64,000 nt of DNA from Amphiscolops sp. MND2022 (taxonomy: Eukaryota). Location of the stretch: positions 64,418,001 to 64,482,000 of the forward strand of contig OZ076412.1 in NCBI GenBank assembly GCA_964187785.1. The letters run 5' to 3'. The position numbers and the translations under genes were made by a program. The first letter of the stretch is position 1, and each line of letters starts with the position of its first letter. Under the pieces are notes generated by a model that worked only from the letters and a program-made list of their open reading frames with translations, searched no databases and was not told the origin of the DNA. Below, piece after piece: positions 1 through 64,000 of the stretch.

Positions 1-64
1 CAAGATTGTTTTCAAAAGTGTTTAACAAATTTTCAATTAAAATTATCCAATTTTTACAAATATA

Positions 65-69
65 TATAC
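65..69. other. Target-site duplication TATAC (left copy)
   Basis: TATAC immediately before TGT at 70; identical TATAC at 16051-16055. Confidence 0.93.
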
Positions 70-702
70 TGTCACAGCCGCCACAGGGCCGTGAAATAAT
101 AAGAACAGAGAGAACGCCAGAGGAAAGAAATGGAGAAATTAACCAAGAAGAAGCTAATAAACCATCACAAACCTGAAAGGAAACAATCAACAAACAAACA
201 CTCATTGATATTGAACAACCCTGTAAGTGCATAATATTAATATCATCAATCCTCTGCAGTACCTGAAATACATAAATATGTAAATAATTAAATAATAATA
301 ACTTGTTGTAAATGTGATTTGTTTGCAGTAGCTTGACCAGTACGCTGATTGAAGTTATTCCAACCAGCGCACTGACCAGCCAACCGTCCCAATATCTGCG
401 TAGCAAAACACACTAATTCTCACTGTCCTTTTAATTAACCAATCAGCGCCAAGCGCGAATGTGCAGTATTAACTCAGCTACTATACTCGTCAAGCCACCA
501 GTCAGCAAAGACTGGGACGCACGCCTGGGAGCTCGATCGAATTAATCAAAGTGCTAATATATTAAGTGACGTCACGTGTGAAGTGAATACAAATCCAAAG
601 CTTAGAAGAAGCTTAAATTGTGCAGTATTCAATAGTGAAGATCGAAAACGTAATATTTATAGCATGAAAAGGTGTGATTGAAGATTTGTCGATCCCGATA
701 AT

Positions 703-845
703 TGGGACGACCGCCGGGACGACCGTTCTAAATTTATAATCTGGGACGACCACCGGGACGACCGTTCTAAATTTATAATCTGGGACGACCACCGGGACGA
801 CCGTTCTAAATTTATAATCTGGGACGACCGCCGGGACGCTCGTTC
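703..845. repeat. 39-bp tandem repeat (~3.6 copies) in U3, each unit with two GGGACG(ACC) motifs
   Basis: Unit TGGGACGACCACCGGGACGACCGTTCTAAATTTATAATC starting at 703, 742, 781 and 820 (partial). Confidence 0.95.
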
Positions 846-1693
846 AGTCACTCTAACTGATCAATCAAGTACAAATAATCGATGCTAACTCTAGATAAAT
901 GTTTTGTGGCTTAAAAGAAGCTAAATATCAAAAGTACTTCCAATGAGTAATAATCGATGATGCTTGTAGTATTTTTAACGTGTTCGGTCCACCTTGTAGT
1001 TGAGTCAACTTCCCAGGCGGAGCGCTAAATTTCTTTAATATTACAAGAGCCTGGACAGCTGACCGAACGTATTCAATTAATACATGCCCTATAGTTAACC
1101 TAATAACAATGTTGCCCCTGTTAAATGTGATATTTGACGATAATATAGTAAAACAACCCCCAGTGCTGCCTTTTCCAGTCCTCACATGCAATGTTTTGTT
1201 AATACATAGTTGAGTCAATAGCCCGGTCAAACGGCCAGGTCACTCTAAATGAAATTCGTTACCTGGCGTTCACCCAGGACTTTTTCGTTAGCTTCAATTT
1301 AAAGTGCTAATTAACGGCCATAATCATCTGATTTAGAAGAAATCAGTGCTGTTAGTTTATTTCTTTGATGTTTCCCTCAAATTACTAGTAGTAAAATTTG
1401 GGATTGTTCGGTGATAATTTCATTTCCTTTTCCCGCTTCAGTAGCTAGGTGCATGAATTTCAGTGCCAACTTCACCTTCGGCGTCTTGAAAAGGCGGGGA
1501 ATGAAGAAGAAAGGGACGCGGAATTGGGAAGCGGCAGGAAGTGAATTCCCACTTTTCTTTAAAGTGGGTTGAAGCCGAATGCCGAGTCCCGAGGAAGAGT
1601 ACCTTATTTGGATTTCCCCGCTTCGGAAAAGACGCCGAGGTGAACAAGGTGTGAATTCACGCGCGGGGTTTTCTCCGCGTGTCTAGCGTAAAG

Positions 1694-1701
1694 TATAAAT
1701 A
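1694..1701 (+). promoter_or_regulatory. Candidate LTR TATA box (TATAAATA)
   Basis: Consensus TATA following a GC-rich block (1420-1690) and ~230 nt upstream of the gag ATG; positionally matched by a TATA run in the related LTR. Confidence 0.55.
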
Positions 1702-1928
1702 CCTGAAGCGGGATTAGGAAAAGTTAGTTGACAATTTTATTTTTTCAAGTGCGTTTGATTAATCATTCTCCAGAAATTTTGCTTTTGTAATAATCGTGTT
1801 AATTACTTTTACTTAATATAATTCCTTTTGTTTCAGAAAACTTTGGAAAATCACTGAACTGAAGTCTCCATTACGTTTGTAACGACTCAAGTTTAATTGG
1901 AATATTGTTTCTCCACTATTTTTACAAG

Positions 1929-3344
1929 ATGCCTGAGCAATCTCAAAAACGAAAGTTGAGGAGTGACCAGTCGACTAGCCAGTTCGACGTAGAAACCGCG
2001 AGTTCTATCAACGACGAAAACACCGTACTTTCGGAAAGGGATTTTGAAGACATATCCAATAAAATTGAGAATAGAATTTCCAAGCGTCTTAAAGACACTG
2101 AACTCAATCAACGCGAGATATTAAAATTGATTGAGAACCTGTCGTCTAAAGTTGACAACCTCTCGAGCGTCAATTCTGAACAAGGTTACTTGACGACCAG
2201 AACTGAGAATAACGGAAACCCTACTGAAGAGCTAGAAGAAGTTAGTTTGTCTAGGAACGAGAGTTCCAACATGGTGACAGGAGTAATTAGCGAACCGACC
2301 TCCAGCAACACCCACCCCCGGTCTTCGAGCCTGCCGCCTCCAAACCAGAGGCACTCCGACGAAATCATCGACAAGCTGTTAGAATCCCTGTACGCAACAC
2401 AGCAACAGACAGCACAATTACCCCGTCTACCAAAAACGCTTGCCACGACAATGCCAACATTCGACGGTAAAAACGAAAAGTTTGAACTCTTCGAAGATTT
2501 GTTTCAAACAAGCTTGAAGGTCCATCCCCAAATAACGGAGCAAGAGAAAATACATTATTTCCACTCCCTACTGCGAGGAGACGCCTTGCAAACCTTTCGG
2601 AACATGACCGAAACAACCAAAACCAACCTGAACGACATCATCGCCGGATTCAGACGACGATATGTAAAAACCCAGTCAATAGCCACTGCTAGGTGTAAGT
2701 GGGAAAACCTCACATTCGACCCGGCGAACCAAACATTCCAAGATTTCTTGGAGAACTACCAGAAACTTGCCCAAGAGGCATACGCCGACGATGCACCCCG
2801 CTTTATAGAAACCTCCTTCTACGCAAAAATGCCGATACATCTCAAAAGAGTGTTAAATCAGGCACGCCTCGAAACAGCATCATATGAAACGATGGTCCAG
2901 CACCTAGAGCGGGAGATGGAGCTCAACGGATTGGCAAATCCAGAATCCACTACATTTACCGGCATACACAATGTCGAACCCGCCAACACATCCAATCAGG
3001 GGCGACACCCGAAAACTGCAAGCACGTGTTTTGGCTGCGGACACCAGGGCCACCTCCTCCGCAACTGCAGGAAGACAAACCGAGACAAACGGAACCAAAA
3101 ACCCCCCAACAATAACATCACCGACCCCTGCGAAACATGTGGCAAATTAAGCCACGAGACTAAAGACTGCTATTCTGGGGCGAACTGGGCAAACCGCCCT
3201 ACATGGTGGAAAATGCCTAAATCAACAGGCGCCAACAGTATACCCCTACCACAACAAACTGCACCCGAAACTATCCAACAACCTTCAGCAAATCAGCAGC
3301 CACAAACCGTGGCACAACCACAATACCAGCCAAAAAACTACTAA
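1929..3344 (+). CDS. gag: Gag with two CCHC zinc knuckles; N-terminal ~114 codons lie inside the LTR
   Basis: Capsid-like MPTFDGKNEKFELFEDLF...YFHSLLRGDA; knuckles CFGCGHQGHLLRNC and CETCGKLSHETKDC. ORF is open from 1905; first ATG is 1929, alternative ATG at 2271. Confidence 0.92.
   Translation: MPEQSQKRKLRSDQSTSQFDVETASSINDENTVLSERDFEDISNKIENRISKRLKDTELNQREILKLIENLSSKVDNLSSVNSEQGYLTTRTENNGNPTEELEEVSLSRNESSNMVTGVISEPTSSNTHPRSSSLPPPNQRHSDEIIDKLLESLYATQQQTAQLPRLPKTLATTMPTFDGKNEKFELFEDLFQTSLKVHPQITEQEKIHYFHSLLRGDALQTFRNMTETTKTNLNDIIAGFRRRYVKTQSIATARCKWENLTFDPANQTFQDFLENYQKLAQEAYADDAPRFIETSFYAKMPIHLKRVLNQARLETASYETMVQHLEREMELNGLANPESTTFTGIHNVEPANTSNQGRHPKTASTCFGCGHQGHLLRNCRKTNRDKRNQKPPNNNITDPCETCGKLSHETKDCYSGANWANRPTWWKMPKSTGANSIPLPQQTAPETIQQPSANQQPQTVAQPQYQPKNY
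2272..2284 (+). other. Primer-binding site, tRNA-Leu-like
   Basis: TGGTGACAGGAGT abuts the LTR end; one mismatch to TGGTGTCAGGAGT, the complement of the 3' end of eukaryotic tRNA-Leu(CAG) as I recall it. Confidence 0.75.
3332..3338 (+). promoter_or_regulatory. -1 programmed ribosomal frameshift slippery site A AAA AAC
   Basis: Canonical X XXY YYZ heptamer in the gag frame one codon before the last gag codon; the -1 frame is open from 3332 through 3431 into pol; weak hairpin GTCTTCG-CTT-CGGGGAC at 3351-3367. Confidence 0.85.
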
Positions 3345-6300
3345 AGCCACGTCTTCGCTTCGGGGACTACACCGACTTCAGATACTACACCATATCTGAA
3401 CCCCCGAAGGACTTCGACAAGGAATTATTTATGGAATGCTCAGGTGAACCATCGATCGACTGGCAGCGACGATGGCTCATAAGACGCATCATCAAATTCA
3501 ACAAAAACACCTTGGACAAACTCCCCTACCCAGAGTGGTACACCCAAAACCCCACCCAATACAACACAACACGCAGACCATTACTTCCCAGCTCCACACC
3601 CGAAACTTACATCTACGACCCCGACTTCGAATGCGACCCATACTACAACGATACTCTATATGACTCAACAAACCTTGTCTTCAGACAGTCAATCAACGTA
3701 CCATTTCATGAATTCATAGCCAAAACCAACATGGACATCTCGACAACTCCAAGAAGGAAAGACGACCTCAGTCATACTCCCGAACCACAGGCTGAAGAAG
3801 AATACGACACAGAAATCACTGTGATCGTAACACCTCCAACGACTTCCCTCAAGTCAATCCTCAAACACAATAATCAATCGCCACTGGTTGACTTCCAGTC
3901 ACCCACGAAACTCCCAGCCACCCCCAATGAAATCCGGGCAGCTATGACGTCGTCCCCCTCCAGTCCAGAGAGTCCTGAACATAAATACTCCACCCCTAAA
4001 ACCCTGGTTGACGACACAAAAGCCGGGGACCAAAAAATTGCAAGTCAACCCACAACACAACCGAGAACTCGCCGCGTCAAACGAACTCTGACCTGCGAAT
4101 TCAACCAGCAAACAGAAGCTAAAACAGCGACAAACAGCCCACTCATCACTACCCAAACCCTAAGAGAAGAGCCAACCAACCTAGAACAAGATGAAGAATG
4201 GATTCAAACCAACAAACAATTGCATGAAATTGCAATTACAGACCCAGAAACAAGCGAAAAATGCATACCAATTTTTTCGGCCATCAATCTGAAAAAGAAA
4301 AGGAAAATGCTCTTCGCCCCGATGGATTTCAACAACATTTCAGTCGACGCGCTTGTTGACTCCGGAGCACTCGTCAACTGCTTACCAGAAAGTGAATTCC
4401 AGAAACTCAAAACAGTAAGCCCAGACAACATCCTCAAGGAAATGGATCCACCAACCTTTAAATTGCAGGTCGCAAACGGCGAGATAGAAACCCCCACAAA
4501 AACAGTTCAACTACAATTTGAACTAGGCGACTGGACGTTCAAAGAGACGTTCATCGTAGCCACAAAGATGACAGGGCCCATCCTCGGACTAACCTTTCTT
4601 AAAAACAATAGCGCAATCCTCGACGTCAGTCAGGCCCTCTTACATTTCCCTCACCTGACTTATGCAATTTCTGCAGACGATAACGAGACAATCTCAAGAC
4701 AACATAAAGTCACTACCAAAACCCAACTCACCATCATGCCCGACCAGTGTGTAACAATTGAAGCCGGCATCAACCTACGTACCCTGACAAACACCACAGG
4801 AATCATCAACCCTACTGAACCATACTCCGGAGAACACCAACTGGTAGTAGCCAGCTCTCTATCAACAGTTACAAACTCCAAAATCGAAATCAGGGTTACC
4901 AACACATCTCCAAACCCATTCACCCTCAAAAAGAACACAAATATTGCAGAATTCACCATTCTATACCCCCAGGAAGCCAAGCAACTCCACCCACTCAACT
5001 CTGCAGCCCTAAAGGTATTAGCAGAAGACGATTCCGAACAGGCGCTAGAATATGTAAACGAACTCCTCAAATCGTCTGAAAAACCTCAGACTGTTCAAAA
5101 TTTCTGGTTCCCCACACCGGAAAACCCAGGAGACCCATCAACACACACACCTATCCAGAGCAGGATACTGAGAGAAATAGAAGAACTGGAAAACATCCAG
5201 AAACTCAATCCTCATGACAGCCCTGAGGACAGAGCAACTTTCCTATCCAATTTCAAATGGACGGATTCACAACTCAGTGATGAAGACAAAAAGGACATAG
5301 AAGCAATCCTTGTAGAATACAACGATATCTTCGCAAGGCACCGCCTTGATATCGGAATCAACAACGAATTCAAAATAAAGCTCACCCCCAAATCCGAACA
5401 GCCAGCGTACACTCAAAGCCTACCCTGCCCAGTCAACCTGAAAGACGACTTGACAGTCGAATTGGCGTTAATGCACTACTACGGCATAATCACCACGCTC
5501 CCTTTCAGCAAGTACGCAAGCCCAATATTTGCCCAAAGAAAACCAAACGGACGCCTACGATTGCTAGTTGACTTACGAAAGATCAACAACCTCATTTCCG
5601 ACGATTATATAAAAAATAATCACCCTGTGAGCACCCTCTCGGATGCAGCTCAGCATTTAGCCGGAAAGAAACTGTTTTGCAAGCTTGACTGTTCTCAAGC
5701 CTACCATGTCCTGCAAATGGCGGACCAGAAATCAGTGGAACTCCTGGCGTTCAACTTTGCCAGTCGGACATTCGCCTACCTGCGACTCGCACAAGGGCTC
5801 AGCAGATCTCTCTCCTCCTTCTCGAGCTTTATGCGGGAGTACCTTGACCGAGTCATCAAAGCCGACAAGTGCGCCCAGTACGTCGACGACATCCGGATAG
5901 CTACCCATACTGCCGAGGAGCTGAAGAACAACCTGCGTGAGGTCTTTCAGTGCATAAGAGAAGCAGGTCTGCGTCTGACAATGGCTAAATGCCAGTTCGG
6001 TGCCAAGGAAGTCGAATTCCTTGGACGAACAGTCTCACCCGAAGGAATCGCCCCACAGAGTCACAAGATCAAGAACTACCTACAAAAACTGTCGTTCCCA
6101 AAAACCAAAAAGGGCCTCCAGAGGTATATTGGTTTCGTTAATTATTATCGGAACTACATACCTCGCCTCTCCGAAAAGATAGCACCCTTCCACGAATTAG
6201 TCAAGGCAGACAAACCAATCAAGATCACAAACGAGATCATCGGGACATTCGACAACATCAACAAGGCACTTGACAACGCTTGTGGGCTATGGCTGAAACA

Positions 6301-8707
6301 ACCACTACCCAACAAACAGTACGTCCTCATGACAGACGCGAACTTCAAAAATGCAGGCTACGCCCTCATGATTGAAGAAAACGCTGATGAAAAACTGACC
6401 TCAGTTAAAAAGACTTACGCCCCGGTAGCGTTTGGTTCCAAGACATTCTCTCCGTCCCAAATCAAAATGTCAATATATGCCAAAGAATTCTTGGCTATAT
6501 ATTTCGCCTTCATGGAATACAGCCACATAGTGTGGGGATCGACCAAACCGGTCATCGTCCTAACAGACAACAAGTCCGTCACACGGTTTTTTCAAACCAA
6601 AATAATACCACCAGCCTTGTGGAACGCCTGCAATTTCGTCCTACAATTCAACTTTACGATCGCCCACGTCCCAGGGCGCATGAACACCGCAGCTGATTTC
6701 CTTTCCCGACTTGACCTAGACCCAAAGGAAAAAGTCCAACTCTTGATCCGAGACGACATTCAAACAACACCAATAGAGGTACACATTCAATCCTCCAACG
6801 TCGCAGAAGAGGAACAGTTCTACTTCCTCCCCGACGATGATATTGAAACCGAAGAACAAATTTGGGAGAGGAAGCAAAGAGCCCGCAAGAAAATTCTAGG
6901 GAACGACACCCCGCCAACGCCAGGAGAAGAAGCAAATAATGAAACAGTCCAAACAGAAGACACCACAGTCATATTTCAAACGGAAATAACAAGACACAAC
7001 AAAACCACCGAAGACAAAGAAAACACCCTCCCAACTGACATGCGACACCAACAGGACCAAGACAGTGTCCTCAGAAACTACAAACTGCGCCTCCTCAAGG
7101 AACCATACGATGAACACCTGATGGCCACAGACCACAGGGCACTCCGTTACACAGCGCAAGAATCGAGAATCATACTCAAGGACGGGCTGCTATACCGGCA
7201 GTACTTCGGAGAAACCGGAACAGTCCAACACCTGCAAGTACTACTCCCGGAGCATCTGGTCGACTCCTTCATCGAGGCACACCATGGAATGCACAACAAA
7301 CACCAGGGAATAACGAAAGTAATACAACAATGCAGAGAAAAGTATTACTACCCAAGTCTCGCAGCAAGGATAGCCAAACATATCAACCAATGCATGAAAT
7401 GCATGCAAACAAAACGAACAGACAATCGCCTCCTAACCCCACCAATGATCGACACGTCCAAACTGGCAATGGGACCCGAAGATGCCCTACAAATGGACAT
7501 CGTCCCCTTCGACGAGCCATCCAACGGATTCACAGCGATAGTCACCGCCATGGACGTCTTTTCCCGCTATCTATTTACCTATTGTGTCACCAAAATAGAT
7601 GCCCGCTCGATCGCAAGAGTACTGGTAGACATAATGACAAGACATGCTTACCTGCCCACAACGATCATAACTGACAAAGGAACTCAATTCATGTCCGAAG
7701 TAATGGCTGACACCACACGCGTTCTAGGCATCCAATTGAGACACGCAACTACCAAACATGCCCAAACAATTGGTATCCTAGAACGCTGTCATGCATCCTT
7801 AAAAGAAGCCCTGAAAATATCAACAGGAGAAAGGAGAACAATGTGGCACCAGTTCGTACCAACCGCCACACTAAACTACAACACAACCTACCACTCAGCA
7901 CTAGGGTGCGAACCCAGTAGAGTATTCCATGGCAGAATACCATACAATGTGCTTGACTTAAAGTTCGGTCTCAAACAGAACCAAACCCAAAACCCAAAAA
8001 CAGACATAGGCGAAGAAGTCGTCCAGAAGACCCGGATGCTACACCAATCAGTAACCAAACACCTCCTCCACTCCTACATACGGTACAAACAGTACTACGA
8101 TAAAAAAGCTTCTGCCCACCCCCTAGCAGCAAACGATTACTGCTACGCCTTACACCCCCAGGCAAACAACCAGGGATCGAAACTACCTTTCCGCGAGTAT
8201 TTATGGACAGGACCATTCGTAGTAGTTAAAACCCTTCCCAACAACAACTACCTAGTTCGTAAATTACAAACGAACAAGACCCAAATTCTACACAGGATAC
8301 GACTGAAACCATGTCCCACGAAAAATCGCCTTCCCGATATACAAGTTCAAACCAAGGACTTTCAACCAGACGATGAAGTTGAAATCCTACACGATGACCT
8401 ATACGCCCTAGCCTGGCAATCAGGGTTTGAACACTTCGTGATGACCCATAACCACGATTCCAACAACGAATCGGCAATCAACCCGACCGATAGTCATGAC
8501 GTCTTAGAAAACATTGCCCAGGATGACACCCACGATATCCTAACGGAACCCCAACCCGAACAACAGGAATCCCAACCAGAACCCAACCCAAACCCAGAGC
8601 CTAGTTCCCCCCGCAAAGGCAAATATAACCTTCGCAGCAACCCCCCTTCAAATTGGAAAAGGGACTACGCCTACTACAACCCAATGGTTGTTAGCTCAAA
8701 CGAATAA
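3332..8707 (+). CDS. pol: Pol polyprotein: aspartic protease, reverse transcriptase, RNase H, integrase (expressed as Gag-Pol)
   Basis: PR LVDSGA; RT LDCSQAYH, LAQGL, YVDD; RNase H MTDAN, AKEFLAI, LTDNKS, AADFLSR; IN HHGMHNKH..CMKC, QMDIV, ITDKG, ILERCH. Gypsy domain order; no internal stops. Confidence 0.96.
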   Translation, partial: KKLLKPRLRFGDYTDFRYYTISEPPKDFDKELFMECSGEPSIDWQRRWLIRRIIKFNKNTLDKLPYPEWYTQNPTQYNTTRRPLLPSSTPETYIYDPDFECDPYYNDTLYDSTNLVFRQSINVPFHEFIAKTNMDISTTPRRKDDLSHTPEPQAEEEYDTEITVIVTPPTTSLKSILKHNNQSPLVDFQSPTKLPATPNEIRAAMTSSPSSPESPEHKYSTPKTLVDDTKAGDQKIASQPTTQPRTRRVKRTLTCEFNQQTEAKTATNSPLITTQTLREEPTNLEQDEEWIQTNKQLHEIAITDPETSEKCIPIFSAINLKKKRKMLFAPMDFNNISVDALVDSGALVNCLPESEFQKLKTVSPDNILKEMDPPTFKLQVANGEIETPTKTVQLQFELGDWTFKETFIVATKMTGPILGLTFLKNNSAILDVSQALLHFPHLTYAISADDNETISRQHKVTTKTQLTIMPDQCVTIEAGINLRTLTNTTGIINPTEPYSGEHQLVVASSLSTVTNSKIEIRVTNTSPNPFTLKKNTNIAEFTILYPQEAKQLHPLNSAALKVLAEDDSEQALEYVNELLKSSEKPQTVQNFWFPTPENPGDPSTHTPIQSRILREIEELENIQKLNPHDSPEDRATFLSNFKWTDSQLSDEDKKDIEAILVEYNDIFARHRLDIGINNEFKIKLTPKSEQPAYTQSLPCPVNLKDDLTVELALMHYYGIITTLPFSKYASPIFAQRKPNGRLRLLVDLRKINNLISDDYIKNNHPVSTLSDAAQHLAGKKLFCKLDCSQAYHVLQMADQKSVELLAFNFASRTFAYLRLAQGLSRSLSSFSSFMREYLDRVIKADKCAQYVDDIRIATHTAEELKNNLREVFQCIREAGLRLTMAKCQFGAKEVEFLGRTVSPEGIAPQSHKIKNYLQKLSFPKTKKGLQRYIGFVNYYRNYIPRLSEKIAPFHELVKADKPIKITNEIIGTFDNINKALDNACGLWLKQPLPNKQYVLMTDANFKNAGYALMIEENADEKLTSVKKTYAPVAFGSKTFSPSQIKMSIYAKEFLAIYFAFMEYSHIVWGSTKPVIVLTDNKSVTRFFQTKIIPPALWNACNFVLQFNFTIAHVPGRMNTAADFLSRLDLDPKEKVQLLIRDDIQTTPIEVHIQSSNVAEEEQFYFLPDDDIETEEQIWERKQRARKKILGNDTPPTPGEEANNETVQTEDTTVIFQTEITRHNKTTEDKENTLPTDMRHQQDQDSVLRNYKLRLLKEPYDEHLMATDHRALRYTAQESRIILKDGLLYRQYFGETGTVQHLQVLLPEHLVDSFIEAHHGMHNKHQGITKVIQQCREKYYYPSLAARIAKHINQCMKCMQTKRTDNRLLTPPMIDTSKLAMGPEDALQMDIVPFDEPSNGFTAIVTAMDVFSRYLFTYCVTKIDARSIARVLVDIMTRHAYLPTTIITDKGTQFMSEVMADTTRVLGIQLRHATTKHAQTIGILERCHASLKEALKISTGERRTMWHQFVPTATLNYNTTYHSALGCEPSRVFHGRIPYNVLDLKFGLKQNQTQNPKTDIGEEVVQKTRMLHQSVTKHLLHSYIRYKQYYDKKASAHPLAANDYCYALHPQANNQGSKLPFREYLWTGPFVVVKTLPNNNYLVRKLQTNKTQILHRIRLKPCPTKNRLPDIQVQTKDFQPDDEVEILHDDLYALAWQSGFEHFVMTHNHDSNNESAINPTDSHDVLENIAQDDTHDILTEPQPEQQESQPEPNPNPEPSSPRKGKYNLRSNPPSNWKRDYAYYNPMVVSSNE

Positions 8708-9102
8708 ACTTTCAATATGAATTCATGAAATGGTACACCTACTACTCACTCAATTGACCTGAAACTGACTGAAATCCCTACAACTCAGCTATAAACTCAA
8801 TAGAAAACGAAATCGAGGAGCAAGAAAATATATTGGTCAAATGCCCCATACGTTTTACTCGACTAAGCCAAGACCCGCAGAGGAGCCCAGTTTTCAATCA
8901 ACCTCTTTAAATTCATTTGGTATCGCTCAGTAAATGGATACACCAACAATGATGTCCGAAGACGCAAATCAAATTACAAATATGTACGATCAACAAAATC
9001 ATCAACCAACTATATGGCTACGAAATGGAAAATCGAGAAATTCTATAAATTAACATCAACATCAAAAGTTAGCAAAGTTTAACGTCGACCCATCAAGAAA
9101 GT

Positions 9103-11694
9103 TCACTTCGAACCGCCAGGGGCACTCTTTTTCGACGAATGGCCTTTAGTAGTAATGGCACTAGTGGAAGCACCACGACGACCAGCCTTCTTCTCTTGCA
9201 ATTTCTGTGACACACTGCTAGCACCACTAGCAGAAACAAGCGATTTAGCTGACGCGACAGGAACACCGCTTCCAAATCCCACTTTAGACGTAGAACAAGA
9301 AACAGGGACCTCAACTTCGGCCGAAACGCTGGCTGGAGCAACTGCGGGCGAACTGTTGATAGGAGAACCTGACGATAACACTCCCAATCCAGCTCGACGA
9401 CGCCAATCAGCCACCTGGCCCATATAATAACCATTGAACCTCTCCCGCAAGTCACGATAGAGATCCTGATGAGACTGCAAATACAATGGCCGCCAAGGAG
9501 AAAAAGAAGCATTGGACATAAATACATGTCCCACTGGCAAATTCGCTTTCAACTCATCAAGACAATCTTTAGTCAATAACTCTCCAGAGACGAAAGCACC
9601 ATCCGAGACATAAGACTGCAAAGACAGAATTGAGGACAACAGTATCTTCTTGGGAACAGACGACCCACTGAGAGACATCTCCACTCTGGCATAGCGGGCA
9701 GCCCGGGGAACGACCCCAACGGAAACCAAAGCAATCACCTTCGTTAGGTGCACACGACACCCCAACAACCCACTCTCATGGAGGAAGGAAAAGCTGTTCT
9801 TAATGGTCGTAACCACTCGGCGATTCTTCCGTCGTAAATCCACCAAGAGCGATTTAAACTCGTTACTGGCACCCTCGGCTTCAACGGAGGACAGACGACC
9901 ACAAGCCTGAAGGCAGGAGACCAACTCTCGGAAGAGAGACACTGTGTAAGCCTCGTCACCCTGAAGGAGCATATCAGGAGAAAGACAACTGAGACTTGAA
10001 GCCAACAAGGAAGTGGAATACGAGGATACGTTCAGCACTTTAAGGAACTCCATCAGGAACCCATGACATTCACGGAGGAAATTCCGCTTCGCGGCATCGC
10101 TACATCCTTGCAACGCTTTGAGAACGATTGGCTCACTCCTCAAACAGTCGACATACGCCACATTCGACCAGGTGCATAACGGACGACCAATATACAGGCT
10201 CCACTCCTCGATTCTCGGCAACTCTGACAATTTCTTCACTTTACCCAAGAGACTCCAATAAAAAAAGCAGAACTCAGCGTAATTACGACAACTGTAATCG
10301 GTCACACTCTCGTCACCTTGTTTTTCAAAATTAGACTGGAAACAAGACACCAGCACATGCAACAAACTCAAACGAGGCAACACGTATGAGTCCGAAACGA
10401 TCAGCTGACCCAAATCAACCGGGGTTTTTCCCCGAGGTGGAGCTGTAGCACCGCTTTCCTTGAGAACAAGCTTCACGTCTTCCCAATGGTCGACCAACTC
10501 TTCCAAAACGGCACCCAAGACACTGAAGGGAATCTCTCGCTTCCGAACACACTGACGCAACTCCACTAAACCCAGCATCCAGGGCTGATAAACAGCTTTG
10601 TTGAACTGTAAAACCAGGAAATCCAAGACTGCAAAAGGATCCAAGGAATGGGCACCAACCATGCCCGCTTCACGCACATGACTCTTGAAGACACTCGGAG
10701 AATACTCTAACAAGGACAGAGGTACAGACCGATCACGAGCACGACACCACTCACTGAACACATTGAACAAGGTGGGCGAACATCCGAGTAATACAACTGG
10801 AGAATGAGTCTCAGGGAGGGTTGCTAGAACACGCGACAGACACAGAATTTCGGCATCACAGATTCCTGACGAATAGGGTTCCCACAACAGAGTCACCTCA
10901 CGAACGTGACTACCGACACAACACCGGACAATGCAGCAGACTCCTTCATCCTCCTCGCGAAACAAGATGCTGAAAGGTGAGTCCTTACACCAAGAGTACA
11001 CTCGACGGAGCACACGAGGATACAAGGTCTGACAGACTATCACGAGCGACTCTGTTTTGCTCCATGTAGCCTGAGCATACGACGACTCGACCGGGATAGT
11101 GACCCGAAATTGATTCCACAGCCGCCTCAAAAAGCTGTGTGACCCGCCACTCCGAAGGAGCTCGAATAGACCACCCACAAGCGTCGCAGAAGGAACGTTA
11201 GAGACGACACCAACTAGAGCATCCACTTCGTCTTCCCTGAAAGGATTCTTCTTACCCAGGACAACGGGGGGCGTCTGCTCAATTTCCGCACGCAACTCAC
11301 TGGAAATATCGGCGACCTTCACGGGGTCAAACTGAGAGGTGTAAATCACATCTTCATGATCCAATCTGTATCGTCGATCCTTCAGATAGTGACTCTTGCG
11401 ACTGAAGTGTCGCCAGATTTCAGGCTCACCCCGACTCAGGAAAGAAATGTCCTTTTGACAAATTGCACAATTAAACCCGTTCGGGTTCTTATCTGACCTC
11501 TGGCTGACGAATAACTGGGGAATAGCATGCCCAGCCATTTCTCTACGCAGAACATGTCGCTCAGTCTGCCTCTGCTTCCTCCGCTCATACTTCGCATAGA
11601 GTCTCCGTTTCGTCTTCTCTTCATCGTCCAACTGACTGGAATCCCGATGCATCTGTATGCCTTTTGACTTCAGGAGTCGCACGATTCGATCCAA
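9103..11694 (-). CDS. Antisense accessory protein: degenerate (catalytically inactive-looking) hAT-family transposase homolog with BED-like C2H2 zinc finger
   Basis: 863-codon ORF; FNCAICQKDISFLSRGEPEIWRHFSRKSH (C76, C79, H96, H102); colinear hAT-like blocks WSKTESLVIVCQTLYP..CKDSPFSILFREE, EELVDHWEDVKLVL, RLSLLHVLVSCFQSNFEKQ, FLRECHGFLMEF, SLSCLSP, HLTKVIALVSV..LLSSILSL. True start is uncertain (TTG 11694, ATG 11652, or splicing). Confidence 0.75.
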   Translation of the reverse strand: MDRIVRLLKSKGIQMHRDSSQLDDEEKTKRRLYAKYERRKQRQTERHVLRREMAGHAIPQLFVSQRSDKNPNGFNCAICQKDISFLSRGEPEIWRHFSRKSHYLKDRRYRLDHEDVIYTSQFDPVKVADISSELRAEIEQTPPVVLGKKNPFREDEVDALVGVVSNVPSATLVGGLFELLRSGGSHSFLRRLWNQFRVTIPVESSYAQATWSKTESLVIVCQTLYPRVLRRVYSWCKDSPFSILFREEDEGVCCIVRCCVGSHVREVTLLWEPYSSGICDAEILCLSRVLATLPETHSPVVLLGCSPTLFNVFSEWCRARDRSVPLSLLEYSPSVFKSHVREAGMVGAHSLDPFAVLDFLVLQFNKAVYQPWMLGLVELRQCVRKREIPFSVLGAVLEELVDHWEDVKLVLKESGATAPPRGKTPVDLGQLIVSDSYVLPRLSLLHVLVSCFQSNFEKQGDESVTDYSCRNYAEFCFFYWSLLGKVKKLSELPRIEEWSLYIGRPLCTWSNVAYVDCLRSEPIVLKALQGCSDAAKRNFLRECHGFLMEFLKVLNVSSYSTSLLASSLSCLSPDMLLQGDEAYTVSLFRELVSCLQACGRLSSVEAEGASNEFKSLLVDLRRKNRRVVTTIKNSFSFLHESGLLGCRVHLTKVIALVSVGVVPRAARYARVEMSLSGSSVPKKILLSSILSLQSYVSDGAFVSGELLTKDCLDELKANLPVGHVFMSNASFSPWRPLYLQSHQDLYRDLRERFNGYYMGQVADWRRRAGLGVLSSGSPINSSPAVAPASVSAEVEVPVSCSTSKVGFGSGVPVASAKSLVSASGASSVSQKLQEKKAGRRGASTSAITTKGHSSKKSAPGGSK

Positions 11695-13025
11695 CTTTAA
11701 ATAATAAAACCAAGATGAAACCCACTAATAACGAATTACAACACGCACATACGAACCAACGATCAACAGAACACTACGACATAACAGGACTAACAAAATT
11801 GACAACGGCAAAACAAGAACTTACGACGCGACAGTGACCTCTCATCACCACGAGATTGCGACCGCTCCAGACGTACAGCAGCCCGACCATATGCCAGCAC
11901 CTGACTGGATGAGAGACAAATCGCCCCAGAAGGCACATCGGATAATCCAGCTAAAATACAAAGAAGCAATGAAACCCAATGCACCACGCCTTCACCAAGA
12001 CAAACCTACTACGACCTACGAAGATGACAACAAAGCATAATACCTTTGCCCCATTCATTGTGCAATACAGACTGCTCCACACCCTCGGCGGGACGACCAT
12101 GTTGAGTCCGACTGCGCCTCGTCTTCGAACCACTAGCCCCATCGTCTGCGAAAACATCAGGCGTCACACCGGGCGATCCACTGGATATAAGACCCAAAAG
12201 GTCGAAGACGTTTTCTCCTTGAGGGATGGGTGTCTGAACTGCAACAAAAATGAAACCGATAACGCGAGCTTAGATATTCACCCAAGACCAACAAAAGAAT
12301 TCCTACCTTCACCCTCCGAGTCTGGGAATCGAACCACAGCAATCCCAGGGCTGTCATCTGAGCTCGACACATTGGGACGCACCTTCTTGGAAGCACCCTC
12401 CCCAGCATTCGACATCAGCCGCTTGCTGCGCCGAGACCCAACAGAGAGAGAAGTTGTCCCAGGAGCAAAATCCACGTCATTAGAATCGTCGGAGGCTACT
12501 GAAACCAAAGAAAGGTAGATGAAATGACGCGTCTGTGTACTAGCATTAAAATTGTTAACTGGCCATTAACAAATAGCTAAGAAACCCACCGTGTTGGTCA
12601 TGAAGATAATCTAAGTCATGTCGCGCATCACTCCCAGAAGAATGGATGGAAGCATCATCATCATCACTAGCATCGACAGCACCAACTTGTGCGGCATCAG
12701 CGGCATCGTCAGAGTCGTCATCATCACTGTCACCAGTATCGATCTCACCGAAACCAGCAGCCCTTCGTGGAGCCGCCCCACTTACTTCACCCAACTGTCC
12801 ATCGACCGGTGCCGCAGTATCCACAGACACACCGCCTTGACACACCCCACCTGAGCCCTCCACTATTTGTAACTGACCCTCGGACGCTTCACCTCCTTCC
12901 TCACTCTCACCGTCACTGTCCACACCAACTCCTCTTCCACGCAAAGATTCACGCTCACTCTCAATCACTCCAATATCCCGAGACAGGGCAAAACGAGTAG
13001 CATCCTCGTCTGTCGAATCCGCCAT
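11621..13025 (-). CDS. Antisense five-exon gene encoding a ~340-aa acidic, low-complexity protein
   Basis: Predicted exons 13025-12590, 12498-12307, 12238-12044, 11950-11825, 11694-11621; GT-AG introns of 91, 68, 93 and 130 nt, all phase 1; the splices join track ORFs 12555-13085, 12278-12508, 12009-12197 and 11790-11987 in frame; total 1023 nt = 341 codons. Confidence 0.7.
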
Positions 13026-13304
13026 AACTTGACAAAACAATCTGAAATAATACCATTCAATAGAATAACATCGAAGACGTGGCATAAAACCAATGCTAAT
13101 ACTAATATTACAAACTAATAGTATGACGTAATGGAAGTCATTCAGTCTGCCAGCTGAAAACTTTCACATTCATGCAAGCGGCGTGAACAGAAGAAAAGAA
13201 CGGAATTATCATTCAATTACTCGACCATTCCGCAGAACAGCCGCTCAGCATTGCTTACAACTATTACTATTTATTGCATACAATTTATTTACTCATCGGA
13301 TCAA

Positions 13305-13955
13305 ATGAATTCATCGACACTCAATTCCTCAACCGATTATTTCATTTTGGACCGCGACCAAGACGCTGCCCCAGTAAACCCCCGCGCACATTCAACACCT
13401 ACAGCGCTTGGTGATAATTGCCAAAATACTCAAACACCAATTATCGAGGATATTTACGAGATTATCAATACTGGGACAGAACATATTGTCCTTTACCATG
13501 AGTCGGCGCCGATATCTATACTAGAAACAGCCCAATCAGATACATTACCATCCAGGAAATTTACAAACTTCAACCCAATTATCCCGGATGACGAATTCAT
13601 GAGCCCCCCTAGAAACTACGAGAATATGGACAATTGGCTATACGGGCCGCACGATGGGACAATCAGCCCCATCTCTAGTAACTCTAGTTCGATAGGTTAC
13701 TTCTCAGGAAGTGACTGGTCAACAGATTCGTCCTGGATGTCTTATGATTCAATGGTACAGTCTATATTTCAACCCCCCATCTCTTCCCCATTCAGGCCAA
13801 TTTCACCACTTCTTCCCACAATGGACGTCTCTCATCAAAGCCGGGGACTGTCACAGCCGCCACAGGGCCGTGAAATAATAAGAACAGAGAGAACGCCAGA
13901 GGAAAGAAATGGCGAAATTAACCAAGAAGAAGCTAATAAACCATCACAAACCTGA
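13305..13955 (+). CDS. Sense accessory ORF (216 aa, Ser/Pro/Asp-rich) crossing the PPT and ending inside U3
   Basis: ATG 13305 to TGA 13955 (open from 13251); last ~35 codons are inside the 3' LTR; no recognisable domain. Confidence 0.55.
   Translation: MNSSTLNSSTDYFILDRDQDAAPVNPRAHSTPTALGDNCQNTQTPIIEDIYEIINTGTEHIVLYHESAPISILETAQSDTLPSRKFTNFNPIIPDDEFMSPPRNYENMDNWLYGPHDGTISPISSNSSSIGYFSGSDWSTDSSWMSYDSMVQSIFQPPISSPFRPISPLLPTMDVSHQSRGLSQPPQGREIIRTERTPEERNGEINQEEANKPSQT
13837..13848 (+). other. Polypurine tract (plus-strand primer)
   Basis: AAAGCCGGGGAC immediately 5' of the 3' LTR; position is diagnostic, purity is imperfect. Confidence 0.6.
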
Positions 13956-16050
13956 AAGGAAACAATCAACAAACAAACACTCATTGATATTGAACAACCC
14001 TGTAAGTGCATAATATTAATATCATCAATCCTCTGCAGTACCTGAAATACATAAATATGTAAATAATTAAATAATAATAACTTGTTGTAAATGTGATTTG
14101 TTTGCAGTAGCTTGACCAATACGCTGATTGAAGTTATTCCAACCAGCGCACTGACCAGCCTACCGTCCCAATATCTGCGTAGCAAAACACACTAATTCTC
14201 ACTGTCCTTTTAATTAACCAATCAGCGCCAAGCGCGAATGTGCAGTATTAACTCAGCTACTATACTCGTCAAGCCACCAGTCAGCAAAGACTGGGACGCA
14301 CGCCTGGGAGCTCGATCGAATTAATCAAAGTGCTAATATATTAAGTGACGTCACGTGTGAAGTGAATACAAATCCAAAGCTTAGAAGAAGCTTAAATTGT
14401 GCAGTATTCAATAGTGAAGATCGAAAACGTAATATTTATAGCATGAAAAGGTGTGATTGAAGATTTGTCGATCCCGATAATTGGGACGACCGCCGGGACG
14501 ACCGTTCTAAATTTATAATCTGGGACGACCACCGGGACGACCGTTCTAAATTTATAATCTGGGACGACCACCGGGACGACCGTTCTAAATTTATAATCTG
14601 GGACGACCGCCGGGACGCTCGTTCAGTCACTCTAACTGATCAATCAAGTACAAATAATCGATGCTAACTCTAGATAAATGTTTTGTGGCTTAAAAGAAGC
14701 TAAATACCAAAAGTACTTCCAATGAGTAATAATCGATGATGCTTGTAGTATTTTTAACGTGTTCGGTCCACCTTGTAGTTGAGTCAACTTCCCAGGCGGA
14801 GCGCTAAATTTCTTTAATATTACAAGAGCCTGGACAGCTGACCGAACGTATTCAATTAATACATGCCCTATAGTTAACCTAATAACAATGTTGCCCCTGT
14901 TAAATGTGATATTTGACGATAATATAGTAAAACAACCCCCAGTGCTGCCTTTTCCAGTCCTCACATGCAATGTTTTGTTAATACATAGTTGAGTCAATAG
15001 CCCGGTCAAACGGCCAGGTCACTCTAAATGAAATTCGTTACCTGGCGTTCACCCAGGACTTTTTCGTTAGCTTCAATTTAAAGTGCTAATTAACGGCCAT
15101 AATCATCTGATTTAGAAGAAATCAGTGCTGTTAGTTTATTTCTTTGATGTTTCCCTCAAATTACTAGTAGTAAAATTTGGGATTGTTCGGTGATAATTTC
15201 ATTTCCTTTTCCCGCTTCAGTAGCTAGGTTCATGAATTTCAGTGCCAACTTCACCTTCGGCGTCTTGAAAAGGCGGGGAATGAAGAAGAAAGGGACGCGG
15301 AATTGGGAAGCGGCAGGAAGTGAATTCCCACTTTTCTTTAAAGTGGGTTGAAGCCGAATGCCGAGTCCCGAGGAAGAGTACCTTATTTGGATTTCCCCGC
15401 TTCGGAAAAGACGCCGAGGTGAACAAGGTGTGAATTCACGCGCGGGGTTTTCTCCGCGTGTCTAGCGTAAAGTATAAATACCTGAAGCGGGATTAGGAAA
15501 AGTTAGTTGACAATTTTATTTTTTTAAGTGCGTTTGATTAATCATTCTCCAGAAATTTTGCTTTTGTAATAATCGTGTTAATTACTTTTACTTAATATAA
15601 TTCCTTTTGTTTCGGAAAACTTTGGAAAATCACTGAACTGAAGTCTCCATTACGTTTGTAACGACTCAAGTTTAATTGGAATATTGTTTCTCCACTATTT
15701 TTACAAGATGCCTGAGAAATCTCAAAAACGAAAGTTGAGGAGTGACCAGTCGACTAGCCAGTTCGACGTAGAAACCGCGAGTTCTATCAACGACGAAAAC
15801 ACCGTACTTTCGGAAAGGGATTTTGAAGACATATCCAATAAAATTGAGAATAGAATTTCCAAGCGTCTTGAAGACACTGAACTCAATCAACGTGAGATAT
15901 TAAAATTGATTGAGAACCTGTCGTCTAAAGTTGACAACCTCTCGAGCGTCAATTCTGAACAAGGTTACTTGACGACCAGAACTGAGAATAACGGAAACCC
16001 TACTGAAGAGCTAGAAGAAGTTAGTTTGTCTAGGAACGAGAGTTCCAACA
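13849..16050 (+). repeat. 3' LTR (2202 bp)
   Basis: Near-identical copy of 70-2271; preceded by purine-rich AAAGCCGGGGAC and followed by the TSD. Confidence 0.97.
14482..14624. repeat. 39-bp tandem repeat, 3' LTR copy
   Basis: Same array as 703-845. Confidence 0.95.
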
Positions 16051-16055
16051 TATAC
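16051..16055. other. Target-site duplication TATAC (right copy)
   Basis: Directly follows ...CCAACA at 16050. Confidence 0.93.
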
Positions 16056-17633
16056 CTTTCCGCAAGCTAGTGAGCTGGAAAATTCATCACGCATTCACGC
16101 TTCATTCAGCCCGGCGTCCTTCCGAGGTGACAAAACCGGAAGTTCAGTTCCGCTTTGTCGAACTCAGACTCTCAGTTTGTTCATGCTTCCCGGGGAAAGC
16201 ACGCGTCCACTTCCTGTCTGAGTTGCGACTCCGCTTCCCTTCACCTCCAATTCCCGCCTCTTTAGGACGCCAAAGCTGAATTCAGCATCAAAATGTACAA
16301 TGACTCAGAATTTTGCTTCCAAAAGAATAGGGAAAAATAGCAACGATACAATAATGACTATTTTATGGAGATTGAAAATCTCCCAAATTAATCGGATCAA
16401 ATACTGCTCTGGTTAATTATCTCACTAACAAACTGCAAAAACGATTTGTAAATCCCTTCAGGGGACATGAATATGCTAATTATTCACAATGGAAAAAATC
16501 CAAATCCCAGGCGGTAGTCCGGGACGATTTGGATAAGACGAAGGAATAATTTCATGAACGAAATTGTATAGCAACGAAACAAAGATTTACATGAAGATAA
16601 GTCATCCCAGGGACACTATTTGGGACGTTAATTAACCTGGTTACATGAGAATTTGCTTGGGAGAAATAATACGGCACAGTTTGAGAGTTTTAGTCTCAGG
16701 CCGGGGTCTTGGCCATGGATTCATATTATCAGGTGTTTGAACATAGTTGCATGAGAAAATTATCACAGATAGCATACAATCATCCATTATTGTTTGCAAT
16801 TACATATATCAGGTAGTGGTTTCATTGAGGGAATGTAAAATTAACTGTAGCGCCGTTATTTCCATTTCAAGAGTGTGTTCCGGCAATTTTCATCTCAGGC
16901 CACGTCCTGGGCCGCAGTCCGCTGCGTTTAGAAATTAAACAACGTTACATGAATAAAACTGCTACAAGTTACATGCAATTAACGGTTATTTTTTACAATC
17001 ATGAGTATTGGTTCATGGCTTCATTGGGAAAGGCAGAAAATCATTATTAACACTATCATCTTCCATAAAAATGGATTTCTAGGTGCATGGTGTCTCAGGC
17101 CGTGATATTCAATTTCTGTACGTTTGTTGCTTTCATTCAATCACTTGTACATTAATACGCCTAGCATCGTTCAATTTGCATACAAAATGTTTTATCAGGT
17201 TAATGCTCATACAATAGTACTGCACTATGCTGTTAATTAGCAGCGCACAGCATATTTCGATTTCAGGCCACTCGCCACGCCGGCGCTTCACTGCTTGAAT
17301 CTCAGGCCGGTTGCCAGGCCGCGGTTCCGCCATTGTTATTATTTATATAGCACTAATAAATATTATTAGCTGCACTAACAGCTTCATACTGGTTGGTACA
17401 CTGTGTGTGTATGTGTATATTAAGTAATACTGTATATATGTACATATACGTGTATTTATATAATTTTAGCTCCGAAATAATTTCAAGTAATAAATATATC
17501 TATCAGCACTAAATTAGTTGTATATTAGTTATTTCACTTGCCTTTCCTTTTCTTTTACTCTAATCCCAACTTCCTTCTCCGTAGACCGCGCTTACTACAT
17601 GACAGGTCTCACAGATTAGCTGGGGCTGTGACA
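16056..17633 (-). mobile_element. LTR of a related Gypsy family in opposite orientation, interrupted by the 16-kb element (continues at 64 to 1 and beyond the window)
   Basis: Minus strand begins TGTCACAGCCC at 17633 (cf. TGTCACAGCCG); reverse complement of 16251-16274 matches 1477-1500 at 19/24; reverse complement of ~16105-16127 resembles 1621-1644; its TATA run sits ~1580 nt from the LTR start versus ~1625 in element 1. Confidence 0.7.
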
Positions 17634-19012
17634 ATAACACCCCGGAAGTGTCGTGGCTGGTATAACCATACAATGACATATATTCCAGACTGCCTTGCTA
17701 TGAAGCCTATTGATGGTTAAATATGTTATCCATTTTATCAAGTTTATCTGTTTTCTCTCTCATTATATATTTGTGGCAATTTGTGTATAAATGTTTCAAT
17801 AGAAATTCGTTTGTTTCAATTGAACTCACTTTTGGGAAAAAGAGAACTTATTTTGGCTTCACTGTTTCAAAAGGAAATACTTTTGTTTCAGACGGGCTCA
17901 TTTTTGTCTCAATAGGCGTTGAAAAGGTGTAAAAGATGCCAGAGGCAAACTTTGTCCCTCCACTCATATCAATAATATTTGATTTTAACATTTTGAAAAC
18001 GCCCTTCTTAAAATTTTACACACGGTATGATCCAAAAACGCAAACTTTTCAGTTTTTTTAAAATTATTGTCACGGCGGGATTACAATTCTTTTTAGCTGT
18101 TCATTTCTCAAGAAAGCATTTCGAGAAAAAAGTGTGAGATTTAAAACTTAAAGATGTCAGAGCTACAAAATCGATCAAAAATGATGATATAACTTTTAAA
18201 GTTGAGTATTGATTCGGCTCCGAAACAAAAAATACTCTGGTAATTTTGATTAATTGTGAGACTTTTGCTTCTGAGACATTTTTCTGTAAAATGATTTTAA
18301 TAAAACATATTGCAGTTTGAAATTTTCCGTTAAAGAAATCAAACAAATCGAGTGTTTAGCTTCTTGATACCATAGTGCCGTCTCTTCAACAGTTTGCTGG
18401 TAGACCACACGGTTGAGGAGAAGAAAACAAGAATTCGGGAGGTAATGTAGCAAATCGTTAACTGCAACTGGTTGCCACAGAGAAAAAAAAATTTCATGAA
18501 ACTCACAGCAAGACTCACAATCCGGGATCACTTTTGAATTTTTAAATGTTTCGTTTATTAAAAAAAAAACGGAACAATATATACAATTTAGAATCACACC
18601 TAATAACACTAGTAGAAAGATGATAAAGGAAATCGGGAAAGCAAAGAATTGCCTTATTCACCATTGCCCAGATTCATCGCCGCGTAAAATTCCATTCATA
18701 TTCCTCCATTCAAAGATTTCAAGCCGTCCCCATGCTTGGTTTGGCATGAAACCATTTGGTTCTGTGACATGATGTCATAATGTTAAGATTGACCGTTAAG
18801 GTCATTTGATCATACTGACAGATAAGGTCATTTGATCATACTGACAGATAAGTACCTGTCAACCTTTGTGTTAATGCTAATGCTTGTACATCTTATCGTA
18901 GTAGACTCTGTTAGATTTGAATACGAGCTACAATACACCATACATTGTTACAAGCTATCTTATTGTTACACTTCTTACAACAATATAGAACATGGCGCAG
19001 TCAGATTAAAAG

Positions 19013-19870
19013 ATGGAGGGAAATAAAACATCCGAAAGCACAAGCTCCTCAAATGAAGAAACCTCAGAACGTGGAAACCAAATGAAATGAGAAGACCCAC
19101 CAGAAGATCACTACCCACATTCGATAAAAGAGGCTTCCAAGAAGACAAACTGTGGTGGCGCAGATTCACACGGTAAATAAAGATGACCGAAATTATCGAT
19201 CTGAACACAATGACGAAAGACCGGGAAATACTGGAACATTATGAAGAAGACCTAGACAACCGGATAAAAGGTTTATTTTTTGAGCGTTGGGAGAATCAGC
19301 CATAACGGAAGTGACAAGAACCGTAAGAGACAATGATCCCAATAGAATGGACATAAACCAGTTATATTCACTGTTTCGTTTACATTTTATTCCGGAACGA
19401 AATAAATTAGATTGTTGCGCAGATTTCTTTGGAATAACCAAAGAGAAGATCGAAACGGCCGAAGATGTATGGACAAGAATTCTACTGGTAGAAAAGAATT
19501 GTGAGTTTGAAATTGTAACACCGGCAGAATTAATTGCCTCCAAATTACTAACCGGGAGATCAACAGGAGATTACGAGCAAAACAAAAAGATACGAAAAAG
19601 CAGTATGACAATTGAGAAAATTGCGGAACTAATACCTGAATACATGTATGACAGACTAAACGATTCAAACAACTCAAATGACGGGAGAGGAATACAACAT
19701 GTACAGGACTGACAAATCCACTAACGAAAAACCAAGAGAAGGAACAGACAATCAGAAAACAAAGAACAAAGACAACCGATGCGGACAATGTGGAGCGCCA
19801 AACTGGTCAAGACAACACAAGTGCCCAGCAAAATCCGCAGAATGCCGAAATAAAAAAAGACGATGACACT
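19013..19870 (+). pseudogene. gag: gag remnant
   Basis: TRTVRDNDPNRMDINQLYSLFRLHFIPERN.. and knuckle-like CGQCGAPNWSRQHKCPAK, broken by frameshifts and stops. Confidence 0.75.
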
Positions 19871-19989
19871 ACGAGAAAATAAGCAGATCGTTGAAAAAAG
19901 TACAACACATCGAAAGGAAATCGTCATCTGCAGACGATTATAACTGCGACTACAGCACAATACAAAAGATAAAGGGCAAGAACCAAAAG

Positions 19990-22900
19990 GTATTCTACAA
20001 CAAAACACTATTGGTTACCGAGAGACTAGTCAAATTCATTATCGACAGTGGATCACCAAGTAACTCTAATTCCAAGTCGTTTATTCAACAAATCAACCGA
20101 AGTGGAACTACTATCTACCACTTATAAATTTGTAAACAATCAAAAAATTGAATTTACCAGTCAGACGAAAGCAATGGTCAAAACAAACAAAGAAACATTG
20201 AAACTACCATTACTTATAACCAAAACGTCAACAGCACTGTTATTGGGATTAGGCTGGATGCAACAGCTGGGCATACATCTCAAAACCAGTAACAGCGAAA
20301 TACAAATATACCACTTACAATTGGGATGTATCGAAGAAAAAATTACCGATCTGAAGAACAAACTCAGAGATTTGTTCTACAACAACAACGAAAGAAAAGA
20401 TCTATCGGTAAAAATAAACCCAAAAGAAGGAGCACAAATGATACAATCAAACGGAAGACTTATACGGATACATCTATAAGATCAAGCAGCAAAAGAACTA
20501 GAATGATTGGTAGAACAATAGTACATAGAAAGAGTAACTGAAATAACAGAAGATTGCTTTGTAAGCCCAGCAGTCAAAATAGTAAAGAAAGACAAACAGT
20601 CAAAAGTGCGTTACATTCACCAAAATTCAACGAAATGACAAAAAAAGAAAAGCACAAACGCCAATATGGAAGAGCTAATTTCACAAATATCCAAAAAAAT
20701 CTCCAAAAGAGAAGAAGGAGAAACTCTGGCAACAAAACTAGACTTTGATTATGCATATGGACAAAGAAAACGTGACGAGAAAAAAAGAAACTTATGCATT
20801 TTCATTGTTACAGTTTGAAAATTCACAGGATATCACCGTTTCCTGAAAAGATTCTACAGACTAGCAGACATTTCAGCAATTTTCCAAGAACGGATTGATA
20901 AATCCCTGGAATACAAACACCCGGCATGGCTTGACGACATAATAATAGTAACGGAAAGAGACATAAAGAAGCATGAAACGGAAGGTCGGGAAGAGCTTCT
21001 TCAACGATGAAGAAGCTGAAAAAAACTGGGTACAGGCTGTACCCAAAGAAATGCGAAATTTCCAAGAAAGAAATCAAATGGGTGGGTCACAAAATTGATC
21101 AACATCGAATACGCCCTTTGCAAGATAAACTGGAAGCAATAACAGAAAGAAACCCACCAAAAAACGAAAAGGAGTTAAAATCATTTTGGGAGCAATATAA
21201 TATCTCTCAAAATACGTAAAAGCCTATTGACAAACACGGACATCTTGAGAAAATTATTGAAGAAAAATAACTATTGGAAATGGACAGAAGAACACACAAA
21301 CGCTTTCAATAAACTAAAGGAATTCAATACAAATATTCCATGCCTTGCACACTGTAACGCGCAAAATGAGATTATATCACATATGGACGCCAGTAAAAAG
21401 GGATTGGAAGCAGCACTGTGTCAAAGTCAGAAGATTGGAAATTTAAAGCCGGTCAGATATGCTAGCAGATTTTTATCGGATCTCGAGGAGAAATACGCGA
21501 TAAATGAGCTAGAGCTTCTCGCGAAGGTGTGGGGACTGGAACATTTCCGACTTCATATATACGGAAGTCAAATCGAACTGCTAACAGACATTCAAGCGTT
21601 AGATTCAATAATAAAAAAAACATACCAAACAAAACATACAGTGCAAGATTACAACGATGGTTGGACAGACTTGCTCACTTTGATAAAAAACAAAACTTAT
21701 TGCAGGCAAACACCTGGGAGTAACCAATTGTTTGAGTATAAATCCAATACCAAAGCCCAAACCAATCGACGACTACGACGAAGAATACGTAATCAATTGT
21801 ATAACACCACTAATTGAGTTCATTATTAACCACGGCAGCATCGACGAGTCCTTGAAAAAAGCAATACGAACGGACCGCTCAAAGAAGTGTGATAAGAACT
21901 CCAACCATTTACAAACGAGCTACCAAAACAAACCAATGCAAAGTGAAAGTAGAACGAACAACCGTAATTCGTTGCTATCATCTAAACAACCAGTATCACT
22001 CATAAAACCCATCAACCGAAAGAAAACGATACAATTATCAGAATGAACAACAAGAAATTTGAATAATTAGAAAGAGAAGATACATCAGCGGAGACGCTGA
22101 CCTGGACAAACAGGTGGAAAGAATTGGTTAAACTTAACGATTACAGAATGACAAATGGCGTCTAAAAAAAGTACAACTCACTAAGATATCACAAAATGGA
22201 AGCTAGAAGACTAGAAATCGAACTACATCAACAAATAAAGAAACTAATCTGAACAAAATGAAGCAGCGAAATCAAGACAGCCCAGAAGATAAATCAAGAC
22301 GAGAAGAACTATTCAGAGTAATACAAAAGATCCACAACACACCGTTACCAAAAAATGACACAGAGCAAGGGACAAGCGGCACAATACAAACAGAAGAGAC
22401 CGATCAACTGAGCGAAGAGACCATGACATCCAATTCCAATGACTCTATGGAGGTACCGGCCATAAACTTCAAAAAGTATCTAAGCGCTACCGGCGTAAGA
22501 TACATACAGATGGGACAGACGAGCCACGTTCAAAGTAACAATGAATGGAACTTGGACAGTACGCCAGGCCGACCAAAATCTCGGAGCATACCTTAGAATC
22601 AACGCCACGGAAACTACGGACGACGACAAGTTGCTTAAAACCTCGGTTTGCCTGAAAAGATACCCGAAGAATACAAACCATATACGAAAAATTTGTTCAC
22701 TAGATCGGGGGTGATGTTTTATGATGACAAAATCATAGTACGAATAAACCTCAGAAACACCGTGATTACACTTCTGCATAAAAGCCACCAATCTAATAAC
22801 AAGAAGAGCAAAGCTGCAAAGCCATTCTGGTGGCCGAGACTTACCACCAGACGATAAAACAAATTCGGAAATCCAATTGGATTTCATCGGGCCGATAAGA

Positions 22901-25600
22901 TTTAAGCAGCGACGATTTTTCATACTAGCATCGATAAATCGATACAGCAGATGGCCAGCAGCTTGCTTCTGAAAAAAACCTACCGGAAAAACTGCAAAAC
23001 AAATTTTGGAACATAATATCACTCCTTATGACATACCACAAACAATCAAGGGATAAAGGTAAGGCCTGTACCGGAAAAGAACTCAGAGAAATTTGTGAAA
23101 ACTTGAATAATAAATTGGTATACGGAACACCGTATATTCACGCGCTAACCGGTCTGGTGGAAAAGGGCATCAAAACGTAAAAAGCGTACGTGAGAACAAA
23201 CCTTTGGGGAGGCTGCATTTTAACCGGAGCTCTAAGCTGTTCCCTAAAGACTATTCACTATGAGAACAACGGCCCATTCAAGTAACAAAGAATCGCCATT
23301 TGAAAGGCACTACGGCAGAAAACCTAGAGTTAAGTATTCACTTCAGTTAGGTATTCACTTGAATATATCAAGTCCAAACCAGAAAACAACTGTTGTTCCA
23401 GCTAAACCGGAAACATTGCAAGTGTACTCGTTTTCCAACAAGGACGAACACCACGACCAACTGGCGATGAAAACACCTAGAAGACTGAAAAAAGACGTTG
23501 GTGAAAAAATTCCATACCTCTCTCTAGAAAAGAATGTGAACAAAAACAAATTCGAAACTGCATATGACACAAAACCACAAGTAGCCATTACCGGAACGAA
23601 ACACACTATTACCATCGATACAAATAAAGTATTACACCGAAAACGAGCAAGTAAATTTTTTTCAAACACATTTCAGAATCAACTCTCCAGACGCAGCGAG
23701 AACCCTAGAGGACCGCACCGTCGTTCCTCACCCATGAGATTGGACCAGTCCAACCAATCAGACGAATTGAAATTATCAGAATGAACAACAAGAAAATTGA
23801 ACAATTAGAAAAAAAGATCCATCAGCGGCCACGCTGGGCTTGACAAACTGGTGGAAAGAATTGGTTAAACCAAACGATTACAGAATGACAAATGGCGTCT
23901 GGAAAAAGTACAACCCACCAAGATATCACAGAATGAAAATTGAAAGACTAGACAAAAAACTACACCAACAAATCAACAAACTAATCTAGACAAAATGAAG
24001 CAGCAAAATCAAGAAAGTCCGGACGATAAGTCAAGCCGAGAGGAACTATTCAGAGTAAAAGAAAAGATCTGCAACACAACGTTACCAAACAATAACAAAG
24101 AGCAAGGGACAAGCGGCACAATACAAACAAAAGAGACCGATCAACTGAGGGAAGAGACCATGTCATCCAATTCCAATGACTCTTTGGACGTAGCGGCCAT
24201 AAACTTCAAAAAGTATTTAATCGCTACCGGCGTAAGATACATAAAGATGGGACAGGCAAGTCACGTTCAAAGTAACAACGAAAGGAACTTGGACAGTACG
24301 CCAGGCCGAACAAAAACTGGCAACAGACCTAAAAATCACCGTCACGGAAACCACGAACGACGACAAATTGCCTAAAATCTTGGTTTGCCTGGAAAGGAAG
24401 ACGAGGAATCAGATTCCTGACGAATACAAACCACATACGAAAAAACTGTCCACTAGATCGGGGTAATATTTTATGATGACAAAATCATTGTACCAAAAAA
24501 CCTCAGAAACACCGCGATTACACTCCTGCATAAAGACCACCCATCTATTAACAAGAAGAGCAATGCTGCAAAGCCATTCTGGTGGTCGAGAATGGGCGAG
24601 GGTATTGGGGAGAAATGCGACGAGTGTATACCATGCAAGATGATAGGTAAGAGCGTTCAGCCACACTTACTGAAGTCAGAATTCATTACTTACAACCAGT
24701 CGATAAAACAAATTAAGAAATCCAATGGGATTTCATCTGGTCAATAAGATTTAAACAGCAACGAGTTTTCATACTAGCATCGATAGATCGATACAGCAGA
24801 TAGCCAGCAGCGTGCATCCGCCAAAAACCTACCGGAAAAACTGCAAAACAGTTTCTGGAACAATATATCGCTCTTAAGGATATACCACAAACCATCCGAA
24901 CGGATAAAGGTATGGCCTGTACCGGGAACAAATTCAGAGAATTTTGTAAAAACTTGAATATTAAATTGGTATACGGAACACCGTATATTCACACACCAAC
25001 CGGTCTGGTGGAAAGGGGCATCAAACGTTGAAAGATTACATGAGAACAAACCTTTGGGACGGCTGCATTTTAACTGAAGCCAAGCTGTTCCCTAAACATT
25101 ATGCATTATGAGAACAGCGGTCCAATGAGTATTAAAGAATGGCCATTTGAAAGGCACTACGGCAGAAAGCCGACATCGGTGTTAAGTATTTATTTGAATA
25201 TATGAAGTCCAAACCGAAAAACAACTGTTGTTTATGGCAAATCGGAATCATTGCAGGTGTACTTGTTTTCCAACAAAGACGGACACCACGACCAACTGGT
25301 AATGAAAACACTCAGAAGACGTTAGTAAAAAAGTTCCATACCTCTTTCTAGAAAAAAATTAAGCAACAACAAATTCTAAAGTGCATTTGACACAAAACCA
25401 CAAGTAGCCGTTACGGGAACGAAACTTACTTTTATCATCGATACAAATGAAGTAATACACCGAAAACGAGCAAGTAAACCTCTATCAAATACATTTCAGA
25501 ATCCACTCTCCAGTCGCAGCGAGAACACTAGAGGACCGGACGGTCGTTCCACGCCCATAAGATTGGACCAGTTCAATCAATCGGACGAATTAAAATTCCC
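19990..25600 (+). pseudogene. pol: pol remnant (PR, RT, RNase H, duplicated integrase)
   Basis: FIIDSGS (PR), LDFDYAYGQ and WLDDII (RT), MDASKKGL / ELELLAKVWGLEHF (RH), FWWP, IQLDFIGP, IRTDKG, GLVE (IN); many frameshifts and stops. Confidence 0.85.
22034..25597 (+). repeat. Tandem duplication (~1.74 + ~1.83 kb) of the integrase region
   Basis: AATTATCAGAATGAACAACAAGA starts at 22034 and 23771; copies are colinear and diverged, and copy 1 lacks ~100 nt present near 24595-24700. Confidence 0.9.
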
Positions 25601-27981
25601 AGAAAGGGAAAGCACGACAGTCCTGGAGGAAAGCATGATGGAAGCGATGCTAAACGGAAACCCCCAGCGATGTAAGCTCAGGTTACGGTAGGGGAAGAAA
25701 AAAGCTGATCAGAAATAAATCGGAACAAAACTTACCAGGACAAAACAATTCACGCATGCATCTAGACACATTGACACAAGAACAACAAATAGAGACACCA
25801 GAAACAGCTGACGAAAATTGTGACACGATAACTGTGGTGGATAGAAACGGTAACACTGATTCAATAAAAATTGAACAAATAGAAAACATAAATATGAACA
25901 CAAACAATGAAAACGAAACAACACGATAATCCACGAGAACAAAAACACAGAACCCTGTTTCTTGTTATGGTACCTCAATAACACCTTGAGTCTTACAGGA
26001 ACCATAGTATACAAGTGGAACAGTCAAAACGCCCAGTCAAAAGAGTAGTCTTCTGGGCTGTCTACCTTTATGTTAATGCTATTGCTTGTACATTTTATCG
26101 TAGTAGACTCAGTTAGATTTGGATACGAGCTTCTTACAGCAATATAGACCAGAATGGAATTTTTTCTACCGCAACGATCTGCATTTGCTCATTCAAAGAA
26201 ATAAAATTTCTACTTTGCAGACGACTCGATTGTTGTTAAATCAGAAGGAAATTTCCAATATACGCATCTAAGCAGATTTGAGGAATCTGATTGACTGCTT
26301 TCAACGTGATAAACTTGAGGTAGATGTCGAAAGACGTGAAGATTTCACATTTGGGGCTCGTAATCTGGTTTAAGTCTTTTTAGTCGGCTCCTAATGAAAA
26401 TTGCCCGACTCTTACAGTGACTTTTCTCTCCACACCACAGACCTCACACTGAAAGGTCCACTTTTTACAGAAACTACCAGAACTACTAAGGGCTAGTCCA
26501 GCCAGCGGAAACTTACTGCAAAGGGTCCCCGTTTCATTTTTTACTTTCTTAGCGTAACCTAGAAACCCGGACGAGACTAAAGGGTCCCCCTTTTCGATTG
26601 TTTTTCGACACTATGAGACTTTTTCCAAAATTTTGAGTGTCTTCAAAGAGTTTTTTAGTATTCAAAGTATTCAATGGTTAATCTCTCCCCCTTCGAGTTT
26701 TTTGATTTTTTGCAACAAATGAATGTTAAAAAATAAAAAAGAAAAATCCTTGCAGCTGTGTGGTCTGCCATATTTATGTGTGCTTTGTGCTTTGATGTAT
26801 TTTCGCTGGGTCTAGCCGAATTTACCAGCCCGAGAGATAGCTTTTGCAATTTTAGATACTATTTCCATGTCACCCTGAAGGTGGAAATTCATCTCATTTT
26901 TGACATTAATTTTATGTGCTAGTTAAGCAGTGGTCTTTAGCGAGTCAGAAAGATGCCTTTTACTATTAGCAATCAAAGACTAGGACCGGTTGGACGGTAT
27001 GTGTCGAAGCAACCACGGCCTCGAGACGTATTTCACCCCTGGAGGCAAAATGGATCTGTGGCGATGGGCGCCCGTCTCGAGCGATTTACCCATTTCTGCA
27101 GGTTCCTTCACCTCTGTTAACGAATTAAGCGACCGACAACAGCTTGCCGTTACATGGGATGGGCGCCTGTCCCGAGCAATACACCCTTTTCTGCAGTTTC
27201 CGCCACCTCTGTCAACGTGTTAAGCGACTTATCACTGCTTGCCGTTACAAAACCTGTCGCAAAACAATTTCAGAACACTTCACGAATCGTTTGCAGTTGC
27301 CTGCCTTACGTGGATGATTTTGATACTTTCAAAAATTGAACAAAGGAGATTGAACAAGATTATTTATACAAACCTTTGCTCAACTATTTATCACAGATTA
27401 GAAGCACCTTTTTAAGTTTTGAAAACTTTAAAAACAAACTTCTTTCCATCCAAAGTCTGAATTGAAGTTTTTCCATTCTTGAGGCGAGGTCTAGAAGAGC
27501 ACAAGTGCTTCAGGTGAATATTTGTTTCGAAACGAAATGATAACTTTTCTATAATGTTAGGAAACGAAATCATCTTCCCAGATAACATTCAAATAGCACT
27601 GTATTGATTAACAGTTAATACAATGAATCTGTGTGAAAATGTACAAAAACAAGTAAAATGTGGAGTGCAGCATGATAAAAACAATGATATAAGAAGGCAA
27701 CATATTCAATGAAAATGTGAAACACAAACTGAAACTCTTCATGCTGGGCAATTTCTGGCATTGTCCCAATGAGACTCAAAAAGTCTCCCACGACAGAAAC
27801 CGCAGCAATGTTTCTCGGTTTTTCTGAACAGCCTTGTGATGACCGCGTATAGTATCTACATGAACAAAATCTAAACCAAAAGCCCCTAATCAGAGCAGAC
27901 ATAGAACACAACCCATATCGAAGAGATAAAAATTCAACCGCTTAGAAAAATTGCTATTTCATTGATTCATTCATGTAACCA

Positions 27982-28181
27982 NNNNNNNNNNNNNNNNNNN
28001 NNNNNNNNNNNNNNNNNNNNNNNNNNNNNNNNNNNNNNNNNNNNNNNNNNNNNNNNNNNNNNNNNNNNNNNNNNNNNNNNNNNNNNNNNNNNNNNNNNNN
28101 NNNNNNNNNNNNNNNNNNNNNNNNNNNNNNNNNNNNNNNNNNNNNNNNNNNNNNNNNNNNNNNNNNNNNNNNNNNNNNNNN
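27982..28181. other. Assembly gap (200 N); further gaps at 28638-28835, 31245-31462, 31523-31808 and 54582-54781
   Basis: Runs of N. Confidence 1.
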
Positions 28182-29013
28182 GTATTTGTCAGAACCTCAG
28201 CATCTGCCGGATCTGCAGAGTCAAAATGTGGACCTTATCTTTCCAAAAATCTGCTTTTTAAATGCCTGCTTCGTGTGAGTGTTGGGTCATTGAGTGGCGG
28301 GCTTGATCGACAAGTAGAGGCATGACTTGTCTCACGGACAGTTATGCAGTGCGGAGGCTGCACACTATGAAAAGCCTTTGGGCAACACACCTCTGATAAA
28401 GATTTTAGAAAATGTGCAAAATCGGACGCGCGAAAAATACAAAAAAAAAAATGCGGAAAGTGTCTGAAATATGCAAAAGATAGTGAAACATGGTCGGAAG
28501 AAATCGTGAAAAGTGCTGAGAAAATGTGCGAAAAGTTGTGAAAAACGCAGTTCCGGGACCGCAGGCAGAACCATTTTTTGAGTGCAAAACATGTTACATG
28601 GAATATTTGACGGTTTTCTGGCCAGGCTGTCTGCATGNNNNNNNNNNNNNNNNNNNNNNNNNNNNNNNNNNNNNNNNNNNNNNNNNNNNNNNNNNNNNNN
28701 NNNNNNNNNNNNNNNNNNNNNNNNNNNNNNNNNNNNNNNNNNNNNNNNNNNNNNNNNNNNNNNNNNNNNNNNNNNNNNNNNNNNNNNNNNNNNNNNNNNN
28801 NNNNNNNNNNNNNNNNNNNNNNNNNNNNNNNNNNNGTTGCTGTGTTGTCTCCACGATGAAAACTTTTGTGGATAAAACGACTAATGTCATCAAAACAAGG
28901 GGCTCCTCCTTGACTAGTGGCAGGAGAAAGAAGAGGAACATAATCCTTGGCTTTGTGCTTCTTGCAAGACAGGATTGCGGTGGCAAGTCCTCCTCACATG
29001 ATATCTCTGGCTA

Positions 29014-29270
29014 GTGCAAGGACACTCCCATGCAAGAATCGCAGACGTGTTCTGGTCTTCATTAGTTGGATCTGTATGTGGCCGTGTGAAGGTTGTGAAC
29101 TTCCATAATGGGGCTGAGAATGTGAAGATCGGCTTCGTTGGATTTTACCCACATGCGGACAACTACGTCTTCTCATTTCCATCCGAGACAGTCAACTTGG
29201 ATCCAAGGATCCTCGCAATTGGAGCAATGGTATTAGATGTTGCCATGCGAAGTGAGAAGCCCAAAAAGGA
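29014..29270 (+). CDS. Possible C-terminal fragment of a scramblase/LURP-one (Tubby C-like) protein
   Basis: HADNYVFSFPSETVNLDPRILAIGAMVLDVAM resembles the scramblase C-terminus (ADNFGIQFP..D..KAVMIGACFLID); exon structure is unresolved. Confidence 0.3.
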
Positions 29271-29284
29271 GGACAAACCAAGCA

Positions 29285-29465
29285 CCTTGAAGACCCTAAC
29301 CTCCAATAATAAGGAGGCTAGACCCCTTTTATGCCAGTTGTTCTCAACGATTCAAGGGTTTTAGAGCTCTGGAAGGTGAAATGGCTAGTTTGTCTAGGAA
29401 CCACTGGGGAAAAGAGAAAGAAAGGGGTCTGACCTCCTCATCTGAGGAGGTTAGGGTTTTCAAGG
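29285..29465. mobile_element. MITE-like element family A, copy 1
   Basis: ~20-bp terminal inverted repeats CCTTGAAGACCCTAACCTCC / GGAGGTTAGGGTTTTCAAGG; second copy at 30080-30258. Confidence 0.75.
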
Positions 29466-29697
29466 TGAAGAGCGAAAAGGTCCAGAAAGAGCAGTGCTGG
29501 TGGTGAGATCCAGACACACAAATAGTACAGCATAGCTTGAGGAGCTACCGGGCCCCCCCACCCTGCCCTACCCTTGGCAGCAGCCCCGTCCTGAGGAGCT
29601 ACAGTGCCATGGAACCATCCGCAATGACCTTCCCCTTGGCCCCAACCCCTCCCCCACACCTCCCGAAATTCACATCCAAGTGCAACGTTTCAATAGT

Positions 29698-29904
29698 TGG
29701 CGAAAACCAGAAGGGGCCGGCAATAAACGTCACGACAATTCGCGACATATTGTGACATTTCCCGACATTATACGACAAGTTTCATCTCTCTCAAAACGAC
29801 ATAAAACGTCATAACTCGTTGAAAAATATCATAAGACATTTAAGACATTTTATAACCAATGTTTTTGCCGTCTCTGTTTGCCGTCCCCTTTTTTGATTTT
29901 GCCG
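29698..29904. mobile_element. MITE-like element family B, copy 1
   Basis: TIR GGCGAAAACCAGAAGGGGCCGGCA / TGCCGTCCCCTTTTTTGATTTTGCC with internal CGACA/TGTCG repeats; related copy at 61450-61694. Confidence 0.7.
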
Positions 29905-30079
29905 AAACAGTTGCAGTAGTTGGACAAAGTCAGGGGGAAAATTCAGCAGACGTTGGGCAAGTTCATGTTTCAGAGAAACTCAGCGGGGAATTTGCAGGTC
30001 TGAAGAGAGTAGACATTCTTGAAAGTTATTCGACGCCATTTGGACTCCCTCACACATTATTGGAAGTTAAGGCGTTAGT

Positions 30080-30258
30080 CCTTGAAGACCCTAACCTCCT
30101 TAAAAAAGGAGCTTAGACCCCTTGTTTGCCTGTTTTCTCCGCGGTTGAAGTGTTTTGGAGGTCCCTAGTGTGAATTTTCTTTTTTGTCTAGAAGCCGCTG
30201 GGAAAACAGAAAACAGGGGGTTCTAACCTGCTTAGAGAAGGAGGTTAGGGTTTTCAAG
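30080..30258. mobile_element. MITE-like element family A, copy 2
   Basis: Same TIRs and similar interior to 29285-29465. Confidence 0.75.
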
Positions 30259-30740
30259 ACACACTTTGTCAGGCGTTAAGGCGTTATTGTGACACATCCC
30301 CAAGAGGTTACTGCACAATAGCACAATGGCAAGTTTGCTGAATCAAACCATCTGACGTACAATTTCCATTCCCCCCCTTGGTCTATGCGTGAAAACGCGC
30401 CCCGTTTGTCACTTCGGTGTTTGAGCCCGGCTCCCTCAAAAGTTTTGGCAGCACAAGGAAACGCAGCGTCTGCAGTTCAAAAGATGACCCTCTCTGAGTC
30501 AAATCTGGGTTTGAAACTCAAGGGTCAAGGGAAAGCGAAGCTGAGATGCCACTTTCCCAGCGTTTCATTGCTAAAATGCTCGATGTTAGGCCCAAGCATA
30601 TGGTACGCTTTTCTTCTTGGATCTCTTCAAATACCCTCCACAACATGGGCGAAACCCAATCTCGAATACCAAAGTGACAAAAAAAGCGCGCTTTCAGACA
30701 CCGATAACCTTTTTCTGATGGCTCCTGGTGAGCCATAATG

Positions 30741-30796
<56 letters not shown>

Positions 30797-31952
30797 GGCG
30801 GGGTGGTGACCTTTGACCTACCTATGTTGACCTTTGACCTACCTATGCTGACCTTTGACCTACCTATGTTGACCTTTGATCTACCAAAACGCTCCGTTCT
30901 GCAGAAAGAAGCACATTTAGGTAGGTCAAAGGTCACCACGGTCCATGGAACGTGGTGACCTTTGATCTGCCTTGGCCTCCTTTCTGCAGAAATAAGCGTT
31001 TTTTTTCCCCAAACGTTTGCCACTTTTGACCTCAAGTTGGCAAAAAAAAACCTTAAAACATGAAATTGTTGAACAGCCATTTTGAAGCCTGACATGTTTT
31101 ATTTGGCTGATGCTTCCCTTTCTATTGTCTTGTTTCTCTTGATTATGTATTTTTTTGTTCCTTCCTTTCTTTCCTTTCTTTCTTACTTTCTTTCTTTAGC
31201 TCTGATTTTCTTCTTCTGCTTCTTTGACTTAGACGCAAAAGAAGNNNNNNNNNNNNNNNNNNNNNNNNNNNNNNNNNNNNNNNNNNNNNNNNNNNNNNNN
31301 NNNNNNNNNNNNNNNNNNNNNNNNNNNNNNNNNNNNNNNNNNNNNNNNNNNNNNNNNNNNNNNNNNNNNNNNNNNNNNNNNNNNNNNNNNNNNNNNNNNN
31401 NNNNNNNNNNNNNNNNNNNNNNNNNNNNNNNNNNNNNNNNNNNNNNNNNNNNNNNNNNNNNNAACACTGGGAAACAAGGTTTCTTTTTTGTTTTCTTGTG
31501 GGTGTTCTGGGGTAAACAACAANNNNNNNNNNNNNNNNNNNNNNNNNNNNNNNNNNNNNNNNNNNNNNNNNNNNNNNNNNNNNNNNNNNNNNNNNNNNNN
31601 NNNNNNNNNNNNNNNNNNNNNNNNNNNNNNNNNNNNNNNNNNNNNNNNNNNNNNNNNNNNNNNNNNNNNNNNNNNNNNNNNNNNNNNNNNNNNNNNNNNN
31701 NNNNNNNNNNNNNNNNNNNNNNNNNNNNNNNNNNNNNNNNNNNNNNNNNNNNNNNNNNNNNNNNNNNNNNNNNNNNNNNNNNNNNNNNNNNNNNNNNNNN
31801 NNNNNNNNAAAAACATGGACAACAACAACAAAACAACAACAAAACCAAAAAACAACAACAACAGCAACAAAAACAACAAACAAGAACAACAACAGCAACA
31901 AAACAAAACACAACAACAACCACAGCAACAACCAACAACCAACAACCAACAA

Positions 31953-31997
<45 letters not shown>

Positions 31998-32460
31998 AAA
32001 CAACCAAAAAAAACCCAAAAAAACAAAAACCTCAAAAAAGTCTAGGTAGATCAAAGGTCAACATGGTAGATCAAAGGTCAACATAGTGTTGACCTTTGAT
32101 CTACCTTCATGTTTTTTGCAAAATTGATGTTGACCTTTGACCTACCAAAATTTGCTTATTTCTGCAGAAGGGAGGGGTAGGTAGGTCAAAGGTCAACATA
32201 GGTAGGTCAAAGGTCAACACACTGTTTTTTCAACAAAACCAGGTAGGTCAAAGGTCACCACGTTCCATGGAACGTGGTGACCTTTGACCTACCTCAAGCG
32301 CTTATTTCTGCAGAGCCAAGCGTTTTCGAAAAAAAAAAAAAAAGGTAGGTCAAAGGTCAACACAGGTAGGTCAAAGGTCACCAAAATGGTTTTCTTTTAA
32401 TCATTTGGTACGATAAATTCCAGGAAAAACAGCTAGGTAGGTCAAAGGTCACCACCCACC

Positions 32461-32461
<1 letters not shown>
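30797..32461. mobile_element. Non-autonomous TIR element inserted in a (TAC)n microsatellite, with subterminal AGGTCAAAGGTCA arrays
   Basis: TIR GGCGGGGTGGTGACCTTTGACCTACC / GGTAGGTCAAAGGTCACCACCCACCC; TA on both sides; (TAC)n at 30741-30796 and 32462-32500; interior is partly gapped. Confidence 0.75.
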
Positions 32462-32500
<39 letters not shown>

Positions 32501-33898
32501 CGGAACGGGTGCATCGCGGCAAAATTTGACCTGAATTGTCACACGAAGACCCCGTGCGATACCAGCACTTCACGTGCGAACAAGAAACTCTATTAGGCAT
32601 TCGGATTTTTTATGCATAGCATTGGGGAAATGCTGTTGCCTAGTCGGAGTTATTGCGAGCGACAACGCAATTTCCCTGAAATCACCCTTCGCAGGGGCGT
32701 ATCTATAGTATTTCTGCCAGGGGGCGTTTGAGTTTATGATCAGCCAATGGTATTTCTGCCAGGGGGCGTTTGAGTTTATGATCAGCCAATGTTTTATTTT
32801 TTGTTATTTGTTGGTTTGTTTTTTTGTTAAGTTTAATCATGTCTATTCTAGCAACTTGTTCTTTTTAACGGAAGGTTGTTCCAACAAAAACACAAGAAGG
32901 GTGAGCGAAGGAAAAGTTTAATTATGTGTGTGCTAGCAACTTGTTTTTTGTTAACAAAAGGTTATCCAGCAAAAACACAAGAAGGATGAGTGAAGGAAAA
33001 GAGAAGCAAATCAACAACTAAAGAAAGACTCTTTATTTATTGGGGGGGGTGGTTGTTTTGCTGGGTTCTGACTTGGGATTGGGGGGGCTTTGCCCCCCAC
33101 CAGCCCCTCTTTCTGTTGGATTTATGTCTTGTAGTTTCTCTTTTTTGTTTAGTTTTTTGTGTTATCTTGCTTCCCTTTTTCTTTGTTTTCTGTCTCTGGC
33201 TGTCTTCTTTCTGGGACTACCCCCTCCATCAAAACACGCAAAAAAACCTGGAGAATGTTTTGTTTTGGTGTTTGTGAGGGGGGGGTTCAACCAGAAACCT
33301 TCCAAAAATGAACCCTCCCAAAAAAACAAAACACAAGAAAGGGAAGAGTTAGGTGATGTTGGGGCCTTCAGGCCTCATATCACCTCATTCTTCCAAAACA
33401 GAAAACAAAGAAACCAATTATAAATGTCTGTCTTGGAGCCAAAACCATTGGCAGATCATAAGCTCGAACCTCCCAGTGGCCAAAAACGTTTGAGCTTATG
33501 ATCTGCCAGGCCTTGTTTAAAAGGGAGTTTGGCAGATCATATGCTCAAGCCCTAAACGATGGAAATTGCAGAAATACAGGGTAGGTGGATCATAAACTCA
33601 GCCCCCCAAGAAAGAGAATAATATTGCAGAAATCGGTCGTTCGGTCCATGGGAGGGCTTGAGGTTATGATCTGCCTATTTTTTCTAGAGTTCACCCAAAT
33701 ACCATTTGGTACTTTCAATTTGGAGAAAAGGGTGGCAGATCATAAGCTCAAACCAGACAGGGGCTGGGTAGATGATGAGTATTGGTTGCTTTTTGCAGGG
33801 GCGATGTCATGCAAGACAGAATAACTAAAGAAGAGCACCAATTAAAAAGAGAGGAGTATATACATATGTGCATATATCTTTATGTGTATATATATATA

Positions 33899-35673
33899 TG
33901 CTGTGAAGCTATTATCTGGTCCAAGTTTGAGGTTTTTGAAAGTTATTATCTGGTCCAAGTTGGGGTTTTTGAAAGTTATTATCTGGTCCAAGTTTGTGTT
34001 TTTAGCCTATAAAAAATAGTGGTTTCAAGCGATTTGTTTTGCACACTCAGTTATCATTTTGGGTTTTTTTTGTGCCCAATTATCTGGCAATTTTCTAAAA
34101 GTAGCCTTTTTCAAAAACAGGGTGCAAAAATTGGGTTTTTCAATTTTCAGTGTTTTCAGTTTAAATTTTGAAAATTCTCTTTTTTAGGTTTGCTAAAACA
34201 CTATGAAAATAGGGGTTTCAGCAATTGTTTGTGTTTTCTGTTGTTGAAAGAGAAGAAAACAGGCAAAAAAATGATAATTGGAATTTATGAATTTAGGTTT
34301 TTTTGGTTCAAAAATTGCCGTTTCGTGACGCATATGTTTTTTTCCAAAAAATTGCTGAAACCCCTATTTTTAAAGTGTTTTTAGGGTGCGCGCTTTTTGG
34401 GCCAAGTTGTCAAAAAAGGGAAATTTTGGACACCCACCCCAAAAAGAAGAACATTTTCACTGATAATTGAAAAGCTCATTTTTGAGTATTTTTTGTTTTC
34501 TCTTGTTTTTTTTTTCTCATTTTTTTCTTTTTTTGGTTTTTTTGTTTTGTTGTTTTTTTGTGTTTCTTTTTGGAGGGTTTAAGGGTCATGTGAGGTGGCC
34601 CGAAGGGCCACCTCACTTGGCCCTAAACCCTCCTTATTTGTTTTTTTTTTTTTTGTTCTTTTTGTTTTTTTTTTGGTTTTTTGTTTGAAGGGTTTAAGGG
34701 TCAGGTGAGGTGGCCCGAAGGGCCACCTCACTTGGCCCTAAACCCTCCTTATTTGTTTTTTTGTTTTTTTTGTTGCTTTTTGGTTCCTTTCCTTTCTTTG
34801 CTTTTAATAGAAAAACCTTGTTTTCCCCCTAAAATGGGCATTTTTTGGTTTATTTTCAGTGTTTCTCTTTCTTCCTCCCTTAACCTTTTTTGGCCTCCCC
34901 CTTTTCTGTTTCTCTTTCTCTGTCTCTCTTCTGCTCTTGTCTTTCTTTCTTCCTTCTTGTCTTTCTTTTTTGGCTTCCTTTTTCTTTCTTGTTTCTGTCT
35001 CTTTTTTCATTGTTCTTTCTTCTTTGCGTTTGTTTCATCAATAGAACAACATGAAGATATTAAATTGCAATTTCTTTTGTTCATCAATATGTTCTCTTTT
35101 TTTGGTTTCCTGTCTTGTTTTCTCTTTGAAATCTCTTTGTCTTGTCTTTGTTTTATTTTCCTGATTTTGAGTTATGTGTTTTTGTTCAACATCATTGTTT
35201 TTGGTTTCAAAAAACCCAAGTTGAAAAAAACACCAATTTTTGGTCAAAAGGGGGGTTGCAACATAACGGTTTTTTTTTGAACCTGTGTTTTGCAAAATGT
35301 GAAAAGTTATCGTTTTTTTGGGGGGGGCTTTTTTTTGGCAAATTTTTGGTTTTTTTTTCAAAAACACTTTAAAATTAGGCATTGTAGCACATTTGTCAAA
35401 GCAAGAAATTACAAAAAAAGCATTTTTGAATGTTATTATCTGGTCCAAGTTGATTGTTAGTTTCTGGTCCAAGCTGGGTGCGTCTTAAAAAACGCCAACT
35501 TGGACCAGATAATAACTTTCACATTTTTGGCGTGCAATTTTCTTTTTCAAAAAAGGGTTGAAACCCCTATTTTTATAGTGTTTTTGACAATCGGTGTTTT
35601 ATAAAAAACAAACTTGGACCAGATAATAACTTTCAAAAGGGCCAAACTTGGACCAGATAATAACTCCACAGCA
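33899..35673 (+). mobile_element. Non-autonomous TIR element (1.78 kb) in (TA)n, copy A
   Basis: TIR TGCTGTGAAGCTATTATCTGGTCCAAGTTTG / CAAACTTGGACCAGATAATAACTCCACAGCA; subterminal TTATTATCTGGTCCAAG repeats; internal hairpins at 34590-34616 and 34705-34731. Confidence 0.8.
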
Positions 35674-35697
35674 TATATATATATATACATATATATA

Positions 35698-37452
35698 TGC
35701 TGTGGAGTTACTATTTGGTCCAAGTCTGGCCTTTGAGGAGTTATTATCTGGTCCAAGTTTGTTTTTTGTTTTTGTTTTTTTTGTTTTAACATTGTATGTC
35801 AAAAACATTCTAGAATTGGGGTTTCAGCACTTTCTCTTGAAAAAAAGTTGCGCGCAAAAAAAAATCAGGGGTTAGTAGCTGGTCCAAGTTTGCTTTCTTT
35901 TAAACGCACCCAACTTGGACCAGAAAATAACCCCTACTTGGACAAGATAATAACCCCTCAAAATGTGTTTTTGATTTTTTGTTTTAAAAATAAGTTGAAA
36001 TACACATTTTTAGAGTGTTTTTGAACATCAACCAAATGTTGGCAAAATGGCCCCCCCCCAAAACGAAAACTTTTTCACAATTTGCAAAACATTGGCTATT
36101 ACAAAAAAAGTTATGCTGCCCCCCCCCTTTGACCAAAAATGTGTGTGTGTGTTTTAACTTGTCTTTTTTTTAGAAAAACATTGGTGTTGAACAAAAAACA
36201 AAACTTAAAAGCAGAGAAACAAAAAACCTAAGTTAAGGAAAGGGGATTTGAAAGGAAAGCGAAGACAGACAAAAGAAACAGTAAAAAACAAAACAAAACA
36301 GAAAGGATTGATGAAAGACAAACTTAAGCTTTTAATAGTTTGATGTTGTTGTTATCATGAAACAAAAGCAAAGAAACAACAGAAATATTCAAAAATAAAA
36401 AAGTAAGCAAAATAAAGCAATAAGGAAAGAAAAGAAGGAAGGAAGAAAGAAAGAAAAGGACAAGATAGAGAGAGAGAGAGAGACAGAGAAACATAAAGTG
36501 AAAGAAGGGAAGAAGGGCAGGCAAAAAGACTAAGAAAAACAAAGGGAGGCACTGAAAAATAAACAAAATGCCCTTTTTTTGGCTGGGAAACAGCTTCTTT
36601 TTTCTAAAAGCCAACAAAGGAAAGAAAAAAAACACCCCCCCCCCAAAAAAAACAAAAACTAAGGAAGGTTTAGGGCCATGTGAGATGGCCCTTTGGGCCA
36701 CCTCACCTGACCCTTAAACCCTCCAAACAAAAAACAAAAACTAAAGAAACGCAAAACAAATAAGGAGGGTTTAGGGCCAAGTGAGGGCCCTTCGGGCCAC
36801 CTCACCTGACCCTTAAACCCTCCAAAAAAGAAACAAAACCAAAAAAAGAAAAACAATGAAAGAAAAACAAGAAAAACCACAAAATACCAAAAATGAGCTT
36901 TTCAATTATCAGGCAAAATTTTCTGTTTTTATTTTGGGGGGTCCAAAATGTCCCTTTTTTGACAACTTGGCCAAAAAAGCGCGCACCCCAAACACACTAT
37001 AAACATAGGGGTTTTGGCAAAGCATTTTTTGATAAAAACATATGCGTCACGAAACGGCTATTTTTGGACAAAAAACAAATCCAGAAATTCCAGGTATCTT
37101 TTTTTGCTTTTTTCTTCCCTTTCAACAACAAAAAAGCACAAAAAATGCTGAAACCCCTATTATCATAGTGTTTTAGCAAACACAAAAAGAGACATTTCAA
37201 AATTTGAACTTAAAACATGAATTTGAAAAAAAAAATGCACCCTGTTTTTAGAGAAACCCTATTTTTACAAAATTGAGAGATAATTGGGCACAAAAAAAAC
37301 ACACAAAATGATAATTGAGTGTTTCAAAAACCGCTTGAAACCACTATGCAAATAGGCTAGAAAACACACTTGGACCAGACAATAACCCCTACTTGGACAA
37401 GACAATAACCCCTGAAAGGGCCAAACTTGGACCAGAGAATAACTTCACAGCA
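35698..37452 (-). mobile_element. Same TIR element, copy B, inverted relative to A
   Basis: Same TIRs; interior is the diverged reverse complement of copy A (e.g. 37280-37345 vs 34020-34085; hairpins at 36680-36706 and 36781-36805). Confidence 0.8.
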
Positions 37453-38963
37453 TATATACTGTATGTGTATATATATATACACAGCATGTTGCACTCAAAT
37501 AGCACTGCCATATTTATCACAAAATAGAGGTGCAGTTGGAGAGGCACCAAAAATTTGTTGCATTTGATTACGCACCACTTGTTGTTGTGCTAAACACAAG
37601 CTCGCAATGACCAAATTGCCACTTATCTAACATCATTGCTAAGCAAAATTACTAGACTGAGGTGAACGTAAATAGGCACCGGTGCCTCTCCAGACGCACC
37701 TTTGCTTTGTACAGACAGTTTTGGGTCTTTTTCAGCCACTTCAGGAGAGTTTGAAAATTCAAAACTTTGATCCTGAGCGCTGTTTCTTGTTAAGGTGGCT
37801 GGTGCCTGATCAAACTGTCTTCCATTTTCGAAGCGTTGGGACCATTTCGCTGGAGCAAAATGGTGGTTTCGTGAAAATCGGCATCTGTAGGTTGAGCTGG
37901 TTTTTCACAAACCACAATTTTCTTGAGCGAAGTGAACCTAGAGGGACATCTAAGGTGCAAAATAAGACCCTTTGCCAAGTTTTCGTGAACTTTAAGGCCA
38001 AGTTTTCGTGAACTTTAAGGTGCTCTAATTTTAGTCAACTTTAGCTGATTTTAGTCAACTTGTTGCTGATTCTAGGCGCTTGGTGAGCTGGAGAAATCCC
38101 TTGGCGATGTTCGCATGGAATGTCTTCAGTTGACTCGAGTTGCAACCTACAGAAATGGAGCAAATCAAACACCACTTCTGTCATCCAGTCTCTTCAAAAC
38201 CCACGATCCATGCATCACTCCCGCAAAGTTATGGAACTTCTAGACAGTGCCAGTGCACTTCCAAGGTGGTGTACTTTGCTGTTTTCTTGGCTCGGGCAGC
38301 CCATGCACCATCCATTGAGAATGCGACTTTCAGTGGGAAGCGCTTGATTGGGGTAGGATGTTTAGGCATATCTAAGCCCATTGTTTAGGGAACCCGTGGT
38401 TTGCACCACGGATTCCCGTCGCTTTCGTCATTTCCGTGATTTCCGCTGATCCAGCACTCAACCCCCTGTTTGTAGCTGTCTGAGTTGTCTTCGTCGTTTT
38501 CGTGTGATTTCCGTCGTTTTGTGCACGCAAATCATAGGTTTGGCGAACCATAGGCTTAGAAACTGAGTCCACCAAACGATTCTCTGCGATTGCGGCGGCG
38601 ATTTTTACCGCTCCCCCTCAAAGTCGCACGATTTTTAAGACCCCAAGATGCGCGATTTGCTTGCGAGCAAGAATCGCTAACGAACGGCGATGTCATCTGC
38701 GATCAAAACGGACAAAGCTGATTCCCACTGCGGAATTTCCTGCGATACCCGAATCTGTGGTGAAAAGCCGGTAGCGAATGGCTGTGGTCCCAGGAGCACC
38801 TTGCAGTCTGTGAAAGATGGCACGTTTGGGCGCCCTCTGCGATCCGACTTCGCTGCCTTGGAGGATATCAGCAGTAGTAGAGGCAGATCGATCTGGCAAG
38901 CCGAGGGGATATGATCGTTTGTTTTTACCCAGTATGAATAGCGTGCACACCAAGCTGGTCGTG

Positions 38964-39008
38964 CGACAACACGCCTTCTAAGAAGGGTTCTTAGAAGGCG
39001 TGTTGTCG
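38964..39008. repeat. Perfect 21-bp hairpin with 3-nt loop
   Basis: CGACAACACGCCTTCTAAGAA-GGG-TTCTTAGAAGGCGTGTTGTCG. Confidence 0.95.
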
Positions 39009-41479
39009 AGACTGCTTTCGAGAAGGTTCTAAGAGAGGGTCTTGCAGTGGGTTTTAGAGGGAGAAAGGGTTCTTAGAAGGGGTTCTGGTAAGAAACGCTT
39101 TCGAGAAGCCCTTTTGAAGGCAGAAACACAGCCTTTTCAAGAGCACGACCCCACGCAAAGGGCCCTAAATGAGCACAAGCCCAACCACAAAACTCTGTTT
39201 GTGTATTCTCTGTGTTTCACTGTTCAGAAATACCCTCAGCACTGCTGTGAATTCCATGACCAGCTCTGAGAGGCCCTCTCCGGAACCAATTCTGAAACAA
39301 GGAGGCGTCCCCAGCCGTGCTGAGGGGGAGCTGGAAGCCTCAAATGCCTTGAAATATAGGGACCTAAGGGTTTGGAGGATCCCAGACGCACTCTCGAGGG
39401 GAATTCCAGGAAACGCTCCGAGGGCGTTTCCGGCGTTTTTTTTTTTCCAGATTTTTTTTCCGGAATTTCTTACGGAAAGTCCCAGTTGTACTGGGGGTAT
39501 GGCCTCCAACTGTGTAGAAGGACATTTGATGCGGCATCCAGGAGTGCCCGAACATCGAAAACAGGGGCTCCGCGAGATGGACTCAAACCCGTTCTTTATT
39601 TGGGGGGGTACAAAGTGGGCATGCTTAACCCAAGAATCGGCCACCCCCAAGATCCCTGAGAGTTGAGGTCCTTAGTCTGAATAGATTTAGCAAGTCCGAT
39701 AATTGCAGGAAAGAAAAGATCTTCTAAATGAATCACGTGCAAAAAAACGCCTTCCCCCCCTGAAAAGTATCGTTTGAGTAGTTCATTGTAAGTCATGCCT
39801 TTGACAGGGGCAGCAATTTGCTGGGGCAGCACTCTCATGGGGTTTCCACTGAAGCATTCGTGGTCAGGAACCAGAAAAGGGCATAAACATAAAGAATTTG
39901 GGCAGAACCCCCCCCTTCCAGACACACCCCCAAGGGACCCCTGACCCCGCGAATTCTTTATGTTAGGGGCCTCTTTTCCCTTCAGAATACAGGAAAAACG
40001 CCTACATAAAGAATTTCGAAAGGGAGGGAGGTCTTGGGGGCCCCAAAATTCTTAATGCTGAATTTCTTCGCGTGCCTTTGTTGCACCTGACTTTTGACGA
40101 CGATTTTCCGGGGACATCTTCCCCTCTAAAGGGGGACAATGTTTCATCATGTTGCTCACTTCAGAGTCGTGGCTTCACCAAGAGAAAAGGGGATACACAA
40201 GATAGCAGGCAATTTAAGAATGGGAAGGCATCGCCTGCAAGAGCTTTGCCGTACCTCCCCTTCTGACCTTTGTTCCCTTTTTTTACCATTATGACAGTTG
40301 TCCTAAGTGATTTTTTTTGGCGCTGGTGGCTTTACCCCACACGCTGTACATGCTGCATTTTGTCTAAAACCGCAAGGCAGGCCACCTGTCCTGTGACCTT
40401 AGATCGGCGAAAACGCGTGTTTTAAAATCGAAAACAAGGCGTTCCAAGACACGCGTTTTCATCATAAGTGTTTTAACATGTCCGAAAACGGGTGTTTACT
40501 AAATTTTCGGTATTCCTGGAACGAGTGAGTTTACTAAACCCCCGGGTTCGTACGAATGTTGTGGTTTTTTCCTATAGTCTATTAGAACCCAGAAAGAGCC
40601 TCGAAATTCGGTTCGGTTTTGGGCCGCGACCGGCGTTCAGTAAACAATCGTTCGGCAGCAGCCGGGAGGGCACCGAATTGGACTGGACGTGCTTTAAACA
40701 GTTCCTTTTTCAAAACACAGAATTGCGTTTTGAAATTGCGCTCTGCGTTTTGAATGGTGTTTTAAGCACGCGGTCTGAGGCCTAGCTTTTTCCCAATCGC
40801 TCGAAGGCTGCCCAAAATTGGCTGGGGTTCTCGGTGACGACTGTGGCATCACACACAAAGTGTTCTCAAAACACGGTCCTCTGAGTCTTTGTTACACTCT
40901 AGCCAGAAAAGATTGCACACATAAATGTTTGTTTTTGGAATTAATTTCATGAAAAATTACATATCAGTTACAAGAAATAATTTTCTGGGATTAATTTCCC
41001 GAAAATTACATTACACGTATTCGTTTGTGGTTCCGAGAATTACATGGAGAAATTATTTTCTTGGAAAATCTCATCTCAGTTACATAAAATAATGTTATCG
41101 GAGTAAATTTCGCAATAATTTCTGGCTGGTGCGTATGTTCCAACAACCCCAGTGCTGACCAAAATTGGCTGGGGGTGGGCTCACTCTGTTGTATTTGTCA
41201 AGTTTGTCTGGCAATGTCTGCCCCCCATATTCCCCGAATAGACAAGGGCGTGTTAAAAACGCAGCCTAGGTGTTTGTCAAATTCTGTCTGCCTGAAATGC
41301 CGGCCAAGTACCATTATACCAGAAAACATTACACGCACAAAAAAATATTTTGGAATTAATTTTCGGAAATGTGTAATGACATTCCGCGCAATCGACTACA
41401 CAGAAAAAAGTTTGGCGAATTAATTGTGGAGGAATTGCACAGAACCCCCCTCCACATCAATTACACACCAGCATCGAGG

Positions 41480-42360
41480 ACGTTTCGGGGAACACGAATG
41501 TGTTGGAAATCTCAGGCTTTTTGATTCATGAAGCACGAAACGCTGAAAATGAATGGATTTTGAGGCCATGAATCCAAGAACGCTGAACGTCTCTTTAGGT
41601 TTGCGAAGCACGCACGCACAGGTGCCTTAAAAATTTGGATTGATGTTCACTAAAAACATGCAATGCTGGGCATCCCAGATTTTCTAGGCTCATGACTTGA
41701 TTGTAGGTTCACAAAGCACAAAAAGCTGAAAATTTCACAGCCTTAGGTTGACGAAGCACACAAATGCCGGAGTTTCAGGACTTTAGGTTCCCCAAGCATA
41801 AAAAGGTTGTTTCGGGATTTCAGGTTCCCGAAACACAAACTGCTGAAATTGCAGGATCTCTTACGCTCATGACGCGAAAATTGCTGGAAATTGTCAGGTT
41901 TGCGTGCATGAAGCCAATGAATGATGGAAATGTCAGCGTTTTTGGTTCATGAAGCACAGAAATGCTGGAAGTTTGCTTTTTTAAGGTTTCCGAGCACAAA
42001 CATGCCGGCAATTCAGGAGGTTCATGATTTATACAATGCTGGAAGTTTGGGGATTTTGGTCTCATGATGCGCAAAAATGCTGGAAATGTGTCGATCATTA
42101 GGCTCATGTAGCACACGCATGTTGGACATTTCAGGATTTTGGGTTCATGGCGCGCAAATGCTGATATTTTTTGATTCTTGAGTTCATGGCGCGCAAATGG
42201 GAGTTTGTGGATCTTGAAGCGTGCGCAACCAAATTTCAGAATCTCCACAAGAGGCTCGTGCAGCCAACTGAACACAGAATTTCAGCATGTCAGAGCAACA
42301 CAACCAAGATGCTCTTTGGCCTGATGTATGTGGTTCTGTTTCTGGCGTGTCCTCAGGCTT
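41480..42360. repeat. Degenerate ~40-bp minisatellite
   Basis: Recurring GGTTCATG(A/G)..GCAC..AAATGCTGGAAAT..CAGG units; boundaries approximate. Confidence 0.75.
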
Positions 42361-42494
42361 GAGCGTTTTGGGCGCGTAATCGATTACACAGAAAATTCGG
42401 GACAAATTAATTCCAAGCCGCGTAATGGATTACACGCCCCGAAGGGTTACACAAAAAAATGTTTTCAGAATTAATTGCGTAATGATTCCCGATT

Positions 42495-43005
42495 GAATGG
42501 TAGAGGTCAAGTTCTGTCTGCCCTCCGCCCCCTTCCCCAAAAAAACCCAAGGCGTTTTTAAACACAGCCTAGGTAGAGGTCAAGTTTTGCCTGCCCCCAA
42601 ATTACGAATGGTGTGTTTAAAACACAGCCTAGGTGTTTGTGAAGTTTTGTCTGCCTTCCCCCCCACTTCCCCAAACAAACAAGGGCGTGTTTGAAACACA
42701 GCCTGGGTAGAGGTCAAATCTTGTCTGCCTTCCCCCCCACAAAAACCTAAGGCGTTTTGAAAGCACAGCCTAGGTTTTGTCAAGCTTTGTCTGCCCTCCC
42801 CCCATTCCCAACTTAACAAGGGCAAGGGCGGGCTCAAAACACAGCCTAGGTGTTTGTCAAGTTTTGTCTGCCTTCCCACCCACTCTCTCAAACAAACAAG
42901 GGCGTGTTTGAAACACCAGCTAGGTAGAGGTCAAGTTTTGTCTGCCCTCCCCTCCCCCCCCCCCCCCACAAAAACCCAAGGCGTTTTGAAAACGCAGCCC
43001 AGCTA
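42495..43005. repeat. ~65-70-bp tandem repeat (about 7 units)
   Basis: Recurring AAACACAGCCTAGGT..GTCAAGTTTTGTCTGCC..CCCC..AAGGCG; solo related unit near 41245-41290. Confidence 0.85.
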
Positions 43006-46000
43006 AAGGTTTCGTTTTGTCGGTCCTCGCTGTTCGAGACAAAACACACTGGCTTTTTTACTCTTTGGTATTACACAGAGTTTTGGGATGCGTGCTAAGA
43101 ACGCGCATGCAGAAAATCCACTCGGAAACATTGGAAGACAGTGTTGCCAACATTGTTGGGGCTGGGGCTTCGCAGAGCTCATTTTTCGCAGATTTTTGTT
43201 TTTGAAAATCTTGGAGCAAATGCAAGCATGCCTTTCGGCCCAAAGATATCACGATGGACGCTCACATGCTCTCCTTGAGTATGTCGGCCTAGCGGCGATT
43301 GTGTGATGTGCTGTCTGCTCGAGAAAGCGGAGATGGAATGGGGTGCCACCCCGAGTAGGGCCATTCGGACGCCGCAGATTTTTCCGCAGATTTTCTGCGC
43401 ATTTTTGCGTGACTCTGGAACACCTATTTTTCAAGCGGCGCAGGAAATTGCGCACCAAAAATCAGTGCAAAAATGGGCGCAAAAAGGGGCGCAAAAATCT
43501 GCGCACCAAAAATCTCCGCAAAAATCCGGTTTGAACATTCCGTTTGTCTGGAAGATGGAAACCAGAAAAAAAAACACAAAAAAAAATCTGCGCCAAACTT
43601 GCGCAAAACCCCAGCCCCAAACAGTGAAATGTAGAAACCGCTTGCGTTTTGGGATGCGTGCTGAAAACGCAGCGTTTTAGATCTGCGTTTTGGCCTACCT
43701 AAGCCTCTGACAAGGGAAATTTGAAGGGGAATCCCAAATTTCTCCTTCCACAGAAGACCTCTTCAAAGCATTTCAGAACACTCGTTTATAGATCTGGGAC
43801 AAACCTTGTGCCAAAGTCCGCGCCAAAGCTCAGTGCATCGTAGAGACCCAAAGTGCTGTGAGGGAAATTGACACCCAAGAGAAAGTCGGCAGAGTTTCCC
43901 CCATAAATATCACGACATTTTCCAACAACTCTGTCGCTGTTGTTGTCCAACAGCTCCTCAGGGTCACAATCATGGGTTTGTGCAAAAAAGCCTCAGATAA
44001 TCCCAGCAAATTGAAGAAACTCCGCAGAAAGGGTTGTGCTCCTCAGAAAATGAACTTCCAGAAAAACAAATGTTGTGCATCATACAACTGTCACCCTCCA
44101 TAACACAGCAAATGTGTCCTGACCACGGTCACGTCAATTGCTGGCGTGCAAAATCCCTTCACGTGACTCTGTGCAAAATCCCGTGTCGAGATTCCATGGG
44201 AAAGTCGTATTGGCGCAATGCAGCTACGATGTAGCACTGCCTTGCTACATAAGACAGTTGTCCTCTGATTTGACGTGAATTCAGCAGACCGTGACGAAGA
44301 CAAAGAGGAAGACAAACAACAAAGGAAAAAAATAGTATATATATATATTACAAAGAAGAAGAATATTATCAGTGTCATGCTAGGTTGCTGCAATCGCAAC
44401 ACATATGCCCAATCAGAAGATGAGAAACATGTCATCAGCAGTAAACAAAGGGGCTGGGAGAGAAAGGGGCCCCCAGAAATCATCCAGAAATTTCGTCTTA
44501 GAAATTGGTCGATTTGTTGGCCCTTATTAGGAGAAGGATTTTGGTGAAATATCCGGCGGCCCCTTGTTCTCCCGGCCCCTTTGTTTACTGCTGATGTCAG
44601 AACCACCACGACATTTTGAAAAATAATTGCACTAGACGCCTCCAGTTTTGATCGCAGTGAAGTATGTGCCCCTAGGTTTTGAGGGAACCTTCTACACTCT
44701 GGTCGGAAATTATTACCTACCGATTTTTTATTTGTCTAATTAATTTGGCAAAAACTTACCGATGCCGATACCGATCTGTAATTATTTCGAATTCATTTTG
44801 TTACCGGTACCGATACCAATCTCTACCCCCTTGGCTCTCCCTCCTCTCACGTCAGTCGGTGCTTGTGTTCTGTCCCGCTGCCAAATTGCCTTCAAGAGCA
44901 GAACCCTCTTTGAATGGGCCGTGCCCAAGGCCCCAGCAGCAGCGGCCAAAGAAGATTGCCATGCCCGCCTGGGGGTCGAAGAATCCATTTTAAAGTCCTT
45001 GATGTTGCAGTGCTTTGAAGTGCATTGAGCACAAAAGTCCCGGAATTGCGGCATTTTTAAGTGCACTGAGCACAACAATCCGCAGCACTTTTAAGTGCAC
45101 AGAGCACCAACATCCTGGAAATTGCAGCACTTTTAAGTGCACCCTCTCGAGTTTCATGCCGCTTCACAATGCCCAAAGGATAAGATCTGCGGAGTCACGA
45201 GCTAAGTCTTGAAATCTATAGGATTATTTATGTTGCAAGGGTACATATTCAAAATCCTTGGACAGCACGCCCTTACATGAGACATTTTCGGGTAATAAAA
45301 TATGTAATGGGCATGTAAAGCATTACACAACATACATGGTTTTCAATGGTAAGGACAATGGACCTTTTTGACCCCCGGGCCCAGCCCCCCCAGTTTTTCT
45401 CGGAGGTCTGCCCCAAAAGGAGCGGAAACACGAAAACTTACCACTTTGTAATTCCTTTGAGACAGATTTTACCGATTTGTAATTAAATTCCTCAAATTAA
45501 TTACGAAAAACTTACCGACACCGATACCGATCTGTAATTTCGTCGAATTAATTAGGCAAAGATTTCCGACACCGAGGTATTGTAGGGCAGTACCTCTCCC
45601 GCACGTATCGCAATACGCCTCCTACTTGGTATCGCTGTGCTTTTGGGACAGCAATGGTGGTTACTTTCACTGTTATGCTCCTCAAAGGAATCCTTTAATC
45701 TCTAGCACCACAAACTCGAAGCAATTCACTCTCTCACCTTAGATGGGCGAAATCGCGTTTAAAAAGGACACATGCGTGTCGAAACGCACATTTTCAAAAC
45801 GCTAGCGTTTCGAAAAATATCGGCGGAGGCTTCTTTAAGCATTGGTACACAGCGTGTCGGTGCGTTTTAAAACGCATGTGTCGAAAAAATGCCTTTCATC
45901 ATTCGTAGACAGTGGAATGCGGGAACCGCCCGAGTGTCGGAGTGCGTGCTAAAAACGCTGCGTGTCGGGGTTTGCGTGTCCGCCCTTCTAAGTCTCCGGA

Positions 46001-46095
46001 CAATAAAGAACGAAGTATGATGCGTGCTTGACGTCACGGTCTGGAGACGTTTCTCATGTTCTGCATGTGGCTTGTGTTGTGTTTTTGAGTAACAG

Positions 46096-47170
46096 GTGAA
46101 GATCATTGCAGTCGATGCAGGCAATGGGAATTCGCAGAGGGATCGCAAGTCTTCCAGCTTCGTAATTGAAAAGAAACCAATCGTAACGCACGGCGCTCAA
46201 CGACATGTTATCAGTTTCTCCTTTCCTTGGTTCATCCTCTATTTCTCCTCGGTCGCTCTCTCTCCGTTCCTCTTTATGGGGGGATTAGAATTGAGTCCAT
46301 TGATTGGGGCGGGGTTAGGCCATCCTTTCCGTCAAAGGGGAACAGTTATTCTTCCGAGACTGGCCTGGCCAAAGAATAATGAGTTCACCATGTTTCTGGG
46401 AAGTTGCTGGGCACAAGTGATGGAAGTGGATGAAGTGTGAGGAGCCCGGCAAATTCCATGCGCCAACAAGTTTGTTTGTTGGGAGGGGTGAGGAGAAAAA
46501 GGAATTTTCCTTCAAAAGTGCTTCACAAGAATTGGTCAGCAACTTGAACTCTCTTTCATGCCTCTGTGCTGGGAGGATGAAGTCAAGATGCGAGATGGGA
46601 CCTTCACCACATTGAATGATTGCAGCCATGACGCCTACATCTTGAGCACAACTACACCAAATGATGTTGTGCAGGCAGCTCATCTAGCCATCCCCAACCC
46701 AAATCATTACATACAGATCTTCAATCTCGGGGAACTACTACAGGCTCAAATGATTACACATACATGCTGTCCATTTGAGATTCAGTGGCCCAATTGCACA
46801 AGACGCTTGCTACACAGGATTTCTGGCAGGAGTTTATCTGTGTAATTCACGTGCCCGCATCGCATCAGCAACAGCACTCCTCTGTAAACAAGCATTACAC
46901 GCAAAATCTTCCAGCATCATTCTTGTCATTGCAACTACACACAAACGCTACACAATAAAAATATTCCCAGGCATTTGTGTAACCATTCTGGTGCTCTTAG
47001 CAAATCAAACTGCAGGTTCAGAGTTGATCTCCAGGGAGCAACTAAAGCTGAACATGCAGATTCCAGTGTCCTCGAAAAAAGAAGAGCCCGTCAGATTTAC
47101 AGAAAGTGTTCTCCAGGCACTAACTAGAATTGCAGATACAGATCTGAAACCAGCCCCCTTATACGCGTGG
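46096..47170 (+). CDS. Possible micro-exon gene fragment with AG|GC donors
   Basis: Candidate exons 46096-46120, 46576-46674 (DEVKMRDGTFTTLNDCSHDAYILSTTTPNDVVQ) and 47016-47116 each follow AG and end AG|GC; no product recognised. Confidence 0.25.
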
Positions 47171-48363
47171 AAGAGGTGAACGAGGTGCAATGTGGCATCT
47201 TGCCAGGGAAAGCGTGCATCTTTTGGTCCAAAACAGGCCATTTTCGGCATTCTGGCACTGTCAGAATAGGAGAGAGTTTTGAGGGGTGTCGAAGTTAAGT
47301 CGCACAGTCTTCCTCTTGTCTTAACCCCTTTTAAGAAGTGGGTTTCTATTGAAATTCTGAAGTCTCCAGCATGAACAGGGGTTCCGACTGGCTACGGCTG
47401 GAAACACAACAAAACCCTTCAAATGAGCAAATTGTGCACTGTGTCCAGGTTAGAACGCCAATTTGCCACGAACCTCTTTCATGCGCTAGTGTGATTTTGC
47501 AATAGTGTTCGGGCCGCAATGCTATTGTAGCTGAGCTTGCGCCTCTGGCTGCGTTGGTTCGAATGCTGCGAAAATTCCTGCTGATTTGGGCCAGCTCTTC
47601 TGACCGCAGCCTTTAGAGCCTCTTTCACTTGCGCACAGGACTTGGCGTAGAGCACAGCATCTACAGTCCTGCTTTCAGCCTCGAGGGGAACAATGAAACA
47701 TCACAGTCGCTGGGTTCATGTCTCAGACCTTTTCCATGACCTTTGAAGTGCCCATCCAATCATGGTGGTCCCTCGATTCTCTGTGATGTGCTCTGCGGCT
47801 TCGGCCTCCCGCGGTGCATCTCGTTGCCATGGTGAGTCTTCTGGAAACGGAAGAAGTAGTGCTCTCCCAATGAAGCTCGCCCTGATGCTGTTTGGTTATG
47901 GCGGTTGATTGCTAGTGTCAAGAGGGTCAACATTAGTCCTCTTGGCCATTGTATAGGATAACTGGGAGAGGTAGTCTGGCTCTGCAAGTGGCATAGACGG
48001 TGAAGAATCATTGTGCTCCCAGGGTCTCTCCAATTCTGCTTTCTAGGACTCAATGTTGTAGTGTGTTCGAGAGCAATATCTCCACCTCATCTGCTTGTAG
48101 GAAGTTCACGAGAACTCTGTGTAGCCTCCAAACGTGCACTCTTCTATCCCACCACAAACGCTGTGAAGACCGCTCAACAGCATGTTCCATATCAACCCAG
48201 AGAGTTACTTACATACCTGTCCTCCTGTGGGCACTCACACTCTGCATTCCACTTCTGAGGTAGTGGTCGAGTGTGCCTCTGGGGACTCTTCTTCCGCGGA
48301 ACAACCCAGTTATCATGGTCTAAGGCCATGACGGTGTAGATATGTGAGCGACCTGATCAGAGC

Positions 48364-49570
48364 TCAATTCTCCTCTGAGCTAGGTTCATCTCCAAGATCC
48401 ATACAACACAATTCATTGGACCATTTCACCATTTTGGCAACCCATACGCGTTTAGTGTAAGGTGAACCTTCACACAGAGGGTGTGTCTCCACAAAACACT
48501 CCAAAACAAGGGGTTTGTTTGGGAGAGCCCACCCCTTAAATAAGGGGTGAACCTCCACCCCCATTAATTGGTTGACTGAGGGAATAGGTTTCACATCTAT
48601 TGCCAAGCGTAGGTCAGCTCTGGTGGTATGCATGACGTCCCTTCTTGGTGCTTGTGGATCTCCAACCACACAGGACAGTTTCCTTGGAGAGCAGGTTGGC
48701 CACTTGCTGCTCATGGGCATAGGGCAACAAGTCTCGCATTGCATTGGAGTGCCATGGATATCTGGTAGTTGATGCTGACCATGTCGCCAATGATGAGGCT
48801 GGTGAGCGGGTTCGCCTTGTATCTCTGCTTCTGGAACGTTGCCTCGGGAATGGAAGTGGTTTGGCTTGTGCCGAGCTCTCAACCTGATCTCTCCACAGCA
48901 TCTCTGGCACCTCTTCCTCTATGCAGGGCTGCGTTGGTGATGCCGTCTCTTTCTCCAACGACTTTGTCAAGCACCTCTGCTATATACCGAGCCATGTGAG
49001 GTTCCCGTTCTTGTCCTCGACTATCTCAGATGACACTAGGAGGCTAGCAGGAACACCCATGATATTAGCGATATGTCCTAAGATTGCTGTCCTGCTCGCC
49101 GTTGGGTTGGTCTCGACAAAGAAGTAGGCCACTAGCTGTGGGGCTAGCACCTTCAGCTACCATGTAGGAAACATAGGTGGCCTTGGCTTTACCGTCTGGA
49201 GAGCGTTAAGCCAGTCCGGCAGCTCTTCTGACATATCCTCTTCCGCATAGACAAACATGGCACACTCTGGGATGTTGGTTGCCTTGCCAACAACTCTTTG
49301 ATTTTTTTCGGCATATGTGATCTGTTCTATCTCCACTTCCATCAGCTTGATGTCCAGCCTGAGATCTTCCACAAGGATTGTGGTCTTGAAGTAGTGCTGC
49401 CTCTTTCTTGATTATCTCTCACACCTTGTATGTGTTAGTTCCTCCTGGTGTGCCTCTTGCTCTGGTGGTTGGGCCTCGTCAAAGCTGAACAGACCACCGA
49501 ATTCAATCTTCACAGGGGCCCAGTGTAGCTGGTTCTTGGTCCAGCTTGAAGGCTCAGGGCCAAGTAGCCT
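48364..49570 (-). pseudogene. Degraded polyprotein fragment with a ubiquitin-like segment
   Basis: One frame reads ~49570 to 48614 with a few stops and includes FFVETNPTASRTAILGHIANIMGVPASLL followed by QRSRSRDTRR, an architecture similar to 63.1-63.6 kb. Confidence 0.35.
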
Positions 49571-52199
49571 TGAGCAAATTTAGTTAGGGCTTCATCTGCT
49601 CAAATCACCCTCTGACCAAAATTAATGCAAAGCACGACAAAAGTTTCACTATTGAATTTGACGTGCGATTCCGTGAAATCCTTCTCTCCCAGAGCAAAAT
49701 CGCTTCAATAGGGCACATTTAAAAGGTGGGTACCGGAAAGGGGGGTATTCGCATTTGCTTGCCAGTACATTTACCCCTTGTTTGCTTACCCCCTGTTTAA
49801 ATGTGCCTATTCAAGTTACGACTGACAAATGTCAGGGACTCTTTTCGTAATAACTTGCCCCAGAGGGTACGGGGCCCTCCCCGAAGGCTCCAAACACTTT
49901 TTGGACAACACCATCCCGTGTTTTTGCACAGCGCGCTTCAGGTTGCGAACCTGCCCTCCACTTGCAGAGGTCTCGCGGGCCCTCCGGGCAGGAAGTGCCG
50001 GGTGCTCCAAGTCTTAAGTCCCCAAACTGTTCCCTCTCTCTCCTCTCCAAAACCCCCTCTTCCCGGGCCCTCAAGCTGCTCTGTTTGGTGGAGAAAATGC
50101 AATCCTTTAAAAGGGTGGATTTTGGGGAGGGAATGCATTGGGTCGCCATGCAGAGAAAGGAATTTCCTTCAAAATGGCGCGCAAAGATTGGTCAGTCAAT
50201 CTGAGGAGCTACAGGATCACCTGGATACCCCTCCAGCTCCTAGCAGGCTAGTTCCCAAGATTTGCTTTGTCTTGGGGCTTCCAGTCTTTCGAGAACGGCC
50301 GTCGGGATGTTGTTCCTTTCGCCCAATATGCAGCAAATCTTTCTTAGCAGAATACATAAAAGTCCATCCAGTCACCGTTGAGTTCATGTAGTCATGGTTA
50401 AAGGGGGTTGCGGGCGCGGGCTCTAACATCAGCAGCAAGGCAAGGAAGCTAAGTGAGCAGGTCGCGAGCGCAGATAAAGCAGAAAAAGGCCTCTTTCAGC
50501 AGAAAGGGGGTATACCATCGTGGCCAAAACTATTACAAATAATATGATAAAATTGGGGAGCAATGGATGTAGTTTATTGCAGAAACACTCTGCATTTAGC
50601 TGCCAGATCATCACGAAATATGACTAAGAACTGTTTTAGGGCACTATCTCTTGTAATAAATTTCGGCCCGCATGGTCTTTGACATCGCCATCTCAGAATC
50701 AGCTGTCGCTTGGGGAAAATGTTTGCATCGAAGATGTGGGCAGAAGGTGAGGTTTTTGACTTGTCTTTTCCGCTTTCGGGGCTTGTTGGAAACTCCAATC
50801 AGGTTAGAGTCAAACTCACCCAACACAGTATTGGAGTAGAGCTACCTTCAGACAGCCCGCTAATTTGGGGTCTTCCCTTTCTTTATTCTACCTCCTTCTT
50901 GTTTTGAGTTTTAATATAGCTGAATGAGGGAAAGGCATTCAGTGAATGAAGGCTTTGGTAAGGAATTCTACAGGAAAGGCAATTTCAGTGAAGAGGTCAG
51001 GGCCATTCAGTGAACCGCCGGACTCTGAAAAAATTGAAATCTTCTGTGCTCATTCCCAATCTGGGCTCCTACCTTTTTGTCAATTCTTGCTATCTTGTCC
51101 TCGTCTTCTGCTTGTTAGTTTGTTGTCTTTCTACCTGTGCTTCGCCTACTTGCTATATCCTCTGTTTTGTCCGTTTGTCATCATCTTCGTCTTCTTCATC
51201 ATCGCCAGCATGACTTTGCTAAAGGCAGCCAACGAGATGAAGACCAAACACCCTGATTTGCGAGCTACGGTTCTCCTGGTCTCCAAGGTGCGGATTGTGT
51301 GCATGCTGCCCTTCGTCATTCACAGCAAAACTTCTTGAACAACATGGGGGCAGTGTCGCAAGACTTGAGAATCCACAGAACTATTGATCCCGAGGTTCTG
51401 CAGTGCGCTTTTTTATTTTCGTCTGGCGAATTTTAGGAATGTTGCCCCCAAAATTTTCAGCAAATTCTTCCAGCGAATTTTTGCCGTGAATTCTTTGGCC
51501 TTGTTTCCCGGAATTTCAGGTACCCCAAAAAATATGAATGCCCAAAATTGTCGGCGCGGAAAGTTTTGACGGTGTTCTAAACGGCGGGGGGTGGGGGTGG
51601 AGCCCCCCTCCCGCTTCTAAACAGAAGTAGGACAAGAGAGGAAAGAATGGGGGTTGGCGCCACTTCCAAACAAAGGAAGCAAAGAGACAATCATCTTTAT
51701 TTTTGGTTTTCCTTTCATCATCCTTTGTTGGTTCTGTTGTGGTTATTGTTGTTAATGATGTTGTAGTTGGTAGTTGGTTGTTGTTGATGTTGCCGATCTT
51801 GTGGCTGTTGTTACAATTTTGAAAGGTCAGAAGAGGTGCAGAACGAAAAGTCCCCAGATTTTTCGAATTTCCATCCCGAATTTTGCTCCGAGCTTTCCCC
51901 GAATCATTCGAGGATTTTCTTTGTTTCCTGGGAAACGGAGACCCCGCCATTTTTCAATTCAACATCCCAGGCAAACTCAAAGAGAATATTCGAAAAAGTT
52001 TGCTGGAGAGCAGGCAAGGCAACTTCATGTGATGTTATTGCTGGTTTGTTCCATGTTTTATTGCTATTGTTTGGGTTTGTTGTGATATTCCGTTGCAAAA
52101 GGCCCCCACATTCAAAAAAAGGGGGGCAAAAGTGAATCACCTTCCTGGTGAAATAAATGTGGACAGTTATCGTAGCAAGTCTGAGAAGTATAGGGCCAA

Positions 52200-52410
52200 G
52201 GGTTTGTTAATGGTGGTTTTCAAACGGTGGTTAGAGTTTGTCCGGAGAGCGAAATTCCCCTGCCCCCTTTCAACCTCTATTTGACCCCCTTTTTACCTCA
52301 GCTTTACCTCATTTGAATCTCTTTTTTGCCTCTTTTTAACCTCATTTTAACCTCTGCTTCGTCGGGAATCTCGAGCCACGGTTTGGAAACCACGGTTTAC
52401 AGACCCTTGG
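52200..52410. repeat. Dispersed repeat family C (inverted copy at 61738-61945; partial at ~55955-56060)
   Basis: CCACGGTTTGGAAACCACGGTTTACAGAC and ACCTC-rich interior recur as reverse complement at 61.7-61.9 kb. Confidence 0.75.
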
Positions 52411-55094
52411 TAGGGTTCAATTTGTTGTTGAGTGTTTAGGGGATTTGGAGGGTGGGGGTGAAAAATATTACAAAAACAGTGGTTTCGGCATCTAGTGGCT
52501 TTGGGGTTTTGAGGTTTTGGCGGGGCAAACATAGGGTCTACAATTGGACCCGATTGGGTCAACAATTGGCCCAAAATGGGGTTCGAAGAAAGGAGGTTGT
52601 GGGGACCAGCTATTGACCCAAACTCTTGTTTCAAAATTAGTTGTTTCAAGGAGTTTCCCGATAACCCACACCCCGGCAATTGAGGGGTGAAGTTTCACCC
52701 CCCATAATTATAGAGTGGGGGCTCAAAAAACATTGTAAACAAGTGACTTTGGACAATCCACCCCCTTAATTGGGGGGGCGAAGCTATTCATTAAGGGATG
52801 TGGGTTGAAGAAGTTGCTGTTGAACATAGAGACATGTCCCCCCAGCGTTTCCAAGTGGATTGTTGTTGTTTTGGTGTTTGTTTTGGGGCTTGGTGGACCG
52901 CGAAAATTGCCGAAACTCATTTTCATTTTGTGCTCGCAGGTGTTGCTTTGCTGCGAACAAAAACCTGCGTTTTGCACTACAAAACAAGCGGAAAATGACC
53001 GGCCCCCCGCTTACTGATCCCACCCCTCCCCGCCTCCCCCCCCAAATGGCCCGAAGTTGTCTCATGAAAACGCTATTTTATTATTTTTTGTGGGTTTGGC
53101 GCAAAAGACGCAATTTTCCAAGACATCGCCAAAGCGCCAAAACACTTTTTTCGAAAATTGTCATTTACACACTATTTTACTATTATTCTCTTCTGTGGTC
53201 GCTTTACAAACTATTGTTTGCAAAGAAGAACAACAGCAACAACAAAAATATCCCAAAAACGCCCCTCCCCCCCCCAAAAAAAAAGAAATCCTACAGCTGG
53301 TAGCACCATGGCACTTGAAAAAGCCGCGCTGTCTGTTCCCCCTATTTCAGGCTCCTATGTTGCTTCTGCAGTAGCTTTTGCAATGGGCTGCAAATTTGCT
53401 TCTCCGTTTCCCTGAAGCAAACACCCTGTGCCCTTCCTGCCATCCTACAGGCTCCTACTAGACCACTATATTAAGGGCAGCACGTCTGAAGAACAAAACT
53501 GCCACTGATACAACTTTAATCGATACGAAAACTTGTTTTGAAAAACTCCAAAAAGGATCCGAAAAACGATCCGAAACGTGTCCGAAAAACGTTACGCCCC
53601 TCTCAGGCCGCTTAAGAATTTCTCACCGGCACTTTTCTAAAAGTTTTCCATCGCCCAAAAATTTGCACAAAAATAATTTTTGTTCGCCGCAAGGCTCTGC
53701 AGGGGTAGCCACGCTAACACTATAGCACGATGGGCGCCCCTATCTCATACAATTCTGCCGCTGGCAAGACATCCCCCAGACCTCCCTCCCCCAGCAGATG
53801 TGATGTCCCCTCCCTCGCAGAGCCCTTGAAGTTCGATGGGATCTTTCTTGGGGGGTGGGCGGGGGCATGGTAGCGAGGAGGGGGGTTGCGAGCTTCTTGG
53901 TCCTTTTGTGGAGTTGTGAGCCTCGGGCCCATTGCGGAGGCCAAAACAGCGGCAAAAATGGCCAAAATACCAACTGGCCAAAATACCAACTTTGACCCCC
54001 TTTCCTATTTAGATCCCATTTTGGGGCATGTAATGAATTTCTACCTTTACACAGGGTTCCTCAAGGATGGAGGGAGTTGAAAATACCCTAAAATGGCTAT
54101 TTGTGTGGGTCGCAGGCTGGGGGTCAAAGTCGTTAGTCTGGGACTTTCTGAAAACGGAAATGTCCAGCTTGTCCCCATGTTGGAGACTCTGTGGAGGGCC
54201 AGGTCAGGAGGATCTCAACTCTGAAAGTCTGTTCTCTAAAGCTTGGAAATCCGAAATCGTTGCTTCGTGGGAAATTCTTGGGAGCGTCCTGACACTTCTA
54301 CAAGAGCATGGAAATGCAAATGGACGGAACTTGTAGACCATTGTAGCAGAATCAATTGATGCGTGTAAACACACACACAATTTTAACACTACTTGGTGGA
54401 CGTTTCAGATATTTTTAATTTTTTTCTGTTCGGGCGCGGGGAAAGGGGGAGTCCGAGGCTCGAGGAGGGGGGCTGGTTTTATTGAAAATCCCAGGAAGGG
54501 GGGTCTCCCGGGAGAGGGGAGGGGGGCGAGGGGCCGGGGGTGTCTGGGGGCAAGTTGGGGGGGGGGGGGGGGGTAAAAGTTNNNNNNNNNNNNNNNNNNN
54601 NNNNNNNNNNNNNNNNNNNNNNNNNNNNNNNNNNNNNNNNNNNNNNNNNNNNNNNNNNNNNNNNNNNNNNNNNNNNNNNNNNNNNNNNNNNNNNNNNNNN
54701 NNNNNNNNNNNNNNNNNNNNNNNNNNNNNNNNNNNNNNNNNNNNNNNNNNNNNNNNNNNNNNNNNNNNNNNNNNNNNNNNNATTGGTTCGACGCCAAAAT
54801 TTCAGCCCAAATTCTCGGGGCGTTTTTTTCAAGATTGGGGTGGTTCCCGCGCGCCAGAAAGAATATAATGTTTGTGGTGCAAAAATCTCATCGTTTTGGT
54901 GCGGAAATTGGCCTTCTTAAACGTGGCATTTAATGAAATCTTCCCTGATTTTGCGGGGATTTATCTGAGTAGAAGCACAAAAGAGTGCAAATTTCAATTG
55001 TTTTTGCCCCTTTGGGGGAGATACTTGCACGCGAAAAGGCGCAAAAACAAGTGAAAATTTCACCTGTTTTTGCACCTGCGCAAGGCAAACATAG

Positions 55095-55197
55095 CACGAA
55101 AAGGGCGAACGAGTGGGGCAACAAAGGGCGAACGAGTGGGGCAACGAAGGGCGAGCGAGTGGGGCAACGAAAGGGCGAACGAGTGGGGCAACGATGG
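55095..55197. repeat. 21-22-bp tandem repeat
   Basis: AAAGGGCGAACGAGTGGGGCAAC x ~4.5. Confidence 0.9.
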
Positions 55198-57094
55198 GCA
55201 GAGAGAACGACCCAGAAATCCAGAAAACTGACTGGACGTCTCCGCACCGTAGATGGCCAATGCCTTGACTTGGAAAGCCAAGAGAATAGGAGACCCTTAA
55301 CCGCTGCACGAAAAGACCGCTACAGAATTCTGCGATTTTCTCCACTCCTGGGATGGAGGAATCTGCATTCGATTGCGCAAATCACAGGGGCTCCTGAAAA
55401 TGTCAGCAGCAGCTGGGGTAGATAATGCAAAGATTTAAATGCAATTTGCTGTATTTCCTAGTGGTTGTGGAGTCTCTAAGAGAATCAAACATCAGGGGCA
55501 TCATTGCAGGAGAATGAAAGCGTGCAACATGCAAGAGCTGAGAGGCCCAAATCTCGACATGGCAATGGCTAATGATAGTGCATTGTGTGGCCACATCTTG
55601 AACTTTCCGCGACGAATGTGCAAATCGTGCTAATCACAAGCCTCTTGTTAGGGTTTCCATCGATTTGTGGTGGGAAAAATCTGGGAAATTTGGGGGATGA
55701 CCTTCCTATCTGCCAGAAAGTATTGCAAATTTCAGTGGAAATTTTCGCAGAAGATTCGGAAACTTAGTCTTAGTTTCACATATAAAGATTATTTGGGTCT
55801 TTCTTCACAAACTTCATTCAGCAGAAGAGTGATGTGAACCTCTTGTGCTGCATCGCATCGCTGAATCCATGGTCACCGGTATTGCCAGTTTGCATGGCTT
55901 CGACTTTTGCAATCCCCTTAAGAGCCCCTTAAGAGCCCCTTCCCACAAACCACGACCAAGGGTCTGTAAACCGTGGTTTCCACACCGTGACAGCTGAGCA
56001 GGGGGCGATATGGGGTGAAAAAAGAGGCTCAAACAGAGGCAAAATTGAGATTCAAATGGGGTGCGGGCAGTTGCTCTCCGGACCATTGCCTAAACCCGAA
56101 CCACTATTTAGAAACACCCTCTTCTCCTTGTTTTTCAAGGTTTCTCTCTAGGGGGTGGATTTTCGTAAAACACAGCTGGTAGTGTGGAGGGCGCTTGTTG
56201 GCTCTTTAAGGGCGAGGGCAGGTGTTCCTGAATGACTTCTTATCCAAGCAGCCTGGATCTGTAGCATAAACTTGCGCATTGAGACCGCCTATCTCCATCT
56301 TGTTCTTCCAATGTGCAGCCAAGGTCTGAGTCCCATCCAGACCAAGCTCCTGCGCCCTCTGCAAGGACAGGATTGCAAAAGTCATCTCGCGACCTGGGGA
56401 TGCAAGCTGTTGGAGACGAGACCCTAAGCATCCTTCAAGGCCATAGTCGTGAAGGAACATTTTTAAAACCTTGCAAGGCGCAAAAGCAATCTTACGCCAA
56501 AGAACCCCACCAATGACCCTGCCATATTAAAAATACTACGGTCATATCAATTCACTATGGTGGTGGCAAAACAATACGACGGTAGTAAAACACTACGGCA
56601 GGGTCTCTGAAACATCTTGTTTTCCAGAGAAAATTCACAGAAAATCTCCACAGATAGTGAACTACTACAGTGATAGTAAATTACTACGTCGTAGTATTTT
56701 TAATACGGCCGGGTCGCTTGGGAAGTTTTGGGTGATGGAATTTCATTATTGGGGTCAGTGAGAGTGAAAAATGGTGGATTTCAAGTGGCAAATTTTCTCG
56801 GCCTTTCCCAGAGACACCAGGCATAAATTTTAGCAACCATATGTTCACCAGATTCTTTACGCTAGGCAAAGGAATGTGTCACCTAGAATCCACTCTGGGC
56901 GCATTCTAGCCTCTAGCATGACAATCTCAGTTCATAAAACGAGCCTCGCTAAGGTGATCCTCAAGCTTGTTTTGAAGGGTACTTTTGAGGGTGTTTTAAA
57001 ACGGGGGAAGGTTTTTTTACTTACAATTGGAGCTGTTTTGCTTACAGTTAAGCTTCTTTGCTTACAGTCCCTTAAGGCCCTTGTTAGACGCACT

Positions 57095-57250
57095 TTCCCA
57101 CTGTAAGTTCAAAAGCTCCAACTGTAAGTAAAAAAGCTAAAACTGTAAGCAAAAAAGCTCCAACTGTAAGTAAACAAGCTAAAATTGTCAACTGTAAGTA
57201 AAAAAAAAAAAGCTCCACTGTAAGCAGGAAACTTCCAACTGTAAGCAAAA
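57095..57250. repeat. ~21-bp tandem repeat
   Basis: CTCCAACTGTAAGTAAAAAAG-like units x ~7. Confidence 0.85.
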
Positions 57251-58254
57251 AGGCTGCATCCTTTTAACACTAGGTCAGGACATCTAGAGAATGTTTAAGG
57301 CCAAAAATACCCTCAAAAGGTGCCTTGGACATCATAGAGAAGCAAGAGAAGGGTCTAGAAAAGGGGGTTATGGCAAATACAGCAGCCTGGAGCAAGGCGT
57401 CCAGGAAAGCAGCGCAAGAATTTCGAAACCCTCTAATTGCCCTGGGCCAGCATCTTCGAGCCAGATTTTCTATATCCTTTTCTGGCAAGAATCCATATTT
57501 ACTGTTTTTATGTCAGACAGCTACAGAGATACAGGATCAGGGGTGTACAAGTACATCTACCGGGACCGCCCTCTTATGACACTGCCCCTTTATTTCTCTC
57601 TGACAAGAAAGAGGGGAGGCAAACTTGCGTTCCTGTCCGGGTGTTTCTCTCGCAAGCCACACAAAGTGGACTTGAAGTTACAGATCGATCAGACTTAAGG
57701 AGCCCTTTGGGGGGGCAAACCTGAGGCGACAAAGGGATGCCTGCAAACCGGATGCTGCGATGACCGGTGAGTGCCTAACCCCCCTGTTGCTAATCCCTGG
57801 CAACTGAAAGAACGTTCGGCGGCTGTGACCATAGTAGGGTAAGAAAAAGGCACATTAACTTTGAACACATAAACTTTTTGAAAGTCGGACAACCCTGGGA
57901 CAACCCACCGGTTAAAAGTTTATATTTCCTGTGTTTCGAGGCTTACACATAAACTTTTTGGCCCGGTTAACCCTGGGACAACCAGCCGTTTGTCCCAAGG
58001 CCATCTGGACGTTAACCAGAGCAAAAGGTTTATGTTTATGTGCCTTTTTTCTCCCGAACATAGGGTTCTTGCGAGGGTGTCAGATGCAGAGGCCATGCCA
58101 GGGAATAGGTAACTTAGCAACAATTTTAAAAAGGCCAACCGACCATTGCCACACCAAACGTTTCTCTACTCTACGAGCGACACCAAGATTTGGAGACACA
58201 TTTGGCAAGTCGCTGGGAGGGAGTCAGGCTCCCCCGAGCTTCTGGAAAGTCCCT

Positions 58255-58430
58255 GGACTTCCCCGGAAGTTCCACAAGCTTCCCCGGAAGTTTTTCAGTG
58301 ACTTACCCGGAAGTTTCTCACTCAGTCTGTGGAACTTAACAGCAATCCAGGGTTCCCTGGAATTTTCCCAGACTTCCCCAAAGTTCCCCGGACTTCCCCG
58401 GAAGTTCCCCGGACTTCCCCGGAGGTTAGC
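58255..58430. repeat. Short tandem repeat cluster
   Basis: Recurring GACTTCCCCGGAAGTT(CC) units. Confidence 0.8.
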
Positions 58431-61400
58431 CCCTTTCTCAGGGAAGCCTGACACCCTCTCCTGACCCGTCAAATCTTTCTCTGAAAGATGTCGATTGAGC
58501 TACTACACAGGACAGCACCAAGGGGTCAGGCACTCAAGCAGGACAATCTGCGAAAATCTATGGCTGAGCTGTTCCCAAACTCTGAAATTTCAAGGAGAAG
58601 TGAAGATCACCCTTCGGGCGTGGATTTGTCCTCTTACGTCTATACCCCCCTTCAGAGCATATTGTCCTTACACTATCCAAACACCTGAGAAACAGCTGCA
58701 TTCTACTCAATGCGAGCTTCTGCCGCCTACCGACTATGTTGCTTCTTGTCACCTTGATTGTGCAATCAAGTTCCTGAGCCTGGCCAGTGATGTTAGGCTG
58801 GTCGACTGCAAACAAGACACCCATCTTAGGCAGATGGTTCACCCAGAAAATTGCGGATTCGCTAACACAATATATTTGCGAACTCGCCGGCCCTGTACAG
58901 GGGTCAAATTACTAAAATCGGGCAAAGAGGGTTTCGGGGTCGAAAAACCCCGCCTTCCCGGAAAAGGGCGGTTTGAGCCAGAAAATGAAATCCCCTTTTT
59001 CGCTGTGGTGCCCTCAGTAGAGCAATCGGGATTTTCTGACCCAAACTGCCCTTGTCTGGGTTGGTGGGACATGGGGGTTTCTAAGGGAAATGGAGGTGCA
59101 ATGACGAAGGGGAACGACCAGTCCAGGCCCCGAAAAAATCCCAGAGCCTCTAAGAGGACCTCTCCGTAGTTTTCCTGTGGGAATTCCTAGAGAAGAAAAA
59201 AACCCTAAGAGCCTCTAAGGGGCAATTTTCCTCCGAGAGGCTCTCGGAGGCTTTTCCACCTCTGGTGTTGCACCTGCTCTTCTTCAAGGTTTTTTTTTCG
59301 ACCCCGAGACCCTCTTTTACCGATTTTGGGGATTTTGACCTCTGTGCAGTGCCGACGCGCACGCAAGAATAGATTTGCACGGCCCCACAGACCCCCACCT
59401 CACCTGAAGTACCATGGGAGCGGGAATGATTACACAATTAATTCCCCAACAATTGTTGATGTGTAACTGCTGTGTGTGTAATTGGATATTAATTCCCCGA
59501 ACATTATTGTTGTGTAATTGCCTTTCTGTGATATCATAGAGGAAAGACAGGCAGACACCAGAGATACACACGCATTACACAAATTAATTTCTCAACAATT
59601 GAAGTTGTGTAACTGATGTGTGTGTAATTGCAAAATTAATTCCCCAACAATAAAAGTTGTGTGTGTAATGATTTTTGCTCCAATGGTAGGTACTCACCTA
59701 TGCTCAAACTTCACACCGTATTTTCCTGCTGCTGATTGTTGAGATCTCTCATTCGTCTAGAAGCAACCAAAGCCCGAAGCAGGAAGTGGCGTTTTGCCTC
59801 TGCTAGCATTGAGTCTAGAGAGGGGGGGGGGTGCAACTTCACACTCAAGGTGCTACGCAAGAAGATGTGACCAACTTGCAGAAGCAATTTTTCGGTCATT
59901 CTCAGGACAGGCCCAGGGTGAGCCAAATTTTGCCCCAGCCAATCTGCAGAAGTGTGTCGGAGGATTTTTGTTGTACAAATTTTGGAGGATTTTCTCGGAG
60001 ATTTTCCTGCAGGATTTTTCTGGGCACTTTTTCCCACAAAAATGAGGAGAAAAAATCCGGCGAGAAAATCCGCGAAAAAATCCGGCGGCCCAAAAATAAA
60101 AATCCGCGAAAAATCCGTTCTGCCAAAATCCGACCCTAACAAATTGCATTTTTTGAGTAATTTTCCGGGATTTTCGGGGGCGGGGGTTTTTGTATTCTCT
60201 AAGGGGAAACTGGGATCCCAAGTCTTGCAAACCTCGGTCTTTGAAATGTTGCAGTGCCCCCCAAATGAGTGACTTTTGTGTGGATTTCCCGACCGATCAC
60301 ATGAATCACTTTGGTGGGGGCGTTGCTGCAAAACCACGCTCCGCATGATCACGCTCCACGTTTGGCCTTTTCTGACCCCCCCAAAAAAGCATGAAGATTA
60401 ACTTCTTTTGGCCCAGACTCTGACAAGTGGGATGGGGGTCTTCCACGCGATGGATTGGGGTTGAAAAGTTCGATCCCTCCCTCGAAAGTTCGTCTTCCTT
60501 GGGTTTCGGGGGGGGGATCTGGGATTTCCTGGGAATTTTGCTGGGATGTGCCGGACCCCTGAGGGTGTTCAAAAAGTTTGTGCAAAATAAATCCGTGCTC
60601 ATGTTTCGGCCCCAAATGTAATGTATGTCGGCCAATGGTGAAGGTTCTTTCATGAGAAAATTTGCTACAAGTCTCTAAGTAGAATCGCTAGGGCGGCTAA
60701 GTTTGCAACAGTGGTAGTAGAAGCTTAGTAAGGTGCTTACTGTCTGCGCCAAAACTATTACGCAATTGATTCTGGCTTAGTGACCCGACCGAAATACCCC
60801 CCCTATCGCGAGACAGGTGTAGCAATACCCCTGTCGCACTGTGTTTCCTGTGGTATCGCAGACTATCGCTGCTATACCCCCATTTCTTTCCTTAGGAATG
60901 GCTATCGCAGTCCAAAGACAGGCCTAACAAGGGGGGTATCGCAGACAAAGCTTGCCTCTGAAGCCTATCACGCTACAGGGGCGTCGCACGAAATAGTATC
61001 GCCAATCGCGCTATAGTGGGACACTAAGGATTCTGGAAAGGGCAGGTCCAGAAGCTTTTAAGGCTTTTTACAGGAAATCAAACCTCCCAAGCTGATTCCA
61101 GTACCGTTTGTAACGACATGATTTCCAATCTAATTTCGGCGCCGGGCAAATGGGGGTCGTACGCAAGTGGGGTCGGACGGACTCAACCGGGTTTTAACCG
61201 GATTTTACCTTTTAGACCCTGCCAGGGTACGGGCTGTACCCTCCAGAACACATGATTTCAAGGGATTTCGACCGGATTCTAACCGGATTGTAACCGGACT
61301 TTAACCGGACTCCATGGAATCTGGTTAAAGTCTGGTTAGAATCTGTTTGACCCCCTCCTCAGCCGACCCCATTTACCCGGTGCCGATAATTCAGAAAAAT

Positions 61401-61449
61401 TTAAGTCGGGATCAGTAACGGCAACGGTCATCGAAATGAATTCCGAATC

Positions 61450-61694
61450 CGGCGAAATTTAAAAGGGGACGGCAAAAAGGGGACGGCAAAAAATTTGTCA
61501 TAAATTGTCGTAAAATGTCGCAAAATGTCTTATGACACTTTATGACGTTTTATGACGTTTTATGACGCTTTATGTCAATGGGATAAAGAGACGGAAATTG
61601 TCATAAAATGTCGCAAAATGTCGTAAATTGTCGTAAATTGTCGTGACGCTTTTTTTGTCGTCCCCTTCCCGCCGTCCCCTTTTGGATTTCGCCG
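61450..61694. mobile_element. MITE-like element family B, copy 2
   Basis: TIR GGCGAAATTTAAAAGGGGACGGCA / GCCGTCCCCTTTTGGATTTCGCC; internal TTGTCGTAAA repeats. Confidence 0.7.
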
Positions 61695-62182
61695 AAAAAG
61701 TGAAGTCGGTGACGGTGATTCCATAATTAATTATGACCAAGAGTCTGTAAGCCGTGGTTTCCAAACCGTGGTTCGAGATTCGTGACGAAGCAGAGGTTAA
61801 ATCGAGGTTTTAAAAAGTAAGAAAGAGGTCAAAAATAGGTAAAATTGAGGTAAAAAGGAGGTTAAATTGAGGTAAAAAGGGGGTAGCGGAATTTCGTTCC
61901 CCCCAGAAAACTCGAACCACCGTTTGGAAACCACCATTAAAAGACCCGTGGTATGAGAAAAGATTTCTGGAATTACGAAGTCGGTAATGAATTCCCAGAC
62001 AATTAAAGTCGGTAACGGTCTATCTACGGTAATTGTCTAATTAATTTCGAAATAATCTAAGTCGGTCGGAAATCATTTTGAAACATATGGTAACAAGGCG
62101 TGTGGCCCAAACCTATTCGAGGTAGCCTTGATTATCCCCCTCCTAGGGTGATACCAATTGGGCCTGTGAGCACTCCAATACC

Positions 62183-64000
62183 TTGAGTGCCATGGCGATC
62201 AAATGTCTTTCGGTTTGCCTTTACCGCCCCCAATATGCTATTGGGAAGTGGATATGCTGGGGGATGCTCATCATGGGTGCGATCCTGAGCCTGCTGGTGA
62301 GTGCCTTGAGTATCCTGGTCAGAAGGATGGTTGCCGACAATATGATGGAGTATGAGATGGAATATGAAGAGATTGCGCATGCTGGGAGAGTGCCATGTAA
62401 TGAGGTCATCATGGTGAACGAGTCACCACTGCCGACCTGTACCAAGAGCTCTCCCTTCCCTACCACTCCGTCAATTGCAAGAAGAAGAAGGCAGCACTTT
62501 GAGGCACAAAGGGGAGGCATGAGGAGATTGAGTAGTCATCGGAGAGGGGCTACCCTGATCATGAATCCCAGAAAGCCTCATCACTGTGCATACATGTGTG
62601 CGCTCAAGATTGCAGGTAAATCAGGGAGTAGCAAGAACATCATGTGCCTACGTAACGTAAGAATGTTGCGTTGATGGTGGGAGATCTCTACCTCTCAGAA
62701 GCCAAGATTCATGGCATTGATGTGAAGAAGATGATTGATGTGACCTATGGAAGCGTCCAGTCCTATATGGAGCATGTAGCAAAAGATCAATGGGCATCCT
62801 TGGTTGAGCTTCATTGCATGTCTATCATAGAGAATGTCTCCTTCTACGTCAAGAGCAAGCAGTATGTTGAGAAGGTAGGAGTGAAGAGTACAAAGTATAT
62901 GATGTCCTTGATGAGCAATCACTTCACCCTTCTCAAGATGCATGGCAAGAGGGATGAGAAGTCCCTAAAACGTGGAACAAGAACGTTAGATAGAGGAGGC
63001 ATGTTCACTGCGTGGACATGGAAGAGACTATGGACGATGACCCTATTCCAGCCTGGGCCTGGAGTCATATGGTCACTGATGCTGGCATGGCTAGAGGTGA
63101 ATATGTACATGTCCGAGTTGGGCCTACTGTCATGACGGAGGTCTCCAGTGTGAGCATGAGACTACCTCAAGAAGCTAAGATCTCTGCCCTGAAGACAAGA
63201 CTCAGTCATATGATCGGATTGCCACGTGAAAGGCAAATGATCACAAAGAGAAATGAGCACAGGACTGAGCTTCATGATTGGTCAGACATACCAGAGCATG
63301 TGGTCCTTGATGACATCCTAGCCCTGCCTGAGAACAACAGTGACTTCATAACGATCTTCCTCACCCCGATCTCGCAAGAGATCATCTTCCCAATATCAAG
63401 TGGCATGCCTGATTCACAGATCAACCTTGCGATCTCACGTGTGACAGGATACCCGTTGGCGGATATCAGACTTAGAGACAGAGCAGGAGATCCTTGGACC
63501 TATAGTTCTTCTAGAGCCAGGACACCATATGTGGTGTTGAGCCTAGAGACCCTCAGAGGAGGCATGGATCCAAGGTGGGAGGCTAGATCAAGATCAAGGT
63601 CAAGGGAGCAAGGAAGGCAGGCAAATACCATCTCGACCACGGAGGTGTTCTTGGCACCGTGCAGTATCGGGAGCAGTCATCTTCTTCCTCATCTCCACAG
63701 ATGCTTCACCATACAGGGAGATGGAGGAGGCTTACCAGAGAGAGAGGATGATAAGAGATAACCTTCGTGAGGAACTACAGGGCCAACCATGTGTGCGCTC
63801 TCCTACCCCTCGTGAAGAGCATGAAGATGATGATGACTACAATGTACCAGCTGCAAATCACCTTTGGTCGAGAGTATGGCCAGAGTCTCCACCTCCGGCT
63901 CAACCTAATAGAACCCCTAGACCTATGGTGGTGAATGAGCGTGTGCAAGGTATTGTACATGCAGCAGAAGGAGCATCAGCCTTCCATGTCCTCACAGAGA
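62183..64000 (+). pseudogene. Frameshifted polyprotein: TM segment - OTU-like cysteine protease - tandem ubiquitin-like domains, with three RGG|M junctions (runs off the window)
   Basis: ORFs 62183-62674, 62671-63135 and 63012-63761 join after removing a CGTAA duplication (62651-62660) and one further indel near 63005; HHCAY (Cys 62585), LRKNVAL, QWASLVELHCMS and NHFT (His 62920); Ubl-like LPQEAKISALKTRLSHMIGLPRERQMI and ITIFL..ISRVTGYPLADIRL..VVLSLETLRGG. Confidence 0.55.

Follow-up and report, generated by a model that had tools for sequence, protein, structure and literature searches.

A putative non-catalytic accessory gene of probable hAT transposase ancestry, antisense in Ty3/gypsy retrotransposons

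Arabidopsis VANDAL transposons encode anti-silencing proteins, known as VANC. Among retroelements, the retroviral antisense gene HBZ of HTLV-1 (PMC11963269) codes for a nuclear factor that is produced independently of the main transcript and influences the expression or silencing of the element encoding it. Antisense genes have also been described in plant Ty3/gypsy retrotransposons such as Retand, Grande and RIRE2, where an ORF with a TRP28 domain lies in a long region between pol and the 3' LTR; these ORFs are found in nearly all active members, are predicted to bind DNA and have been proposed to play a regulatory role, and their origin is called unknown (PMC7264820, PMC11963269). A further relevant group is that of the domesticated hAT proteins (the ZBED family, EPM2AIP1, FAM200, ZMYM1/6, GTF2IRD2 and ZNF862, as well as proteins of the CGGBP type; PMC8097297), which have a transposase fold without transposition.

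We analyzed a gene with the same place and orientation, and a similarly long pol-to-LTR region, as the plant antisense ORFs. It gives no match to TRP28 (PF04195), however, and has a hAT fold instead; it also contains conserved introns, and its host looks non-plant. Its proposed role is like that of HBZ and VANC, both of which have unrelated folds, VANC being in addition borne by DNA transposons. Its best structural neighbours are the domesticated hAT proteins, which presumably work through their DNA-binding N-terminus, as this one may. Their genes are single-copy and host-borne, whereas this one is multi-copy and is carried by, and evolves with, a retrotransposon clade. Compared with Hermes and other hAT transposases (PDB 4d1q, 2bw3, 8edg), the protein shows no detectable sequence similarity and lacks the two catalytic Asp residues, the CxxH and the Trp; unlike hAT transposons, the gene has no terminal inverted repeats (TIRs) or 8-bp duplication, lies inside a retrotransposon and is spliced according to its conserved splice signals. 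Our literature search, whose coverage was incomplete so that absence is not proof, returned no description of a hAT-derived antisense gene in, or of a hAT-derived gene taken over by, an LTR retrotransposon. We read the locus, with a probability of about 0.6, as an antisense, hAT-derived, non-catalytic accessory gene carried on a recombining cassette.

A retained antisense ORF in a family of Ty3/gypsy elements

The window, that is, the whole stretch of 64,000 nucleotides analyzed, contains a young Ty3/gypsy element of 15,981 bp. The element shows two TG..CA LTRs, a target-site duplication of 5 bp (TATAC, left copy at 65-69 and right copy at 16051-16055) within the usual 4-6 bp, a gag gene and the order PR-RT-RNaseH-INT. 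The 5' LTR (70-2271, plus strand), which holds a 39-bp tandem array at 698-845, and the 3' LTR (13849-16050, plus strand) differ by 10 mismatches in 2,202 bp. A gag ORF (DUF1759/Retrotrans_gag; 1905-3344, plus strand) opens within the LTR, its coordinates being those of the open frame and not of the true start, and is followed by a pol ORF (3431-8707, plus strand) with protease, RT, RNase H and integrase.

Between pol and the 3' LTR, a minus-strand ORF of 863 codons extends over 9103-11694 (the whole open frame has 873 codons). A preliminary description had reported such an intact ORF in a young element, and its presence was confirmed. When the 5.1-kb region following pol was shuffled 2,000 times, the longest open run obtained was 264 codons; from composition, an open run as long as 863 codons has a probability of about 2e-20.

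Homologues at 63%, 50% and 47-49% identity, and others that are more distant, share this position and orientation across two samples, and in most members of the family the antisense ORF is found between pol and the 3' LTR. A gypsy pol adjoins the gene in the window, in every homologue context that was looked up and in those loci of its own genome that reach pol. A first-look search yielded more than 10,000 candidate matches, at odds with a single-copy host locus outside mobile elements. We scored the best 53 of these, mostly near-full-length copies, and found no stop over about 2.5 kb in 41. Between subfamilies, synonymous sites are saturated (pS of about 0.75) and pN is far lower, at 0.15-0.37; dN/dS is 0.09-0.16 within two other subfamilies. 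Sister copies thus appear to have retained the ORF, a point left for checking in the preliminary description, under what these substitution ratios indicate is strong purifying selection.

A predicted hAT-like fold without the two catalytic Asp residues of hATs

In Foldseek comparisons of the predicted structure with the PDB, the top 12 matches were all Hermes. Matches in AFDB Swiss-Prot and clusters included ZNF862, EPM2AIP1, ZBED5, FAM200, ZMYM, GTF2IRD2, Ac and ZBED8, and those in the ESM Atlas were ZBED5-like, ZMYM1-like and DUF659 families. Two arthropod clusters of about 800 aa were also seen in the Atlas. The model reproduces the hAT architecture, with an RNase H-like core interrupted by an all-alpha insertion domain and followed by a C-terminal helical dimerisation region. 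The core (residues 225-335; 10648-10980, minus strand, as for all features of the antisense gene) is modelled as three strands, helix, strand, helix, strand, without a conserved catalytic Asp; its scaffold is modelled with high confidence. The insertion domain covers residues 341-640 (9733-10632), and the C-terminal helical part, residues 641-755 (9388-9732), is colinear with the Hermes C-terminus and holds a conserved V-[D/E]-x-S-x-S-G motif at residues 657-663. A low-complexity Ser/Ala-rich tail (residues 756-849; 9106-9387) with a basic patch at its end is weakly conserved and disordered in the model.

The structural match to a hAT RNase H-like fold anticipated by the preliminary description was thus obtained, and the corresponding sequence-profile match was not. 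Pfam profiles (Dimer_Tnp_hAT, zf-BED, DUF659/DUF4371) gave no relevant match at E<=10 for the ORF or any of the 22 family members, and a profile search of PDB sequences gave none either. An hhalign comparison of the family with five genuine hAT transposases encoded in this genome returned a probability of 0.1, only the finger being weakly aligned. As there is no link to hATs at the sequence level, homology rests on predicted structure. We nevertheless consider it very probable that the protein is hAT-derived and that its gene is an integral part of the element.

Near the N-terminus lies a CCHH zinc-finger motif, C-x2-C-x16-H-x5-H (11389-11469). Its ligands, previously given as C76/C79/H96/H102 (C62/C65/H82/H88 from the first ATG), are indeed present and invariant or nearly so in 22 homologues. 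The finger, which may be of the BED type, is not matched by the zf-BED profile, and folding residues 30-222 alone gave a low-confidence model of the N-terminus (pLDDT of 49). Residues 39-215, comprising the finger and the next domain, form the best conserved region, with 74-92% identity between subfamilies; the RNase H-like core, at 40-77%, is among the least conserved structured regions. This difference would favor binding over catalysis.

Five motifs had been proposed to stand in place of hAT catalytic and signature residues, and all five are found at the places given. In the predicted hAT-like fold they correspond to beta1, to where beta4 ends, to beta5, to where the insertion domain begins and to the C-terminal motif. 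With residue equivalences taken from the topology of the model rather than from a printed structural alignment, the column of the beta1 Asp contains R, K, Q, H or E and that following beta4 contains G, D, N or S; no member has a conserved acidic residue at these first two catalytic positions (beta1, 227-233; after beta4, 287-291). CxxH and TRW are absent at the colinear places in 22 full-length members and some 150 fragments; five genuine hATs from this genome carry both. The earlier claim of a catalytically dead protein therefore stands as to the two Asp positions, CxxH and Trp, all lost, but must be qualified at E658, a possible third catalytic position, which is D or E in 22 of 22 full-length members.

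Could the protein still be an enzyme, such as a nuclease or recombinase whose active site is non-canonical and made up of, for example, E258, E268 and the acidic residue 658? The near invariance of the first two, the acidity of the third in full-length members and the well-modelled RNase H-like scaffold are compatible with this. Yet none of the three occupies either Asp position, residue 658 becomes S, N, T, V or L in more divergent members, and the weak conservation of the core is the reverse of what is seen in active transposases. We regard an enzyme as very unlikely and hold with good confidence that the protein is non-catalytic; given the lost residues, we suppose that it works without cleaving DNA.

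Real hATs abound in the genome (150 PF05699 matches were scored, and some have open frames of 600-700 aa), so an ordinary hAT transposon, active or decaying, could have been nested here by chance. No plausible TIRs or 8-bp duplication surround the ORF, however, as had been reported before: the best inverted repeats, of 11-18 nt with 76-92% complementarity, are at chance level. Neither is there detectable sequence similarity to the hATs of the genome. Furthermore, position and orientation are constant across subfamilies with saturated synonymous sites and in the second sample, the layout recurring at 47-63% identity, and the catalytic Asp residues are missing along with CxxH and Trp. For practical purposes, a nested hAT is refuted, and none of the three refuting conditions named in the preliminary description was borne out.

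Splicing signals and the origin of the gene

The ORF, previously taken as the gene itself, is present but represents just the final exon of a larger, predicted spliced antisense gene, whose exon borders were derived from a comparative analysis of splice sites; a blind listing of ORF-preserving GT..AG exon chains that start at upstream ATGs produced solutions by the hundred and was set aside. This last exon (9103-11696) comprises the 863 codons and two bases of a junction codon, with its first ATG at 11652. The last intron (11697-11824) has a GTAAGT donor at 11824 and a disrupted acceptor dinucleotide at 11697. The disruption is confined to the window copy, which may therefore not make the full protein. 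Upstream are a 42-codon exon (11825-11950), with 58-78% amino acid identity across subfamilies and conserved flanking AG and GT, a 93-nt intron (11951-12043) and a preceding exon (12044-12179, 5' border approximate). The 93-nt intron is exactly missing in homologues from the second sample, in which one exon runs straight into the next and the junction codon is as predicted. The GT/AG sites are conserved and consistent in phase in six other subfamilies. Further conserved antisense coding blocks, with an acidic Asp/Ser-rich stretch, lie at 12302-13031 (borders approximate) and are split by a stop-rich GT..AG stretch. An ATG at 13085, opening a 176-codon antisense ORF, was rejected as the gene start because it is private to the window copy. 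No RNA run with this stretch was found; the four runs retrieved consist of contigs resembling genomic DNA and do not bear on expression, strand or splicing, and their three 'joints', with sides of only 21-23 nt, are uninformative.

Since the gene faces backwards, away from gag-pol, its introns would not be recognised in the genomic RNA of the element and would survive retrotransposition. We propose that the ancestor was a hAT-superfamily transposase, captured by a clade of Ty3/gypsy elements of about 16 kb to which the gene is now integral. The CCHH finger, the split RNase H-like core and the C-terminal helices would have been kept, and the catalytic Asp residues lost along with the CxxH and Trp signatures.

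Alternatively, the element may have transduced a host gene of the ZBED/FAM200 kind that was already domesticated and inactive, a scenario that differs in origin only and allows the same present function. The gene has introns, as one from a host would; its closest structural neighbours are domesticated hAT proteins, not active transposases; and no member seen, the most divergent included, has the catalytic residues. Against this, transduced genes are usually in sense orientation (PMC7264820), every homologue context inspected lies within a gypsy element, and no stand-alone copy was seen among the best 50 or so of more than 10,000 candidates. Such a transduction seems to us rather improbable.

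An exchangeable cassette and its possible role

The antisense gene lies on a cassette with sharp borders (approximately 8823-12947, minus strand) whose nucleotide identity is 65-73% between elements that are 96-99% identical in gag-pol. The window element and element L033 share 98.8% of pol and 65.4% of the cassette; L033 and L034 share 85.0% of pol and 98.3% of the cassette. The cassette thus recombines between gag-pol backbones. The middle of the LTR is also variable, and we considered that it might co-vary with cassette type as a possible binding site; this was rejected, as L001 and L033 have the same cassette type and differ in this LTR segment. Upstream of the antisense gene, beside the 3' LTR, a block at 12948-13848 is 85-92% identical across subfamilies, above the identity of pol in one comparison, and is a candidate antisense promoter or cis element.

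The transfer of the cassette as a single unit from one backbone to another, as might be seen with an independent replicator, could suggest a selfish passenger, the retrotransposon being a mere vehicle without benefit or the gene an element-spread host repressor. A neutral passenger of about 4 kb, however, would soon be lost from a retroelement, and strong purifying selection is apparent in many deeply diverged, recently active lineages; we find this option unlikely. The preliminary description had put forward an autoregulator, an anti-silencer, a tether and a dominant negative as candidate functions. In the reading we favor, the gene would have an antisense transcript of its own and yield a product that acts in the nucleus as an accessory factor binding nucleic acids; we give roughly even odds to this product being a regulator of the element itself. 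Its benefit to the element would most likely lie in the regulation of transcription or chromatin state, and less likely in integration tethering.

More tentatively, the cassette may be an exchangeable functional module: ancient, diverged regulator alleles would be kept together in one genome and shuffled by recombination, perhaps because they differ in evading or counteracting silencing. This would resemble the swapping of env in retroviruses or of immunity regions in phages. If cassette types differed in DNA-binding specificity, most variation would be expected in the N-terminal part, which in fact varies least. If true, such elements would count as complex retroelements whose regulatory gene had come from a DNA transposon.

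Hosts are known to domesticate transposases; here this would have been done by a mobile element of another class, which appears to draw the benefit. Such a history would explain where at least one family of the puzzling additional antisense ORFs in LTR retrotransposons came from, and suggests that an intron-containing gene can persist in a retroelement by backward placement. The well-conserved finger region offers a concrete handle for DNA-binding assays, and the two-way mismatch in relatedness between cassettes and backbones makes the modular evolution of accessory genes directly testable in one genome.

An antisense gene in a Ty3/gypsy retrotransposon

Sequence analysis places a complete LTR retrotransposon at the start of the window. 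Two 2,202-bp direct repeats, each starting with TG and ending with CA (5' LTR, 70-2271; 3' LTR, 13849-16050), differ by 10 mismatches, and TATAC is found on either flank. On its plus strand, the interior of the element contains an ORF for gag (DUF1759/Retrotrans_gag) and then a pol of 1,758 codons with its stop at 8707, which encodes protease, reverse transcriptase, RNase H and integrase in the Ty3/gypsy order. The 863-codon minus-strand ORF described previously (9103-11694) does lie between the pol stop and the 3' LTR. An open run of this length has a probability of about 2e-20 under a composition-based stop-codon frequency, and the longest run in 2,000 shuffles of the 5.1-kb region following pol was 264 codons; the ORF is therefore not due to chance.

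A word-indexed search returned 39 relatives with 45-90% identity, none bearing a Pfam domain, and an exhaustive profile search returned 828 proteins at E<=0.001, fragments for the most part. The 1.07-Gb genome of the organism itself gave more than 10,000 candidate matches at first look; among the 53 best scored, 41 are stop-free over about 2.5 kb, and subfamilies are seen at 97-100, 74-77 and 62-67% identity. Searching the genome with a homologue from another sample revealed still more subfamilies. Codon-level comparison of 14 copies shows saturated synonymous differences between subfamilies (pS 0.74-0.79) with pN of 0.15-0.37, hence a dN/dS below about 0.1; inside two other subfamilies dN/dS is 0.09-0.16. 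The preliminary description had proposed retention and dN/dS of genomic copies as a check, and both speak for the gene: most of the best copies are open and dN/dS is low. The ORF belongs to a genuine gene, kept by selection and represented by a large family.

All homologues for which context was fetched share its position and orientation: the gene runs toward the 3' end of a gypsy pol, and a gag with DUF1759 follows beyond. Two homologues with this layout come from a second ENA assembly; compared with the first genome, a homologue from that assembly reaches at most 49% identity. Around the ORF, inverted repeats are short and at chance level and no 8-bp duplication was found, as the preliminary description had noted. 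These negatives, and a layout that persists between subfamilies with saturated synonymous sites, rule out an ordinary hAT insertion. Genuine hATs abound in the genome itself: of 2,215 candidates, 150 PF05699 matches were scored, and several, for example among loci L027-L031, have open 580-690-aa transposase frames with catalytic DDE, CxxH and TRW.

Other features of the window were also recorded. Both LTRs contain a 39-bp tandem array of 3.8 copies (698-845 and 14477-14624), with GGGACGACC twice per unit. LTR alignment to another element, L001, breaks inside this array and leaves the next 650 bp unaligned, making the middle of the LTR a second variable region. A sense ORF of 234 codons without Pfam match (13251-13955, plus strand) extends into the 3' LTR; compared with a subfamily of 85% nucleotide identity, its frame is slightly better conserved in amino acids (87% identity) than the other five (74-83%). 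Overlapping 270-330-aa ORFs on both strands at 31082-32086 coincide with N runs (31245-31462, 31523-31808) and were rejected as artefacts of masked or gap sequence.

A predicted hAT fold and its catalytic positions

Sequence methods do not reveal what the protein is: Pfam gave no match for it or for 22 relatives even at E<=10, a PDB sequence search gave none, and profile-profile comparison with five genuine hAT transposases of the same genome (verified with Pfam and by aligning them to Hermes) gave nothing. An AlphaFold model based on the family alignment has a mean pLDDT of 74, rising to about 90 over residues 200-755 (numbered from the first ATG, at 11652). It presents, in order, a long helix, three strands, helix, strand, helix and strand, then an all-alpha domain of some 300 residues and, last, C-terminal helices. 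The top 12 Foldseek matches in the PDB are all Hermes hAT transposase (probability 1.00), and noise follows. Structural neighbours among reviewed proteins are ZNF862, EPM2AIP1, ZBED5, PRKRIR, FAM200A/B/C, ZMYM1/6, GTF2IRD2, ZBED4/6 and maize Ac; searches of AFDB clusters and the ESM Atlas return the same families, which language-model features weakly favour as well. Thus the profile part of the check suggested for hAT ancestry failed while the structural part led to Hermes, and we accept the hAT fold predicted by the model. The closest predicted structures are two mainly arthropod ESM Atlas clusters with neither name nor Pfam domains (771 and 827 aa; TM 0.55-0.60 over about 560-575 residues), which may represent genes of this kind from other animals.

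The catalytic triad of RNase H-like transposases consists of an Asp at the end of beta1, another after beta4 and a Glu beyond the insertion domain. We assigned these positions by model topology, not by residue-level superposition. At beta1 (residues 227-233, FSILFREE), the column expected to hold Asp contains R, K, Q or H or, where the family diverges most, E or K, and no adjoining column of the family alignment is conserved as acidic. After beta4 (287-289, LLGCSP), the columns read G/D/N/S, C and S/P. The CxxH and TRW signatures, invariant in all five genuine hATs, are without counterpart in the ORF family. The third catalytic position may correspond to residue 658, in a conserved V-[D/E]-x-S-x-S-G motif colinear with the hAT S-E-R-x-F-S; this residue is acidic (D or E) in each of the 22 full-length members, whereas more distant members have S, N, T, V or L. 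The proposal of a catalytically dead protein is thus supported at both Asp positions and by the lack of CxxH/TRW, while an acidic third residue may persist. As the whole family lacks two of the three catalytic residues, the best reading is that transposase chemistry has been lost. Conservation agrees with it: of the structured parts, the RNase H-like core ranks with the least conserved, at 40-77% identity from one subfamily to another. The best conserved stretch is residues 39-215 (74-92%), comprising the C-x2-C-x16-H-x5-H motif of the zinc finger noted earlier, which is invariant or nearly so in the family, and the next domain. Folded alone, the finger region is modelled poorly (pLDDT 49), and it is the motif that suggests a possible BED finger. 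The C-terminal tail ends in a basic patch.

Splicing and exchange of the antisense cassette

Frame-specific conservation reveals more coding blocks upstream on the minus strand, and the 863-codon ORF appears to be the last exon of a spliced gene. A small exon (11950-11825, minus strand) has a pyrimidine tract and AG before it and GTAAGT after it; the preceding exon ends at 12044 with a GT donor. These splice sites are kept in six other subfamilies of the same genome. The 93-nt intron between these exons, present in the own-genome subfamilies examined, is absent from both second-sample homologues (L042 and L043, ENA assembly ERZ1742291), where the two contiguous exons read exactly the junction codon predicted upon its removal. 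The difference is one of intron gain or loss inside a retrotransposon-borne gene. The last intron (11824-11697, minus strand) is in phase 1 like the others. In seven other subfamilies, an AG lies two bases ahead of where the conserved codons of the big exon begin, which keeps the frame. Because the window copy differs at 11697 from the acceptor dinucleotide present in 8/8 sister copies examined, a difference also seen in run contigs, this acceptor is disrupted in the window copy despite the open exon. An ATG at 13085 is private to the window copy, and a 1-nt length difference near 12551 lies inside a probable intron, a GT..AG stretch rich in stops. One upstream exon encodes an acidic Asp/Ser-rich stretch.

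The antisense gene forms a cassette that is exchanged between backbones, with borders that whole-element comparisons place near 8807-8849 and 12929-12948. When 3 kb of pol and 2.2 kb of exon are compared, the window element and element L033 are 98.8% identical in pol and 65.4% in the exon, L033 and L034 are 85.0% and 98.3% identical, and elements with pol near 74% have exons at 64-74%. Since exon synonymous sites are saturated while dN/dS is low, the pattern is one of old alleles under selection that recombine, and not of a rapidly evolving protein. Just upstream of the antisense gene, the block 12948-13848 retains 85-92% identity even with pol at 73%, and is a candidate antisense promoter or cis element. 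Around 13125-13301, identity is 85-97% between subfamilies whose cassettes are about 65% identical. The stretch 13125-13301 itself stands out in DNA contigs of four runs, where its summed word depth (about 10,000-22,000) exceeds that of the remaining element (about 300-650) roughly 30-fold; either a shared repeat of much higher abundance or a cis element under strong constraint may account for this.

Possible role of the antisense protein

Hosts are well known to have domesticated hAT proteins (PMC8097297 is one example). Full-text literature searches turned up no hAT-derived antisense gene in an LTR retrotransposon. Plant Retand, Grande and RIRE2 elements share with ours the position of antisense ORFs between pol and the 3' LTR; these ORFs, described as being of unknown origin, contain a TRP28 domain, and a regulatory role has been proposed for them (PMC7264820, PMC11963269). 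HBZ of HTLV, as cited in PMC11963269, is known for such control.

A fold lacking catalytic Asp, constraint strongest at the finger-bearing N-terminus, an acidic N-terminal extension with a basic C-terminal patch, splice signals of the gene's own and retention in many active lineages together suggest a nuclear, non-catalytic nucleic-acid-binding factor, which would be translated from a separate antisense mRNA and benefit the retrotransposon. Introns could survive in a retroelement because, given the antisense orientation of the gene, they would not be recognised for splicing when the sense genomic RNA is made. Integration tethering or interference with host hATs are less likely routes; by analogy with plant antisense ORFs and HBZ, the factor would most likely act by controlling the transcription or chromatin state of the element.
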